The position numbers and the translations under genes are program-made. Positions 1-53,812 of a stretch of DNA of 53,812 nt are shown here, one piece after another. Within the stretch, counting starts at the first letter, position 1. The number at the start of each line of letters is the position of its first letter. The stretch comes from an uncultured archaeon (lineage in GTDB: Archaea > Asgardarchaeota > Thorarchaeia > Thorarchaeales > Thorarchaeaceae): NCBI GenBank assembly GCA_964558645.1, contig CAZLEV010000002.1, forward strand, positions 409,450 to 463,261, given 5' to 3'. The notes beneath the pieces were generated by a model. That model saw only the letters and a list, made by a program, of their open reading frames with translations, was not told the origin of the DNA and did not search any database.

Positions 1-219
1 TCAAATCGACCGGGGATTCCCCCCATCGTGAAACTCACTCTCTCGGCACCACCTCCCTTTTCCTCGATACCGGGCCGAGGAGCATCTATCGAAGCAAGTT
101 TCCGACCAAATGTCAGCGATATATCCCTAGATGATACCATGGCTCTGTGCGATTGGTTGGCAACGGACGATTTGTGGTGATTATATCCATTAGTCGGTAC
201 GACAGAATGGCTGAAGAAA

Positions 220-2311
220 GTGAGAGACTCCGACCATCGTAGCCTCAAGGTGACCAAGAACATCTCGAATATCTCTCAAAGAGACTCCCTTAGCAAGCAA
301 GGAGTGACATCTGAAAGAAAGAGGCGGCTTCCGATATCCTTCGAGAAGAATAAAACTAAGCACAAGGAACCAGCATCATACCACAGCGAGAAAAAGAGGT
401 CTTAGCAGTCTTTCTCCAAACAAGAACTACGATATGCCTATGAGAAATATAGAGGAGCCCCGCTCAAGGTAAGAATCGATGACATGAGAGATGTTAATCG
501 CTTACTTAAGACTCATCAAGCAGAAAAGGAACGTCCTCATTTCTCGGACAATTTCGAGAAAGCGGGAATCTATTTCAAGGTTCGTAACGACTGGTCACTC
601 ACACAGAAGGAACTCGCAGCGAAGCATGGTGTTTCCCAAAGCGGCATTGGCTTGTGGAGAAAGGGGGAAGGAACAACGACTAGTGAGTAAGCTGAGGGAA
701 CGTGAGGAGGAGAAATTACTGCGGGAGTGGGCAATGTCAACTCCACTTGAGCAACTTGAGAGAGCGGCAATCGAGTACAAGGATTTGCACAAAGAACGGC
801 CTCTGGAGCCTCTGAAATCAGAAGGTGCAGATGTGATGAGAATAGGCTCCGATGTCATCAAAGAAGTATTAGGAGAATTAGATAGTGAAGCAAACGATAT
901 TGAAAGACTGACGAAACGAATTGAAGACCTCTACTTACTGAACAAGGCCGAGTCACGAGTTTACTACTGCAATCTCACACCAGCCTATCATCAGAAAGAA
1001 ATCCGAAACTTAGAGGAGTTTCTCAAAGCCCATCAAGAAAGCATCGAAAAAAAGATCATCGACCGACTTGGATTGGAAGACCAAGAGAGGGAATTTCGGG
1101 TGGGAATGGCTGAGAGTCGTTTCTACATATGGATTCGCAACAACACGCATAAGGACATAATGAATGCGTGGTCAACTTCCTATTATTATCCCAAGGATGA
1201 AAGGGAATTCTCTCGATTGTCTAGGAGAACCTTAGAGAATCTTGGTTTCAATCCAGAGTCCGAAGCATCTCGTCTTGCATATAATGAGCTGTTGGACTGG
1301 ATACTATCAAGAACGGATGATGAAAAGATTAGAGAATCAAGACATCTTCATGATTCAAGAATCCAGGGAGAGGCACTGCGATTCCAGATGGATGTAAACG
1401 GTCTGAGTGTGAGATTTCTTGATGGAAAGGTTGAGAGGATCACTGGCATCAATGGTCAGGGAGGAATTGAGGCCCCCAAATTCCTAAGGGGAGAAGAGTT
1501 TGAAATCGCTCGTGCACGTCTGATGGTGTCAGTCTTGAGTGATGGACATATCACCGAGGATAGTAAACTGGAGTACTACGACGAAACTCTCGACCGTGCC
1601 GAACGTTTCAGTAAGACACTTCAGAAATTCGGAAATGTTGCTCACACTATCGCATACCGAGAGGGTAAAGGCGAATACCGTGTGCACGTATCCACTGTCT
1701 TAGGAAGAATGCTTGAATCTTGGGGAATTCCCCAAGGGGATAGGACAGTTCAAAATCCTGAATTATCCAGCTTTGTAGTGAACGGGTCAATTGGAGTAAG
1801 AAAGGCGTATCTGGAAGACTTGATACCTGAAGAGGGGTGTTTCCACTCCAGAGGGACATTCGCTTGGAACAGAAGCCATGCACTTCGAGCTGGAAAGGGG
1901 AAGGAACAATATATGCAGGAACCTGCAGTTTCTAGCAAGGCTATCGGACTTCTCAAGAATCATGGCAAAGAGGACACAAGATGTAAGTATCTTTCATGGA
2001 GCGATTTGAGGAGAATGAAAGAATCAAATGATGCCAACATTTCAATTCCCGCATCCGAATTAATCGATGCGGTCAAATCAGAACCTAACAGACTACTTGA
2101 GGGTGAGAAAAGGCTCGCAGAGAGCCTGGGAATCAGAATATACAGACGACCTATTTCAGTAAGGTTCATGGAAAAGACTAGGAGAATTACCGTATGCTAT
2201 GATGCCCGTACGAAAAGCGTTGATGATGCAGAACGATGGGCTTGTCTGTGTCCTCCAAATGACAAACGAAAGAGAGATGCCGTGAATGAGTGGTTGGATG
2301 CTCGGAGGTAG
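220..2311 (+). pseudogene. Interrupted HTH plus LAGLIDADG-like endonuclease-domain protein
   Basis: ORFs 220-405 and 484-690 are in one frame, separated only by TAG 403-405. 484-690 has an XRE-type HTH (LTQKELAAKHGVSQSGIGLWRKG). A +1 shift in the G-run at 663-667 joins it to 491-2311, which has two LAGLIDADG-like helices (RLMVSVLSDGHI, KAYLEDLIPEEG). Confidence 0.5.
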
Positions 2312-2497
2312 CAGTCTTCACACGATAACGAATGACTGCATCTCTTCATCAGTTGAAACAACTGCCAGGCACCAACTCTCATTCTATCCACGCCCTATGC
2401 TAATCAGACGGTTGGTTGCCCATGGACTAGGAATCAATTCTTGAAGCGTTTCGGAAAGAAGAGGAAAGGGAGGGCGAGGCCTCCCGGTACTGTTGTT

Positions 2498-3592
2498 CTA
2501 TTGGTTTTCACTTATGTCATCAGAGCCGCTCACGTACAAGTACTCATCTTGCTGTGACTCACGCCTAATCTTCAGGCGGCTGTCCGAGATCCTTTTGCGC
2601 TCACCCCAGCGACCACGCCACCAGAGACCCTTGTCCTCTTGAAGGTAGATGGGGACCTTCACTGCAGCCGAGATAATCTTCCAGGTGTTGCTGATCACGA
2701 GGATGAAGATGATGACGAACCAGCCAACATCAAAGGGAGTAATGGGCAGGTCCATGATGGTTTCGAGATAGGCGAAGCTGATGAGTTGCCATTGGGTTCC
2801 ATCAAAGCCCCAGGCATAGTCTAGTGGCCAACCGACATTAATCAGAGCCATTGCCAAGATGATCCAGATTCCGCCGAGTACGGCCTCGAATACGAGGTTG
2901 AGATTGTTTTCTCCAGCATAGAAAAACATCGCTCCTTTGACAGAGCCTACAAGCATTAGTGCAGCTACAATGCTCACAACCATACGGAATGGATCCGAGT
3001 AGAGGATGTATGTCTGAGGTAACAGCACGATGATGCCAAAGATGATGCCAAACATCACTTCACCCAAGGCATCGGTTCTGGGTTTTGGCTTGAACCCCTC
3101 GACGCCAAGAGAGAGAACCTCTTCGAGAAAAGTCTTCTCGGTCACCGACTTGTCTTCGAATACCGTTATGACACCGATGATCACCACAACAATGACTACA
3201 TTGACTATAACTATGGAGAGGAGAGTTGACAGGGAGATTGGGCTGAACAGAGAGGGGTTGAATACTCCCACAACATAGGCACCTGCGGCGAACGTAATGA
3301 TGATGCCCACAAACGCTACAATGAGGCGCATTACCGGCAAGAAGTACTCCCTGGGGATTGGACCCCTCTTGGCACCTGTTCCGGTGTATTCATTGGCAAC
3401 CGTCTTCGGGTCACCTAGACGTTCGATGGCCATCAGGACAGAACCCTCTGTCATGTTACCGTTACCTATCTCTTCCGCGTCCTCTATTAGGTGAGTTCGT
3501 ATCTCCAAGAGAGTCTCCTCACTGTCAAGTGGTAGGTAGACCTTGACACGTTCTAGGTATTGATCGATTATTTTCAACGGATCTTTGCTCAT
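2498..3592 (-). CDS. Multi-pass membrane protein with N-terminal HAAS-like domain (PadR-associated)
   Basis: N-terminus IDQYLERVK..EIRTHLIE..AIERLGDPKTVA followed by about 7 TM helices; TGATG-coupled to the PadR gene. Confidence 0.75.
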   Translation of the reverse strand: MSKDPLKIIDQYLERVKVYLPLDSEETLLEIRTHLIEDAEEIGNGNMTEGSVLMAIERLGDPKTVANEYTGTGAKRGPIPREYFLPVMRLIVAFVGIIITFAAGAYVVGVFNPSLFSPISLSTLLSIVIVNVVIVVVIIGVITVFEDKSVTEKTFLEEVLSLGVEGFKPKPRTDALGEVMFGIIFGIIVLLPQTYILYSDPFRMVVSIVAALMLVGSVKGAMFFYAGENNLNLVFEAVLGGIWIILAMALINVGWPLDYAWGFDGTQWQLISFAYLETIMDLPITPFDVGWFVIIFILVISNTWKIISAAVKVPIYLQEDKGLWWRGRWGERKRISDSRLKIRRESQQDEYLYVSGSDDISENQ

Positions 3593-3960
3593 CAGGTTGG
3601 AACCTCCATAATTATCTCGTTCATCTCATCCGTTAGCAGGGACCATATCTCACTCATCTGCGCCAGCGCACTCCTGCCCTGATCACTGACAGTGTAGTAT
3701 TTCTTCGGCTTGGCAGGGTCCTCATGATCCCACTCAGAGGTCAAGAGGTCTCGCTTCTCCATCCTCCGGAGAAGGGGATAGACCGTTCCCTGCTCAAGGG
3801 ACAGAAACTCAGTCCTTTCCTCAAGCTCCTTTACAATCTCATAGCCGTAGGCTCGCCTCTTGCTGAGAAGTGCCATGATAGCCAGAGATGCTGCGCCGCG
3901 TCGAACTTCTTTGGCCCAGCGCTCAAGTTCCTTTTCAACATTCTTCGATTGTTCAGTCAA
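3592..3960 (-). CDS. PadR family transcriptional regulator
   Basis: YGYEIVKEL..GTVYPLLRRMEK..KKYYTVSDQGR motifs; probable TTG start at 3960. Confidence 0.9.
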   Translation of the reverse strand: MTEQSKNVEKELERWAKEVRRGAASLAIMALLSKRRAYGYEIVKELEERTEFLSLEQGTVYPLLRRMEKRDLLTSEWDHEDPAKPKKYYTVSDQGRSALAQMSEIWSLLTDEMNEIIMEVPT

Positions 3961-4128
3961 TTTCTGTTCACTGCCTTCTATGTTTTGTTGACATAACAGT
4001 GTGCACAACGTAACACTGTGTACTACATAGTGCTATGTATGCATTATATATAAGTATTGCTGAGTGGTACGTAGCATCTACCATATACGTTATCTTGAGC
4101 TGCCTATTGGCAGAGAAGGAGTAGAGGA

Positions 4129-4587
4129 GTGCTGAGTGTGATAGACTTGGATGAAACAGTCAAAGTCAAGGTCAAGATACTTCATAAGGACGCTCAAGTT
4201 CCTGCCACAGCAAATGACGGAGACGTGGCATTTGACCTCTATGCCGTTGAAGAGTGTGACCTGCAGCCAGGGGAGCGAAGAGCAATCCGCACAGGCATAG
4301 CAATAGAGATTCCCAGAGGGTACGAGGGACAAGTGCGGCCACGAAGCGGGCTTGCTATCAAACACGGAATCACGGTTCTCAACGCCCCTGGCACTATTGA
4401 TTCAGGCTACCGCGGAGAGGTCAGGACTATCATTGTCAACCATGGCACTGAACCATTCAAGGTGGAGAAGGGGATGAGAATAAGCCAGCTGGCAATAAGG
4501 GCCGTCCCACGAGTAGAAATGGAACGAACGGATGAACTCTCAGACTCAGAGAGAGGGAAGGGGGGATTCGGCAGTACAGGGGTCTAA
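4129..4587 (+). CDS. dut: dUTP diphosphatase
   Basis: AFDL, RPRSGLA, GTIDSGYRGE and RGKGGFGSTG motifs. Confidence 0.95.
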   Translation: MLSVIDLDETVKVKVKILHKDAQVPATANDGDVAFDLYAVEECDLQPGERRAIRTGIAIEIPRGYEGQVRPRSGLAIKHGITVLNAPGTIDSGYRGEVRTIIVNHGTEPFKVEKGMRISQLAIRAVPRVEMERTDELSDSERGKGGFGSTGV

Positions 4588-4893
4588 CCGGTCGCCCTGC
4601 AGCACCCAACTCGCGAAGATAGTGGTCATGACAGCAGGAGGAGGCACTATCAGAAGCATATCGCGAGAGCCACGTCTTATCCACAGTCTCATCTCATTCT
4701 CACGGCATGCCTCGATGAGAGCCACGACCGCGGGAAGCGTCCAATCTGTTATGTCAAGTCGATTAGATCTGAGGTCAGATTCAATGAGTTGCTTGAAACG
4801 CAGAGCTGATCGGCAACTGACGCTTCGACCGAGCTTCTCAATCCTGGACGCTGTGTCACAGTCCTCTGCTTCCAATACAGGGGCAGTTGTCAT
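4546..4893 (-). CDS. Hypothetical protein
   Basis: 115-aa ATG ORF with protein-like composition; overlaps the dut 3' end. Confidence 0.5.
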   Translation of the reverse strand: MTTAPVLEAEDCDTASRIEKLGRSVSCRSALRFKQLIESDLRSNRLDITDWTLPAVVALIEACRENEMRLWIRRGSRDMLLIVPPPAVMTTIFASWVLQGDRLDPCTAESPLPSL

Positions 4894-5023
4894 GTCTTCC
4901 AGTCTGGGTTATCAGTAATAAGGAACCCATTTTTCTGTTGAGCCATAAAACGATAGATAGGTCAAAACGTTTTTAATCGCCAGACGGCAGCAGGGAGAAT
5001 TGTCTGGGACTACTTCCAGAACT

Positions 5024-5131
5024 GGGCCGATAGTCTAGCCCGGCTATGATACCGCATTGACATAAGTCATTGATTTCCAATTTCTTTCAAAGGTGCGGTG
5101 GTCGCTGGTTCAAATCCGGCTCGGCCCACCA
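5024..5131 (+). tRNA. tRNA-Val(GAC) with 30-nt intron (5063-5092) at 37/38; CCA encoded
   Basis: Acceptor GGGCCGA/TCGGCCC; anticodon stem CCGCA/TGCGG; BHB with TTGA:TCAA helix, bulges CAT and AGG, outer AAG:CTT; T-loop TTCAAAT. Confidence 0.93.
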
Positions 5132-5141
5132 CCATCCTCCG

Positions 5142-5639
5142 CTATGGTATCCTCTCACTAAGACCAGACTCAACTTGTTCTAGAGGAAGCGTGTTCTCTC
5201 GGTTCTCGCAGTCTTCACAGTCAGGGTTCTTGCCGCAATTCCTCTCTGTGAGACCCCTATTCACCAACACTTCTGCGAAGTCTGAGGATACTCTATCCAG
5301 ATCCTCTTCCCCGATCTCGGGGATGTCTGAGGCATAGCGCTCCATGAACACGTCAACGATTCGTTGAGCTGTTGAAACGTGTTCCTCTACATTGTCGTCA
5401 TCCACTGCTACTGCAAATATGAGTTCCTCTCGAAGTAACAGAATGAAGGTCAATGGTCCAAGACCAATCTGGTCGACAGAGGTGGTGCTGAGCATCTGGG
5501 CGAAAGTATGAATGGCACTGATCAGGCTGCTTATCATTCTCCCGTCTTCACCGAGAGAGTGGCACTCTCCGAAGTTGGCTGCGATTAGAGCCTGTCCCGA
5601 TTCATTGATGACAAACACGTTTCGAATCATATCTGACAC
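5142..5639 (-). CDS. Longin-like domain protein with C-terminal Cys cluster
   Basis: IRNVFVINESGQALI..SSLISAIHTFAQ..LIFAVAVD pattern typical of Asgard longin domains; C-x5-C-x2-C tail. Confidence 0.6.
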   Translation of the reverse strand: MSDMIRNVFVINESGQALIAANFGECHSLGEDGRMISSLISAIHTFAQMLSTTSVDQIGLGPLTFILLLREELIFAVAVDDDNVEEHVSTAQRIVDVFMERYASDIPEIGEEDLDRVSSDFAEVLVNRGLTERNCGKNPDCEDCENRENTLPLEQVESGLSERIP

Positions 5640-5694
5640 TTCTTGATTTGAGAGGTAGAAATAGCAGCTCGGTAGAACCTATAATTTCATTCGG

Positions 5695-6222
5695 TCAGAA
5701 GAACATCCCTGACCTCATGGGGTACTTCTCCCGAAAGACCTTCTCAGCCTGCAACTCAAGATTCCGCCGAATGCTTGAGATGTCCGGGCTGAGCGACGTC
5801 AAGTCAGGTCTTGTGAGGACTGGCCCACTCAGATAGTGTTTCGCCTTCTGTCGGCCCAAGTCTGACGGATGGATTGGAGTTCTCTTGATGATCTCATCTA
5901 TCTTCGGACGACTGATTTCAGGATTCTCAATACCTCTGATCAGGTCTTCTAGGTCGTTGTTCGTGAGTGACCTCAGTCCAAATTCGGGGGTTGCCTTCAT
6001 ACGCTCAATGGAGGGGCTCTCGCCATCAAGCTCCACCCCGGCTCCTGTGAATCTGCCCGGACCCAGCGGGATGAGGCGAAGCTGATAGGCAGAGGTCGGT
6101 CCAACAACAAGCATATCGCCTACAGGGGTATGAAGCACGCGCCATCCTCTCGGGCGCTCACTGTACTGCTCTAGGATACGAGGAATAACATCCTCCACAG
6201 GCTCCGCATCGGGCAATCTCAT
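5695..6222 (-). CDS. Hypothetical protein
   Basis: 175-aa ATG ORF with protein-like composition. Confidence 0.65.
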   Translation of the reverse strand: MRLPDAEPVEDVIPRILEQYSERPRGWRVLHTPVGDMLVVGPTSAYQLRLIPLGPGRFTGAGVELDGESPSIERMKATPEFGLRSLTNNDLEDLIRGIENPEISRPKIDEIIKRTPIHPSDLGRQKAKHYLSGPVLTRPDLTSLSPDISSIRRNLELQAEKVFREKYPMRSGMFF

Positions 6223-6345
6223 TCAAGGATTCCTTTTCAGTGTATACTCATATTGGTATTGGTTCAGGTGAAGAATCGAACTGACTGGTGAAGCAACTCA
6301 TGTGTCGGGCCGAATCAAGGCTTTCTTGCATTGCATGTGCTAGGA

Positions 6346-6735
6346 CTATGGACGCATGGATAATACTTTCCCGAGGGGGGCAGCTGTTTCTAGACTTCCC
6401 CGCATAAGCCTCACGGACCTGTGCAAGGTGTGGATTCCATCACGCATGAATGAGTCGATGTCGCATACGACATCCTCCCATGGCCTCGATGGGTCGTTTA
6501 GATCCTGATGATCAATGATGTACTTGAAGGTGAGAGGCAGGCCATTCACTTCTACGCCAATGGCCGTGAATGTCACACGACGGATTCGTTGTTGATCATC
6601 TAGGAAGGGACTCTGGAAGTATTCCGGGTCATAGAGAACTACCGCAGCTCGATTGGCTGCCTCCATGAAGTCATCATAGTCTTCTAAGACAAGCGGAGGT
6701 ACGTAAACAGTTTCGCTGTTGCTCATTTTCTTCAC
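6346..6735 (-). CDS. Hypothetical protein
   Basis: 129-aa ORF followed upstream by an AT-rich promoter-like region at about 6835-6900. Confidence 0.65.
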   Translation of the reverse strand: MKKMSNSETVYVPPLVLEDYDDFMEAANRAAVVLYDPEYFQSPFLDDQQRIRRVTFTAIGVEVNGLPLTFKYIIDHQDLNDPSRPWEDVVCDIDSFMRDGIHTLHRSVRLMRGSLETAAPLGKVLSMRP

Positions 6736-6973
6736 CAGTCTGCTGTTCTGCCACTCCCCCCTACCCCTTCATTTCCGATGGAGGGGGAGGAGTAGGACCA
6801 GCCTTCTCTGGGCCTCCCGGCCCGCTACTAACCATATAACAACAAATACATATAAACATATCTATGTATTTTATAATTTCGTCAATTGTTTGATATTATC
6901 GTTGCTTGGAACACGTGTTCTAAGTGCTGTTTGGCGCGAAATGGGAAGTGAATAGACTGCCGATACGGGTTCT

Positions 6974-7441
6974 TCAGAGGGTCCCGCATACTCGCCGGAT
7001 TTTACGGATCTGTTCATGCTTGATATGCGCGAAGTATTGGAAGAGATGGCTGATGACTTCAGACTTTGCACGGGCAGCGATTGATAAGAAGAAGGTATAG
7101 CCCTTGATCTCCTGCTGTAGAGCCTTGTTGCAGATGAATATCCTTGGGTCAGTTTCAGCCCGCACCAAATCGAAAGGAGTCTCATCAGGAGAACTCTCGT
7201 CATCGAACTGGACGGCTTTCTCCACGGCATCCAGTATTCCGGTCATGATCATGTCCTCAATCTCTTCCGCGAGGTTCTCCTCCGACTCTGCAAGTACCAT
7301 CAACAGGGCCTTCGTCTTCGGATTCTCGACAGCCTCGGCAGCATCCGCATAGAACTTGTAATGATTGAGAGATGTTGCCAGCGCAAGATTCAGCATGTGT
7401 TCTACCTGACTCTTCGTACGACTCATCCTGCATTCATACAT
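6974..7441 (-). CDS. Ferritin-like/rubrerythrin family protein
   Basis: Two repeats of A..E..(G)Y.FY...A...K..F..LA..E..H four-helix pattern, partly degenerate. Confidence 0.7.
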   Translation of the reverse strand: MYECRMSRTKSQVEHMLNLALATSLNHYKFYADAAEAVENPKTKALLMVLAESEENLAEEIEDMIMTGILDAVEKAVQFDDESSPDETPFDLVRAETDPRIFICNKALQQEIKGYTFFLSIAARAKSEVISHLFQYFAHIKHEQIRKIRRVCGTL

Positions 7442-7526
7442 CCATACAATATCATGGAGAAATGAGTTTCGGACAGCTGTCCTAGACTTGGAAGGAGTTC
7501 GAAATCACCCAATAAACGGCTCTGTT

Positions 7527-8243
7527 TCAAGAGTTCTGAAAGCTCTCGGGGCTCTCAAGGTACTGCATCAACAGAGCATATTCGTCTCTATCCATGCTGT
7601 TTTCAAGCAGAGGTAGACCCTCGTCAACAAAGTCTATCACGGAATGGAGTCTGAGCCCCTCTGACTTGGCGCGCTCCCTGGCTCCCTGTTGCCGGTCAAT
7701 GAGAACCACAATGTCGTCACACCTGACATCGCTCAACCCTCGTCGTTCCACCTCACTGAGAACCTGCGAACGGGCAATCAGTTTACTATCCATTCCCGTC
7801 ACCAAGTCGTCAACAAGGCAGAGTATGTCGCCATCTTCAAGTCGACCCTCGAGAAGTCTGTGCTGACCATAGTCGGATAACGCCGCTGCTAAATCGGCCT
7901 CACTCCTGATGCCGGTCAGTTTCCGCGTATGACATGCGGGAAGACCTGAGTGTAGGGAGATTGCTGTAGCAATGGGGACGCCTGCAAAGGCAATACCCAC
8001 AACCCTGTTGGCATGTGATACCTTTTCTTCTATCAGAAGTGTCATGGCCTCTGCAGCCATTCTGAGGACGCGGGGATAGGAGCTTATGAGTCGAAGTTGG
8101 ATATAGAATGGGCTCCAGAGTCCTGATATCAAGGTCCAGCCTCTTGGTTGATCACGTTTCGAGGTGAGAAGCATTCCATTGTCGTAGAGTCCTGTCATGA
8201 TCTCGCGCTTCAGCGATAGGGGGATAGTGGTATCATCAACCAT
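7527..8243 (-). CDS. pyrE: Orotate phosphoribosyltransferase
   Basis: TLISGLWSPFYI, GVPIATAIS, PRPP motif LVDDLVTG, VLIDRQQG. Confidence 0.8.
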   Translation of the reverse strand: MVDDTTIPLSLKREIMTGLYDNGMLLTSKRDQPRGWTLISGLWSPFYIQLRLISSYPRVLRMAAEAMTLLIEEKVSHANRVVGIAFAGVPIATAISLHSGLPACHTRKLTGIRSEADLAAALSDYGQHRLLEGRLEDGDILCLVDDLVTGMDSKLIARSQVLSEVERRGLSDVRCDDIVVLIDRQQGARERAKSEGLRLHSVIDFVDEGLPLLENSMDRDEYALLMQYLESPESFQNS

Positions 8244-8340
8244 GATTTCCGCCTCGGAAGAGATTGTCCAGCCATCTCTTAACTGTGCTCCTACCAGTGC
8301 GAGTTCAAAGACTCATATATGTAGAAGCGAACAAAGATGT

Positions 8341-9390
8341 ATGGAAGATCCAGAGATAGTCGACTGGTTGCTCAGGGAAGGAGGACCGTCAGTACATTTC
8401 AGAACACTGGTCGACCTGGTCAGAGATAACGACATGCTGAAAGTGAGCTGTGCTCTTGATGACCTCATTAACAGCCCACTGGTTAAGCTCTGGTTGAGTA
8501 GGCTCGGAGGGGGCCTGTCATTCAAATCCCTCCATTCTGCCAGACCGGATGCGTTTGAGAATGCAATCGGCAAGCTAGTGCAGCTTGGAATGAGAGCCGG
8601 CCTCCAGCCGTTTGACAATCTGACCTTGAAGTATCGGGCTTGGCTCACCGACAACCTGTCTGGCGATGAAAAGGGAGGCGGACCGTTCAAGCACCTCATT
8701 CTAGCCTCATTTCTCAGTTACGCTGGATATCATGACACGACCACAGTTAATGACCTGCTTCAAGGGCGACTGAACTCCCTTCATATATTCGTGACCCAAG
8801 GAGACCTGTCGAACGTCTATGCGTCACCAGAGAGGCAAAAACAGGTACCTAGCAGTTACTCATCCCATAGATTGATCCGAGAAGGATTGAGGGGGAAACA
8901 CGGGCTAGCACTCCCCTACGTCCACGACCTTCTTGGTTTCGGTAGTTCACAGCAGATGCTTAGAGACCCTGTTCAAAGGGCGAAGCTGGAGCAGATTATT
9001 GATATGGTGATGACTGAGGAATATCAGTCGCTCCCACGGGGTTATGGAGTCATAGAGACAGCAGGGATATGTCGGGTCGTCGGATGGAGTATCCATCTAC
9101 CCGAACTGATGGCTGAGAGAGGGGCAGAAATGCTGCTGATGATGGAGCTCCTTGCACCTTTTCAACGAGGCAGAGAGAGCGCATGGTTCAAGGATGCCTG
9201 GCAGATAATCGAGATGCAAAAGACGGAACGAAACACCTACCGATTTCCAACGCGATGGTTGAGAGATCAACCTCGTGGCTATTGGATAAACGGTGCATAC
9301 ATGGCCTTGGGGCGTAGACGAGCAAATCCGATAATCGAACAGGAGTCAACCTTCAGGGTTCTGTGGTTGAAGCACTTGATGGCTCGTTAG
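8341..9390 (+). CDS. Hypothetical alpha-helical protein (prenyltransferase/terpene-cyclase-like fold)
   Basis: IVDWLL..GPSVHFRTLVDL N-terminus and ESTFRVL C-terminus; start taken as ATG 8341. Confidence 0.55.
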   Translation: MEDPEIVDWLLREGGPSVHFRTLVDLVRDNDMLKVSCALDDLINSPLVKLWLSRLGGGLSFKSLHSARPDAFENAIGKLVQLGMRAGLQPFDNLTLKYRAWLTDNLSGDEKGGGPFKHLILASFLSYAGYHDTTTVNDLLQGRLNSLHIFVTQGDLSNVYASPERQKQVPSSYSSHRLIREGLRGKHGLALPYVHDLLGFGSSQQMLRDPVQRAKLEQIIDMVMTEEYQSLPRGYGVIETAGICRVVGWSIHLPELMAERGAEMLLMMELLAPFQRGRESAWFKDAWQIIEMQKTERNTYRFPTRWLRDQPRGYWINGAYMALGRRRANPIIEQESTFRVLWLKHLMAR

Positions 9391-10486
9391 CAAGACCATC
9401 CCCTCCCTGTTCCGACTTGTTCATTCTGCGCCCCTTGAAGATGAACTGGGTCACAGAGAATCGGTTCACAACGAAGATCACACAGGGAACTGAGACGAGA
9501 ACTGCAACAGCAAACCTTAGGCCCCACAAAAGGACAGATGGTTCAAGGGGGAGACCCAGCAGTACAAAGGCAGCTGCGGGAATGAAGAAAGTCACCGGAT
9601 GGAGCTCGTATATCTCCTGTGCGTTTCTGCCTAGAGTCAGACCGATAGACCTCGCCCTCTCAGGGAGGTCTGTCAGGTAACTTGAAACGACAAAGACAAT
9701 GATGGAACCAAGTGTCCCAGTCGCTAGATATAGCAACACTGATTCACCAATCTTATCCACTGCAAGGTCGGTGAATCCGTTCATCTGCGATGCGAGGATG
9801 AGGCACACGCCCAGAAGAATCAGAATCAGAAAATCAACAGAGGAATTCTCAGTCCGCCACGATTTGAAACCTCGCAAATGCCGGATTTCGTTTCCAATCA
9901 GGACGAAAGTGGCAGAGATCAAGATGGCATTCAAGTGCCACGGAACCAATACAGGTGAAAAGAGAGATTGAATCCATACGGCCAGGAGGGGTAACACTGC
10001 AAATAGAGGATACCGGACCCAGTGTGGTTGCTTCCTCAATGCATGGTCCAGAACGACGAACAGAGAGAAACCGAAGAAGAGGACGGGAAGAAACCAGAGA
10101 TGTGTGACTGAGTCAGGAGGACCGCTACCATACAAGAACCAGAACAAGAGTTGGTCAGGGGTAAGATAGGTATCGACATATGGCGACACCAGTGCGAAGA
10201 GCAGCAGCAGCATCGCGTACAGTATGAAATAGGGAATCATGAACTGCCGGCCGCGTGTGAGGAGGAGGGTCTTGAAATCGCCCCGATGTTTCTCGTTGTT
10301 ATATGTGAGCCCTGTTAGAACAAAGAAGAGGGGGATCGTAAAGCTGCTCAGGTGAAGTGTGATGGCATTGATGGTCGGTATTATTGAATGGACCAGCATG
10401 ACAGAGAGAATCCCCACACCCTTGGCCATATCAACCCAGTCAAAGCGCCGGTGAGGAGCGAATACTCCATTCTTCATAGTTTTCAC
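9353..10486 (-). CDS. Acyltransferase family 3 membrane protein
   Basis: RFDWVDMAKGVGILSVMLVH, FTIPLFFVLTG, HLWFLPVLF, IYELH motifs. Confidence 0.88.
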   Translation of the reverse strand: MKTMKNGVFAPHRRFDWVDMAKGVGILSVMLVHSIIPTINAITLHLSSFTIPLFFVLTGLTYNNEKHRGDFKTLLLTRGRQFMIPYFILYAMLLLLFALVSPYVDTYLTPDQLLFWFLYGSGPPDSVTHLWFLPVLFFGFSLFVVLDHALRKQPHWVRYPLFAVLPLLAVWIQSLFSPVLVPWHLNAILISATFVLIGNEIRHLRGFKSWRTENSSVDFLILILLGVCLILASQMNGFTDLAVDKIGESVLLYLATGTLGSIIVFVVSSYLTDLPERARSIGLTLGRNAQEIYELHPVTFFIPAAAFVLLGLPLEPSVLLWGLRFAVAVLVSVPCVIFVVNRFSVTQFIFKGRRMNKSEQGGDGLANEPSSASTTEP

Positions 10487-10599
10487 TCGTCTTCAAACAG
10501 GAGGCTTTGGCAAACTTTTTAACACTGACCTTCGGGGATTTCCTACGGCTTCATTGATGTTGTCCACCGTACAAGGACGCCATCAGAAGCTCGCAAACT

Positions 10600-10765
10600 G
10601 CGTCCGTTGTCTATGATATCCCAGCATCTGGGGTATTGGCTAAGGGGCTATGATGGATCCCTGCCACGGATCCGGCAATCGCATCCATTTCGGATTCGAT
10701 CGGAAACCGGGAACTGCGTTCAGTTTCGAACGTGGTCGGGAGTTCGAGTCCCGGCGGACGCACCA
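10600..10765 (+). tRNA. tRNA-Gly(GCC) with three non-canonical introns (10614-10643, 10677-10706, 10712-10742); CCA encoded
   Basis: Removing three hairpin introns yields a canonical cloverleaf: GCGTCCG TT GTCT AGGGGCTA TGAT G GATCC CTGCCAC GGATC CGGC CCGGG TTCGAGT CCCGG CGGACGC A CCA. Each junction forms a BHB-like motif; the intron 1 boundary is least certain. Confidence 0.88.
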
Positions 10766-10810
10766 TTTCATCTTTCTAATCAAGAGTTCTGTGTGAGGAC
10801 CAAGAGAGTA

Positions 10811-12115
10811 TCAGAGCCGGGACATCTTGTTCACGGCTCTGGAGATACCCATTAGCGTCTTCTCGATGTCATCATCAGTGTGAGCAAAGGAGAGCGCCCC
10901 CAGGCCGTGGTAACCAAAGATGCACTCTTGCATAAGTAGGCCCTGGAAGATATCTTGTTGTTTATGATCGAAGAGCTTGCTAATCTGTCCAGGAGTTGTG
11001 ATGTCGTCTGGTGGCAGATTGGTGAGACAACTGATGAAGTTGATGGAGCCATATCCCGTACCGATGAGGCTGACCTTCTTCTCCTCAAGCATATCATTCA
11101 GTCGTTCTCGGAACACATCGCCCATCTTGTTCAAGCGGGAGAATTCGTCCTTCTTGGCTCTAAGCTGTTCCAAGACTGCCAACCCCGCGACCATTGTGAG
11201 AGGATGGCTTGAGAAGGTGCCTCCTCCCACCCAGCGGCCGCCCTTGGCACCGGGTACGGCCAGAGACATGATATCATCGCGGCCGCCATACACCCCAAGG
11301 GGCATGCCACCGGCAGCTGCCTTTCCCAGCGTCAGGAGATCGGGGGTGACACCAAATAGTCCGTCCCCGGCGGTTCCATACTTGAGGCGAAAACCGGTTA
11401 TGATCTCGTCAAATATGAGCAAGATGTCCCTTGACTCAGTCTCCTCACGGAGATACGAGAGGAAGTCGTCCTCTGGAGCGAGTCCCCCTCCGGCTCCAAC
11501 CACAGGCTCAACGATGACTGCTGCAATCTTCTTACCGTATTTCTTGAGCATCTCATCAAGGCTCGCCCTGCTGTTGAAGTCAAAAGACACTCCGTCGTAG
11601 AAGGGGTCATCAGAATAGGGGTACTTGAGGTGGAATGCTAGTGCATCATTACCGCCATGCCAGCCGCTCAGAGCCTTACCCACCAGCGGACGTCCTGTGA
11701 AGAGCCTAGCCAGCCGCACAGCGTACATGGTTGACTCGCTTCCAGTTGCTGTAAACCGCATCTTCTTGAGAATCGGTACTGCCTTTTGTATCTCCTCACC
11801 ATACTTGACTTGAAACTCCGTTGGCGCACCAAAGTGATATCCTGAGTCGAGTCTTGCCCGGACAGCCTCCACAACGTGGGGATTGTTGTGTCCCAGTATC
11901 ATGGAGTAGTGTGTCATCCACCAGTCGACATACTCATTCCCGTCAATATCCCATATGTGCCCGCCCTTGCCCCGTTCGATATACGGCGGGTACGACCCAC
12001 TGGTCGGCATACCGAAGGTGCGGATATTATGACTCACCCCGCTGGGAAACACTCTTGTTGCGCGCGCCCAGAGATCGCTTGACCTTCTGGTCCTTGAGGA
12101 GTAATCTTCAAGCAT
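10811..12115 (-). CDS. Class III aminotransferase, glutamate-1-semialdehyde aminomutase-like
   Basis: DIDGNEYVD, LIFDEIITGFR, PLP lysine in DLLTLGK, GGTFSSHP. Confidence 0.85.
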   Translation of the reverse strand: MLEDYSSRTRRSSDLWARATRVFPSGVSHNIRTFGMPTSGSYPPYIERGKGGHIWDIDGNEYVDWWMTHYSMILGHNNPHVVEAVRARLDSGYHFGAPTEFQVKYGEEIQKAVPILKKMRFTATGSESTMYAVRLARLFTGRPLVGKALSGWHGGNDALAFHLKYPYSDDPFYDGVSFDFNSRASLDEMLKKYGKKIAAVIVEPVVGAGGGLAPEDDFLSYLREETESRDILLIFDEIITGFRLKYGTAGDGLFGVTPDLLTLGKAAAGGMPLGVYGGRDDIMSLAVPGAKGGRWVGGGTFSSHPLTMVAGLAVLEQLRAKKDEFSRLNKMGDVFRERLNDMLEEKKVSLIGTGYGSINFISCLTNLPPDDITTPGQISKLFDHKQQDIFQGLLMQECIFGYHGLGALSFAHTDDDIEKTLMGISRAVNKMSRL

Positions 12116-12307
12116 CTGAAATCACCAAGTCCTGATAGAACTGTATGTTCCAATCATGTCGTGGATTTCAGTATTCCGACCATCGTTCAAAGGCGAGATA
12201 TGTCCTTGGTTTCAAGAAGTCAAATGCATTTCCCCATTCGGGAACGAAGCTGTTTTCAGTACAACCGTAGTTTCCCGTTACACTGATTTGAAGAGGTCTG
12301 CAAGACA

Positions 12308-13690
12308 ATGAACCGAACACAACTGGGCGCTCTATCTGTGGCTATTGCAGCCTCATTTCTGACACCGTTTATGTCATCATCCATAAACATAGCATTGCCC
12401 TCGATTGGCGAGGAGTTTGCAGCTGACGCGGTCATCCTGAGCTGGGTTGCAACTTCCTATCTGCTTGCTGCAGCGATGTTCTTGGTGCCCTTTGGCAGGG
12501 TTGCAGACATTCGGGGTAGAAAGAGGATATTCGTGGCAGGGCTAATGGTCTATACAGTCGCCTCGGGTCTCTGTACGTTGGTCAATACTATCGAGCTTCT
12601 TATCGTTACGAGGATACTCCAAGGGGTGGGCGGGAGTATGATTTTCGCGACGGGAACAGCAATACTGGTATCGGCATTTCCACCCGAGAAGAGGGGAAGA
12701 GTACTCGGAGTGAATGTGGCGGCAGTCTACACTGGACTGAGTCTAGGCCCGACAATCGGAGGGATCATGATCAAGAGTCTTGGATGGAGAAGCATATTCC
12801 TTGTCAACATCCCTATTGGATTTGTAACTCTCATACTTGCTCTTGTGATGCTTGAACATGAATGGGCCGATGCAAGAGGAGAGCAGTTTGACCTGATGGG
12901 ATCAGTCCTGTATGGGGGGATGCTTCTACTCATAATGTATGGACTCTCAGTGTTTCCCAACGGAACCCTGTTCATTGTAGGTGGGCTTGGATTGCTGCTT
13001 GTGTTCATTGTATGGGAGCGAAGAGTCGAGTGCCCGGTTCTTGAATTAGGAGTCTTCACCCGGAATCGGACGTATGCGCTTTCTAACCTTGCTGCCCTCT
13101 TGAGTTACACCGCCACATTCGGAGTGGGATTCTTGATGAGCCTCTTCATGCAATACGTCATGGGGATGGATTCACAGGAAACAGGACTCATTCTGGTATT
13201 CCAGCCCGTATTTCAGGCATTGTTCTCACCGCTTGCAGGAAGGCTATCGGACAAGATACAACCGGCAATTGTCACATCAGCGGGAATGGCTCTGGCATCA
13301 CTCTCCTTGTTCCTCCTCTCGCTTCTCAATATCCAATCAACTCGTCTGACAATCGTGATGAACTTGGCCCTGCTTGGATTCAGTCTTGCATTGTTCAGCT
13401 CGCCCAATGTGAACGCAGTGATGAGCAGTGTATCCAAGAGACTCTTCGGTGTTGCCAGTGCAACAGTGTCTACTATGCGGCTTGTTGGTCAGACGACCAG
13501 TATGGCGATTATCACACTGGTCTTTGCGCTGCTTATAGGCAGGATCCAAATCACACCTGCAGTAACCCCGGCACTCATCTATAGCACCCAGACCATATTT
13601 CTCGTGTTCTCAGTGCTGTGCCTTGTTGGGACAGTCATCTCAGCAGTAAGAGGGAGAGTCGTTCGAGAAGAGGTACAACAGTTGGAATGA
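12308..13690 (+). CDS. MFS transporter (DHA2/EmrB-like, 14 TM)
   Basis: GRVADIRGRKR motif A, RILQGVG, GPTIGG. Confidence 0.92.
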   Translation: MNRTQLGALSVAIAASFLTPFMSSSINIALPSIGEEFAADAVILSWVATSYLLAAAMFLVPFGRVADIRGRKRIFVAGLMVYTVASGLCTLVNTIELLIVTRILQGVGGSMIFATGTAILVSAFPPEKRGRVLGVNVAAVYTGLSLGPTIGGIMIKSLGWRSIFLVNIPIGFVTLILALVMLEHEWADARGEQFDLMGSVLYGGMLLLIMYGLSVFPNGTLFIVGGLGLLLVFIVWERRVECPVLELGVFTRNRTYALSNLAALLSYTATFGVGFLMSLFMQYVMGMDSQETGLILVFQPVFQALFSPLAGRLSDKIQPAIVTSAGMALASLSLFLLSLLNIQSTRLTIVMNLALLGFSLALFSSPNVNAVMSSVSKRLFGVASATVSTMRLVGQTTSMAIITLVFALLIGRIQITPAVTPALIYSTQTIFLVFSVLCLVGTVISAVRGRVVREEVQQLE

Positions 13691-13771
13691 ATCTGATGAT
13701 ATGTCAGAGCACTTCCGTATTATGAAACATATGGATACACTTGATATGCACCAGAACCAGAGTGTAAGTCC

Positions 13772-14179
13772 ATGAAGAGAGTGTTGTTCCTCTGCACCGG
13801 TAATTCAGCACGCAGTCAGATGGCTGAGGTGCTTCTGCGCGAACTGGGAAAGGGAGAGTATGAGGCATTCAGCGCCGGAACAGACATTCAGACAGAGGTC
13901 AATCCTTTCGCCATCCAGGTACTCAGAGAGAGAGGCCTTGACACCGAAGAGCTCCATCCAAAGAAACTGGATCGCTTCAAGGGTGAAACATTCGACTTCG
14001 TCATTACTGTATGCGATAATGCAAGACAGCAATGCCCCTTCTTTCCTGGAGCAAGAGAGATGCTTCACTGGTCACTTGAGGATCCTGCAGGATTCGAGGG
14101 GAGCCATGAAGAGATTCTCTTGATCTTTAGGGAGACCAGAGTTGAGATTGAGAAGAGAATCAGGGAAACACTGCTCTAA
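13772..14179 (+). CDS. arsC: Arsenate reductase, LMW-PTP family
   Basis: LFLCTGNSARSQMAE, ITVCDNARQQCP, HWSLEDP. Confidence 0.88.
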   Translation: MKRVLFLCTGNSARSQMAEVLLRELGKGEYEAFSAGTDIQTEVNPFAIQVLRERGLDTEELHPKKLDRFKGETFDFVITVCDNARQQCPFFPGAREMLHWSLEDPAGFEGSHEEILLIFRETRVEIEKRIRETLL

Positions 14180-16257
14180 TCTTCAACCCAATCGAACTTC
14201 CGTTGCAGGAGTTTGGTGTATATATTTCTCCAGTCATAATCAACCTTCTCACACCAGTTGTAGACAATCTTCGGATGAATGTATGATTTGAGGGATGTGC
14301 CCAGATTCCACGTCCGAGAATTTCGCGCCAGTGCCCAGTCAACCTCTATCTTCTTCTTGGCCAGTTCAGCCTTCTTGACACGTTCCTTCGCCCGTTCAAC
14401 CATTTCTTTCCGTCGTTCGATTCTATCGTTGCCAACTTCGCGTGCGTCGATCAGAGCCTGTTTCTTCTTCTCTAGTATCTCCTGACTTCTGCGATAGGTC
14501 TCTGTGTAGTCCTGTACACGCGTCTTTGCCTTTTCCCATCGCTCTCGTGCCCGGTCAATCTTGGCCTGTGCCTCTTCCAAGCGTTCTTGTTTGGTCCGCT
14601 TGCTCTTTCTTCGGCTCTCACGGATTGCACGCTTCTCGGCGCGGGCATTGTCCCATGTCTCTTTTGCCTTGTCGCGTTTCTCGCGATATTCTGCCAGCTT
14701 CTCTTTGCGTTTTTCAACGACATCCTTCTGTTTCTCGATCAGCTCTTTCTTCTTCTTGAGCCGTTCCCTTTCCGTCTTACGGCGTTTCTTGAGACGCTTC
14801 TTCTTGTCCGCAAGTGCCTTCTCAGCCTTGGCAATACGCTTATCCGCCTTCTTCAGCCGCTCTTCGAACCGCTTGTCACGTCTTGGCCAGCTCTTGGGAG
14901 CCTGCTTGGTGTGATTCATGATACGAGCCACTTCTAGATTGGCCCGCTTGGCTGCCGCCTTCTTGATGAAATCCGGGTCCTTCTTCGATACTTTGCTCTC
15001 CTTGAGCTCCTCTCTCATAGTGACAGACGCATGGTGCGTCCGGAACATCTTCGCGGTGAGATCTGGGTACACCTCACTGAGGAACTGGTTCACATCGTGA
15101 CTCCGGACCTTGGGAAAGATCTGGGCCATCTTCTTTGGGTCGGCCTTCGTCTTCTGGTGCTTTCGGGATTTGAACGAGGCAACCCGATCCTCAGCGTTAT
15201 CGTACAGCTCACGAAAGACCTTGTAGACATCATCAGGCGTCTCCAGTTCCTTATGCCAAGGAACGCTGTCTTTCCCCAAGAAGTCGAATGTTATCAGCCC
15301 GTTCTTTAAGGTGAGATGCTCAAAACGCAGAGTTGTGGCTCCTACGGTGTCTGCCTCGTCCTTGTCCTTCTCATCTCCCACTCGCAGGTTCAGACGGTCA
15401 ATCAGGTAACATGCAGCTGCTATCTCGCGCACCTTTGCGTCGGCCGAATGGAGCCCTCTCATGATGTGCTCACGGACATCGTCTATGTGCTTCTGCAACC
15501 TCAGGGCACTGTCAAACTTCTCGGCTTCTCGTTGCTGCTTTATTGGTGTGCAGTCATGGAGCCAGATGTACTTGTTCTTGCCTGTCAGTTCATCTTTCCA
15601 CTTCGCAATCCAGAGGCACTCAGGTTTCCAGACGATCTCCCTCCAGTTCCCCTTGGGCCTAGGTGCATCAGGAGAAAGGTTCAGGGTGATGTCCTGATGA
15701 GTGGCGCCCTGCTTCCAGCGACCGCGGAGAGGGTGTTCGCCTCTTCCCATGAAGATTCCAGAAGGTTCCGTCATATAACTGGCGAGTTCCATGCGCTCGC
15801 CGTCAACCTCGGCGTAGCCATACTCTTCCTTGAGCCCCTCGCGTTGCTCTTTCCGTTCCTCCCGTGCTCTCTTCTTTTCCTCGTTCGTCATGGCCTCTTT
15901 CGCAGCTTGCTCTTCTTCCACATACTGTTTCACTTGCGAGAAATCGACTTCGTCAAGAGAGAGGGGAGGATTGAAGCCGAGGGCTCTACTAAAATCAGCC
16001 ATGAAATTCTCAATGAACACGTCGTCTTCAATATACGGCGTGCCAAGCTTCTTCACCCATGCTACTGCCATCGCTTGCTGTTTCTCATCAAGGGTGATTC
16101 TTTCGCCTCGGACCTCAATCTCCAGACCTTGGGACTCTGCCGGCTCGAGCACGATTAGTCCGTTATGCTTCAGGCTTTCCATTACTACATGAAACCTCTT
16201 CGATTCATTTACAAGCTCAAGAATAGACGGGTCTAGTTCGCTTGTTCTTCTCGTCAT
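14176..16257 (-). CDS. DNA topoisomerase IB (eukaryote-type) with long coiled-coil linker
   Basis: LKHNG, EPSGIFMGRGEHPLRG, LRVGDEK, FLGKDSV, AKMFRT, NH and the catalytic Tyr in LGTSLKSYI; start taken as ATG 16257. Confidence 0.93.
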   Translation of the reverse strand: MTRRTSELDPSILELVNESKRFHVVMESLKHNGLIVLEPAESQGLEIEVRGERITLDEKQQAMAVAWVKKLGTPYIEDDVFIENFMADFSRALGFNPPLSLDEVDFSQVKQYVEEEQAAKEAMTNEEKKRAREERKEQREGLKEEYGYAEVDGERMELASYMTEPSGIFMGRGEHPLRGRWKQGATHQDITLNLSPDAPRPKGNWREIVWKPECLWIAKWKDELTGKNKYIWLHDCTPIKQQREAEKFDSALRLQKHIDDVREHIMRGLHSADAKVREIAAACYLIDRLNLRVGDEKDKDEADTVGATTLRFEHLTLKNGLITFDFLGKDSVPWHKELETPDDVYKVFRELYDNAEDRVASFKSRKHQKTKADPKKMAQIFPKVRSHDVNQFLSEVYPDLTAKMFRTHHASVTMREELKESKVSKKDPDFIKKAAAKRANLEVARIMNHTKQAPKSWPRRDKRFEERLKKADKRIAKAEKALADKKKRLKKRRKTERERLKKKKELIEKQKDVVEKRKEKLAEYREKRDKAKETWDNARAEKRAIRESRRKSKRTKQERLEEAQAKIDRARERWEKAKTRVQDYTETYRRSQEILEKKKQALIDAREVGNDRIERRKEMVERAKERVKKAELAKKKIEVDWALARNSRTWNLGTSLKSYIHPKIVYNWCEKVDYDWRNIYTKLLQRKFDWVED

Positions 16258-16314
16258 CGAGAGGGTGCCAAAAAAAGGATTGTGCTTTGGATGGAAGGAA
16301 ATGCTTCCCCAACC

Positions 16315-16351
16315 AAAAAAAAGATAGGGCCGAGTCTCGGGCGAGACTCGG
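16315..16351 (-). terminator. Hairpin plus U-run, terminator-like
   Basis: Perfect 10-bp inverted repeat CCGAGTCTCG-GG-CGAGACTCGG (16330-16351); T8 run 3' of it on the minus strand. Confidence 0.5.
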
Positions 16352-16611
16352 GGGGCTTGATGAGCCTTCTTACCAAGGCTCAACCAAAACAGGGGGCAGA
16401 TCTTCTGGATTCATTTTGTTTCAGAGTATTGTTCATGCCTACGTTAGTGTTCTACACTGCTCCCCAGTCAGCATTATACAATGAAGAGATAGAGTTCCTT
16501 TTCAATAGGAGAAGGTGTTCTGTTAGAGTTTCGAGGGGCGAATATATAGCAGACGCGCCAACATCTATGGCTCAATAGACATAATGGGCAGCGCGATTAA
16601 AGGCAGGCGAT

Positions 16612-16735
16612 CCTTCTGCTTGCTCCTGGGTGGCTCCAGAAGTTGATGGCGACATCAGGCAGAAGACGGATGGAACACAGAAGTCCGTAGGTGGGATTCA
16701 CTCCCTTAATGGACTCAGCCTCAAAACCATGTGTG
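16612..16735 (+). ncRNA. Orphan omegaRNA-like scaffold (3' part) plus putative guide (16702-16735)
   Basis: 64/87 ungapped identity of 16617-16703 to 23329-23415 downstream of tnpB, with compensatory base changes; ends GAAGTCC..GGATTCAC. Confidence 0.7.
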
Positions 16736-16781
16736 TGGTGCGGCCGCCGGGAATCGAACCCGGGCCATCAGCTTGGAAGGG
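16736..16781 (-). repeat. 3' half of tRNA-Gly(TCC), att-like duplication
   Basis: 32 nt identical to 23449-23480, extending to the anticodon loop TTGGAAGGG; anticodon stem variant GCTGA versus GGCTG. Confidence 0.9.
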
Positions 16782-16796
16782 GATGAACCGGACTTC

Positions 16797-19700
16797 TCAG
16801 TGAAAGAAACCCTCCAGAACCTCGAAGAACTCCTCCACATTCACTATGTGAAATCGACTCCAGTCACCCTCATCCAATAGCTGCAGAATGCTATTCACTA
16901 CCTCATCAGCATCAATACGTCGTGGAAGCTCCCATGAAACAGAGTCAAGAAGCTCATCTACCTCTCCAGCTCGTTTCACCTCCAGAGTGAGCGTCCTCCT
17001 CTGCAAGTCAGCCTCCAGTCGGGCTGGCATTTGCCCATCCCTCAGGCCCCGCGCCTCAAGTGCGCTTCTGATTCGAGCGCGCTGAGCTTCTGGATCATAG
17101 ATCGATTCTTCCGGAATCTCTGACGTGATATTCCTCCAGAGATCATCCAAGACCTCTGAGAGCTCTCGGACTACATCCAATTTATAGGTGAATGAGCGGT
17201 TCTTCCAGTATTCCCCCGTCAGACTGGACAGTGCTGCCCATTCGAGCCAGTCAGCTCTGATGGTCAAAGATATCTCCCATCTCTGCTGCTCAGCTCGAAG
17301 ATAGGTCCCGGGTTTCAGAGATGAAACCTCGAGTCCGCTCTTCCGCAGAATCTTTCTAATGAGTGGGCTCTCGCGGAAGACCATGTTCTCTCGCTGAACG
17401 TCTGATGGAAGAATGACTTTGACAGGATGAATCGTAGAATCGAAGACTATGCTCTCGGTTCCGAGTCGGAGGATGATCTCTCTATCAGTAAAAAGGCCGC
17501 AGAAGGCATCCGAGATTCTCTCATTCTCTCCCTCAAGAATTGACTGCCAGCATCTACCATGTTCCTTCCCCTCTCCCGAAGCCAGGGGACACTCGTTCTC
17601 GTTGTGGGATAGTCGAAAGCTGATCTCCTTACCACAGGGGAGGGCCTGTAGGTCCGCTATTCTTGCCGGTAGTCGGATATCAGCTGTTTCGGGAATGAAG
17701 GTCTCACTGACATTGGCCATGAGTGAGAGATCTCCATATTCGATGTCATTAAACCGGTCCCAGGAAACCATATGCCCAGACGATAGCCTTACAGGTAGAC
17801 CTTTGCTAGTGAGGGTCAATGTTTCGATGAGATTTGGCGTGAAGTGATGCTCTATCATCTGTAGGGACTCATCATCTTCGTTCTTGATGTCCACTCTGCA
17901 TCCCTCATCTGTCCACGACAGCTCCACTGACACATCTGTCTGCCCTTGAATCCGCCTGAGGACACGTCCAACAGCCTTTTCGAGTCGATGAGATAGACTG
18001 GCTGGAACCAAGATGTCAGTAGATCTTCGTGAGACTGGTTCTAAGATGGGGCCTTGTCTAGTGGCCCGGAGCATCGCAATTGAGCCCGTTGCTCTACCAG
18101 GGATGAAGTCGAATATGCTCCTTAGAATCCAGTCCGACTCCTCTGTTTCTCTTGTCCAGAACAACCAATCCCCATTGTTCTGCTGGAGAGCCAGAGAGAT
18201 GCGAGAGCCTGTATCCATGAGTTCGCGGACACTGTCAATGCGCTCTGAGATATCACTCTCAGCCCATTGCATCCCATCAGGGCGTGTAGCCAGCCTTTTG
18301 TTGAAGAAGCCCACAAGGACTCTAGCAGGATTCCTCGGGTCTTCCAGTGCAACAATGCTGATTGGTTGGTCAGGATCCTCTGAGTAAACTATCTGACCAA
18401 AGCTGGCAATCCTAGGTTTGGGAAGTTCAACAGTCTTAGGATAGGAGTCCCTCGCCTTGGATCTCTTATGCTTGGGACCACGATAGAGTCGGTGAGCATT
18501 GATCTGGCCGAGGAAGATATCGGCAAATGTCTTCTGCCCTCTTGTGCGAGGAGGACGATACCTGAGCCTATGCAGTAGAGGGGGTATATCTGCGGGTTCA
18601 CGGGAAACAGACCGTCTTGTTATTGTCAGACCTTCCATAGACTCATGAAACTCGTCGAAGGAGTCACGGAAAGCATCTGAGAGGGTCACACCGGGTGATA
18701 CCTCTGTGTTGGGCCACAGGTCAGCCAACCAGGGGAGCAGGCTCAATGCCAGCGACCTGATCCTCTCTCGAACCCACGCCTTCGGTACAACCTGCTCCTG
18801 TAGTTCAGACATCTCTGTCTTGGCCCGATCATATTCTTCGGTCCTGAACTTGGTAGCCCAGTGTCTAAGAACCGGGATGTGCAGAAGTGAGGTCTCAAAC
18901 CCGGAGGACGACTGGGCCACCACGACCCTGATGTCATCAAACATGGGGCTTCGAGGAGCGGACTGGCGGTGCCACGAGTCCGGGTCGATGACTCGTTCAG
19001 GCGCACATGGGAGGTTCCATATGATCTCATCCAGTTCACCCACAAGGGGAGAGGTATCACGAACAGGAATCAGGCAGTTGGTCGAGTAGATTGGAGTTCT
19101 TCGCTCATACTTCACCGGCCTTGAGAACCAGAGGATGGTTGTCTGTTCATCATCGGATAATCGGTCTACCAGCTCAGCCAGCAAGCGGTTCTTGCGGTCT
19201 CGATACGGTGAGGGCGTTGAGCCTTCAATCGCGTCCCACCCTGACACAACTAGCAGACGGGGCTGTTTCACTTTGTCTTCCAACACCCTCGACAGGTCAA
19301 GCATCGGGCCGTCATTGTAGAGGTATGCCTGAATGCCAGCAAAGAGTGGTTTGAACTCTATGGACTGGAGGGTTTCCTGCACTGCATCTGGCAGACCGTT
19401 CTCGGCCGGCCGCAGACGCGCCCTGAACCGAACCGCCCCAAACGAGGTTGTGGGGAACTCGTCAGCCAAGTCAAGCCAGACAACACGCAGGTCAGGAGTG
19501 GACTCTCGCAGCTGGTGGATCATCTGCAGGCCGTGATAGTGTCCTGCAATCCAAGCAGCCGAGGAGCCCGCTGATGTGGGAGATGCGGCCGAAACATAGA
19601 GGATGAAGCGTCTGGCTCGAATCCCAGCACCGGTCAATGGGTCATAGGGCGGTCTCCATTCCTGCGGCACCGAGGGCTGTCTGTAGTCTGGAGTGTGGTC

Positions 19701-21380
19701 CTGACTGTGGACCACGAGAGCCATGCGTGGTCTCAGGCCATTCCTCGAGACCTCATAGGTCGTCCTGCGTCCGGAGAGGTCATCCGTCAGGCTCGACTCG
19801 AGAGCCCGGACGACCAGACCCCGTATCATGCGCCTGCTCTCTCTGCTCTCATCAGTCGGGTCCATGACGAGTGTGGCCCGAATCACCCTTGGAGGACTCT
19901 CGAGATGCGCAATCGATCCGAAGGCCTCAGACAGGGCCTCCGCATAGGCATCCAGCTGGGTCACGGTGTTCGGCTCAGGGGTGCCATCAACGACCTGCAC
20001 CCACTCGTTGGGGCTGAGGGGACGCAGCGAGAGCCTGAACCGCGGAACCACCCGCTGGACCATCCCGTATCGCTTCCGAGATGACGAAGACCTCCGTTCA
20101 GGCTCCATGTACCACTTGAACCCGCAGCGGGTCTTGATCTCCACTACCATCACGGGGCGCCAGAGGGTACGTAGACCTGTGGGGGTGGCCTCCCTTCTGA
20201 ACACCACCAGATCTGCTCTGCCCTTGCCCAGCGAGGTCTCCAGCGGGAGCTCTGCGACAATCCTGAGACCTCCTCCGGCCCCATCGCGGTCATCGTCGCG
20301 GATGGCTCTCCGTACATCCAGAAACCGGTCGAATCGGTCCGTGATGCGCCTGTGGACCTGGGCACCCACCCTCTTCGTCCATCGAACCGCACTCTGCCAC
20401 AGGTGGCTCACATCGTCACTGGTCAGGCGTGGTGCCTTCTTCCCGTGCTCGTCCGTCAGGACCTCGGACCCGCCTGACAGGATTCGGGCAAACTCCCCGA
20501 TCACGGCCGGACTGACTCCACCCTCCTGAGCCTCTGCCAGCTGCTCTTCGAAGAAGTCCATGCTGAACCGGGGACGGGGATACTCCGCATGAGAGGACAC
20601 GGTCTCAGGCTCACCCACACGAACACCGTGGTGTGCCGCAATGTCATCACGGATCTCCCGCAGGAGTCGCACCGTCCCGTCCCTGAAGCCTGGCGACCCG
20701 TGTTCGAACTCCGTGTACAGGTGGTCAAGATACGTCCGTGCCCGGAGAATGAAGAGGTTGCTGTACCTGCGTGTGTCCCGCACCGACACATCATGGATGT
20801 AGGCGTCCGTGTTCAGGACCTGGATATGCTGTCGGAGAGCGTCCATGAAGTCCAGCTCGGTGAGGAAACGGTGGACGGAAGGATAGGCAGGCCAGCGTGA
20901 GTCGCCCGCGTACCCGTAGTCGATGTGCTCTCCCTTCTCGTTGAACAGGGGCTGGGGTTGCCCCATGGGATAGTAGATCGCCCCAAACTCCCGCAGGGCC
21001 GCGCCCCCCACATTGAACCGCTGATTCAGCGGCCCTACCTCCTCGTACCATCGCCGAGCACGCGTGGTCTCGGTGCAACCGTAGAGCGCCGCGTTCTCTT
21101 CCAGCATGTCCAGGCCGTTCTTCCTGATGTTGTGCTCCGCCTTCATCACGTGGGTGAAATTGGGGTTGCCCATGACCTTGGAGATTCGGTAGGCCTCGGT
21201 GTAACGGCGGAGGATGTCGCGCGAACTCTCGTACAGGTGACGGGTGGTCTTGCTCTGGATGGTGCGCTGCAGGTAGACAGCCGTGGACAGGCCTGTCCTC
21301 ATCGCCCGTGCCAGCACCCTGTTCGGATGCCTCGGGTACGGCCTCGCCCGCGGGCCTCGACTCCCTCTCATACGCATCAC
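16797..21380 (-). CDS. Large protein with PD-(D/E)XK nuclease domain and degenerate ATPase-like domain
   Basis: ELPL..GRADLVVF..VVEIKT..QLDAYAEAL (RecB/Cas4-type motif order), then RRFILYV..SAGSS..VVWLDLA..LLVVSGWD. Confidence 0.65.
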   Translation of the reverse strand: MMRMRGSRGPRARPYPRHPNRVLARAMRTGLSTAVYLQRTIQSKTTRHLYESSRDILRRYTEAYRISKVMGNPNFTHVMKAEHNIRKNGLDMLEENAALYGCTETTRARRWYEEVGPLNQRFNVGGAALREFGAIYYPMGQPQPLFNEKGEHIDYGYAGDSRWPAYPSVHRFLTELDFMDALRQHIQVLNTDAYIHDVSVRDTRRYSNLFILRARTYLDHLYTEFEHGSPGFRDGTVRLLREIRDDIAAHHGVRVGEPETVSSHAEYPRPRFSMDFFEEQLAEAQEGGVSPAVIGEFARILSGGSEVLTDEHGKKAPRLTSDDVSHLWQSAVRWTKRVGAQVHRRITDRFDRFLDVRRAIRDDDRDGAGGGLRIVAELPLETSLGKGRADLVVFRREATPTGLRTLWRPVMVVEIKTRCGFKWYMEPERRSSSSRKRYGMVQRVVPRFRLSLRPLSPNEWVQVVDGTPEPNTVTQLDAYAEALSEAFGSIAHLESPPRVIRATLVMDPTDESRESRRMIRGLVVRALESSLTDDLSGRRTTYEVSRNGLRPRMALVVHSQDHTPDYRQPSVPQEWRPPYDPLTGAGIRARRFILYVSAASPTSAGSSAAWIAGHYHGLQMIHQLRESTPDLRVVWLDLADEFPTTSFGAVRFRARLRPAENGLPDAVQETLQSIEFKPLFAGIQAYLYNDGPMLDLSRVLEDKVKQPRLLVVSGWDAIEGSTPSPYRDRKNRLLAELVDRLSDDEQTTILWFSRPVKYERRTPIYSTNCLIPVRDTSPLVGELDEIIWNLPCAPERVIDPDSWHRQSAPRSPMFDDIRVVVAQSSSGFETSLLHIPVLRHWATKFRTEEYDRAKTEMSELQEQVVPKAWVRERIRSLALSLLPWLADLWPNTEVSPGVTLSDAFRDSFDEFHESMEGLTITRRSVSREPADIPPLLHRLRYRPPRTRGQKTFADIFLGQINAHRLYRGPKHKRSKARDSYPKTVELPKPRIASFGQIVYSEDPDQPISIVALEDPRNPARVLVGFFNKRLATRPDGMQWAESDISERIDSVRELMDTGSRISLALQQNNGDWLFWTRETEESDWILRSIFDFIPGRATGSIAMLRATRQGPILEPVSRRSTDILVPASLSHRLEKAVGRVLRRIQGQTDVSVELSWTDEGCRVDIKNEDDESLQMIEHHFTPNLIETLTLTSKGLPVRLSSGHMVSWDRFNDIEYGDLSLMANVSETFIPETADIRLPARIADLQALPCGKEISFRLSHNENECPLASGEGKEHGRCWQSILEGENERISDAFCGLFTDREIILRLGTESIVFDSTIHPVKVILPSDVQRENMVFRESPLIRKILRKSGLEVSSLKPGTYLRAEQQRWEISLTIRADWLEWAALSSLTGEYWKNRSFTYKLDVVRELSEVLDDLWRNITSEIPEESIYDPEAQRARIRSALEARGLRDGQMPARLEADLQRRTLTLEVKRAGEVDELLDSVSWELPRRIDADEVVNSILQLLDEGDWSRFHIVNVEEFFEVLEGFFH

Positions 21381-21626
21381 ACTCTCTTCGCAGAGAAAAC
21401 TATCGTTGCTCCTGTGACCATATCAAAAAGTAGGTTTAATGTTTTTCGATTGAGAATTTAAGGTGTAGAGGATGAATAGACTAATTTAGTTAATTGTTTG
21501 GTCAAATTGCTTCATAGGTTTAAATGCTTTCATACTTACTCATTGTAGGAGTTCAAAACGCCTTCTGAAGCACAGGATGGCGAGTGAACTCCACTGACCG
21601 GACAGGTCAGAGGTTTAAATGCGAAG

Positions 21627-23312
21627 ATGATGGCGATGGTGACGTCCCAGGAACCAGTAATCACGGTCAAGATCCCCATCAACTGGGAGATGATGACTGC
21701 GAGGGCGCAACAGCGACTGCGGCAGACGGTTGGCAGGGACACCAGAGTCATCAGGGCGTTCTTCGGGATCATCGAGGAGAACGAGGAACAGCTCTTGAGG
21801 GGGAGGAACAGGGACCGTATCGATGAGAACAAGCTGCATGCCATGACCATGACCGCCCTGAAGGTGGCCGATGGGCAGGAGCAGCGCCCTGAGGTTGAAC
21901 ATGACCTGAAGGAGCAGTTCCCGAGGATATCGGCCAACGAGTTGAGTGAGTGCCGCAGGGTGGCGGTGGCGAACTATGAGAGCTACTTGGCTTTAAGGAA
22001 GAAGCGGTGGCGGAAGGCATCACGTCCCAGTGAGGTGAACCGGAGTCAGCGGATACCGAGAAGGATCTTCATACCATATCGGGCTGAGCTGGTTCGTCAT
22101 GAAACCACTGTGGCAACGTGGTGGTTGGAGCTGCGTGACTCGCTGGACTCGGTCCCCGAGGGTCGGCGGGTGCATGATAGGCTGACTGTGCCGCTGAAGA
22201 CCTCGCCCTTCCACCTTGAGCAGCTGGACAGAGGAGATAAGAAGTCTGTACAGGTGTTCACGGATAGGCAGGGGAAGTGGTGGGCGGCTGTGGCAGTGCG
22301 GTTGCCCGAGGTTGAGACTGAATCGGACCTGCCTCCGGCGGTGCTGGGAATCGATTTGGGGATCAACCGTGCTGTGTGTACGACCTTAGTGACTCCCGCC
22401 AAGGTCTCAGAGACCCGGTACTTTGTCCAGGAGCACAAGGTCAGGCTCATGAAGAGGTATGATGATAGGTTTGCTGACCTGCAGCGGGAGCTTGAGTTCT
22501 GCAAGACGGATGAGGAGCGCCACGACAACGTTGCTGCTAAGCTCCGAAGTCTTCGCTCCAAACGGGAACAGGTCTCCAAGGAGTACGACCGCCTCACTGT
22601 AAGCAGACTCATCTCCTACATTGAGGAACTGAGTCTCAAATATACAGTCTATGTTGCCATCGGCCGGGTCAAGGGCATCCGCAATACTGCTCGAAAGGGG
22701 AACTACAAGGGAAGGAAGTTTCGAGGGATGGTGCATCGCTGGAGCTTTGGGCGGGTGACGCGCACGCTCAAACATGGGCTCGAGCAACGAGGTTGGAGAA
22801 CCCAGGGGGAGAAGAGTCGATTTCACGTGGTTCCTGAGAACTGGACCTCCATCACCTGCTGGAAGTGTGGAAACAGAGGGATTCGACCGAAGCAGTCCCT
22901 CTTCATCTGTCACACCTGTGGGTTCAGAACGAATGCTGATAGAAACGGTTCCCTAAACATTGCGCGTCGATTAATCACGCTCATTCCTTCACTTACGAAT
23001 GAGAACGGACTAGGGCGGTGGGCCACTCCTGAACGGAGGCTCGGTTCAGCCCCGAAGGCTGTAAGGAAGGCTCGCTCTTCTAAGCAGAAGTCCGCACTCT
23101 CTCACAACGGTCAGGCATCAGGTCGGAGAGAGTCCGCGGTGGTTCGCCCCGCTCAGATGAGCATCCTTGACTTTGGCGACGAGGTCGAGGTTGGCGATGA
23201 TGATAGTGCCGTGGGAAAAGCTGTGGAAAGACTCTCTGCTCCCGGAATGGATGCGTCCGGAACAGAGCAGGAGAAGGAAGCCCGGACTGCAGGAGGGCCC
23301 GTGTCCCGATGA
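21627..23312 (+). CDS. tnpB: TnpB-family RNA-guided nuclease with rearranged (Fanzor-type) RuvC
   Basis: RuvC-I LGIDLGI; VAIGRV at the canonical RuvC-II position; VPENWTS then CWKC..CHTC zinc finger; RuvC-III NADRNGSLNIA. Confidence 0.9.
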   Translation: MMAMVTSQEPVITVKIPINWEMMTARAQQRLRQTVGRDTRVIRAFFGIIEENEEQLLRGRNRDRIDENKLHAMTMTALKVADGQEQRPEVEHDLKEQFPRISANELSECRRVAVANYESYLALRKKRWRKASRPSEVNRSQRIPRRIFIPYRAELVRHETTVATWWLELRDSLDSVPEGRRVHDRLTVPLKTSPFHLEQLDRGDKKSVQVFTDRQGKWWAAVAVRLPEVETESDLPPAVLGIDLGINRAVCTTLVTPAKVSETRYFVQEHKVRLMKRYDDRFADLQRELEFCKTDEERHDNVAAKLRSLRSKREQVSKEYDRLTVSRLISYIEELSLKYTVYVAIGRVKGIRNTARKGNYKGRKFRGMVHRWSFGRVTRTLKHGLEQRGWRTQGEKSRFHVVPENWTSITCWKCGNRGIRPKQSLFICHTCGFRTNADRNGSLNIARRLITLIPSLTNENGLGRWATPERRLGSAPKAVRKARSSKQKSALSHNGQASGRRESAVVRPAQMSILDFGDEVEVGDDDSAVGKAVERLSAPGMDASGTEQEKEARTAGGPVSR

Positions 23313-23323
23313 CCGCAGTCAAA

Positions 23324-23448
23324 GATCTTGCTTGCTCTGGGGTGGCTCCTAGAGTTAGTGGTGACACTGGGCAAGAGAAGGGCGGAACACAGAAGTCCAA
23401 AAAGAGGGTTCACTCATCTTGTATCGTTCTATTGGAAGGTCAAGAAAG
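23324..23448 (+). ncRNA. tnpB-linked omegaRNA scaffold 3' region plus putative guide (23414-23448); 5' end probably inside the tnpB tail
   Basis: Hairpins CTCTGGGG/TCCTAGAG, TAGTG-GTGA-CACTG, TCTTGC/GCAAGA and terminal AGTCC/GGGTT, then TTCAC. Confidence 0.7.
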
Positions 23449-23524
23449 TGGTGCGGCCGCCGGGAATCGAACCCGGGCCACAGCCTTGGAAGGGCTGAAT
23501 CCTAAACCCCTAGACAACGGCCGC
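23449..23524 (-). tRNA. tRNA-Gly(TCC), intronless, CCA encoded
   Basis: GCGGCCGTTGTCTAGGGGTTTAGGATTCAGCCCTTCCAAGGCTGTGGCCCGGGTTCGATTCCCGGCGGCCGCACCA. Confidence 0.96.
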
Positions 23525-23538
23525 CAGGGTCTACGAGA

Positions 23539-23854
23539 GGACTATCAGTGGAAGGGTCGGGTCATCATGATTCGACCCCTTCTCCAAATGTGCCTCTGGA
23601 GTCAAGGGTGCCAAAGCTGTGGATTTAAGCCTATTGCTAGAGTGAACGCTTTGGATGTATTAGTGGAAGGCTGGGATCATGCTTTGATTCGAGCCCATTC
23701 ACTTACACCAATGGAACATATCGGTGGAAGGCTGGGATCCGGTTTAGATCCAGATTTCATTGCGATAGCAAACGGACATATTAGTGGAAGGGTGGCATCC
23801 TATTTGCAACAACCTCAATTCATAGAATGGACGAATCAGTGGAAGGCCATTATC
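23539..23854. repeat. Degenerate ~60-bp-period repeat array, consensus GGA-N2-4-ATYAGTGGAAGG-N5-RTC
   Basis: GTGGAAGG at 23548, 23663, 23724, 23784 and 23839; related copies at 30219, 30335 and 30436. Confidence 0.8.
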
Positions 23855-23950
23855 ATCTACCAATAAGGCACTCATTGTATTCGCTTACAGGCTTGCGGAA
23901 ATAGAAATAAAGCCAAGAGAGAATAATCTCTCAAAGGATGTTTCTAGACC

Positions 23951-24901
23951 ATGGATATAGTAAGATTCGGACGCGAAGTGTCAGGGCATCTTGCTTGGAT
24001 GGGATTGAGTCTGGTAGGGTCAGCAGGACTTGTAATTGGACTGTATTATCTGAATCCTCTTGAGTTGTATCAGCTTTCCTACATAATGCCATTCTTTATT
24101 TTTATCGCGCTAATTGGAATGTTCTTTGCTCTATCCGGTTTCCTTTTTCTTGTCATGTACCAATTTGATGAATACCGTTTTCTAAGAAAGTGGGAATTTG
24201 ATGAAACACCCATCTCCTATAGACTTCCACAAGAGGCTCTTGCACCGGCATTTCTTCTTGATACGATTGATAGGGAGATTCTGCAAATCACTTCTTCAAC
24301 GGGAGGGGACATTCTGGCCGTCAAGAACCAGATCAAAAATCGAGCCTTGGCCCAGAATGATGACGAAATGGCAGACAAATTATCTCATCTTGTCAATGCT
24401 GAAATGGTGGGATTATCGAAAAAGCTCGTGACCAAGCGACTCTATCTTACTCCGATGGGACATGAGGCAATGCATACCCCTGCAGTTGCGTATACTTCCA
24501 GAATACCAATCCGAGTCCGGCGGCATATGTACAGGGCAAGGCGTAATATCTGGCGTGAGCAATGGGGCCAAGCAGTACTCGAAATTCATAAAGCTATGGA
24601 GGCAGCATACAAGATTCTACTTCGCACAAGGGCAGAAACCGACACGGTCATTTCGGATGTTGTGAAAGAAGCAGAAGAAAATGGAAGACCTCTTGACGAG
24701 CGGACATCCGGTTCTCTGCATAATCTTTTGATTCAAGCAGATATTTTAGAGAAGGGGTCCTTCGAACGCCATCTTAGTGATGAGATATCTAAGACTCGTA
24801 GATATGCCCATGACTCACCAGAAGAACAGGCATACGAAGCAGATGATGCAATACTTTTGGAGCAGTACCTTGGAATCCTCATGAAGCGGCTGTTCACGTA
24901 G
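23951..24901 (+). CDS. 2-TM plus wHTH plus HEPN-like domain protein
   Basis: Two N-terminal TMs; LYLTPMG wing; AVLEIHKAMEAAYK..SKTRRYAH (RxxxH). Confidence 0.55.
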   Translation: MDIVRFGREVSGHLAWMGLSLVGSAGLVIGLYYLNPLELYQLSYIMPFFIFIALIGMFFALSGFLFLVMYQFDEYRFLRKWEFDETPISYRLPQEALAPAFLLDTIDREILQITSSTGGDILAVKNQIKNRALAQNDDEMADKLSHLVNAEMVGLSKKLVTKRLYLTPMGHEAMHTPAVAYTSRIPIRVRRHMYRARRNIWREQWGQAVLEIHKAMEAAYKILLRTRAETDTVISDVVKEAEENGRPLDERTSGSLHNLLIQADILEKGSFERHLSDEISKTRRYAHDSPEEQAYEADDAILLEQYLGILMKRLFT

Positions 24902-24913
24902 TTTAGCGCAGAT

Positions 24914-25114
24914 TTAACTCCCTTGCTTCTTGGTCTTGAGATTCAAATCTAGGATGATACAACCCCGTCCTTGAGAGATTGTGAAAGAGCCATCAATCCG
25001 TTCGATTTCCCTCTTCTTCAGCTCTTTCAAAAGGTCCGCAAATTCCTTGCCATATGCTTCGGTGACATTGTTCGCCTCAAGCTGAGGATGTTTAAGACGC
25101 AATCTAATCTGCAT
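24914..25114 (-). CDS. Small hypothetical protein
   Basis: 66 aa from ATG 25114 (MQIRLRLKHPQ...), divergent from 25221. Confidence 0.4.
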   Translation of the reverse strand: MQIRLRLKHPQLEANNVTEAYGKEFADLLKELKKREIERIDGSFTISQGRGCIILDLNLKTKKQGS

Positions 25115-25220
25115 CCTGCTTCGTGATGATAGCAATACATTTACAATTGAGTTTCTGGCTCGGGCGCAGCGAGGATAGAATTCATTATAGGATCTGACGC
25201 AGAACGGGTGGGGATGATAT

Positions 25221-26513
25221 ATGAGTAAGCCTACAATCAAGGAGGTTTTGAAGGAACTAAAGGAGAATCCGAACTTCAACGTATTTATGCAAAGACTATC
25301 AGAGAATCAACTATACCACAATCTTCTATTTCTGCACAAGATGGATTTGTTTGGAGTAGAGGGCACATTCCTCATGCCAGCTCTGCCTTATACTGGAGAA
25401 TTTTGGGAAGAGATGCGTATTCATGCCAATGACATGCAGGTAATAGAATACTTGACCGGTGTTGCTACTCAAGGTGATTTATCCAGTAAGTGGATGAAAA
25501 TTCTGGGCATCGAATCTGATTCTGAAATGCGCAAGGATTTCTTCGATCTTGTCGCATACTTTCTGTTCACTGCAGTCAGGTCGAATGAGGATTTAGTTGA
25601 CTTGATAAACGACCCAGATTTCAATTACCGGCGCATGAAAGACAAGTTGGGCAATGTTACCGAGTTTCTTTCAGGACTATCTGACCAATTGGGACAGGAT
25701 GAAACCAGTTCTGAGGGACCGGAACCTGTTGTTAGGAAGAAAGCCGAGAAGGTCGCTAAGAGGATGAAGAACTATTTCGAGGGTTCATGGATCGAAATTA
25801 TAGAATCAATATCTGAAGCATTTCCGAATCTAAGATTGGTTTTGGCATTAATGGCACCATCTTGGGAGCAAGGGATACTGGAGAATTCAGATCTCGAATA
25901 TGAAGACTATTCAGACCTCCTCGATACGCTTTATATGCATAAACTCATTGACTTGAGAAGCTCGATATTTTGGTGCGACAGTTGCGGGCTTGAAGATCCA
26001 TCATATACAGAACTGCATGGGAGAGTGGCGCCAGGAAAACTACACAAGTCCCAGTGTTTGGGCTGTGGGAAATACTACTCATTTGTGGCGTTCTATAGCC
26101 TCTCTAAGAGTTTCGAGGAGGCATTATTCTTCAAGGATGGCTTTATCTCTATTTACCTCGGTTGGCTTCTGGAAAGAGAGGAGGTACCTTTCAAATGCAA
26201 CACATACGAAGGGAAGTATGAATGCGATTTCATTGTTGGAAACACGCTCATCGAATGTAAAACACTTCGGAAGCGCACTATGAATGACAGGGTCGCGATT
26301 GAAAGCGAATTGAAGAAAAGCTTAGAACAAATCGAGAAGCAAATTGGCGAATACCCGGATAGTGAGATTACATCAGCAGTCTTGGTCTGGAATTTGGCTG
26401 GTGATGACTCATCCTCTGTTGAGGAATTCCTCAAAACTCATTCTGTGAAACAATTTCAGTTTAGAATCATCAGCCCAGAGCAGATCGGGCGATTGGTTTC
26501 CGACTTCAAATGA
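25221..26513 (+). CDS. Zn-ribbon plus C-terminal PD-(D/E)XK nuclease-domain protein
   Basis: CDSC..CLGC; ECDFIVGNTLIECKT..LEQIEK; low GC. Confidence 0.6.
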   Translation: MSKPTIKEVLKELKENPNFNVFMQRLSENQLYHNLLFLHKMDLFGVEGTFLMPALPYTGEFWEEMRIHANDMQVIEYLTGVATQGDLSSKWMKILGIESDSEMRKDFFDLVAYFLFTAVRSNEDLVDLINDPDFNYRRMKDKLGNVTEFLSGLSDQLGQDETSSEGPEPVVRKKAEKVAKRMKNYFEGSWIEIIESISEAFPNLRLVLALMAPSWEQGILENSDLEYEDYSDLLDTLYMHKLIDLRSSIFWCDSCGLEDPSYTELHGRVAPGKLHKSQCLGCGKYYSFVAFYSLSKSFEEALFFKDGFISIYLGWLLEREEVPFKCNTYEGKYECDFIVGNTLIECKTLRKRTMNDRVAIESELKKSLEQIEKQIGEYPDSEITSAVLVWNLAGDDSSSVEEFLKTHSVKQFQFRIISPEQIGRLVSDFK

Positions 26514-26569
26514 GTAGGTGAATAGAAAATAGAATCCAACGAGTTAGATTCTTTATATGAATCCCCGAG

Positions 26570-28705
26570 TTGATGCCTTTGACTAATAGTATGCCTTCAA
26601 GAAATGAGTTATACAAAGCAGTCAATGATTCAATAGATGATATCGAAGAATTCCTTACTCAACATGACCCTCTAGAAATAATAGCGAGTGTTTCCAAGCA
26701 CATAGCTATATTCAGCATTCAAGACCATATCGAGTCAGAGGATATGTTGTGGCAGCCTTTGATAGAGTATCTAATGAGTCTAGCGTTAGCAAAACCCAAA
26801 CCGGAGAATCCAAAAAAGCTAGAGGAGGGGGTATTCGATTCGCTATTAGAAAACTGGATTCAACTTGTGAAAGAATTCACTGCATACTCTGGTAGCGAAT
26901 ATGTAGCTGCAGGTGGAGGAACAGCAGCTGAAATCAGATTCAAGCTTATTCTTGACTATTTTGGTGTCCGAAAGAAGGCGTATCAGATTCATGTTGAAAA
27001 GACCTTTACTGAGCTGTTTCGACCACACCGGAGTCATATTATTGATAAGCTGGGTTTCTCACCAGAGGACTTTAGCGAATTCATTCGATTTGCAGAAACA
27101 GAAATCACTGTGGCGATTCAGAACGAGTTGGATACACTACACTCACTTAGTGAACTACATTCTCGATTTTCAAAATGGACAAGGAACCAAGATGTAGAGG
27201 GAAAATCCAAGGAAAGTATCATGGATCGTTTTCTTGTACAGAATCCCGACTTAGCGAGTAAGAAGGAGAGAGTAGATGAACTTTCACATGTAGAGATATA
27301 TGATGTATTCGAAATCAAGGCTCAAAACGCACCACAAGAAAAAATCTTGAGTGCGATATCTTGCTCTTTTGGCGAAAACAGCAAATTTCTTGAACCCGAA
27401 GAATGGAGAGCTTGGCCCACAAATGACACAATACTATATGAAAGCCCCATAATACAGGCTGGAGAGAAATACTATCTGCTTAACTACGCAACGCTTGCAA
27501 ATAATAGGATTGAGATAATGGAGAGCCTTCTGGAAAAGCTTTCAAAGGATTATTATCGGACACGATATCTTCCGGGACGTGATCATTATGTAGAGCATAC
27601 AGCAATGAACTTGATTCGGGAATTGCTTCCGAATTCTACTATATTTTCGAATCTGTACTACTACGTCAAAGAAGATGAGATAACAAAACGAGTGGAACAA
27701 GATGGACTGGTACTCTACGATGATTGTTTATTGCTAGTTGAGGCAAAAGCAGGAATGTTACCCATACCAGCTCGAAGGGGCGCAATGCCAGGGCTTAAGA
27801 CGAAAGTAAAGGAGATTCTGAAGAAAGGACACAACCAGGCGTGTCGTGCCTTGGATTATATTCATTCTTCAGCAACAGCTGACTTTTTGGATGAGAATGA
27901 CAACCTCCTTGTTTCCGTAACTGGATCTCGGTACATACACGAGTACTTGATACTGGTTACTCTTGAGCCTCTATTCGTACTGACATCTCATCTGTCCTCA
28001 GCTGAGGAACTTCGCCTGCTGTCAGGAAAGGAATGGCCCTGGGCAGTTTATATCAACGATTTGCGTGTCCTCGCTGATATAATCGATCATCCATGTCTTT
28101 TTCTCCATTATTTGAATCGGCGCATTAAATTGAACTCCAAACCAGCTATTGAAACATATGACGAGCTTGACTACCTCATGACCTATCTTCGGACAGGTCT
28201 ATATTTTGAGGAAAAAGATTTGCAGGAAGCTGACAAAATCATTATTGTACCGGAAACCAGTGAGCTCGATGAATACTATTCTGATCTATCGAAAAGCGGA
28301 GCTGCTAGGAAAAAGCCAAGCATGGGTATGAACCCGATATTTGAAACATTAATTGGGCGTCTTGAAACTGAAGCACCAGACCATTTCACATCAACATGTT
28401 TTCATCTTCTGGATTGCGATGATGAAACGCGTTCCGAAATCGCAAAGCAGATTGAAAATTGTGAACAGAGATTCAAGATAGATAAGGGCCCAACATCTGT
28501 TGCTTTTCGAATCGATAGTAACGGTTTACTTCTGGCGTGCGTTAACAATATTGATGATTGCGATGATTTGGTGAACAACTGGTCAAATAAATGGCTCAAG
28601 CAAATGGATGTAAATCATGTCACTGTCTTCCTATGGACACCCCCAATTCAGGAGGGTTCAATCAGAGTCTTCAAATTCGGAGGAAGCTCATCTTCAGGCG
28701 ATTAG
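26570..28705 (+). CDS. NERD-like/PD-(D/E)XK nuclease-domain protein
   Basis: SNLYY..EQDGLVLYDDCLLLVEAKAG..GHNQACRALDYI; FLHYLNRR..DELDYL; low GC. Confidence 0.65.
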   Translation: MMPLTNSMPSRNELYKAVNDSIDDIEEFLTQHDPLEIIASVSKHIAIFSIQDHIESEDMLWQPLIEYLMSLALAKPKPENPKKLEEGVFDSLLENWIQLVKEFTAYSGSEYVAAGGGTAAEIRFKLILDYFGVRKKAYQIHVEKTFTELFRPHRSHIIDKLGFSPEDFSEFIRFAETEITVAIQNELDTLHSLSELHSRFSKWTRNQDVEGKSKESIMDRFLVQNPDLASKKERVDELSHVEIYDVFEIKAQNAPQEKILSAISCSFGENSKFLEPEEWRAWPTNDTILYESPIIQAGEKYYLLNYATLANNRIEIMESLLEKLSKDYYRTRYLPGRDHYVEHTAMNLIRELLPNSTIFSNLYYYVKEDEITKRVEQDGLVLYDDCLLLVEAKAGMLPIPARRGAMPGLKTKVKEILKKGHNQACRALDYIHSSATADFLDENDNLLVSVTGSRYIHEYLILVTLEPLFVLTSHLSSAEELRLLSGKEWPWAVYINDLRVLADIIDHPCLFLHYLNRRIKLNSKPAIETYDELDYLMTYLRTGLYFEEKDLQEADKIIIVPETSELDEYYSDLSKSGAARKKPSMGMNPIFETLIGRLETEAPDHFTSTCFHLLDCDDETRSEIAKQIENCEQRFKIDKGPTSVAFRIDSNGLLLACVNNIDDCDDLVNNWSNKWLKQMDVNHVTVFLWTPPIQEGSIRVFKFGGSSSSGD

Positions 28706-28848
28706 AAAATAGAGCTATGGTTATTTGGTTTGAAGATACCCACAACGACCTCCAAAGGATGCGGTTGCGTTAGTGTATTGGTTGAATGCGATTCCCGAAA
28801 GGAGAATGATTTAGGTGTAGGGTCAACCAACTATCATCCCTCAGTCTT

Positions 28849-29973
28849 CTAGCCAATATATGATGGCTCACCTTTTAGTTCCCCCCGTTTGCTCTTTCGC
28901 CGTTCCTTCAGACTGCTCAGAAGCTGCCAGATGAAACCTATGACTCCAAGAATGTTAGCAATCACTTCCAGCCACTCCCAAGTAGTCCACTCATCGGGCT
29001 CTGCACCCACAGTAGCCTGCGTTGAAATTGTTGATACAAAAACAAGGATTGTCAACAGAACTAGTCCCTTTGCACCCTTGGGTCTGAACAAGACGACAAC
29101 GACAACAACGGTCAAGCTGGATGCAAATCCAACTAGCGCGATAAGTTGATTAATCGAAATTTGAGACACTTCCTCAGGGGAGGGGTTGCTTATCGCACTC
29201 CACCATCTGTATACCCATGAGTTACCAACTTCGTCAACCACAAACACTTCGATTTCACACGGTCCGTTATCTAGGGATGTTGAATCCCAAGTGAATGAAG
29301 TTGAGTAATCTCGTCGGTTGGGCGTATCACGGAAAATCTCTGAACCGTTAGCGTATACTCTGAGTACACTGATGTCACAATGGAGGTCGGTTGCGCGGGG
29401 ATGGAAGGTGATTGAGCCATTGAGAACATCCGGAACGTTCATCTCAACCATTGGCGGACTCAGGTCTTCACAGATGTAGTAACTCACGTGTCTGTCATAC
29501 TCCCAGAAGTAATATCCGAATGCAGATATGACAACGTACCATTGGTCAACATCGTCGCCCTGCAGTGTGTCTCCAAGAGTTACTTCCCATTCATGGCTAT
29601 ACACGCCTGACATGAGAGTATGATATCGACTTGGAGAACCATCATCCAAATACTCTCCCAAACCTTGCTGGTCCGTAATCATGAATGCAACAGGACGATC
29701 AGAGGTGAAGTTTCCATACAAACACATACCGTCGGAATCTGCTGAGAACGACTCGAAAAAGAGAGAATCATCGATATCAACCAACTGGTCCGTAGCAATA
29801 AGAGTCCTATTCACTTGGTGAGAAACGTAATCAAAAGCACCAATTGGAGGTGGATTGACAGGGGGATCACCAGGCGGTATGTAGTTCAGCTGGGGATGAA
29901 TGTATGCAATGAATAGAGCAAAGCCCGCTGCAACTGCTATGGCTAATACAACTAGGTTTTTTCCGTATTTCAT
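28849..29973 (-). CDS. Membrane-anchored extracellular protein with Ig-like domain
   Basis: N-terminal TM; DLSPP..WDSTSLDNG..VVDEVGN Ig-like repeat; three C-terminal TMs. Confidence 0.65.
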   Translation of the reverse strand: MKYGKNLVVLAIAVAAGFALFIAYIHPQLNYIPPGDPPVNPPPIGAFDYVSHQVNRTLIATDQLVDIDDSLFFESFSADSDGMCLYGNFTSDRPVAFMITDQQGLGEYLDDGSPSRYHTLMSGVYSHEWEVTLGDTLQGDDVDQWYVVISAFGYYFWEYDRHVSYYICEDLSPPMVEMNVPDVLNGSITFHPRATDLHCDISVLRVYANGSEIFRDTPNRRDYSTSFTWDSTSLDNGPCEIEVFVVDEVGNSWVYRWWSAISNPSPEEVSQISINQLIALVGFASSLTVVVVVVLFRPKGAKGLVLLTILVFVSTISTQATVGAEPDEWTTWEWLEVIANILGVIGFIWQLLSSLKERRKSKRGELKGEPSYIG

Positions 29974-30176
29974 GCAACTCATCTCATCTCTTTCTGTTAT
30001 TTCCCCATTCTCCACAATCGCCAATAATTAAGCGATTGAATATACTTGCACTTCCCTTTTATTTGTTCCATATGAATTTCGAAGAATGCATTACCAGACA
30101 CTCTACAAGAATAACGAAGCTATGTGTGGTGGAAGTAGAATTCGTTTCTAGAGTGTCTTAGTGAGAAATGAGAAAT

Positions 30177-30352
30177 AACCCCTAGACAACGGCCGCGGAA
30201 GTCTAACGAGGATCATCAGTGGAAGGAGCGAATCATGTCGATTCGGCCCCTTTCTAGCATGCGCCTCTGGGGTCAAGAGTGGCTAGAATGCGGTTTTAAG
30301 CATATTGCTAGAGTGAGCCCTCAGGATGCTATCAGTGGAAGGCATGGGTCCT
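30177..30352 (-). repeat. 5' 20 nt of tRNA-Gly(TCC) plus diverged copy of its upstream region
   Basis: 30177-30196 identical to 23505-23524; similarity continues (GCCTCTGG.GTCAAG, TTTAAGC.TATTGCTAGAGTGA) to about 30352 versus 23680. Confidence 0.88.
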
Positions 30353-30575
30353 TTGTTGGATGACATATAGCGAAACCGAAGACAGACAAATCAGTAAGCG
30401 TATTGCAGTGGCGCCGCGAGTTGACAGTCCGGGGAGTGGAAGGTGGATCCTTGCCTGCGAGGTCCGCCTCTCCTTCAGGCCATGCGGCTGGTCGAAGTGA
30501 TAGAATGACCGGTTCATCTCGAACAGAACAACAGATATCTGGAGGAGAAGCAGACAGGAGTAGCGCGCTGAGTGC

Positions 30576-30659
30576 AGGCACACGTATCGAATCGAGAGAT
30601 GATGGAGATGGGAAGAGTATTCGAGTCTGACGAGTTGGCAGATGCCGACCTGCTTGTGG
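30576..30659 (+). repeat. 84-bp direct repeat, copy 1 (N-terminal relic of an AspBHI-like restriction endonuclease gene)
   Basis: 79/84 identical to 32929-33012; reads MGRVFESDELADADLLVDAIYRGG. Confidence 0.75.
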
Positions 30660-30785
30660 ATGCCATCTACAGGGGCGGCACGGCGATGAGCCTCTAGGAC
30701 CTGATGGCGAGGGTATCGTTCGGGGCATTGCGGGTGGCCAGTTGTTCTCACACCCAGCGAGTAGATTAGAAATACTTTTTAGAGA

Positions 30786-31769
30786 ATGGTCCTATCTATT
30801 TTTGGGGTTGTTCGAAAATTGAGACTGGAACGGTCCAAAATAGGAGCCGTAGTGCTGACCATCTTGATCCTCTCAGCCGCATTGTCTGGGGTCACGATGG
30901 CCACCCACAACGACTCGGTGATGGCCGAAGGCAGTGACGAGATAGTCGCAACGAGGGACGAACTGACTGGTGAATTGCAGGAAGGGGCACACCTCGTGAT
31001 GGAGATAGGAGAGCTCACGCTCACCATGTGTGTCATAGAACCTCGTGGTCACCTGCTTGTGATATATGAGACAGCTCGGCAGAGGACGACGCTTGAGTTC
31101 ATGGTGGCGGAGGAGAGGGAGGGCTACGACACGAGAACCTTTGTCAATGGGGAGCTCGTTCACCAAGACATCCTTGATGGGAACCTGCTTGAGCCCATAT
31201 CGATTGCTAGCCCAGATGGCGTGAAGCAGACTGCCTCAGAGGGAGGTGTCTCGCCTCTATCACCGCAGTACACCTACAGCTGGTGGGATGGCGTGAGAAT
31301 GGTCACGGGACCATCATACCTGATCAAGTACCATCATCCGGATAGAGACTATTATCAGATTGCTACCTGGAATGACTGGCAGAAAAGGAGTTACCAGACG
31401 TTTCATAATCAGATGAACGAGTACATCTCTGCGAGCTTGATAATCGGCGGATGGGGAGCAGTCTTTGCAGCGATAGCTGCTGTCATAACTCACAGTTGGA
31501 CTCCATGGGCAACTGGTGCCGCGGCTCTGGTTGCGTGGCTATTTGGAGTAGTATTCGAATACACGACAGGTTATTACCTGGGAGATGAAGAAGGATGTAT
31601 CTGGTGGTGGTGGGGCGTCTTCTATAATGATTGGTTACTCGCCAATGTATGGTGGCTAGTTACGAACCCTCTAGGTTGGGGTGCAGCACTGGGAGCATTT
31701 GCGAAGACGGGTTATATTAAGATAGGAGCTGCTCCACCGGTCGATTCAATGGGAATCGGAAGTCCATAG
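30786..31769 (+). CDS. Secreted archaeocin/bacteriocin-like protein
   Basis: Signal peptide, acidic pro-region, then a Trp/Tyr-rich C-terminal domain with a Gly/Ala hydrophobic hairpin and DEEGCIWWWW. Confidence 0.5.
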   Translation: MVLSIFGVVRKLRLERSKIGAVVLTILILSAALSGVTMATHNDSVMAEGSDEIVATRDELTGELQEGAHLVMEIGELTLTMCVIEPRGHLLVIYETARQRTTLEFMVAEEREGYDTRTFVNGELVHQDILDGNLLEPISIASPDGVKQTASEGGVSPLSPQYTYSWWDGVRMVTGPSYLIKYHHPDRDYYQIATWNDWQKRSYQTFHNQMNEYISASLIIGGWGAVFAAIAAVITHSWTPWATGAAALVAWLFGVVFEYTTGYYLGDEEGCIWWWWGVFYNDWLLANVWWLVTNPLGWGAALGAFAKTGYIKIGAAPPVDSMGIGSP

Positions 31770-31786
31770 AACAGGAGGAAGAAACA

Positions 31787-32212
31787 ATAGTTATCACAGA
31801 CAGGACCACGAATATCATCGGAGGGGTCTTGGTGTTGGGTGCCGTTGTAGTTCAGATCTGGATAATGCTCCAGACGCCCTTCAGTGCAGACAGAGACTTA
31901 GTAATCCTTTTCGGCCGTGTTAGTTATCCCATGCTTATGGTTGGGAGCATACTACTAGCCCATGTAAACGCCAAGTGGCTGTTCTCGCTCTATCACAGAG
32001 CCAACTTTGTGCTTGCGCTAATCGGACTTGGAAATTTCATCTTGGCGCTTGTCTTTGGAGGATACGTCGTAGAGCTAGTATATCCACATACCTGGGTTGT
32101 GTCAATCTGGGCACTGGATTCAGGCTGGCTCTTTCCGCTTGCACTTCTCACCAAACCCTTCTACGAAAAACGTATGAAAGATGAACAGACCTCCCCAGCA
32201 TCTTCCAAATGA
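31787..32212 (+). CDS. 4-TM membrane protein, immunity-like paralogue 1 (probable ATA start)
   Basis: Aligns end to end with 32366-32788 (ILLA..NA..LF..YHR.N, LVYP.T, FYE.RM); AGGAGG 8 nt upstream of ATA 31787. Confidence 0.65.
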   Translation: MVITDRTTNIIGGVLVLGAVVVQIWIMLQTPFSADRDLVILFGRVSYPMLMVGSILLAHVNAKWLFSLYHRANFVLALIGLGNFILALVFGGYVVELVYPHTWVVSIWALDSGWLFPLALLTKPFYEKRMKDEQTSPASSK

Positions 32213-32365
32213 ACAGGTGTGGTTAGCCACAAACCCACTCGGATGGGGTGAAACCATAGTGGCTCTCCTTGCCATAGGTTACCTACGGGTGGCAACTCAG
32301 ACACCCCTCGAGTCGCTTGGTATCGGAAACCCATGAAACAAGACAAAAGAAGGAGGAGATCGCTG

Positions 32366-32788
32366 ATGAACATTTCAGATAGATTCCTGAATGCAATTGG
32401 GGCGTTCATGGTGTTAGTAGGGGCTGTAATTCAGACTTGGGCGGCCGCCTTACAGACACACCCTAGCGTGAGAGTCTTTGAACTGGCATTTGCTGGCAGC
32501 CTGTTCCTATATCCTGGCACAATACTGCTCGCATATGCAAATGCCAGACAGCTATTCGCCATCTATCATAGGATAAACTACGTGATTGCATTTGTTGGTC
32601 TTGCCAGTTTTAGCATATTCGTGTTCAATCCGGGTGACTTACTCTACAACCTTGTCTATCCACGAACGGTCATCCTCGGGATTCTGATGGGCTTTTCATT
32701 GTGGATGTTTTTCCTCGGATTAATGACCCAGCGCTTCTACGAACAGCGAATGAGAGCTGGTACAAATTCCGTAGTATCTTCCAACTGA
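32366..32788 (+). CDS. 4-TM membrane protein, immunity-like paralogue 2
   Basis: Paralogue of the preceding gene; AGGAGGAG upstream of ATG 32366. Confidence 0.7.
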   Translation: MNISDRFLNAIGAFMVLVGAVIQTWAAALQTHPSVRVFELAFAGSLFLYPGTILLAYANARQLFAIYHRINYVIAFVGLASFSIFVFNPGDLLYNLVYPRTVILGILMGFSLWMFFLGLMTQRFYEQRMRAGTNSVVSSN

Positions 32789-32928
32789 AGATTGCAGGCA
32801 GGTCCCTCGAAGTCGGGCGGAAGGGGCTGCTGTCCTCTGTTGCAGGAAGACTCAGGAGCTGTGCAATTGGGTGTCCGCTGAGAATCGCGACCATAGAAAC
32901 AGAGTCTGCGCAGGATGATGACCTTTAA

Positions 32929-33012
32929 AGGCGCATGTATCGAATCGAGAGATGATGGAGATGGGAGGAGTATTCGAGTCTGACGGGTTGGCGGATGCCG
33001 ACCTGCTTGTGG
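32929..33012 (+). repeat. 84-bp direct repeat, copy 2
   Basis: 79/84 identical to 30576-30659. Confidence 0.85.
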
Positions 33013-33128
33013 CTGAATCTGGCCTTCCAAACGTGACAGAGAACCGCCACTAGGAAGATTGAATATCTGGAGCAGGACACTGTTAGAGTGAGAACCGGTC
33101 CGGTAGAGGACACAGCGGAGAGTGGAAC

Positions 33129-33653
33129 ATGGTCAACATAGATGTCCCTTATGTGCCTCAGAAGGGGAGCACAGACTGCGTGATTGCGTGTACCATGATG
33201 TTGCTGCGGTGGGGAAAAGACACATATGATGACTTTGTGGAGTTCAAATACGGTGAGCTCGAGACAATCATAGGGGTTGGAAAGGACGGGTCACGCCTGT
33301 GTGACGTTCAGAAGCTGAACCATGAAAAGCGGATAACAAGACACCGATGGAAACCTCGGTTCCACTGTGGGCCGGCCACTTCCATACAATCCCTATGGGA
33401 TGAACTGCAGGACGGACGACCGTTGATAGCATTCCTACTGGTCAAGAAGCCAGATGGGAGGATGAAGCATGCAGTCGTTCTCACAGGCCACTCAAGAGAT
33501 AAAACTGAAGTCACGTATCTGGATCCGTTGAATGAGAGCCCTGTGACGGAAACAACTGGCGCCTTCCTAGAGAAGTGGGAGAGCCTCTACCGATATTGTG
33601 TACATGTAGATATCACCGAAGAATATGTATTGACTGACTTCATGGAGGAATAA
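33129..33653 (+). CDS. Peptidase C39-like cysteine protease
   Basis: VPYVPQ..DCVIAC..HAVVLTG..YLDP (Q-C-H-D). Confidence 0.85.
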   Translation: MVNIDVPYVPQKGSTDCVIACTMMLLRWGKDTYDDFVEFKYGELETIIGVGKDGSRLCDVQKLNHEKRITRHRWKPRFHCGPATSIQSLWDELQDGRPLIAFLLVKKPDGRMKHAVVLTGHSRDKTEVTYLDPLNESPVTETTGAFLEKWESLYRYCVHVDITEEYVLTDFMEE

Positions 33654-33658
33654 CGAAG

Positions 33659-34600
33659 ATGAGTATAGAACGCGCTGTGGATGACTATGTCATGCGAAAC
33701 TATGGGCATCTCGTCCTAAATACAACTCCAGAGTTTGACGAAGAGTCGGGTTTATGGATATCCAGACTTCACTCGGACTACCCTATTCTCATCCAGGACG
33801 ACCGAGAGAAGAAGAGAAGAATTCAGTTCCTGAAGGTCAATGTTCTGGGGTATGTTACGTTCACTGAAAAGCTACAGCTGGTGCCAGAGAAGACCACCAC
33901 CGAAGAGGACCTTGAAGGGAAGTTGACAACCTTTCTGGATATGTGGAGGTCGTATGCAGAGAGAGTTGTCATATCGGCAACTGCTGATCGTGTTGCGGGG
34001 CTATGGGAAGTGTCCAGCGCACTGAATCCAATCTACGAGATTGTGAACTTCGTCTGGGACAATGAGTACGTGACCCTAGACTACTTCGAGGGAGATAGGT
34101 CAAGAAGCAAGAGCAAGATAAAGCACTACCTTTCATTGTTGGAAGATCTGAACCTCCTTCGGAACTATGAGGGTCGATACGTTGCTGGGAATCTCTTCGT
34201 GACTCTGAGAGAGCAGACGGATTACTTCCAAGATTTTCTGACCAGCGTGTATTCGGAAGTATTGCGTAAGAGATATCCGTATCTGAAACAGGTGGTGGGT
34301 CATAGCAGTCTTGAGACCGTCATTCATATCGGAAACGTGGTATACTATCCAGAACTGTACGCTCGAGAAGCAGTTCCTCGAAACAAGAGTACACTTATCG
34401 ATGAATACGCGCTCGAGTATGGATCCCGTATATCAGCACCGAGATTGAGCGGCTATCTTCGTAAGTTGAGAGAGATTGACGTCATTGACGAAGAGAACGG
34501 ACTGTACTCTGGTACGGATTCACTACGGGAGAAGATGTTCTCTATCCAGAAAGAGATAGAGTCACCGGATCAGGTCTGGGACGTTCCCTGTCCCGTGTGA
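33659..34600 (+). CDS. Hypothetical protein with winged-helix-like repeats
   Basis: 313 aa, 5 nt after the C39 gene; YLSLLEDLNLL..G and YLRKLREIDVI..G. Confidence 0.6.
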   Translation: MSIERAVDDYVMRNYGHLVLNTTPEFDEESGLWISRLHSDYPILIQDDREKKRRIQFLKVNVLGYVTFTEKLQLVPEKTTTEEDLEGKLTTFLDMWRSYAERVVISATADRVAGLWEVSSALNPIYEIVNFVWDNEYVTLDYFEGDRSRSKSKIKHYLSLLEDLNLLRNYEGRYVAGNLFVTLREQTDYFQDFLTSVYSEVLRKRYPYLKQVVGHSSLETVIHIGNVVYYPELYAREAVPRNKSTLIDEYALEYGSRISAPRLSGYLRKLREIDVIDEENGLYSGTDSLREKMFSIQKEIESPDQVWDVPCPV

Positions 34601-34745
34601 AGAAAGGACACGATTCTGGTACTGCGGACAACTACCGATGCCTACAATCATCTGTGTTCCTCGTTGACGATTGACTCTCTGTACCATTCGGAAAACGATA
34701 TCCTTTTTGGGTTGTACGGGTAACATCCAACTGGTGTGACGAGAT

Positions 34746-35448
34746 ATGCGTGGGGAGTCTCATCTTATGGTATCCATCTTGATTGTGTTGCCCACCTGGA
34801 TGGCACTGTACAAGCTGCTGCGGGTGGATGTCGTCTTCCTCGTCTACATCCTTGGGGGAGTCATGCTAGGCAGTCTGCTGCCTGACGTCGATGCATCCGA
34901 TGCAAAGATCATGCACGGCTCGTGGAGGGTCATCGGCCTGTTTGGGAAGTAATGCGTTCTACAGGCCCATGAGCTACCTGCTCCAGATGAAGAGTGACGA
35001 CTTCCGTGACACACACAGGGGCTATCTGCATTCGCTGATCGGGTGTGTTCTTGCCACAGTCTATTTTGCCATTCCGGTTGCCATCTTGTTCGTGCTGTTC
35101 TATCTTGTGTGGGCAGTACCTCTGGGTCAGTCCATGTTTCTCTGGTTTGCGTGGCTAGGGATTCCTGTTGGGTTTCTCCTCCATCTCGTAGAGGATAGTT
35201 TCACCAAGTCCGGCGTTAGATGGTTCTTCCCAAGGGGAAAAGCGTACTCGAGTTCGACTAGTACAGGGAAGGCCTCCGAGCGGAGTCTTGTGTCCGCTTT
35301 CTTCCTGGCCTTCGGCCTGCTCACCGTCTGGGCATACATGCAGACGGGCTCATCAATCAATGTCCTCATCGCAGCAACGCTGTCACTGATTCTGTTGGGG
35401 GTTGTTCGTTTCTTGAATCCACTTATCAGCAGGTTGAGTGGTGGGTAA
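34746..35448 (+). pseudogene. Membrane metal-dependent hydrolase (YdjM-like), frameshifted
   Basis: MRGESH, GSLLPDVD, HRGYLHSL, HLVEDSFTKSGV; one extra A at about 34951 (AAG TAA T GCG) splits the frame. Confidence 0.75.
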
Positions 35449-35511
35449 AGAGATGTGAGTCTGAGAACGAATGGGCTCATCAGCAAATCCCTGCTTCAAT
35501 CAAGAACAGAC

Positions 35512-35847
35512 TCATTCCTCGGTAGTCACAGGACGCTCCTCAGCGTGCGACTGAGAGAGCCGATATCCCCATCGAGCCGCCAGGTAGGCTATCACAAGAA
35601 CGAATGGAAATATCGTGGGATACAGCAGCGTGATGGGCGAGATGCCAAGCGCAGCGTAGACCCCAACCAAGATCAGAGTCCATGTCACGACTGCTAGGAA
35701 CTGGACAGGCCGCTCAGGGAGCCTTACAGACAGCTTACCAACGGAAAACCCAATGATGAGTGCTGCCATCCCTCCAACCAGCAGAGACATCACCAACACC
35801 ACGCCTCCGACCAGTGTCGAGATAGCCAGCACGCCATTCATGGCCAT
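35512..35847 (-). CDS. Small membrane protein
   Basis: 111 aa with 3-4 hydrophobic helices. Confidence 0.6.
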   Translation of the reverse strand: MAMNGVLAISTLVGGVVLVMSLLVGGMAALIIGFSVGKLSVRLPERPVQFLAVVTWTLILVGVYAALGISPITLLYPTIFPFVLVIAYLAARWGYRLSQSHAEERPVTTEE

Positions 35848-36107
35848 CGTTCATCCTCGTTCATACACTTCGTTTCATGAGGACATAGGTGTGATGTGAG
35901 AATACTCGACCAAAGAAGAACCGAGTCTAAGTGATGCTGGATTAGAGTCTGGGAATGACTTTGGGCGGAGGTAGCAGTACTTGGAACACGTGTTCCAACA
36001 TCATGCAGTACATAGGCCAACTCATAAAAGTGTACAAAACGATTGTTAATACTAACCTGTGGTGAGCCTTGATGAGGCTTCCCAGGCACCCAGATACGAA
36101 GTAGATA

Positions 36108-36833
36108 ATGATGAGTAAGACCGAAGCTAAGGTACGGATGGAGCCGACAACAGACAATCCCCAGAAGGTCACAGTTCTGATGACCGAGTTTGTGACCCAC
36201 GATGTGAAGAGATTCGTTGTGGAGAAGCCCTCGGGCTATGAGTATATTCCTGGTCAGGCGAACCTTGTGTCCCTCGACAGAGAGGAGTGGACGGACGAGT
36301 TTCGACCCTTCACGTTCACGAACCTGAACCAAGACCTTGTGCTGGAGTTCACCATCAAGGGGTACCCTGAGCATGATGGTGTCACCAAACGGTTGCACGA
36401 CCTGCGTGCCGGAGACGACATAGTCCTCCACGACCCCTTTGGAACCATTATTTATCAAGGCCCAGGCTACTTCTTGGCTGCTGGAGCAGGTGTCACCCCC
36501 TTCATCGCCATCATCCGTCATCTCAAGAACCATGACAGGATTGAGGGGAACACCCTCATCTTCTCGAACAAGGAGGCCAAGGATGTGATCCTGGAGAAGG
36601 AGTTCAGGGACACCTTCGGGGACGATTTTATCGCTACTCTGACGAAAGAGAAGAGAGTTGGATACGAACACGGCCGAATAGACAAGGAGTTCCTCTCGAG
36701 TAGAGTGGACACTGACAAGTACTTCTACATCTGTGGCCCAGATGCCTTCGTGAAAGATCTGGTATCTGCTCTGAAAGACATGGGCGTTGATGAGGACCGG
36801 ATTGTTGTCGAGCGCCTCATATTCATGCATTAG
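36108..36833 (+). CDS. Ferredoxin/flavodoxin-NADP reductase family oxidoreductase
   Basis: RPFTF, AAGAGVTPF, FYICGP. Confidence 0.88.
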   Translation: MMSKTEAKVRMEPTTDNPQKVTVLMTEFVTHDVKRFVVEKPSGYEYIPGQANLVSLDREEWTDEFRPFTFTNLNQDLVLEFTIKGYPEHDGVTKRLHDLRAGDDIVLHDPFGTIIYQGPGYFLAAGAGVTPFIAIIRHLKNHDRIEGNTLIFSNKEAKDVILEKEFRDTFGDDFIATLTKEKRVGYEHGRIDKEFLSSRVDTDKYFYICGPDAFVKDLVSALKDMGVDEDRIVVERLIFMH

Positions 36834-37009
36834 AGAGATAGAAGACTCGCTCCTACACTGGAGATCGCACTGATTGTCAGGCAAGCAATGACAGGAGGCC
36901 AATTCCAGCCAACTGGACGAACGCAAGGGCGAAGATGGGACATGCTGCACAGGAGTATGACTGACTCTTCCGACAGAGATATCACTGCCTGAGGATTGAG
37001 CTGTCTGTC

Positions 37010-37954
37010 ATGAGATATCCCATTGTCACCGATGAACAGGTAGATGAACTCATAGGAATCGAGGACGTCATGCCAAAGATTGACGAGGCCATGCAGGAAC
37101 ACGCCAATGGCACCCTCACTGCACCCCCTAGACTTGTTGTTGATGCAGGAGCAGGCTCCCTTGTATTCACGGCAGGAGCCCTGACGGGAAAGGAACCGGT
37201 CGCGGGATTCCGGGTCTATGAGACGTTCCCAAAGGATGAACCGGGACATACACAGCTGGTCGTCAGCTACGATGGAGAGACTGGTGTCATGCAGGGGATC
37301 ATCACCGGATTCAGAGTGGGCGTGATTCGCACAGGAGCAATTGGCGGAGTCGCCGTGAAGCATCTTGCAAGGGATGATGCAGATACTGTGGCGATGATTG
37401 GCTCCGGAACCCAGGCACGTTCTCAACTTGTGGCGGTGAATGCCGTTAGAGACTTGAAGGAGGTTCGTGTATATAGCCCCACGAAAGGCCACCGAGAGGC
37501 CTTCTCTGAGGAGATGTCGAAGATGCTCAGTCTGCAAGTGACTGCTGTGGAATCTCCAAGAAATGCCATCGAGGGCGCAGACATAGTGATCTCTGCAACA
37601 CGAAGTAAGACCCCGGTCTATGATGCTGAACTACTGAAACCGGGGATGCATGTGACAACGCTAGGGCCGAATCTTGCGGGCACGAATGAGATAGAGATTG
37701 GAGTTGCAGACAGAAGCGATGTGATCGTCACAGATTCACTCGCACAACTGGACAGCTATAGCAAGTATACCAAGCCCTACTTTCTGTCAGAGACCAGGCA
37801 TAGAGAACGTATCCGTGAGCTTGGAGATGTCATTGCTGGGAAGGAGGATGGACGGAGGTCTAATGACGATATCACTCTGTTTTGTTCAGTGGGACTGGCA
37901 GGTACTGAAGTTGTTGTGGCAAATGAGGTCTTCAGACGTCTAGGTAGTGAGTGA
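37010..37954 (+). CDS. Ornithine cyclodeaminase/mu-crystallin family (alanine dehydrogenase-like)
   Basis: RTGAIG, IGSGTQAR, ADIVISAT, LFCSVGLA. Confidence 0.88.
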   Translation: MRYPIVTDEQVDELIGIEDVMPKIDEAMQEHANGTLTAPPRLVVDAGAGSLVFTAGALTGKEPVAGFRVYETFPKDEPGHTQLVVSYDGETGVMQGIITGFRVGVIRTGAIGGVAVKHLARDDADTVAMIGSGTQARSQLVAVNAVRDLKEVRVYSPTKGHREAFSEEMSKMLSLQVTAVESPRNAIEGADIVISATRSKTPVYDAELLKPGMHVTTLGPNLAGTNEIEIGVADRSDVIVTDSLAQLDSYSKYTKPYFLSETRHRERIRELGDVIAGKEDGRRSNDDITLFCSVGLAGTEVVVANEVFRRLGSE

Positions 37955-38347
37955 TCTTCTGGTCGAGTCATCCATCACTTCAAAATCAACTTGAAGCCCT
38001 GATGCCTTCCACCATATCTCTCGAAGGTACTGAACATATCCTCGCGTGACTCTATCAGTTTTGAATCTGTTATCGCTGACACAGTCATACTCGCGCGTCA
38101 GGCACTTCACACACCATCGGCAATCAGACTTGATGATGGCCTTCTCTGTGGGAGCGAACGATTGAACATACCCCAGAGCTTGAAGTATGGCCATCAGACT
38201 CATCTGTCGTGATGTTGTGCCGCTGGATGCTCCTTGTTCGGAGTGAACGAGTGATACCTTCTCCATCGAATCGCCATGGTAGACTGCATAGAACCATACG
38301 CCCTCCCCTCTGGTACATGAACCCCAAGTATGAACCGTGACAGGCAT
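37940..38347 (-). CDS. RNase HI-fold protein, catalytically degenerate
   Basis: VHTWGSC..TTSRQMSLMAILQAL..IKSDC matches the RNase H pattern (TDGS, NNRMEL.A, SDS) with D-to-W and E-to-S changes. Confidence 0.6.
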   Translation of the reverse strand: MPVTVHTWGSCTRGEGVWFYAVYHGDSMEKVSLVHSEQGASSGTTSRQMSLMAILQALGYVQSFAPTEKAIIKSDCRWCVKCLTREYDCVSDNRFKTDRVTRGYVQYLREIWWKASGLQVDFEVMDDSTRRSLTT

Positions 38348-38478
38348 TGAATCGCATAAGCCTCCGATAGCACCAGTATGACATCGTGAATACGTGTCAA
38401 TAAGGCCATCGGAGCGGCATCTCCAGATGCTGGTCTGCGTGTGTCAACCGGGAGCGGAATCTCATAGACCATTACGTA

Positions 38479-40110
38479 CTAGGTGAGAGACTCTGCCTGT
38501 TTCCTGCTCGGATGGGTTATCGTCGGAGCAACCGGTCTGGACTCTGCTTTTTCGATGCCTCCTGCAGAGAGAGGGGGTTTGTTCCACCTCCTGATTCTTC
38601 GCTCAACGTCTTCTACTCGGTACCGGCCTGCAAGGACAAAGAGGATGGGAAATGCCACCAGAAAGAGTATCATCCCGATAGAGAGTATAGCTGGATTGGT
38701 ATATACATCTGGACCCTGGTAACCGGTGACGGGACCCACCTTGACGGTCTCATTGAAGAAGTTGAAGAGGGTGTGGGCCATGATGGGAGCCATTAATGAT
38801 TTTCCCGAACTGAATCGCTCATAATAGACGCCAAAGAAGGCACCCAGAATACCAGAGAAGACAACTAGGGCTATGCCACTCATGATCTCGCCAGTTACAA
38901 GTACCCAGCATGCATGCCACACTCCGAAGGTCAGGGCGGATATGGCTATTGCCTTGTTTACGCTGAATCGAGTCTTCAACCCATTCTGAAGAACACCACG
39001 AAAGAGGGTCTCTTCCATGATTGCGTTTACGAGGAAAAAGAACAGGACATAGGGCAGCAATTCAGTGTTGACAATGTCTAGCGTGAGGGGATAGGATGGA
39101 TCCAACATAGTGGCATACAGAACCACAGCACCGAGATCGACGATGACGAACAGGATGAAGAACAGAAGCACTCCAATGCCTAAGTGAACAACCATGCTGC
39201 TATCGCTTATTCCCAGTACCGAGTGAATCTCTTTGGGGCGGTAGTGCCAGAAGACGAACAGTATGATTGCCAGGGGGAGGACCTTTGATGGAAGGATGTT
39301 GAGCCAGGTATCGCCCAGGTTGAGGATAAGGACGTCTATCAGTCTGAATGCGATTGACAGGGCAAGTATGCCGAGGGCGAGAGGTAGTAGATTCATGCGG
39401 CTGAGCAGAGGCGATGCTGCGACTTCCTCGTCCGTTTCAGGATTGGACGCAGGTGATACGAGCTCTTGGGAAGTCCGAGAGCTGGAGAGACGAAACCACG
39501 GGTTGATTAGTCCAACGGTTGCCAGCATCATCATGACCATGCTCAGTATGTCTGGAATTATCTCCAGACCCATCGCAGTGAGTGGCGCCTTTATGCCCTG
39601 CCCGATGACACCGACAACGAGTGCCAAGACGAGGATATCACTGCGGACCTCCTCGAGTCGACCGGTTCTCCACGTGATGATGAAGGTCACCAGCATTGCA
39701 AGCATCAATGAGAGCAATACGGGAATCAGGAGCGCCATGATGAAGAGTTCTGATGGGCCAAAAAGCACAGTGAGAATCCAGTAGAAGGTAGTCAGTGCCA
39801 TTGCCCTGAGATGATAGTGTTGATACTTGTGCAACCAGATATGTAGTACAACACCAAGCAGGGGCACAACAGTGCCTGCAATGACCAGTGCTCTGAGCTT
39901 GAAAAGCTCGAGGGTAGGCTCAACCCACCCAGCCCTTGGTAGAGTCTGTAGAAGCATGTTGAAGGCCTGGGCCACCGATACGATACCGAACATGAGGGGA
40001 AGGTCGGTGAGAAGACGGGTTTCTTGTCGTAACCAAGAACGGGTCAGAAAGACTGCTAGAACTGCTGTCATCGAGGCCACTAGCAGACCCAAAATAACTG
40101 TGATGTCCAT
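38479..40110 (-). CDS. CPBP (CAAX-II) intramembrane metalloprotease fused to an N-terminal multi-TM domain
   Basis: EETLFRG, FGVWH, AHTLFN motifs in the C-terminal half. Confidence 0.8.
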   Translation of the reverse strand: MDITVILGLLVASMTAVLAVFLTRSWLRQETRLLTDLPLMFGIVSVAQAFNMLLQTLPRAGWVEPTLELFKLRALVIAGTVVPLLGVVLHIWLHKYQHYHLRAMALTTFYWILTVLFGPSELFIMALLIPVLLSLMLAMLVTFIITWRTGRLEEVRSDILVLALVVGVIGQGIKAPLTAMGLEIIPDILSMVMMMLATVGLINPWFRLSSSRTSQELVSPASNPETDEEVAASPLLSRMNLLPLALGILALSIAFRLIDVLILNLGDTWLNILPSKVLPLAIILFVFWHYRPKEIHSVLGISDSSMVVHLGIGVLLFFILFVIVDLGAVVLYATMLDPSYPLTLDIVNTELLPYVLFFFLVNAIMEETLFRGVLQNGLKTRFSVNKAIAISALTFGVWHACWVLVTGEIMSGIALVVFSGILGAFFGVYYERFSSGKSLMAPIMAHTLFNFFNETVKVGPVTGYQGPDVYTNPAILSIGMILFLVAFPILFVLAGRYRVEDVERRIRRWNKPPLSAGGIEKAESRPVAPTITHPSRKQAESLT

Positions 40111-40218
40111 TGATAATCAACTCTGAATCTCGCTAAGATGTGAGGATAGTGGAATAAAAAGAACCCAAGAAATGGACCACGCATCAAACAGAACGAGAAG
40201 TGTGAGAAATGCCTCAGA

Positions 40219-40932
40219 TTACAGACCAAACCGTTGCTTAATGACCCCCACTTTCTTCGAGTAGACCCAGACAGCCTCAGCGCAGACATGCCAGGCCATC
40301 ATCGTATCAGAGTCCAGTCGGAGATGTCTATCAAAGAGGGGCATGATCTCAGAACTCATGTCGCCATGTGGAAAGGCTCCAATCCCGAACACTACGGGCG
40401 TCTTTGCACTGGAAGGCAGCATTGCCTCGAAATCGGAGATGTTGGTGGGTTCTCCGTCTTCTACCGCGAGAATGCTCAGAATGCCACCTGACTTCTGGCG
40501 GATTCTTCCGAGAAGCTGAGATATGTCCTCTCCTGTGATCTTCAGGAGGGGGCGTCCATCTGGTGGGACAGCACCCTCTGATAGTAACTGCTCGAAAAGA
40601 CCAACGAATCTGTCATAGTTTCGAGGGAGTCTTACTGACCTGTCAAGCTCGATGATTTGACCATCTTGGCAGTGGATGTAGACAGAGAGGTGGCCCTCCT
40701 TACAGAGAGGGGTTTCGAGGAGGGTCATGAGGGAGAGATAGACAATATCAGGACGGCCGCGCCGGCGGTGCTCATCCAGCCGAGTCATAGACTTCCCATG
40801 ATGAGTCTGGTCGAGTAGAATCTCACCGGGCTTCTTTCCCTTACGCGAGGCATATCTCTGAATCTCTTTCAAAGCAGAGATCTCTGTAGGAACGAGTTCA
40901 AGTGCCGAATCCAAGAGAATGACATGGAGCAT
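40219..40932 (-). CDS. nep1: Nep1/EMG1 rRNA pseudouridine methyltransferase
   Basis: SALELVP, LLDQTHH, RGRPDIV, RLPRNYDRFVGL, IGAFPHGD. Confidence 0.93.
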   Translation of the reverse strand: MLHVILLDSALELVPTEISALKEIQRYASRKGKKPGEILLDQTHHGKSMTRLDEHRRRGRPDIVYLSLMTLLETPLCKEGHLSVYIHCQDGQIIELDRSVRLPRNYDRFVGLFEQLLSEGAVPPDGRPLLKITGEDISQLLGRIRQKSGGILSILAVEDGEPTNISDFEAMLPSSAKTPVVFGIGAFPHGDMSSEIMPLFDRHLRLDSDTMMAWHVCAEAVWVYSKKVGVIKQRFGL

Positions 40933-41009
40933 GATAACAACAGGGAGCTAGGATCCTACGAACGATTTAAGGGGTTTGAATGTCTCCAGCGACAGTGGTG
41001 TGCTGAGAG

Positions 41010-41336
41010 GTGTCAAGCAGAAGGCGATTTAGGAGGCAAGTCAAACGGATAGCCGAAGAGAGAATATGTCTTCTGTGGATTCAGGCCCAGAAGGTTGCCA
41101 CCTCCGATCCGGCCCTTGCCCGTTCACTCATACAGACAGCAAAGAAGGTAGCACAGAAGGCTCGGATGAAACTACCAAGGGAGATGAACAGACGAATCTG
41201 TAAGGAATGTGGAACCGTATTGATTCCTGGTCAGACTTGCAGGGTCAGGGTGCGGAACAACAGAACAGGCCATGTGACTGTGACCTGCCTCGAATGCGGG
41301 GCAATACGACGCTTCATCGTTGAAAGGCAAGCTTAA
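41010..41336 (+). CDS. rnp4: RNase P protein component 4 (Rpp21)
   Basis: IAEERI, ICKEC..CLECG. Confidence 0.92.
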   Translation: MSSRRRFRRQVKRIAEERICLLWIQAQKVATSDPALARSLIQTAKKVAQKARMKLPREMNRRICKECGTVLIPGQTCRVRVRNNRTGHVTVTCLECGAIRRFIVERQA

Positions 41337-41360
41337 TGAGCACATCAGAGAGAGGGGTCT

Positions 41361-41633
41361 ATGATAGTGATGAGGCCAGACAGCACGCGTGTCAGCATTG
41401 TGTGGCAAGAGCCTGCGATGATGCAGATAGGAAAGGGTGGGCTCTCCGAAGGAGTCATCAAGGAGGTCAAGCGCCTGCTCAAGACACATAAGTGTATCAA
41501 AGTTCGGGTGCTCAGAAGTGCACTCTCGGAGGATACTAAGGAGTCACTCTTCACTGAACTCTGTGATGCGACGGGAGCTCACCTTGATAGTATCCGAGGA
41601 AACACTGCAGTCATCTTCAAAATGGAGAAATGA
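41361..41633 (+). CDS. YhbY/CRM RNA-binding protein
   Basis: IGKGGL..IKVRVL..RGNTAVIF; conserved synteny. Confidence 0.88.
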   Translation: MIVMRPDSTRVSIVWQEPAMMQIGKGGLSEGVIKEVKRLLKTHKCIKVRVLRSALSEDTKESLFTELCDATGAHLDSIRGNTAVIFKMEK

Positions 41634-41762
41634 CACGAAATGCTATCGACTCATGATAAGCCTTATATGCTGACTCAAAGCTGCTCCTTCAGCCTTCTGA
41701 GGTAGGCCACCAGCTCAGTTGATGTGCGGTGACTAATCACTAAGGAGAATGGTGACTGACAT

Positions 41763-42215
41763 ATGCCCACTGTCTACGATATACCAGCCAATATACTGAT
41801 ACGGCGACTCGCTCAGGACCTGAAGTCCAGAAAGGAGATCAGCCCTCCAGAGTGGAGCCCCTATGTTAAGACAGGATCCCATAAGGAGAGAGCACCTGAG
41901 AATCCTGACTGGTGGTATGTTCGATGTGCCAGTATTCTGCGCAAGGTATACATGAAGGGACCGGTCGGTACAGAGAAGCTCCGTATTGACTATGGAGGTA
42001 GGAAGCGAAGAGGTTCCAAGCCAACTCACTTCCACAAGGGCAGTGGAGCAATCATACGAACAGCACTTCAACAGCTGGAAAGAGCTGGATTTGTCAAGAA
42101 AGATGACAAGAGGGGACGCGTCATGACCGACATCGGAAGATCGTACATGGATCGTCTTTCAGCAGCTCTGAAGATGGAGCTTGAGAAGGCAATTCCAGAA
42201 CTTGAGAAATACTGA
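41763..42215 (+). CDS. rps19e: 30S ribosomal protein eS19
   Basis: VKTGSHKERAP, WWYVRCASILRK. Confidence 0.97.
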   Translation: MPTVYDIPANILIRRLAQDLKSRKEISPPEWSPYVKTGSHKERAPENPDWWYVRCASILRKVYMKGPVGTEKLRIDYGGRKRRGSKPTHFHKGSGAIIRTALQQLERAGFVKKDDKRGRVMTDIGRSYMDRLSAALKMELEKAIPELEKY

Positions 42216-42237
42216 GCTTACATGAGGATTGAGAGCC

Positions 42238-42567
42238 ATGAGTGACGAGGAGCTCGAAGCCATTCGTCAAAAGAAACTTGAGGCCCTCAAGGAAGAGGCA
42301 ACCCGCGATCAGGTAGATGAAGAACGGGCTGCCCAAGCACGGGCCCAGAAAGAGGCAATACTCAGACAGATACTGACTCCAGAGGCAAGATCAAGACTGA
42401 CCAATATTCGAATGGTCAAACCGCAGTTTGCCGAACAGATTGAGATGCAACTCATTCAACTGGCCGGTTCAGGAAGGCTCAAAGGCAAAGTGACGGACGA
42501 GCAGCTCAAGAACCTCTTGATACAGATCAGAGGAAGAGAGCGAGAGAGAAAAGTAACTTTCAGATAG
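42238..42567 (+). CDS. PDCD5-family DNA-binding protein
   Basis: LRQILTPEARSRL..QLIQLA; synteny after rps19e. Confidence 0.92.
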   Translation: MSDEELEAIRQKKLEALKEEATRDQVDEERAAQARAQKEAILRQILTPEARSRLTNIRMVKPQFAEQIEMQLIQLAGSGRLKGKVTDEQLKNLLIQIRGRERERKVTFR

Positions 42568-42593
42568 AAACGCTGCGCAGTAGGTGAAAGAGA

Positions 42594-42749
42594 ATGGCAA
42601 GAAACAAGCCACTAGGAAAGAAACTCAGGATGGCGAAAAAGCTAAAGTCCAATTCCTCAGTTCCTACATGGGTCGTGATGAAGACTGGCGGTAAGGTGCG
42701 AAGGAATCCTAAGCAGCGCAACTGGCGTCAGACCAAGCTAAAGCCATAG
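42594..42749 (+). CDS. rpl39e: 50S ribosomal protein eL39 (not in ORF track)
   Basis: [51 protein letters not shown]. Confidence 0.95.
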
Positions 42750-42765
42750 TCAGGTGTGCAATCAG

Positions 42766-43218
42766 ATGAGTCAAGAAGAAAAGAGCGAACCAGAGGTACC
42801 TGCAGAAGAGATTGAGATTCCTGAGATTGATGATATCGAAGAACTCCCCGAGATAGAAGAGATTGGAGAGGAGGAGCTGGAAGAACTCGAGGCAGTCACC
42901 GAGGATATTGAAGAGGTAACTCCGGAAGTGCCCCTCGAGGAAATACCTGAGGAGGAGGAGATTATCGATGAGAGGATCTACACGGTACCACTGAGAAAGG
43001 CATACTGGACAGGCAGCAGACTGAGGAGATCGAACCGAGCTGTGAGAATCCTCAGACAGTTTGTGGAACGCCATATGAAACCAGAGGGGATCATCATTCA
43101 GCCCGAGGTCAATGAGAAGATATGGGCCAGAGGGATTCAGAAGCCACCTCGCAGAGTTCGCATACGTGCAACAAAGAACTCAGAGAATCTCGTAAGAATC
43201 TATCTTGCGGAGGGATAG
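42766..43218 (+). CDS. rpl31e: 50S ribosomal protein eL31 with acidic N-terminal extension
   Basis: ERIYTVPLR, NEKIWARGIQKPPRRVR. Confidence 0.93.
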   Translation: MSQEEKSEPEVPAEEIEIPEIDDIEELPEIEEIGEEELEELEAVTEDIEEVTPEVPLEEIPEEEEIIDERIYTVPLRKAYWTGSRLRRSNRAVRILRQFVERHMKPEGIIIQPEVNEKIWARGIQKPPRRVRIRATKNSENLVRIYLAEG

Positions 43219-43221
43219 TCT

Positions 43222-43890
43222 ACGTCAATCGCCCGCACTGATTTTGAGGGCGATATGAATGTCGGAGCATTCGGAATCGCCACTGACAGATTTGTGTTTG
43301 TTTCTCCAAACATGTCTGAGAAGTCGCTTGACGTTCTTGAGAAGACCTTCAACCTTCCACTGGTGCAGTCCACAGTGGCAACTCTTGACGCGGTCGGCTT
43401 AGTCTCCGCAGCCAATTCAAATGGGATCATAGTGCCCTATACCACGACTGACGAGGAACTAGCACAGCTCAAGAAGTATACTGATGTTAACGTCGACTGG
43501 ATTGACAGCAAAATGACCGCTCTCGGTAATATTGTGCTGGCCAATGATTATGGGGCAATTTGCCATCCCGAGTTTGACACCAGAGCCCGAAGGAAAATGG
43601 CAGATATCCTTGATGTGGATGTTGTGCCAGGAACAGTGGCACGGCTCCCCATTGTTGGTGCTAACACGGTGGCAAACAAGCAGGGAGCTGTAGTGCATCC
43701 TATGGCTACCGATCAGGAAATCGATGTGATAGCGGAGTTATTAAAAGTAGTAGTCGAAGTGGGGACCGTGAACAGGGGTAGCCCTTACATTAGACTTGGA
43801 GTGTTGGCCAACACAGATGGAATGATTGCCGGAGATGAAACAACGGGTGTGGAGTTGGCCCACATATCCCAAGTACTTGGATTCGTGTAG
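43222..43890 (+). CDS. eif6: Translation initiation factor aIF-6 (probable ACG start)
   Basis: TALGNIVLAND, GTVNRGSP, TTGVEL; the conserved N-terminal segment SIARTDFEG lies upstream of the first ATG. Confidence 0.9.
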   Translation, partial: TSIARTDFEGDMNVGAFGIATDRFVFVSPNMSEKSLDVLEKTFNLPLVQSTVATLDAVGLVSAANSNGIIVPYTTTDEELAQLKKYTDVNVDWIDSKMTALGNIVLANDYGAICHPEFDTRARRKMADILDVDVVPGTVARLPIVGANTVANKQGAVVHPMATDQEIDVIAELLKVVVEVGTVNRGSPYIRLGVLANTDGMIAGDETTGVELAHISQVLGFV

Positions 43891-43904
43891 CTGAGGTGAC
43901 GTAG

Positions 43905-44147
43905 ATGGATTCGAAGATATGGCGTGCAACTGGAGAATACGACAAGAAGAACAAAGTCTTTGTCTTCACAAAGGAGCTTATTGCAGATAAGGAGGCACAT
44001 GTCAAGGAGAAGATTTACTCCGATCTTGGCAGCAGACATCGGGTCAAACGCAGGCAAATCAGATTCGAGAAAATAGAGGAGATTGAGCCTGAAGAACTGA
44101 CTGATTTAGACTTGCGACGCCTTCTCGGTGTGGAGGCCGAGTTCTGA
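43905..44147 (+). CDS. rplX: 50S ribosomal protein LX (eL20)
   Basis: EKIYSDLGSRHRVKR. Confidence 0.9.
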   Translation: MDSKIWRATGEYDKKNKVFVFTKELIADKEAHVKEKIYSDLGSRHRVKRRQIRFEKIEEIEPEELTDLDLRRLLGVEAEF

Positions 44148-44581
44148 TGGCAGAAGAACAACGTAAGGCGTTGCAGCAGCTCTATGTTGAACAGCAGATG
44201 GTTGCATCAAACCTGGAGAACCTTCAGGATAGATTGGAGGTGACAGACCTCTATCTCTCGAACTACAAGAAAGGGTTGGAGGTCTTGAATCAACTTGAGA
44301 AACAGGATACAGAGAGCGAGCTGTTCTTCAATGTCGGAGGCGGCCTCTTCATAGAGGCCAGAATTACTCAACCGGTCAGAATCATAAGTGACCTCGGGAG
44401 CGGAGCCAGGGTAGAAGTGGATCGTCAGCAGGCAATAGAGAATGCCAAGGATGTTATCCAAAGGCTTGAGGAGCAACGAAACTCACTCCAAGAGAATCTG
44501 GAACAGCTCAATGCCCGATCAGTTCAACTCAATGCTAGAATGCAGGAACTAGCTGAAACCATACAGAGTGGAGAGGGATAG
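44147..44581 (+). CDS. pfdA: Prefoldin subunit alpha
   Basis: Coiled coils around VGGGLFIEA..LGSG; synteny. Confidence 0.88.
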   Translation: MAEEQRKALQQLYVEQQMVASNLENLQDRLEVTDLYLSNYKKGLEVLNQLEKQDTESELFFNVGGGLFIEARITQPVRIISDLGSGARVEVDRQQAIENAKDVIQRLEEQRNSLQENLEQLNARSVQLNARMQELAETIQSGEG

Positions 44582-44585
44582 TCAA

Positions 44586-45497
44586 GTGTTTGACAGGCTC
44601 CGCGGAGCTCTTGATACGGCTATAACCAAAGCGACCACTAAGGAACTGAACGAAGAGAATCTCTCCAAGGCCGTATGGGAGTTACAGCTCACCCTGATTC
44701 AAAACGATGTGGCTGTTGAAGTTGCTGAACGGATATGTGAACTCACGAAAGAGAAGACTCTTGGCTCGAGAACAGGCAGGTTCGAGAATCTCACCGAATT
44801 GTTCAGGCAGGCGATACATGAATCCGTCTTGGAGGTCTTGGTTCCAGAGTACCCACTTCGGCCTCTGAAATATGCAGCTGAGAAGAAACAGAATGGAGAA
44901 ACGACCGTCATAATGTTTGTGGGCGTCAATGGCACAGGAAAGACAACAACACTGGCCAAGATGGCACACCTGTTCAAGAAGAACGGTCTCTCAGTGGTGG
45001 CTGCTGCTGGAGACACTTTTCGTGCCGGGAGCATCGAGCAACTGGCAAAGCACGCAGAACGTCTGGGTATCAGACTCATAAAACAAGACTATGGTGCAGA
45101 TGCTGCTGCAATTGCCTATGATGCGGTTGCTCATGCCAAGGCGAAAGGGATAGACGTTGTCTTGATTGATACAGCGGGCAGAATGCAGAGTAACAAGAAT
45201 CTGCTTGAAGAGATGAAGAAGATAGCAAGAGTTGCGGAGCCCGATCTGAAGATTTTTGTGGGAGATGCACTTGCAGGGAATGATGCCTTGTCGCAGGCAA
45301 GGGAATTCCATGAGGCAATAGGTATCGATGGCGCAATTCTAACCAAGGTGGATGCAGACCCCTCCGGTGGCGCCGCTCTATCGATTGCATTTGTGACTGG
45401 AAGGCCGGTGCTGTATGTGGGTGTTGGTCAAACATATGAAGACCTGAAACACTTCGACCCGGAATGGTTCGCCAAGAGACTTGTGGGTCAGGTCTGA
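44586..45497 (+). CDS. ftsY: SRP receptor FtsY
   Basis: GVNGTGKTTT, DTFRAG, DTAGR, TKVD. Confidence 0.96.
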   Translation: MFDRLRGALDTAITKATTKELNEENLSKAVWELQLTLIQNDVAVEVAERICELTKEKTLGSRTGRFENLTELFRQAIHESVLEVLVPEYPLRPLKYAAEKKQNGETTVIMFVGVNGTGKTTTLAKMAHLFKKNGLSVVAAAGDTFRAGSIEQLAKHAERLGIRLIKQDYGADAAAIAYDAVAHAKAKGIDVVLIDTAGRMQSNKNLLEEMKKIARVAEPDLKIFVGDALAGNDALSQAREFHEAIGIDGAILTKVDADPSGGAALSIAFVTGRPVLYVGVGQTYEDLKHFDPEWFAKRLVGQV

Positions 45498-45591
45498 TGA
45501 TTGTTTGTAGACCTCTTTGGTGACATGGGACATTTTATTACGAAGAGTAATCTCCTGCCGTCTTGAAGCATTATCTGAGAGGTTGAAGAAT

Positions 45592-46515
45592 TTGAGTTTG
45601 AAAGGTAGAAGCTTCATAGACCTGTATGATTTCAAGCGACATGAGCTACGAAAGATTTTGGACACTGCCCATGATCTTAAGAGGAAGCAGAAGCGTGGAG
45701 AACCCCACGAACTCCTGAAGGGCAAGTCTCTGGCGATGATTTTCATGAAGTCCTCGACCAGAACAAGGGTTTCTTTCGAAGTAGGCATGACCCAGCTGGG
45801 AGGACATGCACTCTATCTGTCCCCCTCAGGAACCCAGCTCGGGAGAGGCGAGACCATAGGAGATACTGCCCAAGTACTAAGCAGGTATTGCTCGGGGATA
45901 ATGGCTCGCGTATATGGTCACGATGAGATCAAGGGTCTTGCGGAGCATGCGACAGTGCCTGTGATAAACGGGCTATCAGACCTCTTGCATCCATGTCAGA
46001 TTATGGCGGATATGCTGACCATTGAGGAACACAAAGGAGCCCTTGAGAGGCTGAAGATCACCTATGTGGGAGATTCGAACAATGTCAGCAACTCGATCAT
46101 GCAAGGCTGCACAATCATGGGCATGGATGTCACGATTGGCTCGCCGAAGGGGTATACCCCTGATGCACCTATCATGAAGAGGGCAAACGAACTGAGCGAG
46201 AGATATGATACAACTCTAGAAGTTGTCAATGACCCTATTGAGGCCGTGAAGAATGCGGATGTGATTTACACTGATACCTTCTTCAGCATGGGTCAGGAGA
46301 GAGATAAGAAGAAGGAAGAAGAGCTTATGGCCTTCCAACTGAATCAGAAGCTAGTGAATGCTGCAAGGAAGCATGTCATTGCCATGCACTGCCTGCCGGC
46401 CCATCGAAATGAGGAGATAACTGATGAGGTCATGGATGGTCCGCATTCAGTCATCTTTGACCAAGCCGAGAACAGGCTACATGCACAGAAAGCGATTCTT
46501 GCTCTCATTATGTAG
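45592..46515 (+). CDS. argF: Ornithine carbamoyltransferase
   Basis: STRTR, HPCQ, SMG, HCLP; TTG start inferred. Confidence 0.95.
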   Translation: MSLKGRSFIDLYDFKRHELRKILDTAHDLKRKQKRGEPHELLKGKSLAMIFMKSSTRTRVSFEVGMTQLGGHALYLSPSGTQLGRGETIGDTAQVLSRYCSGIMARVYGHDEIKGLAEHATVPVINGLSDLLHPCQIMADMLTIEEHKGALERLKITYVGDSNNVSNSIMQGCTIMGMDVTIGSPKGYTPDAPIMKRANELSERYDTTLEVVNDPIEAVKNADVIYTDTFFSMGQERDKKKEEELMAFQLNQKLVNAARKHVIAMHCLPAHRNEEITDEVMDGPHSVIFDQAENRLHAQKAILALIM

Positions 46516-46526
46516 AGGGAGAGGTA

Positions 46527-47486
46527 TTGTCTGTAGAGGTCATCTCAATAGGCAGAATAAACGTCGACGTGTGTATGCATGTGGACAGTCTGCCCGAGGC
46601 AAACAGACACACCATAGCCCGCAAGGGGCACATCACGTTTGGTGGTTCGGCAACTAACTTCGCTGCGCAGATGGCAAAGTTCGGTATAAGAGTCGGATTG
46701 CTAGGTTGTGTCGGTGATGACCTCTATGGACATCAAATCATCAAGGACCTCTCCAAGATCGGTGTTGATACTCGCTCGGTTCTTGTTCTCGATAAGAAGG
46801 CAACAGGAATATTCACTATCATCGAAGACAACCAAGGCAATAGACAGATAGTTGTTGAGCCTGGAGCCAACAAGTTCATAGAGAAGCAACTGCTAGAGGA
46901 TGTTTCTCTCTCAAAGACACGGACAATCCATGTAGCTGGTGGCTTTCCCGATATCATTGAGAGAGCAATTGAGATGACAACTACACACGGGATGGTCTTC
47001 TCTCTCGACCCCGGCCGAGCAGCTAGCAATATTGACTTTGAGAGAGTATTACCCCATACAGATCTACTCTTTGTGAATGAAGAAGAGCTTGGGCAGTATT
47101 TTGGTGTAGAGGCAAGAGAGGACACAATCAAAACATTCGCCAAGACATTCCCCGGTATTGTTATCGTGAAAAGAGGGGCACAGGGCGCGATTGCCACTGA
47201 CGGATTCGAGTATTCTGTCTCGAGAGCGTTTCCTGTGGATGTTGTCGACACTCTTGGTGCGGGAGACTCTTTCGCGTCCGGATTTGTCATGGCATGGACG
47301 AGGTCTGAACGAGTACATCAGGCTCTGAATGTGGCAAACGCAGCTGCTGCAATAACTGTCACGAGAACAGGGGCACACAAGGGGCAGCCAGACCTTAATG
47401 AGACCGCGGATTTCCTTGCGCAATACGGAGTCAACATAGAGCCGGTACTCAGGACGTTTCGTCGGAAACGAAGACGGCGACGGTAA
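46527..47486 (+). CDS. PfkB/ribokinase family carbohydrate kinase
   Basis: GGSATN, VDTLGAGDSF. Confidence 0.9.
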   Translation: MSVEVISIGRINVDVCMHVDSLPEANRHTIARKGHITFGGSATNFAAQMAKFGIRVGLLGCVGDDLYGHQIIKDLSKIGVDTRSVLVLDKKATGIFTIIEDNQGNRQIVVEPGANKFIEKQLLEDVSLSKTRTIHVAGGFPDIIERAIEMTTTHGMVFSLDPGRAASNIDFERVLPHTDLLFVNEEELGQYFGVEAREDTIKTFAKTFPGIVIVKRGAQGAIATDGFEYSVSRAFPVDVVDTLGAGDSFASGFVMAWTRSERVHQALNVANAAAAITVTRTGAHKGQPDLNETADFLAQYGVNIEPVLRTFRRKRRRRR

Positions 47487-47567
47487 TGCTCCAGTAATAC
47501 CCACGTAGTATTCCACTTTTTGATAGCATAATCCCCCGATATTAATTGACATTAGAAGGTGTGAGTT

Positions 47568-48707
47568 ATGCATCCACTACTCGAAGAAGTACTAAATGGT
47601 TCATCAGGATCTCGACGGGACTCCCAGAGTGGAAAGAGCCCAAGGCGATCTGGCATGGGTGCCACAACGGATGAAGAGCTGGCCGACCTGCTTGAAACAG
47701 TAAATGCGAGAATACTGGTAGTTGGAGTAGGTGGGGCGGGAAATAATGCCGTCACTCGTCTCATGGAGGTGGGGGTTGAGGGAGCAGAGACTATGGCAGC
47801 AAACACTGATGCACAAGACTTGTACTTCAGCAATTCACACCACAAACTGCTACTCGGAAGAGAATGTTGCGGAGGGCTTGGAGCTGGAAACGATCCGGAT
47901 GTGGGGGAGAACGCCGCAATCGAATCCTATGAAGTCATCAAAGATGTAGTCCGAGGGGATCTCATTTTTATCACAGCAGGAATGGGAGGAGGCACAGGAA
48001 CAGGGGCTGCACCACAAATAGCCAAGGCTGCAAAGGAGAACGGGGCGCTAACTGTGGCGATTGTCTGCCTTCCGTTTGATGTCGAGGGAGCCACGCGTAA
48101 GAAGAACGCCACTCGGGGATTGAATGCCCTGATGGAGCATGTGGATACCTTGATTGCCATACCAAACGAGAAACTCCTCGAGATTGCACCGGATCTCTCT
48201 CTTCCGGAGGCCTTCATGGTGGCAGATGAAGTATTGGTCAGGGCAGTCAAGGGTATTGCAGAGCTCATTTCTAGGCCAGGACTAGTCAACCTTGATTTTG
48301 CAGATGTCAGAACGACTATGCGAAACGGGGGAGTGTCAATAATCGCTCTTGGAGAAGGGCAGGGAGAGGAACGGGCTGAGGAGGCGGTCTATAATGCTCT
48401 TCGTAACCCGCTGATTGACGTTTCAATTGAGAATGCGCGGAATATCCTGGTTAACGTGAGCGGCAGCGCAGACCTGCAGCTCTGTGAGGCGAAAAAGGTA
48501 GTACAGCTTGTCACAGAACAGGTGAATCCAGGAGCCGAGGTAATCTACGGTGCCTTGATCATACCTGAACTCGAGGATAGACTGAGAGTCACAATCATCG
48601 CTTCGGGTGTGAGTTCACCTTACGTCTTTGATTCGGGGTCCGAACCTGTTACACCACTAGCAGAAGACCTGAAAGCGGAACTTGGCATTACTCGACTTGA
48701 CGAGTAA
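47568..48707 (+). CDS. ftsZ: Cell division protein FtsZ
   Basis: GVGGAGNN, GMGGGTGTG, NLDFADV. Confidence 0.96.
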   Translation: MHPLLEEVLNGSSGSRRDSQSGKSPRRSGMGATTDEELADLLETVNARILVVGVGGAGNNAVTRLMEVGVEGAETMAANTDAQDLYFSNSHHKLLLGRECCGGLGAGNDPDVGENAAIESYEVIKDVVRGDLIFITAGMGGGTGTGAAPQIAKAAKENGALTVAIVCLPFDVEGATRKKNATRGLNALMEHVDTLIAIPNEKLLEIAPDLSLPEAFMVADEVLVRAVKGIAELISRPGLVNLDFADVRTTMRNGGVSIIALGEGQGEERAEEAVYNALRNPLIDVSIENARNILVNVSGSADLQLCEAKKVVQLVTEQVNPGAEVIYGALIIPELEDRLRVTIIASGVSSPYVFDSGSEPVTPLAEDLKAELGITRLDE

Positions 48708-48805
48708 GCTTTGTGCACTCAGCAAGGGTTAAAAGCGAGCCCTCGGGATTGCAGACTGCTACACAGCTAGGACCATGTTGTTCCTGCACAGGAAGTTGAA
48801 CGCAA

Positions 48806-48988
48806 ATGGGTGTCGGCAGTTTCATCAACGATAGCAGAAGAATCTTGAAGCTTGCAACCAAGCCCTCTCGGAAGGAGCTCTGGATGAGCACAAAGATCAC
48901 TCTGCTTGCTATGGTTCTTGTGGGAATGCTTAGCTTCATTGTACAAGTATTGATGACGCTAGTGACCTCACAGTGGACAGGTAGCTAA
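48806..48988 (+). CDS. secE: Protein translocase SecE/Sec61-gamma
   Basis: RILKLATKPSRKE plus TM. Confidence 0.92.
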   Translation: MGVGSFINDSRRILKLATKPSRKELWMSTKITLLAMVLVGMLSFIVQVLMTLVTSQWTGS

Positions 48989-49023
48989 ATTAGCCCACAA
49001 GTTGCGGCTTGGAGGTCTTTTGT

Positions 49024-49680
49024 TTGAGAGGAAAGAGCAGTATCTATGCAATAAGAACCACAATCGGCCAGGAGAAGTCAGTCACTGACCTCATCACCAC
49101 AGCAGTCACCGGTGAGGGAGATGTATGGGAGTGCCCGTTCTGTGGAGAACCCTTCTCAACCAGAAAAGACACCTTGAAGCATATGAAGAAATGTCAAGAG
49201 AAGAAGGGCAAGGGAGAACCAAGGCTTGTGTCGGAGAACCAGCTACTGGGACGAGTCAAGGCAATACTTGTGCCTGAGACCCTCCGAGGATATGTGTTTC
49301 TCGAAACAGAGGAGTTCAGAGATGTCGAGATTGCCATCTCGGGAGTGCCACATGTGCGGGGACGTGTCCACGGTAAGGTGACTTTTGATGAGATTGACAA
49401 GTTCCTCGTGCCGAAGCCAGCTGCAGAAGGTATCAACATAGACGATGTTGTTGAGATCATATCTGGCCCATTCAAGGGAGAACGGGCAAAAGTAGCTAGG
49501 GTTGATACGTCGAAAGAGGAACTCATTCTAGAGCTGCTGGATAGTCCACACACCATTCCCATTCGTGTCCATGCGGACTTTGCCAAGATTGTTGAAAAGG
49601 CAAGACCGGAAGAGGAGGAAGAAGAGGGAGAGGGTGCGAGAGAGGAAACCGACCAGCTTGATTCCTTCTGGTCACGTTGA
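49024..49680 (+). CDS. spt5: Transcription elongation factor Spt5 with zinc-finger insertion
   Basis: YAIRTTIGQE, LRGYVFLE, KOW VEIISGPFKGE. Confidence 0.93.
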   Translation: MRGKSSIYAIRTTIGQEKSVTDLITTAVTGEGDVWECPFCGEPFSTRKDTLKHMKKCQEKKGKGEPRLVSENQLLGRVKAILVPETLRGYVFLETEEFRDVEIAISGVPHVRGRVHGKVTFDEIDKFLVPKPAAEGINIDDVVEIISGPFKGERAKVARVDTSKEELILELLDSPHTIPIRVHADFAKIVEKARPEEEEEEGEGAREETDQLDSFWSR

Positions 49681-49948
49681 GCCCTCCTTTTGGTGTGAAG
49701 CTCGTCCCCTTTGTGACTGACCCCAGATTGCCATCTGTCAAGTCCATAATGCTTAAAACAGCATCAGATTGCAAAAGCAGGTACCTCTTAATCTGACCTG
49801 AGCGCAAGACGCTCACGTCCGGGGTGAAAAAAAGTGATAATGCATGCAGTAGACCTTGTTGGATACATATCTAATTTTGTCCATAAGGTCGACCGAATGG
49901 CTCGCGAACTGTTTGAGCCGGAGCACTGCATCAGGAGAAGTGAATAGA

Positions 49949-50455
49949 TTGAGTCAACAAGAGATCAAAGTAGAGGCCATCGTGGAAGGTGGAAAGGCGT
50001 CAGGGGGCCCGCCCATTGGTCCCGCTTTGGGACCAACAGGTGTGAACATATTCCAGGTTGTTCAGAAGATCAATGAAGCAACCAAGGAATTTGCTGGTCT
50101 TAAGGTACCTGTTACTATCATTGTGGACCCGCAGTCCAAGGAATTCGAGGTGGAGGTGGGAATCCCACCCACAAGTGCACTGATTCTGAAAGAACTTGAT
50201 GCACCGCAGGGGTCAAGTACTCCGAATACCGATTATGTGGGCGATTTAAGCATAGAGCAAGTGAAGAATGTTGCCAGAGCGAAAGCAATGGACTTGACTG
50301 CTCTCGATATGAAGACAGCAGCCATGATTGTTTCTGGAACCTGTGTATCCATGGGTGTCACAGTTGAGGGAAAGACGGCCAAGGAATTCCAGCAGGAAGT
50401 CCGAGAGGGGAAATGGGATGAACAACTTGATGAACCGCTGCGGGAGGGCAAATAG
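49949..50455 (+). CDS. rpl11: 50S ribosomal protein uL11
   Basis: GGKASGGPPIGPALGP, GTCVSMGV. Confidence 0.96.
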   Translation: MSQQEIKVEAIVEGGKASGGPPIGPALGPTGVNIFQVVQKINEATKEFAGLKVPVTIIVDPQSKEFEVEVGIPPTSALILKELDAPQGSSTPNTDYVGDLSIEQVKNVARAKAMDLTALDMKTAAMIVSGTCVSMGVTVEGKTAKEFQQEVREGKWDEQLDEPLREGK

Positions 50456-50457
50456 AG

Positions 50458-51120
50458 ATGTCATTCAATCAAGATGCCATTGGGGAAGCCATTTCTGAGG
50501 CACGGACGAAGGGTAATGAGCGAGGTATCAACTTCGAACAGAGTTTCGACCTTGCTGTGAACTTCAGAAGTAAAGAGTTGGACGTTTCAAAGCCCGAGAA
50601 CAGGTTCAATCAGGAACTCGCCCTACCGAACAGGCTCTACCCGCCCTCCAAGATCTGCGCATTCGGCGATGGCGAGTTTGCCGAGAACGCAAGAGCAGCC
50701 GGCGTGGACAATGTGGTGTCAAAGGATGATATTCCAGCTATCGGAGAAGAGAAAAAGGATCGCAAGTCCTTGGCGAAGAACCACGACTTCTTCATAGCCG
50801 CCACAGATAGTATGCCGTTGGTTGGAAGATATCTCGGTCAGGTACTCGGTTCGCGCGGCAAGATGCCAAGACCATTCCCCCCTCAGGCAGATCTGAGCAA
50901 TGTTGTCCAGCAATATCAACGCACAGTAAGAATCAAGATGCGAAACACGCCCACCTTTCATGTGAAGGTCGGCCACGAGAAGATGGACGATGCGGAGATT
51001 GCCGAAAACATTGTAGCAGTCTTGGACTTTGTCGACAGCAAGGGTCTCATTGAGAAGGTTAGCAGTGTGGTTGTGAAGACCACAATGGGACCTCCTGTTG
51101 AAGTGAGCTCCTGGAGGTAG
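50458..51120 (+). CDS. rpl1: 50S ribosomal protein uL1
   Basis: LGSRGKMP, VKTTMGPP. Confidence 0.95.
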   Translation: MSFNQDAIGEAISEARTKGNERGINFEQSFDLAVNFRSKELDVSKPENRFNQELALPNRLYPPSKICAFGDGEFAENARAAGVDNVVSKDDIPAIGEEKKDRKSLAKNHDFFIAATDSMPLVGRYLGQVLGSRGKMPRPFPPQADLSNVVQQYQRTVRIKMRNTPTFHVKVGHEKMDDAEIAENIVAVLDFVDSKGLIEKVSSVVVKTTMGPPVEVSSWR

Positions 51121-51126
51121 AACGAC

Positions 51127-52140
51127 ATGTCACTAGAGAATCACGAGATACCACAATGGAAAAAGGATGTAGTCAACGAGCTGGTCGGAAACATAGAGAA
51201 CAGCAAGATGATTGGCCTTGTGAATGTTGAGGGTGTCGGGGCAAAGCAATTGCATGGAATCAGGGAGAGTCTTCGTGGGTCTGCCAAGATACAGATGGCA
51301 CGGAACACTCTGATGAAGAGAGCGATTGAGAACGCCAAGACCGACGGGATTGAAAAGATAGAGAACCATGTGAGAGGGCCGGTCGCATTCGTGTTCAGCG
51401 AACAGGATCCGTTCATCCTAAGTAAGTTTCTCAGCGAGAACAAGGCCCAAGCCCCCGCAAAGGGAGGGCAAGTTGCGTCCAAGGACATCATCGTGCCTGC
51501 AATGAACACGGGAGTAGCACCCGGGCCATTCATCAGTGAATTAGCAGCTCTGCAGATACCTTCTCGCGTCAAGGGAGGCGTCATTCATGTCACGGAGGAC
51601 ACGGTTGCCGTGGAAGCCGGAGAGGTCATATCGAATGCTATGGCCCAGATGCTCGCCCGTCTTGGAATTGAGCCGATGGAGCTTCAGCTGAAGCTCATTG
51701 CTGCTTACAGCGACGGGGTCGTCTTGACAGGTGAAGCCCTAGAAGTTGACCTTGAAGATCTCTTCAAACAGGTCATAGCCGGACATCAGTACGCAATCAA
51801 TCTGTCCATCAATGCCGGGTACCCGACTACAGACACGGTACCGATGATAATTGCCAAGGCCAACATCGAAGCGAAGAGCCTCGCGCTCAACATCGGCTTC
51901 TTTGAACCGGACTTGGTCAATGCGTTCCTTGGCAAGGCAAACTCCGAGGCTCTAGCATTGGCAGCTCTTGTGGCTGGTAAGAATCCTGAGGCTGTCCCCT
52001 CAGATGTTCTCAGTCAGGTCAAGAGTGCAGCCGCTGCAAGTGTGCCAAGCGCACCTACAGAACAGCCTGAGGAGGAAGCTGAGGACAAGGAAGACGAAGA
52101 AGATGAAGCTGTAGCAGGCCTAGGCGGTCTGTTCGGATAA
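51127..52140 (+). CDS. rpl10: 50S ribosomal protein uL10 (P0)
   Basis: IPQWKK, ARNTL, acidic tail GLGGLFG. Confidence 0.96.
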
Positions 52141-52156
52141 GAAAAACTACGAGGTA

Positions 52157-52468
52157 ATGACAATGGAATATGTATACGCAGCACTTCTGCTCCACAAGGC
52201 TGGTCAGGAGATCAAGAACGATAACATGGAATCCGTCTTGACCGCAGCCGGTGTTAAGCCAGACAAGGGTAGAATCAAGGCACTTCTAGCTGCCCTGGAA
52301 GGTGTCAACATCGACGAGGCGCTCTCCAGTGCAGCAGCCATGCCTGTCGCGGCACCATCAGCTGGTGCAACCGGTACGGCCGCTGAGGCTGAAGAGGAGA
52401 AGAAGGAAGAAGAAGAGGAAGAAGAGGAAGAGGAATTCACTGCAGGTCTTGGTAGCCTATTCGGCTAG
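52157..52468 (+). CDS. rpl12: 50S ribosomal protein aL12 (P1)
   Basis: [18 protein letters not shown]. Confidence 0.96.
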
Positions 52469-52507
52469 TAACCTAGTGACAGGCTCTAGACTTTCTTCAC
52501 AGTTGAG

Positions 52508-52556
52508 AGAGTGGGCGGGTCGCAAATCCGCCTGCTCGCAAAATCCCTTTTGTTTT
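52508..52556 (+). terminator. Hairpin plus T-rich tract after the r-protein operon
   Basis: GAGTGGGCGGG-TCGCAAA-TCCGCCTGCTC followed by CCCTTTTGTTTT. Confidence 0.5.
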
Positions 52557-52604
52557 GCCTGATTTTCGATAGAATGATATTCAACGGAGCGCATTCCAGT
52601 CTCT

Positions 52605-52961
52605 GTGAAGATAGTATATCATCCAATGATGAAAAAATCATATGATAGTACGCCGGCAGGTGCGCAGGGTAGACTGGATACTGCCGTCAAGGCACTGAGC
52701 TCAGCACATGGGTATGAGTTCATCGAGCCTAAACCGGCAACCAAGGAAGAACTCAGTCTGGCTCATTCATCACGACATATCGAGTCTGTCAAGCGGGAGA
52801 GCGATTCCAGGCATAGCGGAAGGTTATACAATATTGCACTTCTTGCAGCCGGCGGGGCAATCAAGACTGCACGCATTGCCGCCCGTGGTGAACCATGTTT
52901 CGGGCTTGTCAGACCACCGGGGCATCATGCATCCTATGACGGGTTGCAGACAGCAGCCTAG
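52605..52961 (+). pseudogene. Histone deacetylase family protein, N-terminal fragment
   Basis: EELSLAHS..HI, AAGGAI, RPPGHHA, then an abrupt end where IS607-like sequence begins. Confidence 0.82.
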
Positions 52962-53430
52962 AAGTTGGACAAGATTGGACATTTATTAGATAGTTGTCTA
53001 AGGTCACGCTATATATTCCATATCACAGGCCGCCCTCCGTCTGGGCGTGTGCACCAGAATTATCCGCTGCTGGGATGCCCGCGGGCTCATCCACTGCCGT
53101 CGCACTCCCGGCAACCACCGCCGCATTACTCCCGCTGAGGTGGACCGCCTTCTTTGTGTCTTGCACAGGTCAGTACGGGAGCATCCGGTCACGAGACACT
53201 GTGCCATCTATGCCAGAGTCTCAGGACATCGTCAGAAGACTGATGGTGACCTGGACAGGCAGCTCAAGACCCTGACTCTGGAGTGGAGGACCCGCTTCAG
53301 GAGCAGCCCCATGGTCTTCAGTTACACCGGCTCCGGCCTCAACTTGCGACGGAGAGGGCTGCAGCCCCTTCTCGCTCCCTCCCATCCTGTCGTACATGAT
53401 GGCAAGGTTGGTTAGGGTATCCTGACTATG
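52941..53430 (+). mobile_element. IS607-family remnant: left end and frameshifted/truncated tnpA serine recombinase
   Basis: MerR-type HTH (YSISQAALRLGV..WD..RTPGNHRR) plus AIYARVS..QK..DLDRQ..GSGLN; TTGGACA repeats at 52965 and 52975, TTAGATA at 52986. Confidence 0.8.
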
Positions 53431-53812
53431 ACCTTCTCTTCGGACATCACGGGAGAGAATCGGATTTGGTCGTGTTGTGTATACCTTTGTCCAATGTGGG
53501 AACGCAATGAGGGTTATCCACTGTATCTGTGACTGCTGGGGCGTTCTTAGGCCGTGATAGCCATAACACGACACCCTGACCATCGTCTGCATCGAGAAGA
53601 CCTCAAAGAGGGCCCGGGATCGTATGAGGTACAACTTATGATAGTCCTAACCCAATGCTACCTGCGGGTTGGGAATACGTCCCGACCGGTCAGAACTGAA
53701 GAGGAGACACTAGCTGTCATGAACGCGATCCAGTGGATTTCGGATGAGTCGGAGAAACATGACCCTGAAGAGTATCCTCAGCGGGATGGGTACCGGCAAG
53801 CGCCTGCTCTCC

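Follow-up and report, generated by a model that had tools for sequence, protein, structure and literature searches.

Two look-alike segments of the window (the whole 53,812-nt stretch of DNA analysed here), copies A and B, are guide-RNA (omega RNA)/right-end modules of TnpB elements, and their element family abounds in this Thorarchaeota family. We assign a probability of roughly 60% to the reading in which A and B are such modules, the variable tail after each scaffold is the element's right end, and the guide follows the tail and runs into tRNA-Gly. The observations concern scaffold identity, covariation, the borders of an island, recurrence at tRNA-Gly and conservation of the tails of multi-copy relatives; we infer where precisely scaffold gives way to guide in A and B, along with nuclease activity and the island's route of insertion.

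Window positions 16617-16703 and 23329-23415 aligned without gaps, with identity at 64 of 87 positions. When copy B was slid over the whole window on both strands, the mean was 21.8 (sd 4.1) and the second-best position gave 41. The sequence-only reading had claimed that these segments covary, and the compensatory changes it named were present: TGATG-GCGA-CATCA in A versus TAGTG-GTGA-CACTG in B, and TTCTGC/GCAGAA versus TCTTGC/GCAAGA. A and B share a covarying Y-shaped fold, and the covariation held in a larger alignment of 8 sequences from 7 genomes, in which 90.6% of cells were paired versus 34-51% with slid partners, 15 of 26 pairs showed double (compensatory) changes, and none of 500 shuffles reached the observed covariation. 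Because many of the scaffold's G-U pairs become A-C mismatches if the opposite strand is read, the RNA is assigned to the + strand, which is the tnpB strand.

Scaffold B (23316-23415, + strand; 110.8 bits with covariance model R1) starts 4 nt past the TnpB stop codon on the same strand, and has a three-way junction, a GNRA hairpin, an invariant GGAACACAGAAGTCC and a terminal GGTTCACTC. This position directly 3' of the TnpB ORF, together with the G-U pairs, upholds the earlier proposal that the segments are scaffolds of the TnpB omega-RNA type; the intact 561-aa TnpB has its guide-RNA gene in copy B. Scaffold A (16604-16703, + strand; 103.4 bits with R1, E 2.5e-22) is an orphan: a genome-wide TnpB search gave no match upstream of it. 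A stop-codon-like remnant, GATTAA, lies before it at ~16595-16600, and relatives of the A-type scaffold sit 3' of TnpB in genome G080. An element that previously occupied tRNA-Gly left copy A behind, without a TnpB. The sole RNA run found covered contigs of 85-95% TnpB relatives, with the scaffold outside their coverage.

Both scaffolds terminate in TTCACTC and are followed by mutually unrelated tails of 32 nt (A, 16704-16735) or 33 nt (B, 23416-23448). The lengths of 34 and 35 nt given previously are obtained if counting starts from TTCAC. Directly 3' of both tails is TGGTGCGGCCGCCGGGAATCGAACCCGGGCCA, the antisense of the tRNA-Gly(TCC) 3' end; the copy beside A is only a fragment that reaches the anticodon arm. 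The intact tRNA-Gly(TCC) gene (23449-23524, - strand), identified with ARAGORN and Rfam, is the sole TCC gene found in the assembly, and its 3' end is the likely guide-matching sequence. The displaced 3' fragment (16736-c.16793, - strand) runs from the acceptor end to the anticodon loop and decays in the anticodon stem; its first 32 nt match 23449-23480 exactly, and both contain TTGGAAGGG. Thus 16736-c.16793 and 23449-23506 form the direct repeat bounding an insert of ~6.7 kb, with the fragment as the distal repeat and the tRNA gene kept intact. A tRNA fragment ending in TTGGAAG follows the giant-gene stop codon in G000, G001, G002, G003 and G013, i.e., the junction is the same in four other genomes. 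The earlier suggestion of successive occupation of tRNA-Gly fits orphan A lying beside the displaced fragment.

The island encodes only the 561-aa TnpB and a divergent 1527-aa protein, with no integrase or recombinase gene inside it. The genome's single tyrosine recombinase is on contig C1, and searches of the 93%-complete genome found neither Y1 transposase (PF01797, for which control genomes were positive) nor serine transposase (PF00239). TnpB (21627-23312, + strand), aligned to solved TnpB/Cas12f structures, carries RuvC-I GIDLG, RuvC-III NADRN and a CxxC..CxxC zinc finger; a residue other than Glu occupies the canonical RuvC-II glutamate position, which places the protein in the rearranged type. 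It matched Pfam Cas12f1-like_TNB (5e-11) and OrfB_IS605, PADLOC Cas12f and a PHROG transposase. The 1527-aa gene, ORF1527 (16797-21380, - strand), has a PD-(D/E)xK-like motif and a RecA/RAD51/KaiC-like ATPase fold. It had no Pfam match apart from a weak one to HSDR_N_2; an AF2 model of residues 330-900 (pLDDT 87.7) gave Foldseek matches to RAD51/DnaB/KaiC at E ~1e-5 and a target TM of ~0.4. The ORF1527-TnpB pair is also found in G001 (88/90% identity), G003 (43/88%) and G013 (44/67%), with the intergenic region conserved throughout. This divergent promoter region (21381-21626), conserved over its full length in four genomes, contains two TTTAAAT boxes and GAGTGAAC, which is complementary to GTTCACTC. 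In distant lineages, too, ORF1527 homologues are paired with TnpB. There was no Cas1 signal in ORF1527 or its neighbours, the genome's single PF01867 match being a canonical Cas1 on contig C4.

With R1, more than 465 scaffold copies were found in 59 of the 86 genomes of the family. Within the same genome, related scaffolds lie 3' of TnpB genes or of TnpB C-terminal remnants at ~20 places. A scan of this kind had been proposed with the original claim, and it verified the order scaffold, tail, antisense tRNA-Gly(TCC) in 16 genomes of 7 genera, in constant orientation. The best seven R1 matches are all at the tRNA-Gly(TCC) locus, and six directly adjoin the tRNA; the seventh, in G001, is separated from it by a second TnpB. 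The TnpBs of the best R1 scaffold loci, those at tRNA-Gly(TCC), group together in a tree with support 87/87. G001 and G002, of the same genus, are without scaffold A beside the tRNA fragment; similar decayed copies are present at the tRNA in G018, G005, G023 and G067.

The position of the guide turns on what the tails are. In all multi-copy relatives examined, the element end is conserved for 24-45 nt beyond TTCACTC. Families 1 and 2 of this genome, six MITE-like copies and ~15 copies in G013 keep 24-32 nt, in the form ..GTTATC plus NNGA(A), and only then diverge; other families keep 38-45 nt. Further, the bases flanking the GTTCACTC loop pair, with a mean duplex energy of -6.4 compared to -4.4 +/- 0.4 for shuffled partners, and 0 of 200 shuffles were as low. 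A common end motif, GTCTAGGA (in B, GGTCAAGAA), stands a few nt short of the tRNA in several tRNA-Gly-linked tails; the pattern GT[CA]..NRGRA was seen in 6 of the 17 tails linked to the tRNA and in none of 17 empty trailers, figures to be read knowing that the pattern was picked post hoc and that purine-rich tRNA trailers could mimic it. Tail A is probably a hairpin-closing strand, in which TCCC pairs with GGGA (duplex -5.3 kcal/mol), plus a degenerate right-end linker; it is without the end motif and has CAGCC..ATGT..TG in common with the tail of the A-like G080 copy. Tail B, probably a right-end tail, contains TTGGAAGG, identical to the anticodon-loop core, and finishes in GGTCAAGAA-AG; its terminus TCAAGAA resembles family 2, and its pairing with the pre-loop bases is weak (-2.2 kcal/mol). 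Given the 24-45 nt of conservation, the hairpin pairing of the first tail bases and the end motif, the guide probably overlaps the tRNA-Gly 3' end and is therefore probably the same in A and B. The tail-B guide would probably begin in the last c. 12 nt of the tail and continue into the tRNA. What had been taken for a "variable guide slot" is most likely the tail of an element end, which evolves fast.

If, instead, this were an ordinary omega RNA, the scaffold would end at TTCACTC(A) and the guide would occupy each tail's first 16-20 nt, equal to local flank such as old tRNA trailer or the debris of older elements, so that the guides of A and B would differ and each would match its own site only. 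The tails of A and B are indeed unrelated, and in the genome they match only themselves, as a donor-site guide predicts. Homology is also lost sharply after TTCACTC when B is compared with its closest relatives, the copies in G001 and G003 (TnpB 88-90% and scaffold ~90% identical), similarity being random exactly past that point. An element boundary right after TTCACTC would yield the same drop. The tRNA-Gly lineage is single-copy, and its nearest orthologues diverge right past TTCACTC, whereas the boundary in multi-copy relatives lies 24-45 nt further. The retention of those 24-45 nt in every multi-copy relative examined, the covariation of the first tail bases with pre-loop bases and the common end motif adjoining the tRNA in several genera all argue against this arrangement, which we hold to be unlikely, if still a serious competitor.

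The sequence-only reading had gone further and proposed a cassette anchored at the tRNA: two fixed flanks would enclose an exchangeable guide, and the single TnpB would use orphans such as A in trans on other targets. Scaffold A does retain every helix, with compensatory changes, and orphan scaffolds persist at tRNA-Gly in G018 and G005, but A's intact structure can be inherited from a formerly active element. The downstream flank is simply the tRNA gene, each scaffold has one slot or tail, and there is no array and no second repeat except the tRNA gene. The tails vary by indels and in length (17-51 nt), not as exchanged units, and no target for either was found: in the genome and the viral contigs, tails A and B matched nothing beyond themselves. 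The 32-33 nt is better taken as right-end tail, and we regard guide swapping as very improbable. Equally improbable is an internal guide: a spacer-like role for the hypervariable 10-14 nt that separate GAAGT from GTTCACTCA, with GTTCACTCA itself a repeat-like 3' handle, as proposed in PMC10691335 for aCas1-linked Asgard TnpBs. The stretch is hypervariable amid otherwise conserved blocks, but in this scaffold family it is only 10-14 nt long and it pairs, with compensatory change, with the bases after GTTCACTC; it therefore behaves as a hairpin strand.

The TnpB elements described here resemble IS200/IS605 and IS607 OMEGA systems (ISDra2 type) in having a structured RNA across the tnpB 3' end and right end on the tnpB strand, TnpB RuvC and zinc-finger motifs, decayed and miniature copies scattered in the genome, and a guide that should correspond to the DNA next to the right end. 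They differ in that island and genome are without a detected Y1 or serine TnpA, and in that this lineage is single-copy, associated with one tRNA gene and a giant partner gene, and rearranged in RuvC-II, with a right end whose tail beyond the conserved loop is unusually variable. A further parallel is with IS607-like cargo transposons (serine TnpA, TnpB and extra genes): distant homologues of ORF1527 are also found divergently oriented beside a TnpB, and on three contigs such giant-gene/TnpB homologues are flanked by MerR-HTH/resolvase-type TnpA; unlike these, the island has no TnpA, and its distal border is a tRNA fragment directly after the giant-gene stop codon. Insertion in a tRNA gene with repetition of its 3' part, leaving the gene intact, is shared with tRNA-targeting integrative elements, and a fixed RNA guide matching a tRNA gene may be shared with the homing guides of type V-K CRISPR-associated transposons (PMC11406308; 10.1101/2021.02.06.429022). 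Unlike either, the island lacks an integrase and Tn7 machinery, and guide-directed insertion would here be a deduction. Altae-Tran et al. (2023; PMC10691335) described aCas1-associated Asgard TnpB groups, Cas1H-Asgard-1/2, with a hypervariable stretch between a conserved T and GTTCACTCA downstream of tnpB. Host, motif and hypervariable stretch are alike, but no Cas1-like gene adjoins the TnpBs studied here, and their stretch behaves as a hairpin strand. Because that report already includes the GTTCACTCA motif and hypervariable stretch downstream of Asgard tnpB, the claim of an undescribed system is weakened.

On the reading that we favour, TnpB and the divergent nuclease/RecA-like gene would constitute one conserved unit of ~6.7 kb, seated in tRNA-Gly(TCC) between the rebuilt gene (23449-23524) and the displaced fragment (16736-c.16793). 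Copy A would descend from a previous TnpB element, once adjacent to the old 3' end of the tRNA and displaced along with the fragment. The tail would consist of the strand closing the hairpin round the GGTTCACTC loop, a linker and the end motif, and would evolve fast through substitutions and indels. The guide would then comprise the last few trailer bases and the antisense acceptor and T-arm of tRNA-Gly, essentially identical in A and B, and TnpB may cut unoccupied copies of its own site, with repair copying the element in, as in other OMEGA elements. A bolder version, which we consider doubtful, is a recombinase-less island composed of TnpB, an omega-RNA guide fixed on the tRNA-Gly(TCC) 3' end and the giant partner; it would spread by RNA-guided cutting of unoccupied tRNA-Gly and homology-driven copying, its own tRNA 3' half rebuilding the essential gene.

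Both Cas12 and eukaryotic Fanzor descend from TnpB, and no known organisms are more closely related to eukaryotes than the Asgard archaea. The present work documents an Asgard TnpB lineage at a single conserved host site, the tRNA-Gly(TCC) 3' end, in at least 16 genomes, together with a giant partner gene, itself conserved, that is found with TnpB in distant lineages as well. An exchangeable guide cassette was an attractive yet unsupported reading, corrected here, and the covarying hairpin offers a structural explanation for the "hypervariable region plus GTTCACTCA" of the literature. Should the guide really cover the tRNA end, the system would be a naturally occurring TnpB whose fixed guide targets a tRNA gene, and if the fixed-guide island were also real, it would be a nuclease-based counterpart to the tRNA-homing guides of CRISPR-associated transposons.

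Two segments of the window, 16617-16703 (A, an orphan) and 23329-23415 (B, beside an intact TnpB gene), align without gaps and are identical at 64 of 87 positions; when B was slid along both strands of the window, the mean was 21.8 (sd 4.1) and the runner-up 41. Both end in GGTTCACTC or GATTCACTC. Each is followed by a tail, the stretch between the terminal TTCACTC and the antisense 3' end of tRNA-Gly(TCC), which comes directly after. The tails, at 16704-16735 (32 nt, A) and 23416-23448 (33 nt, B), are unrelated to one another. Tail B abuts a complete tRNA-Gly(TCC) gene on the minus strand (23449-23524), and tail A a fragment of that gene (16736 to about 16793) extending to the anticodon arm only. 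When A and B were aligned with six copies taken from further genomes, the alignment folded as a three-way junction with a GNRA hairpin on one arm, followed by the invariant GGAACACAGAAGTC. In this fold 90.6% of the cells were paired, versus 34-51% with the partners slid; 15 of the 26 pairs were changed on both sides, and none of 500 shuffles matched the observed values. The sequence-only reading had described A and B as covarying omegaRNA-like scaffolds, and that description holds. G-U pairs at several positions in most of the sequences place the RNA on the tnpB strand. Inspection by eye gave no consistent partner in the tails for the invariant GGAACACAGAAGT, and a pseudoknot of the two was dropped. 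Rfam found tRNAs and nothing else in the window. The covariance model built from the alignment matched the window only at A and B; in 86 genomes from the same taxonomic family it matched more than 465 copies, spread over 59 genomes. The names that databases give to the partner protein put these genomes in Thorarchaeota. The scaffold RNA is real and is the omega-RNA and right end of a TnpB family.

Scaffold B begins 4 nt past the stop codon of a 561-aa TnpB ORF on the same strand (21627-23312), which matches Cas12f1-like_TNB and OrfB_IS605 in Pfam and Cas12f and TnpB models in other collections. Aligned to solved TnpB and Cas12f structures, the protein has RuvC-I, a CxxC..CxxC zinc finger and RuvC-III, and a residue other than Glu occupies the canonical RuvC-II glutamate position; TnpBs of this rearranged type are treated in PMC10691335. 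The genome (G000; 3.6 Mb, 93% complete; the window is C2:409450-463261) has three further long TnpB genes, one truncated by a contig end, and nine short fragments, mostly C-terminal. It also has about 20 related scaffolds, of which six are miniatures in which the left end is joined to the last c. 50 nt of the scaffold plus the tail (e.g., C26:18200-18440, C2:404400-404600 and C13:103950-104160). A TCTRGAA-like sequence borders these miniatures on both sides; it looks like either a duplicated target site or a target similar to the junction of the element, and is atypical for IS200/IS605. Salt-lake metatranscriptome contigs, the one RNA run found, contained only relatives of the TnpB ORF at 85-95% and tRNA-like pieces, with neither scaffold covered.

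The tails had been proposed to be guides exchanged between two conserved flanks. We favor the reading, at a probability of about 0.6, that the tail belongs to the right end of the element, in which case a 16-20-nt guide would enter the tRNA-Gly 3' end and be identical for A and B. A guide beginning immediately past TTCACTC seems rather unlikely. It would accord with the comparison of B with its closest relatives, G001 and G003, where the scaffolds are about 90% identical and the likeness ends exactly past TTCACTC, with tail lengths ranging from 17 to 51 nt, with the absence of the end motif from tail A, and with the weak hairpin pairing in B. However, in every multi-copy relative examined (families 1 and 2 of G000, the miniature copies, and about 15 copies in the related genome G013) the copies are alike well past TTCACTC; the conserved end there reads ..GGTTCACTC-ACTCAACTG-TAAGAAACATGTTATC, then NNGA(A), and the flanks diverge only afterwards. 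In other families the conserved stretch is 38-45 nt. Further, the bases on either side of GTTCACTC pair, and changes from one family to another are fully compensated: GAAGT/ACTTC, CAGTTG/CAACTG, GGGA/TCCC in A and GGGG/CCCC in G003. The mean duplex energy was -6.4 kcal/mol, versus -4.4 +/- 0.4 when partners were swapped between sequences, and no shuffle of 200 was as low, although many rows are related copies and the independence of the test is thereby overstated. This hairpin explains the "hypervariable region" that was reported for Asgard TnpBs between a conserved T and GTTCACTCA (PMC10691335).

Also against a guide starting at that point, tRNA-Gly-linked tails of four genera share ..GTCTAGGA.. 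at 3-7 nt ahead of the tRNA. Tail B ends in ..GGTCAAGAA-AG, as in family 2, and an end motif of this kind, a pattern picked post hoc, was present in 6 of 17 tails and in none of 17 trailers belonging to tRNA-Gly genes without an element. Searches of the own genome with all 16-mers of the tails, allowing up to 2 mismatches, gave chance-level matches only, and 20-mers of both tails had no match in viral contigs. An exchangeable guide cassette is thus not supported, given the conservation past TTCACTC in multi-copy relatives and the lack of matches beyond chance in the genome and of any in viral contigs; the claim of an undescribed system is weakened, the key motif of this TnpB family being already published. 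Separately, TTGGAAGG, the anticodon-loop core and island crossover point, recurs within tail B (23432-23439).

The 6.7-kb island, bordered by the tRNA fragment on one side and the intact tRNA on the other, contains only two genes, tnpB and a divergent ORF of 1527 aa (ORF1527, 16797-21380). The pair is also present in G001 (88 and 90% identity for ORF1527 and TnpB, respectively), G003 (43 and 88%) and G013 (44 and 67%). The region between the two genes is conserved over its full length in the four genomes, so ORF1527 and tnpB are one unit; an independent IS made of TnpB alone, starting near 21500, was set aside on the same grounds. In five genomes (these four and G002) a tRNA-Gly fragment, decayed to a varying degree and terminating at the anticodon-loop sequence TTGGAAG, follows the ORF1527 stop codon within tens of bases, which indicates that the unit is a tRNA-Gly(TCC) insertion supplying a tRNA 3' part itself. 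Searches of the island gave no integrase, Y1 transposase or serine recombinase; the G000 genome had no Y1 transposase, serine recombinase or relevant integrase, and no link of the TnpB to Cas1 was found.

There is a second diverged direct repeat (23508-23700 and 30179-30370, 6.7 kb apart, about 75-80% identity), consisting of the tRNA-Gly 5' part (ACCCCTAGACAACGGCCGC) and about 170 nt of upstream leader. Between its copies are ORFs of 316, 430, 711 and 391 aa without clear Pfam families. We considered a single 13.4-kb insertion with its own tRNA-Gly and rejected it, as G001 has the ORF1527-TnpB island yet not the 23.5-30.2 kb segment; there the tRNA leader joins directly to a match of the window from about 30395 onward. 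Units of the GTGGAAGG type, spaced about 60 nt apart in the tRNA leader (within 23432-23850), look like pieces of the anticodon arm and may have been left behind by recurrent recombination at the site. On the other side, the host gene beside scaffold A (14176-16383) encodes a eukaryote-type topoisomerase IB (Topoisom_I_N, Topoisom_I and Topo_C_assoc domains), whose synteny with tRNA-Gly is kept in G001 and G005. A T-arm/acceptor-like tRNA-Gly match lies at 10732-10780, where neither ARAGORN nor Rfam called a tRNA.

No scaffold is present beside the displaced tRNA fragment in G001 and G002, which are of the same genus, and A is therefore specific to G000. Scaffold A is what is left of an earlier TnpB element, once adjacent to the old tRNA end; of the TnpB ORF, only a stop-codon-like trace persists upstream of the scaffold. 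The proposal that successive events at tRNA-Gly leave orphans is supported, in that decayed tRNA-Gly-linked copies were found in G018, G005, G023 and G067 and the site has been reoccupied repeatedly. A second TnpB (55% identical, C26 type) is inserted between tRNA-Gly and the first scaffold of G001 (L067, on G001:C6; 10844-12950) and has a scaffold of its own and a tail of 51 nt; TnpB elements are here stacked in tandem beside the tRNA end.

ORF1527 gave nothing usable against Pfam, PHROGs, PADLOC or a protein atlas. A word-indexed search found seven relatives, the two with an organism name both being from Thorarchaeota, and a full profile search gave 172 representatives of clusters, for the most part of 1400-2350 aa, some with C-terminal TPR repeats. 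A first AF2 model (5 sequences) had a pLDDT of 37 and was dropped; with a deeper alignment of 35 sequences, residues 330-900 were modeled at pLDDT 87.7, and the central part resembles the ATPase cores of RAD51/RadA, DnaB and KaiC (Foldseek E about 1e-5, target TM about 0.4). A PD-(D/E)xK nuclease is suggested by a weak match to HSDR_N_2 and by a D..ExK motif around residues 390-416. Distant family members are also divergent neighbors of a TnpB, and the pair is thus an older module. In three distant contigs an IS607-type TnpA (MerR-HTH/resolvase) overlaps the 3' end of the giant gene. These contigs (L150-L152, from JGI and Logan) carry 1893-aa homologues between a 707-aa TnpB and the IS607-type serine recombinase (MerR HTH plus resolvase; genes at 3682-12290 on L150), and resemble a transposon of three genes whose cargo is the giant one. 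No tRNA lies beside the TnpB end in the distant contigs. Both the loss of TnpA and the association with tRNA-Gly belong to the Thorarchaeota lineage.

Other right ends of the scaffold family (L075 in G095:C64, L080, L083, L089 and L091) are followed by 3' parts of tRNAs in sense orientation or by sequence like a T-arm (GGTTCGAATC, GTGTTCAAATCACGC..CCA), and tRNA genes may be a general neighborhood of this TnpB family. The fixed order scaffold, tail, antisense tRNA-Gly(TCC) was verified in 16 genomes of seven genera, the genomes listed being G000 (twice), G001, G003, G005, G013, G018, G020 (twice), G023, G050, G056, G057, G058, G067, G078 and G080. The top seven covariance-model matches are all at the tRNA-Gly(TCC) locus; six adjoin the tRNA, and that of G001 is parted from it by the second TnpB. 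The TnpBs of the top-scoring loci form one group in the tree (support 87/87), with a single exception to the tRNA-Gly location, in G095, which lies within the 3' fragment of a different tRNA, in sense orientation. In sum, what is new is that one TnpB lineage and its giant partner are tied site-specifically to tRNA-Gly(TCC), together with a guide that probably lies on the tRNA end.

Follow-up and report, generated by a model that had tools for sequence, protein, structure and literature searches.

A probably active TnpB nuclease with a relocated catalytic glutamate, encoded with a Cas1-like protein and an omega-like RNA in a Thorarchaeota mobile element

Introduction

Does a TnpB protein whose canonical RuvC-II glutamate has become glycine keep a working catalytic site, and does this change tie it to the eukaryotic Fanzors? 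The question is raised by a tnpB open reading frame in a stretch of 53,812 nucleotides from an uncultured Thorarchaeota archaeon (the window), in which a sequence-only reading had seen a Fanzor-type site. The analysis reported here indicates that the gene quite likely encodes an active nuclease of the E_alt class, and that it is one gene of a ~6.7-kb Thorarchaeota element that also carries a Cas1-like partner and an omega-like RNA.

Results

Identity and fold of the TnpB protein

21627-23312, plus strand: tnpB open reading frame, 561 aa; homologues begin at the residue aligned to M4 (21636)

The product of this frame matches PF07282 over residues 396-445 (43 bits; cut-off 26.3) and the NCBIfam model NF040570 (guided_TnpB) with an E-value of 4e-24 and 85.5 bits, which is under the curated cut-off of 100. 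A Foldseek search with its AlphaFold model returned Cas12f and TnpB structures with E-values down to 4e-14, including AsCas12f (8j12, E 4e-14), ISFba1 TnpB (8iaz, E 1e-10), and ISDra2 TnpB (8h1j, E 4e-9), all at a probability of 1.0. The modelled protein has the overall WED/REC/RuvC fold of solved TnpB and Cas12f, and its sequence contains the split RuvC-like domain, D-E-D triad, and inserted C4 zinc finger of a TnpB. More than 100 database homologues of 554-564 aa were found, almost only in metagenome-assembled genomes (MAGs) of Thorarchaeota and Lokiarchaeota, in agreement with the Asgard host that had been proposed. Several diverged copies of the family occur per genome, and paralogues inside one genome are only 45-56% identical. 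By analogy with characterized enzymes, the tnpB frame probably encodes an active RNA-guided DNA endonuclease of the TnpB family, E_alt class; we infer its nuclease activity, and likewise a TAM.

The rearranged catalytic site

22353-22355, plus strand: codon of D243, the RuvC-I Asp in D-L-G; invariant, at the end of beta-1 (residues 237-244) in the model
22662-22664, plus strand: codon of G346, at the canonical RuvC-II Glu position; invariant, at the end of beta-4, aligned with the Glu of relative P0262
22836-22838, plus strand: codon of E404, the candidate alternative catalytic Glu, 6 residues before C411 and 34 before D438
22857-22919, plus strand: C4 zinc finger, C411-x2-C414 ... C428-x2-C431; four invariant cysteines, inside the PF07282 match
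22938-22940, plus strand: codon of D438, the RuvC-III Asp in NADRNG; invariant, placed by the model and the P0262 alignment

In an alignment of 23 homologues that are 55-90% identical, D243 (GIDLG), G346 (VAIGR), E404 (VPExWTS), D438 (NADRNG), and the cysteines C411, C414, C428, and C431 are invariant (23/23). The AlphaFold model shows beta-4 (residues 340-346) closing with G346, and beta-5 (residues 399-402) directly preceding E404. P0262, a relative with a canonical site (IVMENLKGIR) and no Glu before the finger, places its Glu on G346 when aligned. The sequence-only reading had held that the RuvC-II Glu was replaced by Gly, that another Glu stood just before the zinc finger, and that the aspartates of RuvC-I and RuvC-III were intact, and each of these observations stands: G346 is invariant, ends beta-4, and aligns on the P0262 Glu; E404 is invariant and lies six residues ahead of CxxC; and both D243 and D438 are invariant. 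Because nearly all of the ~55 other full-length cluster representatives share the Gly at the canonical position and the alternative Glu, the rearranged site is a fixed character of the clade and not a chance substitution.

The spacings measured in the protein (158, 6, 13, and 6) all fall within the published E_alt pattern, D{P}G-x(120,160)-E-x6-CxxC-x(12,18)-CxxC-x(4,8)-D (PMC10711439). RuvC-II-rearranged TnpBs are described by Altae-Tran et al. (PMC10691335) as having Gly or Pro at the end of beta-4 and a compensating Glu after beta-5. In ApmFz2, a solved active Fanzor2, the triad is D324/E467/D501, with 34 residues from E to D (PMC11832414), the same spacing as from E404 to D438. Our profile match to this structure (9b0l) begins with the two residue ranges offset by 63, which equals both 467-404 and 501-438, consistent with an equivalence of E404 to E467 and of D438 to D501. 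From topology and homology, E404 would lie close to D243 and D438, and the catalytic triad is probably D243-E404-D438, together with the C4 zinc finger.

RuvC-II-rearranged TnpBs ("TnpB2", RIIr, or E_alt; for example TvTnpB of Thermoplasma volcanium) have the same Gly, a Glu after beta-5, and x6 to the finger, and share with the Thorarchaeota TnpB the NADxN form of RuvC-III and an omega RNA at the 3′ end of the gene. They differ in size and company: TvTnpB has ~400 aa and comes from an IS605 element that encodes a Y1 TnpA, whereas the Thorarchaeota TnpB has 561 aa (~100 of them an RNA-overlapping tail) and a Cas1-like partner instead. The E_alt enzymes examined to date show no collateral activity.

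The loss of the canonical Glu could also mark inactivation, with Gly346 as the sign of a domesticated, nuclease-dead, TldR-like RNA-guided DNA binder. The same-genome copies are old and diverged, as such a reading would have it, and an inverted copy of the RNA's GTTCACTC motif, with paired TATA-like repeats, in the gene's own promoter region could be a regulatory target. The hallmark of TldR-like proteins is the loss of catalytic residues or of RuvC-III; here D243, E404, D438, and the zinc-finger cysteines are all invariant despite family divergence to 45-55% identity. Moreover, the E_alt enzymes tested so far, ApmFNuc and TvTnpB, cleave DNA (PMC10530073) and have the same arrangement, and the many copies per genome, their varied contexts, and the existence of protein-less derivatives are the behavior of a mobile element, unlike that of a fixed regulator. 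We therefore regard inactivation as very improbable and favor an active E_alt nuclease.

Relation to the Fanzors

The same rearrangement had been taken as characteristic of Fanzors and a minority of related TnpBs; on a rival reading, the protein is a prokaryotic Fanzor forerunner ("pro-Fanzor") kept in Asgard archaea and bearing directly on Fanzor origins. The relocated Glu is indeed common to Fanzors, its host is a member of the archaea nearest to eukaryotes, and a Fanzor2 is among the structural matches (Foldseek rank 22, E 7.5e-9). Among prokaryotic TnpBs, however, the rearranged site is found in two major clades and in eight large branches, some of them almost exclusively archaeal, according to the TnpB survey (PMC10691335). 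E_alt arose in many TnpB branches, and a tie to Fanzors through the relocated Glu is not supported. The Fanzor/pro-Fanzor signature is D-P-G in RuvC-I together with E_alt, and it was found only in cyanobacterial IS607 elements, whose pro-Fanzors come with a serine recombinase (PMC10711439). In our family, RuvC-I is an invariant D243-L244-G245, nearly all wider representatives have D-L/F/I-G, and no serine recombinase was seen at the locus. The NADxN form of RuvC-III is a mark of the "derived TnpB" clade in the same survey (PMC10691335), which also argues against a pro-Fanzor. The family profile matched PDB chains of TnpB and Cas12f with E-values of 1e-14 to 1e-10, against 0.006 for Fanzor2 (9b0l, ranked 19th), and no chain named Fanzor1 was among its PDB matches.

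Fanzor2 and Fanzor1 (ApmFz2, 9B0L; SpuFz1, 8GKH) thus share with the Thorarchaeota TnpB the TnpB fold, the relocated Glu, and the 34-residue spacing from E_alt to the RuvC-III Asp, although the sequence similarity to Fanzor2 is weak (E 0.006). Fanzors, unlike the Thorarchaeota TnpB, have D-P-G and an NLS, reside in eukaryotes or giant viruses, and are partnered by IS607 or eukaryotic transposases; our family resides in Thorarchaeota and Lokiarchaeota MAGs, and the neighboring gene encodes a Cas1-like giant protein. TnpBs with a relocated Glu are already well described, biochemical tests have been made on other members, and the Fanzor lineage is not the only one to have them. Nothing in these sequence and fold comparisons links the Thorarchaeota TnpB specially to eukaryotic Fanzors, and on these grounds the locus does not raise the matter of how Fanzors arose; a pro-Fanzor is exceedingly improbable, and an E_alt TnpB of a prokaryotic element is the reading that we retain.

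Element boundaries at tRNA-Gly

16604-16706, plus strand: what is left of the 3′ end of another, older omega-like RNA (GATTCACTC variant); it precedes the displaced tRNA half
16735-16781, minus strand: displaced 3′ half of tRNA-Gly, from the anticodon loop to the 3′ end (repeat D4)
23449-23524, minus strand: intact tRNA-Gly(TCC), its 3′ end facing the 3′ end of the omega-like RNA

The mobile element spans ~6.7 kb (window ~16782-23448) and holds two genes. Its left border is the displaced tRNA half, which is 91% identical to 23448-23494 and forms a repeat of 47 nt with it. The same arrangement of tRNA halves, in a more decayed state, is found at three related loci (L015, L020, and L021), and related elements abut tRNA-Gly in other genomes. 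The RNA remnant farther left (repeat D2, 74%) was matched by nhmmer and is 82% identical to the right end of L021. A weak Rfam tmRNA match at 16736-16861 coincides with the partial tRNA copy.

Protein-less derivatives of the element are scattered across the genome. They include mini copies of ~175 nt, at which direct repeats of 6-9 bp occur, one copy lying between direct repeats of 9 bp. With same-genome copies only 45-56% identical, the full element shows no trace of having transposed recently. Elements of the IS200/IS605 type (ISDra2, IS608) likewise have an omega RNA over the tnpB 3′ end, a subterminal right-end hairpin, and non-autonomous derivatives that keep the ends. Their insertion by a Y1 TnpA takes place 3′ of a short target motif and is free of target-site duplications (TSDs), a mechanism with which the flanking direct repeats seen here are at odds. 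The Thorarchaeota element further differs from them in that Pfam finds a Y1_Tnp domain in neither of its genes, and in an RNA about twice as long.

The Cas1-like partner gene

16797-21380, minus strand: giant partner gene, 1527 aa, divergent from tnpB and 246 nt upstream of it

In 42 of 62 related loci, a giant gene of this kind is adjacent and divergent to tnpB (median gap 248 nt) while the flanking genes differ; a detectable one is absent from 17 of the 62. The protein begins with a domain that resembles the catalytic helical domain of Cas1 (residues ~7-235), followed by a PD-(D/E)xK nuclease motif (E374, D387, E411-x-K413), a RecA/RAD51/KaiC-like domain without the Walker A lysine (residues ~585-835), and a C-terminal region rich in His and Cys. 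Structural comparison of residues 7-235 with nine Cas1 or casposase entries gave Z scores of 8.6-13.1 (8flj, 13.1; 4w8k, 12.1; 7kft, 11.1; 6opm, 10.1), a likeness at the level of the fold only, in a helical domain, for which a Z near 13 may be reached by chance. The segment H167...LDFxD177xxR180 aligns to the Cas1 motif H...LDLxExxR.

Sequence searches see little of this: an hhalign comparison of the N-terminal domain with the genome's own Cas1 gave an E-value of 0.22, PDB profile searches of the giant protein gave no Cas1 match, and Pfam, NCBIfam, PADLOC, and the ESM Atlas returned nothing usable for it, with HSDR_N_2 at E 0.09 in only 2 of 16 members. The sole Pfam-detectable Cas1 of the genome (C4:109177-110016) adjoins no tnpB copy.

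The modelled fold points to the giant Cas1-like protein as the probable mobility enzyme, which would perform integration of the element. An adjacent tnpA had been reported as missing; this holds for Y1 and serine types, neither of which is next door, but the account was incomplete in that it overlooked the Cas1-like giant gene.

The C-terminal tail and the omega-like RNA

23007-23433, plus strand: omega-like structured RNA, starting at GGACTAGG in the tnpB frame (codons ~461-561) and passing its stop codon
23386-23416, plus strand: conserved AACACAGAAGT, a short variable stretch, then GTTCACTCA (23408-23416), seen in family copies

The RNA of ~430 nt comprises the last ~100 tnpB codons and ~120 nt downstream, and ends ~15 nt short of the tRNA, its 3′ limit being approximate in this copy. 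The region is conserved as nucleotide sequence with paralogues and protein-less copies, and Rfam holds no known RNA family over it. RNAalifold on 70 sequences predicted 91 base pairs, of which 59 show compensatory changes, including a long-range CUGUG/CACAG helix.

That the last ~100 residues are instead a disordered tail with a function of its own, maintained by selection on the protein, has some arguments in its favor: in 62 of 63 gene copies the frame runs on to a shared stop, the length of the >100 database homologues (554-564 aa) includes it, and some of its residues are invariant. Yet codon-position entropies, which are 0.6-0.9, 0.5-0.6, and 1.4-1.55 at the first, second, and third positions in the tnpB core, are 0.74, 0.73, and 0.84 in the tail, so third positions there are as conserved as first and second ones, unlike in the remainder of the gene. 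The tail sequence also persists without tnpB and with in-frame stops; ~8 tail-only copies were found in the same genome, most with such stops and all beginning at GGACTAGG. The abundant compensatory base-pair changes, and a pLDDT below 30 for residues 459-561 in the AlphaFold model, likewise speak against selection on the protein, which we consider unlikely. On these sequence comparisons, the ~100-aa tail is conserved as nucleic acid rather than protein and represents the 5′ part of the omega-like RNA; its translation may simply be tolerated. The overlap of tail and omega-like RNA suggested by the sequence-only reading is thus supported by the flat entropy profile and the 59 compensated pairs, with a tail of ~100 aa.

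At the 3′ end of the RNA, position 23396 is a conserved T, 23397-23407 the variable stretch, and 23408-23416 GTTCACTCA, which recurs, apart from a few variants, almost throughout the 70 aligned copies. In most family copies, the segment from AACACAGAAGT to GTTCACTCA forms the 5′ arm and apex of a 3′-terminal hairpin, with GUUCACUCA at the apex. A majority of the 70 copies are predicted to form this hairpin; in this copy it is weaker than in most relatives, and the minimum-energy fold did not reproduce it. On the far side of the hairpin lies TGGTGCGGCC of the tRNA.

A guide inside the RNA has been suggested in the literature: Altae-Tran et al. 2023 (PMC10691335) raise a spacer-like guide with a repeat-like motif at its flank. 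Here the variable stretch between AAGT and GTTCACTCA would be the spacer, and the locus a CRISPR-like single-spacer unit beside a Cas1 homologue. No other part of the RNA varies as much as this stretch, GTTCACTCA looks like the beginning of a CRISPR repeat, and a Cas1-like gene adjoins. The stretch has just 11-15 nt, however, and most of the 70 copies have it paired with the bases after GUUCAC as the stem of the terminal hairpin, which suggests that its variation is compensated; the identical "variable" sequence also recurs in several independent copies of one genome. An internal guide is accordingly rather improbable, and the stretch is better read as a hairpin arm.

By likeness to characterized TnpB systems, TnpB is predicted to bind the omega-like RNA, which would serve as its scaffold. 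On the same analogy, we infer that the guide is the sequence just past the terminal hairpin. Guided cutting of unoccupied target sites would then keep or spread the element.

A check for an internal RNA promoter found no conserved TATA-like box upstream of GGACTAGG in the gene-linked copies; protein-less copies have ATTATATA ~33 nt upstream of the RNA start. The sole RNA run, a salt-lake metatranscriptome, contains relatives that are 85-95% identical, with contigs deepest over 23028-23175 and, in one contig, an adaptor junction at ~22999. As proof that the locus is transcribed this was set aside, since the depth of contigs and one junction, both from a different organism, are insufficient.

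Repeats in the tnpB promoter region

21516-21527 and 21611-21622, plus strand: two identical TATA-box-like 12-nt direct repeats, AGGTTTAAATGC (repeat D14), bracketing the inverted motif
21582-21589, plus strand: GAGTGAAC, the GTTCACTC motif of the RNA in inverted orientation, with the start codon of tnpB ~45 nt downstream

The inverted motif also occurs in four paralogues, and 49 of 59 loci have GAGTGAA at about -55. An equivalent repeat pair, ~95 nt apart, is present in most of these loci; exact repeats of 9-15 nt occur in 48, nearly all at about -118 and -23. The unit is repeat-insert-repeat, with TATA-like repeats of 12-15 nt that are identical within a copy and different between copies. 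In a permutation test on 42 elements, the flanks of left and right inverted GTTCACTC motifs did not co-vary (7.95 matches for own pairs versus 7.85 for others, p 0.36); the left- and right-end motifs share a consensus only.

The aCas1-TnpB module could be more than a transposon: its Cas1-type integrase would insert at a defined tRNA segment of ~46 nt, duplicate that segment in a way reminiscent of CRISPR repeats, and be coupled to a TnpB whose RNA would read out toward the site. We rate this proposal as very improbable. If the Cas1-like protein did write the promoter repeats, the system would be an extant intermediate, standing between casposon-like elements and an adaptive locus that is CRISPR-like and based on TnpB.

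Discussion

The locus matches, in sequence features and modelled fold, the aCas1-associated Asgard TnpBs, which form the branches Cas1H-Asgard-1 and -2 of Altae-Tran et al. 2023, PNAS (PMC10691335); the adjoining Cas1-like giant gene and the downstream GTTCACTCA motif make membership of this group probable. These systems likewise have Asgard hosts, a tnpB beside a highly diverged Cas1 homologue, and flanking repeats, and are presumed to be a new kind of transposon. The adjacent Cas1 homologue is recognized here by its fold match and the H...LDFxDxxR motif, with no significant sequence match. The variable stretch between a conserved T and GTTCACTCA that the published main text notes for the group (PMC10691335) is found downstream of our tnpB at 23396-23416. 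That main text describes neither the variable stretch as a hairpin arm nor an RNA overlapping ~100 codons, and likewise no protein-less derivatives, tRNA-Gly insertion, or PD-(D/E)xK and RecA-like parts (PMC10691335).

The element also resembles casposons, self-synthesizing transposons driven by Cas1: in both, the enzyme presumed to confer mobility is a Cas1-type integrase, the element inserts where a tRNA gene has its 3′ end, and the target forms direct repeats. Casposons favor the 3′ ends of tRNA genes. The Thorarchaeota element differs from them in that no PolB-type polymerase was seen among its two genes, in a repeat of ~46 nt of tRNA versus 14-15 bp, and in its cargo of TnpB and omega RNA. 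The Cas1 homologues of the aCas1-associated Asgard TnpBs were reportedly treated by Makarova et al. in CRISPR J in 2020.

So far, aCas1-TnpB elements have been predicted from genomes only, and the window provides a clean, intact example. It combines a well-modelled giant protein with Cas1-like, nuclease, and RecA-like parts and a covarying RNA of ~430 nt whose 5′ edge is defined. The terminal hairpin reinterprets the stretch published as "hypervariable, possibly guide". The window also shows the tRNA-Gly insertion site with its target duplication, and the protein-less derivatives are useful for defining the ends of the element. For tool development, the locus would add one more compact E_alt nuclease, of ~460 aa without the tail as judged from the sequence. 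Because all parts of the element are present in the window, the mechanism of a Cas1-driven element that carries TnpB is directly testable.

Protein fold and catalytic site

The tnpB gene encodes 561 aa. On the protein, the Pfam model of the Cas12f1-like TNB zinc-ribbon domain exceeded its threshold and OrfB_IS605 matched weakly, NCBIfam guided_TnpB matched with E 4e-24 (85.5 bits, under the 100-bit cut-off), and the PADLOC Cas12f and Cas12u models matched at E 1e-19. The AlphaFold model, for which 23 homologues were the input, is confident over its core (residues 11-458, mostly pLDDT 70-90), and Foldseek matched it to type V effectors, Cas12f and TnpB among them, at probability 1.0 (best E 4e-14). 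Full-length homologues, 554-564 aa long, number more than 600; nearly all come from Thorarchaeota MAGs and a few from Lokiarchaeota; the attribution to an Asgard-like host is therefore sound.

21627-23312, + strand: tnpB, uninterrupted ORF, 561 aa
Residues 237-244: beta-1 of the RNase H-like fold, ending at D243 (AlphaFold model)
Residues 340-346: beta-4, ending at G346 (AlphaFold model)
Residues 399-402: beta-5, with P403-E404 directly after (AlphaFold model)
From residue 437: RuvC-III helix (AlphaFold model)

Sequence alignment of the 23 homologues (55-90% identity) shows that D243 (GIDLG), G346 (VAIG), E404 (VPExWTS), D438 (NADRNG) and all four zinc-finger cysteines are invariant. The strand order in the model puts G346 at the textbook RuvC-II glutamate position and E404 at the alternative site after beta-5. 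A family-profile search over 1.8 billion cluster representatives gave 3933 relatives, and among the roughly 55 full-length representatives listed nearly all combine Gly (rarely another small residue) with the alternative Glu. In one of these, P0262, the canonical ...IVMENLKGIR... is present, no Glu precedes the finger, and the canonical Glu falls on G346 in the alignment. In the definition of Yoon et al., the relocated RuvC-II glutamate, E_alt, precedes the first CxxC by six residues, and the pattern they searched with fits this protein, with spacings of 158, 6, 13 and 6 (PMC10711439). Altae-Tran et al. describe a Glu-to-Gly change that is compensated by a Glu from a loop facing the site, the arrangement of RuvX (PMC10691335). 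The solved Fanzor2 structure has the triad D324/E467/D501 (PMC11832414), and the 34-residue spacing of E467 and D501 is identical to that of E404 and D438. The sequence-only reading, which had the canonical RuvC-II Glu replaced by Gly, a Glu just before the zinc finger and intact RuvC-I and RuvC-III aspartates, is correct and describes a non-random arrangement, with the predicted placement of E404 read from model topology. The E_alt enzymes ApmFNuc and TvTnpB cleave DNA, and mutation of the alternative Glu abolishes cleavage (PMC10530073); the enzyme here is most likely active.

Relationship to Fanzors

The same reading had linked the protein to Fanzor origins, a significance that motifs and search scores do not support. 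The Fanzor/pro-Fanzor signature is D-P-G in RuvC-I plus E_alt, and pro-Fanzors have been found in cyanobacterial IS607 elements only (PMC10711439), whereas RuvC-I here is an invariant D-L-G in the 23 homologues. The relocated glutamate is not a marker of the Fanzor lineage: according to Altae-Tran et al. it typifies two major clades of prokaryotic TnpB/Cas12 and eight large branches, some almost exclusively archaeal, and NADxN in RuvC-III, the motif present here, is given as the hallmark of the 'derived TnpB' clade (PMC10691335). With the family profile, E values ran from 1e-14 to 1e-10 for chains of TnpB and Cas12f but reached only 0.006 for Fanzor2, and no chain named Fanzor1 was among the matches; Fanzor2 stood at rank 22 among the Foldseek matches of the model.

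An omega-like RNA overlapping the TnpB tail

Residues 459-561 are modelled as disordered (pLDDT <30). A search of the own genome recovered full and partial paralogues and about eight places matching this tail alone, several with in-frame stops. Tail-only copies, paralogues and the window align as nucleotides from GGACTAGG (window 23007), across the tnpB stop codon (23310-23312), to about 23433. Per-codon-position entropy in 63 gene copies was 0.6-0.9, 0.5-0.6 and 1.4-1.55 in the core and 0.74, 0.73 and 0.84 in the tail, where third positions are constrained like the others. RNAalifold predicted 91 pairs from 70 copies, 59 with at least one double compensatory change, including a long-range helix of CUGUG with the conserved CACAG of AACACAGAAGT. 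These results show that conservation of the tail acts at the nucleic-acid level, and the earlier guess of an omega RNA overlapping the tail is therefore right. The tail may also be translated (frame open in 62 of 63 gene-linked copies). Homology lends good support to the implied mechanism of an active E_alt TnpB whose omega RNA overlaps its gene.

Gene-linked copies keep CTCACA...TGTGAG just upstream of GGACTAGG (window ~22977-23006 and equivalents), which could form another hairpin, so that the RNA may begin further upstream or be excised from mRNA. In a salt-lake metatranscriptome, contigs of relatives (85-95% identical) reach their greatest depth over the RNA's 5' part, and in one of them an adaptor junction falls at ~22999; this hints at best weakly at an RNA end near GGACTAGG. 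The stretch itself was found in two marine-sediment DNA runs, which may be its source, and one freshwater-sediment run.

Towards the RNA 3' end, AACACAGAAGT is followed by a variable stretch of 11-15 nt and then by GTTCACTCA (window 23408-23416), exactly the arrangement described downstream of aCas1-associated Asgard TnpBs. Altae-Tran et al. (PMC10691335) suggested that the stretch could be a spacer-like guide. When each of the 70 RNA copies was folded individually, it paired in most of them with the bases after GUUCAC, forming an imperfect hairpin of 10-15 bp with GUUCACUCA at the apex. About 7 unpaired nt (GGUUAU or GGUCAG) follow, after which similarity stops. Since the stretch is paired in most copies, we read it as a probable stem arm and would expect the guide to follow the hairpin, where IS605-type elements have it. 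This terminal hairpin is weaker in the window's own subgroup, and about 30 variable nt lie there between the motif and the tRNA; the window copy's own minimum-energy fold lacks it.

A giant Cas1-like neighbour and a patterned promoter region

16797-21380, - strand: giant gene, 1527 aa, starting 246 nt from tnpB
21516-21527 and 21611-21622: identical TATA-box-like direct repeats AGGTTTAAATGC, bracketing the inverted motif
21582-21589: inverted motif copy GAGTGAAC, ~45 nt upstream of the tnpB start codon

The absence of an adjacent tnpA, claimed from the sequence, holds only in a narrow sense, although a giant Cas1-like gene adjoins tnpB divergently in 42 of the 62 related loci with enough upstream sequence (median gap 248 nt, range 221-298 in the 42 pairs) while flanking genes vary. 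Its product has no Pfam, NCBIfam or PADLOC match, and homologues are restricted to Thorarchaeota and Lokiarchaeota. The model of residues 1-1000 is confident (pLDDT 82, pTM 0.81). In a search independent of Foldseek, residues 7-235 matched the Cas1/casposase catalytic helical domain (8flj, Z 13.1; 4w8k, 12.1; 7kft, 11.1; 2yzs and 6opm, 10.1; four more) and residues 585-835 matched RecA/RAD51/KaiC-like proteins (Z 11-13). The family alignment contains a PD-(D/E)xK set (E374, D387, E411-x-K413) and a P-loop-like SPTSxGxSAAW without the lysine. Alignment with the genome's own Cas1 by hhalign was not significant (E 0.22); its sole aligned stretch pairs H167...LDFxD177xxR180 with the Cas1 H...LDLxExxR catalytic motif. 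By its Cas1-like neighbour and the downstream GTTCACTCA feature, the locus belongs to the published 'Cas1H-Asgard' kind, the aCas1-associated Asgard TnpBs of Altae-Tran et al. 2023.

Between the two genes, GAGTGAAC is the inverse of GTTCACTC at the RNA 3' hairpin (23408-23415); the two share a consensus of about 17 nt, CAGTTGAG-TTCACTC-C, and GAGTGAA lies at about -55 from the tnpB start in 49 of 59 loci. The inverted pair excludes the giant gene, which sits outside, and its flanks showed no within-element co-variation (p 0.36). An exact repeat of 9-15 nt lies upstream of tnpB in 48 of 59 loci, nearly always with its two copies spaced by ~95 nt, at about -118 and -23; these TATA-like repeats are identical within a locus and different between loci.

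Element borders at tRNA-Gly

16604-16706: older omega-like RNA 3'-end remnant, ~100 nt, with a GATTCACTC variant, left of the displaced tRNA half
16735-16781: repeated tRNA 3' half, 47 nt (anticodon loop to end), 91% identity, just past the giant-gene stop
23449-23524, - strand: tRNA-Gly(TCC), 3' end facing the omega-like RNA

G+C is 55-62% between the two tRNA copies vs 41-50% in the flanks. Four other genomes carry related elements (L015, L020, L021, L022) that also end ~30 nt before tRNA-Gly; in three of these (L015, L020, L021) the left border shows a tRNA half in decay. The left flank of the closest relative, L014, is syntenic with the window. The 16604-16706 remnant is 82% identical to the L021 right end vs 74% to the window's own, which suggests that the tRNA-Gly site has been occupied serially.

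L014 also carries, in tandem between element and tRNA-Gly, a second tnpB unit that has an omega-like RNA of its own and lacks the giant gene (L014:11904-13803, CAYYQL010000006.1). Weak Rfam tmRNA and permuted-tmRNA matches at 16736-16861 coincide with the partial tRNA-Gly copy, and a tmRNA there was rejected. Just beyond tRNA-Gly, window 23537-23856 holds five units of ~29 nt with a consensus around TATTAGTGGAAGGCTGGGATCAT, spaced 55-115 nt; TGGAAGG is the tRNA-Gly anticodon-loop sequence on their strand, and the ORF over them (23309-23866) has no family match.

Protein-less derivatives in the own genome

RNA units of ~470 nt without protein (L006-L012), all beginning at GGACTAGG, are preceded at ~33 nt by a TATA-like box, ATTATATA, and include a left-end segment in which GTGTCAGAA recurs; they may be non-autonomous elements or guide RNAs transcribed on their own. 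In at least six mini copies of ~175-190 nt, a left end of ~100 nt is fused to the final ~80 nt of the RNA, flanked by CTAGAA-like repeats of 6-9 nt. Examples in the own genome (G000; C, contig) are:

G000:C5:237325-237796: protein-less copy, ~470 nt
C15:57484-57954: protein-less copy
C2:161611-162075: protein-less copy
C4:65089-65563: protein-less copy
C9:22622-23090: protein-less copy
C4:5379-5853: protein-less copy
G000:C13:103976-104153: mini copy
C6:184836-185009: mini copy
C17:54854-55036: mini copy
C26:18265-18441: mini copy
C2:325271-325459: mini copy
C2:404417-404597: mini copy

Perfect 9-bp repeats of ATCTGGAAT, 174 bp apart, flank the mini copy at C2:404412/404586, and when this copy is removed a 132-codon frame reads through the junction. 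The direct repeats at the flanks speak against mobility of the IS605 type; they would fit either integration at staggered cuts by a Cas1-type enzyme or site-specific recombination. Contigs break within tnpB or omega-like copies at C10:132324-132622, C28:3-1298, C14:1-320 and C8:1-187, so the family's copy number in the MAG is probably undercounted.

Elements of aCas1-associated Asgard TnpBs are already described and experimentally untouched, and this locus is a further member. It offers useful leads, not a new category: the interpretation of the 'hypervariable' stretch as part of a hairpin, the targeting of tRNA-Gly with tRNA-half duplication, the giant-protein architecture, the protein-less derivatives and the promoter repeats.

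What the first reader, a model, noticed from the sequence alone, without database searches (positions are those of the whole stretch)
23433..23854. ~60-bp-period TGGAAGG array in phase with the tRNA anticodon loop, most units followed by a hairpin
TGGAAGG occurs at 23433, 23487 (the anticodon loop itself), 23549, 23664, 23725, 23785 and 23840, with spacings 54, 62, 115, 61, 60 and 55; a decayed copy lies near 23600. On the minus strand, units read (G/T)GAY-N6-CTTCCA-CYRAT-N2-4-TCC, mimicking the tRNA's GGAT-N6-CTTCCA with GGA/TCC symmetry. Variable-sequence hairpins follow (AAGGGTCGGGTCATCATGATTCGACCCCTT; GGCTGGGATCA..TGATTCGAGCC; CTGGGATC..GATCCAG). The motifs are retained in the 30.2-kb copy. 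Hypotheses: array of att-like recombinase sites (integron-like or decoy), proto-CRISPR-like RNA array next to TnpB, or C/D-like modules (ATGATGA-13nt-CTGA in unit 1).
Basis: partly seen in the sequence, partly recalled or inferred. Interest (0 to 1): 0.75.

Follow-up and report, generated by a model that had tools for sequence, protein, structure and literature searches.

The report
tRNA-derived hairpin repeats flanking gene cassettes
The ~60-bp TGGAAGG array is real: it is a string of conserved, foldable copies of the tRNA-Gly anticodon arm lying in a strain-variable insertion just upstream of that tRNA gene in one family of Thorarchaeal (Asgard) archaea. It most likely serves as recombination sites where gene cassettes are gained and lost, an arrangement I did not find described for archaea.

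Summary
**Observation.** Confirmed. TGGAAGG sits at every stated position. The extended 12-mer occurs 8 times in the 3.63-Mb genome, 7 of them at the two loci named.

**What the unit is.** Each unit copies the antisense of the tRNA-Gly(TCC) anticodon loop, the 5' strand of the anticodon stem and the D-stem (TGGAAGG-N5-ATCMT). It has acquired its own bipartite stem-loop. The fold covaries across genera and works only on the + strand (52 G:T versus 2 A:C pair cells).

**Distribution.** A covariance model finds the unit only at this locus in the genome. It finds it at equivalent loci in 18 of 86 family genomes (9 of 16 genera), upstream of tRNA-Gly(TCC) or between cassette genes.

**Mobility.**
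- The array is not part of the neighbouring TnpB/giant-protein element; each occurs without the other.
- It belongs to a 6.9-kb insertion that a sister strain in an independent metagenome lacks.
- Homology ends and junctions fall at or in the motif.
- In other genomes, units separate single genes, as in a cassette array.

**Best reading (0.42).** Folded single-strand, attC-like recombination sites derived from the tRNA, with an unidentified recombinase.

**Rivals.** A +-strand structured RNA, or inert scars of displaced tRNA 5' halves.

**Not supported.** CRISPR-like guide array, C/D-box RNA, coding region.

The scan's index showed no similar array on other DNA.

The parts
23449..23524 (-). 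tRNA-Gly(TCC), intact. Its anticodon loop (23487-23493 on +) is 'unit 0' of the array.
   Evidence: ARAGORN and Rfam tRNA at 59.8 bits. The distance from the anticodon core to the U1 core is 62 nt, which equals the array period.
23543..23600 (+). Unit U1 (core 23548-23555 plus hairpin). It lies in the 23-nt-distant leader between the tRNA and its promoter.
   Evidence: hairpin MFE -20.2, z -1.6. Orthologous unit in G003.
23601..23657 (-). Promoter segment of the tRNA: TATA-like GATTTAAG at 23622-23629 and TATTG at 23633-23637 as read on +. Not a decayed unit.
   Evidence: The same GATTTAAG..TATTG element lies 30-60 nt upstream of tRNA-Gly in relatives without any array. It is conserved in the 30.2-kb copy, G003 and G020. 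The promoter function itself is inferred.
23658..23718 (+). Unit U2 (core 23663-23670). It forms a bipartite stem-loop in which GUGGA pairs with UUCAC and GGCU... pairs with ...AGCC.
   Evidence: MFE -20.3, z -3.4, 0 of 200 shuffles as good. Best own-genome hit of model R1, E 6.7e-13.
23719..23778 (+). Unit U3, with no positional counterpart in G003, which points to whole-unit gain or loss.
   Evidence: z -0.9; E 3e-8.
23779..23833 (+). Unit U4, the counterpart of G003's third unit. The hairpin is weak.
   Evidence: z +0.7; E 2e-5; 32 of 40 interior identity to G003's unit.
23834..23895 (+). Unit U5, a decayed counterpart of a unit that in G003 is still a recognisable complete tRNA 5' half with its own leader and promoter.
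23951..30024 (.). Cargo of the insertion: four ORFs of 316, 430, 711 and 391 aa. No integrase was found.
   Evidence: The 430-aa protein has a Cys4 cluster and a D..ExK-like motif by eye, and its homologue in G377 sits near a DNA methyltransferase. The 711-aa protein has a weak GapS1 hit below cut-off.
30160..30176 (+). Right terminus of the insertion. Similar termini abut tRNA 5' fragments in G354 and G003.
30177..30196 (-). Displaced 5' fragment of the tRNA (positions 1-20), cut in the D-loop.
   Evidence: Identical 20 nt to 23505-23524 (D6). The same kind of fragment occurs in G377, G003 and G354.
30197..30394 (+). Second leader module: U1' (core 30219-30226), promoter copy (about 30293-30315), U2' (core 30335-30342), and a truncated unit (30383-30394) fused to the native promoter.
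   Evidence: D1, 74%. The native sequence of the sister strain and of G001 resumes at 30395.
30436..30443 (+). Single GTGGAAGG in the native upstream region, shared with G001.
16736..16781 (-). Displaced 3' part of the native tRNA. It ends in the anticodon-loop core and marks the left end of the TnpB/giant-protein element (16782 to about 23493). This is context for the array.
   Evidence: D5, 91%. An empty-site contig in X3 joins 16780 to 23505.

Best explanation
**What it is.** The array is a set of cis-acting recombination sites that originated from the tRNA-Gly(TCC) gene itself.
- Each unit keeps the antisense of the anticodon loop plus the next ten or so bases (TGGAAGG-N5-ATCMT).
- Each has evolved a bipartite stem-loop. 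GUGG of the core pairs with a downstream UCAC, and GGC-N pairs with N-GCC. The fold forms only on the + strand.

**Where it belongs.** The units are part of integrase-less, strain-variable insertion modules. A module consists of units, a replacement promoter, a leader and the first 16-20 nt of the tRNA. It sits between the tRNA gene and its native promoter and carries variable cargo such as defence-like and surface proteins.

**How it most likely works.** A recombinase cuts and joins at the TGGAAGG core. The neighbouring TnpB/giant-protein element uses the same core in the anticodon loop. The recombinase probably acts on the site folded as single-stranded DNA, as integron integrases do at attC. 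Cassettes and whole units are thereby inserted, deleted and duplicated at the cores.

**Shown.**
- The origin from the tRNA.
- The conserved, strand-specific fold.
- Restriction to this one locus.
- Presence or absence between strains.
- Breakpoints at the core.
- Genes lying between units.

**Inferred.** That the fold acts as DNA rather than RNA, and the identity of the enzyme. The widespread giant-protein family, reported as Asgard Cas1-like, is the only candidate suggested by association.
For: 1. **Non-random and local.** 7 of the genome's 8 copies of the 12-mer lie here. Covariance model R1 hits only this array in the own genome. It hits 18 of 86 family genomes in 9 of 16 genera, at loci that searches place upstream of tRNA-Gly(TCC) or between cassette genes. 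A pattern scan of 400 Asgard genomes gave flank-consistent arrays only in this family.
2. **tRNA origin.** The tRNA antisense in 11 genomes reads TTGGAAGG-N5-ATCMT in the same register as the units. The consensus of 94 units is GGTCAGTGGAAGGcT...aTC.T. Some units are still complete pseudo 5' halves: G003 U5, G020 unit 2015 and G005 unit 694. The distance from the anticodon to U1 equals one period.
3. **Selected fold.**
   - Helix GGCN5/N5GCC is 85.5% paired, and 4 of 8 pairs show double changes.
   - There are 26 compensatory cells against 11.9 +/- 3 in shuffles (0 of 500 as high). Slid controls reach only 24-48%.
   - Helix GUGG/UCAC is 93% paired.
   - There are 52 G:T cells against 2 A:C cells.
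   - The + strand folds better than the - strand, P = 7e-5.
4. **Mobility.**
   - In metagenome X3, depth is 45-88 on both sides but 1.5-9 over 23616-30226. Contigs join 23503/23524 to 30395/30397.
   - Relatives with an unoccupied tRNA have no units.
   - Arrays occur without TnpB (L058, L075, L078). TnpB occurs without an array (G001, the X3 strain).
5. **Breakpoints at the core.**
   - Homology between the two leader copies ends just after the U2 core.
   - At 30383-30394 the 5' flank of a unit is fused to native promoter sequence exactly where the core should start.
   - In G354 a leader is fused to a terminal unit at GGTCA|GTGGAAGG.
   - The neighbouring element's displaced tRNA 3' parts all end in the anticodon loop, in G000, G003, G353 and G377.
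6. **Cassette layout.** G395:C192 has six canonical units with one ORF in each of three intervals. G005:C49 has three copies of a 135-bp module bracketing 5.7-kb and 0.8-kb segments.
7. **Association with the giant-protein family.** 17 of the 18 array-bearing genomes have it, against 34 of the 68 without an array. The genomes are related, so this is only suggestive.
Against: - No recombinase was found in the cargo. The genome has a single tyrosine recombinase, on another contig.
- I could not confirm any Cas1 or other integrase domain in the giant protein.
- An excess of G:T over A:C pairs is the classic signature of RNA, so the fold may act as RNA.
- Several units stand in tandem with no gene between them, and cargo genes face both ways, unlike integron cassettes.
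- The tRNA 5' fragments are cut in the D-loop, not at the core, so a second kind of junction exists that this model does not explain.
- The hairpin is weak in U4, U5 and the genus-g4 units.
- No circular or free form was found.
Confidence: 0.42

Rival explanations
1. The units are modules of a structured non-coding RNA transcribed from the + strand, antisense to the tRNA. This would be, for example, read-through from tnpB/omegaRNA or a divergent transcript from the tRNA promoter region. It would act as an RNA, as a regulator, processing substrate or protein-binding repeat. The recombination breakpoints would then be incidental.
For: - Strong covariation and a 52:2 excess of G:U-type over A:C-type pair cells.
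- The + strand is more stable than the - strand.
- No run of five or more T occurs on the + strand across the array (read).
- The + strand shows an unusual lack of stop codons in one frame in several genomes, which could reflect some transcript-level constraint.
Against: - No +-strand promoter with a proper BRE orientation is evident. Arrays exist where nothing upstream is on the + strand (L058).
- The orientation of the next gene relative to the array is not conserved.
- There is no Rfam match.
- It does not explain breakpoints at the core or genes between units.
- No RNA data are available.
Confidence: 0.25
2. The units are inert scars. They would be serially displaced or unequally duplicated tRNA 5' halves plus leader, left by repeated integrations at the anticodon loop, and decaying without function.
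For: - The period equals 5' half plus leader plus core (62 nt).
- A decay series runs from complete pseudo 5' halves to unrecognisable interiors.
- Whole units are gained and lost between genera.
Against: - Interiors have diverged to roughly half identity between genera (by eye). The 8-mer core is nonetheless intact in every unit of every array, with no gap in the spacing.
- A hairpin absent from the tRNA has evolved and is kept by compensatory changes on one strand only.
- Caveat: units were found by the exact motif, which biases the apparent conservation of the core.
Confidence: 0.13
3. The units are duplex-DNA binding sites for a transcription factor or chromatin protein controlling the replacement promoter of the tRNA. 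They lie directly upstream of it, about 60 bp apart.
For: Arrays always begin 15-20 nt upstream of the promoter element, or flank it. A conserved 23-nt block has variable linkers.
Against: - Native promoters of the same tRNA work without units.
- Units also occur far from any tRNA, between cassette genes.
- A strand-asymmetric, covarying stem is not expected for a duplex binding site.
Confidence: 0.07
4. The array is a CRISPR-like or split-omegaRNA guide array used by the adjacent TnpB. It would have a 29-nt repeat and a 31-nt spacer, possibly written by the Cas1-like giant protein.
For: The geometry is about 29 + 31 nt. It lies near tnpB and a protein family reported as Asgard Cas1 (PMC10691335).
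Against: - Array and TnpB occur independently.
- Repeats within one array differ and covary instead of being identical.
- 'Spacers' are positionally conserved between genera and form half of the hairpin.
- There is no significant likeness to the omegaRNA.
- No matches in phage records. The motif-pair pattern found only unrelated repeats in viral contigs.
- The tRNA gene lies between the omegaRNA and the array.
Confidence: 0.04
5. The units are archaeal C/D-box sRNAs on the minus strand, or the region is protein-coding (ORF 23309-23866).
For: - U1 reads ATGATGA-13 nt-CTGA on the minus strand.
- A 185-codon ORF overlaps the tnpB stop as ATGA and spans the array.
Against: **C/D-box reading.**
- The C-box GA positions are not conserved.
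- D is CTAA or CCGA in U2-U4.
- There is only one box pair per unit.
- The fold is on the other strand.

**Coding reading.**
- The motif is read in all three frames.
- The frame through the tRNA differs between the window and G003.
- Mismatches per codon position are 20, 15 and 11, lowest at position 3.
- There is no Pfam hit.
Confidence: 0.03

Closest known systems
Integron attC sites and gene-cassette arrays
   Same: - Structure is conserved while sequence varies.
- Folding is strand-specific.
- A conserved short box sits at the base of a bipartite stem interrupted by unpaired bases.
- Sites separate cassettes with variable cargo next to a fixed platform.
- Breakpoints lie in the conserved box.
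   Different: - No IntI-type integrase or attI was found.
- The platform is a tRNA gene and its promoter.
- Several sites stand in tandem without genes between them.
- Cargo genes face both ways and may be multigenic.
- The sites derive from a tRNA anticodon arm.
- The host is an archaeon.
tRNA-gene att sites of integrative elements (direct repeats of tRNA fragments; anticodon-loop sublocation, from general knowledge of Williams 2002, not re-read here)
   Same: - Insertions are flanked by direct repeats of tRNA parts.
- The crossover of the neighbouring element lies in the 7-nt anticodon loop, flanked by the stem as inverted half-sites.
- Tandem occupation leaves displaced fragments.
   Different: - Here the 5' part with promoter and leader is replaced, not only the 3' part.
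- The element side carries 1-6 half-site copies with their own hairpin.
- No integrase gene lies in the insertion.
aCas1-TnpB elements of Asgard archaea (Altae-Tran et al. 2023, PMC10691335)
   Same: This is the neighbouring element type. The paper describes a TnpB with a GTTCACTCA motif paired with a large protein family reported as Asgard Cas1, with loci 'often flanked with repeats'.
   Different: The paper's main text does not mention tRNA (0 occurrences), and I found no description of this array in it. The array is separable from that element, and I could not confirm Cas1 homology of the giant protein.
REP/BIME clusters with RAYT transposases; IS200/IS605 subterminal hairpins
   Same: A short conserved single-stranded motif lies immediately 5' of a variable hairpin. 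The units are clustered and show strand-specific folding. TnpB ancestry is nearby.
   Different: The units are not dispersed, occurring at one locus per genome. All are in one orientation. No Y1/HUH gene was found among the neighbouring ORFs scanned with Pfam.

Membership tests
Integron (attC / cassette array) | IntI-type tyrosine recombinase gene next to attI at the head of the array | tested here: not met
   No integrase appears among the array-adjacent ORFs scanned in the window and related loci. The only PF00589 match in the genome is on contig C1.
Integron (attC / cassette array) | Sites that fold on one strand into a bipartite stem with conserved outer boxes and a variable inner stem | tested here: met
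   Outer helix GUGG/UCAC is 93% paired. The inner helix is 85.5% paired with compensatory changes. G:T versus A:C is 52:2. This is a likeness of architecture only; the boxes are not the integron R boxes.
Integron (attC / cassette array) | One site per promoterless, co-oriented cassette | tested here: not met
   Units occur in tandem runs of 2-6. ORFs between units face both ways, and some intervals hold several ORFs.
CRISPR array | Near-identical direct repeats separated by unrelated, rapidly changing spacers | tested here: not met
   Repeats are 65-81% alike within the array. Interiors are positionally orthologous between genera and pair with the repeat.
CRISPR array | Obligate linkage to cas genes or an effector | tested here: not met
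   Arrays occur without TnpB or the giant protein nearby. TnpB occurs without an array.
Archaeal C/D-box sRNA | C (RUGAUGA) and D (CUGA) boxes, usually with C'/D', about 12-nt guides, and K-turn-forming GA pairs | tested here: not met
   Only U1 has a full C box. D is CTAA or CCGA in U2-U4. Consensus positions after ATGAT are variable. The conserved fold is on the other strand.
tRNA-targeting integrative element (att repeats) | Insertion flanked by direct repeats of part of the tRNA gene, absent from empty sites | tested here: met
   The 20-nt identical 5' fragment plus a 74-78% leader copy flank 6.7 kb. The sister strain lacks the whole insertion. Analogous fragments occur in G377, G003 and G354.
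tRNA-targeting integrative element (att repeats) | Element-encoded integrase | tested here: not met
   None was detected in the cargo.
REP/BIME (REPtron) | Genome-wide dispersed copies and an associated RAYT (Y1) gene | tested here: not met
   Model R1 hits only this locus in the own genome. No Y1 transposase appears among the neighbours scanned.
Known RNA families (Rfam 15) | A match to any curated covariance model | tested here: not met
   Only the tRNA itself matches, even at E up to 5.

The most novel reading that the evidence does not exclude
Thorarchaeia would possess an integron-like cassette-capture platform anchored on the tRNA-Gly(UCC) gene.
- Folded single-stranded sites evolved from the tRNA's own anticodon arm would act as attC analogues.
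- Each incoming module would bring a replacement promoter and 5' end for the tRNA.
- The reaction would be catalysed in trans by the giant Cas1-like integrase family, which uses the same anticodon-loop core.

This would be a Cas1-family enzyme working on an array of repeated targets outside CRISPR.
Probability: 0.15. Interest if true: 0.85.

Novelty: new variant of a known kind. Interest (0 to 1): 0.6.

Why it matters
If the units are recombination sites, this is a new way of building a gene-cassette hotspot. The site is copied from the target tRNA, is kept as a foldable structure, and travels with a spare promoter and 5' end so that the essential tRNA stays expressed.

It would give a concrete substrate for testing what the enigmatic Asgard giant 'Cas1-like' proteins next to TnpB do. 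It would also help explain how defence and surface-protein genes are shuffled in the closest archaeal relatives of eukaryotes.

If the units instead act as RNA, they are a new structured RNA family with clear covariation and no known relatives.

Either way the locus is a compact, testable system: about 45-nt units, one tRNA gene, and natural presence/absence strains.

Tried and rejected
- **RNA evidence.** No RNA holder was listed for this DNA, so expression could not be examined.
- **Rfam.** Gathering and E-value modes returned only the tRNA.
- **Phage records.** No match to the array.
- **IMG/VR.** The pattern scan returned only unrelated tandem repeats. No free viral or plasmid form was found.
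- **Metagenome pattern scan.** About half of the 33 hits were unrelated, for example MORN-repeat coding DNA reading G-Q-W-K-D-G.
- **TnpB guide check.** The 34-35-nt segments after the two omegaRNA scaffolds have no near match elsewhere in the genome.
- **Unit versus omegaRNA likeness.** An apparent match (ATGGAACA-N14-TGGGAT) did not survive a shuffle test across 10 loci.
- **Coding.** Rejected.
- **C/D box.** Rejected.
- **Recombinase hunt.**
  - Recurrent array-adjacent protein families turned out to be surface or secreted proteins, BNR propellers, NosD/beta-helix proteins, FG-GAP proteins and ABC transporters.
  - A recurrent 400-aa neighbour that I suspected to be an integrase is a BNR/YCF48-like protein.
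- **Giant protein.** Pfam, NCBIfam, PDB sequences and the ESM Atlas gave nothing. Its 'Cas1-like' label rests on the literature only.
- **RNAalifold.** It gave no structure on a mixed alignment of all unit types. The structure emerged only for the 69-77-nt class.
- **Target-site duplication.** I considered a Cas1/casposase-type duplication to explain the tRNA fragments. It does not fit: positions 21-31 are missing from the outer fragments rather than duplicated.
Full report
**1. Observation**

The window comes from a Thorarchaeal (Asgard) genome of 3.63 Mb and 49.6% G+C. The taxon label comes from earlier notes of this scan.
- ARAGORN and Rfam place tRNA-Gly(TCC) at 23449-23524 on the minus strand.
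- TGGAAGG is at exactly the seven stated + strand positions, and at 30220, 30336 and 30437.
- The window has 25 copies against 9.6 +/- 3 expected.
- The 12-mer AT[CT][AG]GTGGAAGG occurs 8 times in the genome, 7 of them here.
- The repeat finder independently reports a 29-31-nt repeat with spacings 115, 61, 60 and 55.
- The 115-nt gap does not hold a decayed unit. It holds a TATA-like GATTTAAG followed by TATTG, which also precedes this tRNA in relatives that have no array. I read it as the tRNA promoter; this is an inference.

**2. Surroundings**

Two insertions flank the tRNA.

*The 3' side.* The region from 16782 to about 23493 carries a 1527-aa protein and a TnpB (Pfam TNB domain) with its omegaRNA.
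- It is bounded by a displaced copy of the tRNA 3' part that ends in the anticodon loop (16736-16781, D5).
- In relatives with an unoccupied site, the 735-aa gene at 14176-16383 abuts the tRNA directly.
- This element type is described as aCas1-TnpB (PMC10691335).
- I could not confirm a Cas1 domain in the giant protein.

*The 5' side.* The first 20 nt of the tRNA recur at 30177-30196. They are followed by a 74-78% identical copy of the leader with two units and the promoter.

*Strain variation.* Contigs of an independent freshwater-sediment metagenome (X3) were laid on the region.
- X3 holds a strain that differs from the window at many single positions (tables 1, 3 and 8).
- That strain covers 14000-23615 and 30227-32000 at depth 45-88, but 23616-30226 only at 1.5-9.
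- Its contigs join 23503/23524 to 30395/30397.
- The array, the four cargo ORFs, the 5' fragment and the second leader copy therefore form one 6.9-kb insertion that a sister strain lacks.
- The same run holds an empty site for the TnpB element, joining 16780 to 23505.

**3. The array is separable from TnpB**

The giant protein, TnpB, tRNA-Gly and a GTGGAAGG array recur together in G003, G013, G353 and G377. G020 shows TnpB, the tRNA and an array at a contig start. The array nevertheless varies independently of the TnpB element.
- G001 (same genus) and the X3 strain have the TnpB element with a native, array-free leader.
- Metagenomic loci L058, L075 and L078 have arrays beside a native 3' flank with no omegaRNA.

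**4. Origin of the units**
- In 11 genomes the antisense of the tRNA reads TTGGAAGG-N5-ATCMT, covering the anticodon loop, the 5' strand of the anticodon stem, position 26 and the D-stem. The units keep this register.
- The consensus of 94 distinct units is GGTCAGTGGAAGGcT...aTC.T.
- Some units are still complete pseudo 5' halves with their own leader and promoter: G003 U5, G020 unit 2015 and G005 unit 694.
- The window's U5 is the decayed counterpart of G003 U5.
- The anticodon core lies 62 nt from U1, so the tRNA 5' half plus leader is itself one period.
- Whole units differ between the window and G003. Window U4 corresponds to G003 U3, and window U3 has no partner.

**5. A conserved, strand-specific fold**

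*Single units.* Over 60 units, the 38 nt after GTGGAA fold better than shuffles. Mean z is -1.3, and 27 of 60 fall below -1.5. They also fold better on the + than on the - strand (P = 7e-5).

*Alignment of 25 units (A3).*
- The helix GGC-N5/N5-GCC is 85.5% paired, and 4 of 8 pairs change on both sides.
- It has 26 compensatory cells against 11.9 +/- 3 in shuffles (0 of 500 as high).
- Sliding the partners drops pairing to 24-48%.
- An outer helix pairs GUGG of the core with a conserved UCAC (93% paired). It explains the conserved TCAC after the hairpin.
- In these two helices there are 52 G:T cells and 2 A:C cells.

The folded form is therefore the + strand, antisense to the tRNA, as RNA or as single-stranded DNA.

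*In the window itself.* U1 and U2 fold well, U3 weakly, and U4 and U5 do not.

**6. Distribution**
- A covariance model built from A3 hits only this array in the own genome. The unit is therefore not a dispersed repeat.
- It hits 18 of 86 family genomes, in 9 of 16 genera.
- A pattern scan of 400 Asgard genomes found flank-consistent arrays only in this family.
- There is no Rfam family, no phage match and no viral-contig form.

**7. Breakpoints and cassettes**
- Homology between the two leader copies ends just after the U2 core.
- At 30383-30394 a unit's 5' flank runs up to the point where the core should begin. There it meets the native promoter sequence, which the sister strain and G001 share from 30395 on.
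- In G354 a tRNA 5' fragment with its leader is fused at GGTCA|GTGGAAGG to a terminal unit.
- All displaced 3' parts left by the TnpB-type elements end within the anticodon loop, in G000, G003, G353 and G377. The core is therefore a crossover site.
- G395:C192 shows six canonical units with one ORF in each of three intervals.
- G005:C49 shows three copies of a 135-bp module (promoter plus two units) bracketing 5.7-kb and 0.8-kb segments.
- Cargo is variable and integrase-free. It includes:
  - a protein with a Cys4 cluster and a D..ExK-like motif, whose homologue in G377 lies near a methyltransferase;
  - a protein with a weak GapS1-like hit;
  - NosD-like, FG-GAP and signal-anchored proteins.
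- A second, unexplained kind of junction exists. The displaced tRNA 5' fragments are cut in the D-loop (positions 16-20), next to similar element termini in three genera.

**8. Interpretation**

The coherent reading is that the units are recombination sites derived from the tRNA. They are kept under selection as a folded single strand, and cassettes and units are exchanged at them. This works like integron attC sites, but it fails the integron membership tests: no IntI, mixed gene orientation and tandem empty sites.

The enzyme is unknown. The giant-protein family is present in 17 of 18 array-bearing genomes, against 34 of 68 others. The genomes are related, so this is only a hint.

The main rival is a +-strand structured RNA, which the G:U signature would equally fit. 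No RNA data exist.

Inert scars are unlikely given the covarying stem. A CRISPR-like guide array, C/D-box sRNAs and a coding region were each tested and not supported.

**9. Verdict**

This is a real, lineage-restricted, structured repeat with a probable role in site-specific cassette exchange at a tRNA gene. It is a new variant of known kinds (att and attC sites). The mechanism is only partly established.

Noticed in passing
window 23309-23866 (+): A 185-codon ORF starts with an ATGA overlap on the tnpB stop and runs through the omegaRNA, the antisense tRNA and the whole array. One + frame is unusually free of stops over the arrays of several genomes (P = 0.011 in the window, 0.012 in G003, below 0.001 in G347). 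Frame use and codon-position mismatches nevertheless argue against a conserved protein. Unexplained.
   Followed up: partly
window 16780/23505 and 23503/30395 (metagenome X3): Natural strain variants exist. A minority form has an intact native tRNA and no TnpB/giant element (depth 13). A dominant form has that element but lacks the 6.9-kb array-plus-cargo insertion.
   Followed up: yes
window 23494-23504 versus the X3 empty-site contig: The native tRNA-Gly has the anticodon stem UCAGC/GCUGA, whereas the present gene has CAGCC/GGCUG. Both strands of the stem are therefore non-native, as if the 5' and 3' replacement parts are co-adapted.
   Followed up: no
window 16617-16703: The solo omegaRNA-like remnant left of the displaced tRNA 3' part is 95% identical to the omegaRNA of the element in G377. 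That is closer than to the intact omegaRNA 6.7 kb away (74%). This points to an earlier, different occupant of the site.
   Followed up: partly
window 23432-23439: A further TTGGAAGG lies inside the 35-nt segment between the omegaRNA scaffold end (GTTCAC) and the tRNA 3' end, 54 nt from the anticodon core. It is absent from the corresponding segment of G003.
   Followed up: no
window 25221-26513 (+) and L051:7017-10327: The 430-aa cargo protein has a Cys4 cluster followed by a D..ExK-like motif, by eye. Its 44-46% identical homologue in G377 lies near a DNA methyltransferase (PHROG 18146, E = 2e-89). This suggests a restriction-modification cargo.
   Followed up: partly
window 26570-28705 (+): The 711-aa cargo protein gives a weak, below-cut-off hit to the antiphage GapS1 family (E = 9e-5).
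   Followed up: no
window 5024-5128 (+): Rfam calls a 105-nt tRNA (48.8 bits) that ARAGORN does not report. It is presumably intron-containing.
   Followed up: no
G000 contigs C6, C10, C14, C27, C30 and window 16797-21380: The giant-protein family has six matches in this genome and is present in 51 of 86 family genomes, often in several copies.
   Followed up: partly
L049, L050, L016, L056, L064, L083, L084: A family of about 220-aa signal-anchored proteins rich in N-x-S/T sequons recurs as cargo between units in several genera.
   Followed up: partly
L007 (G001): In the same-genus genome G001, the open frame that continues the TnpB translation runs on, without a stop, through the omegaRNA region and the antisense tRNA (1782 nt open).
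   Followed up: no
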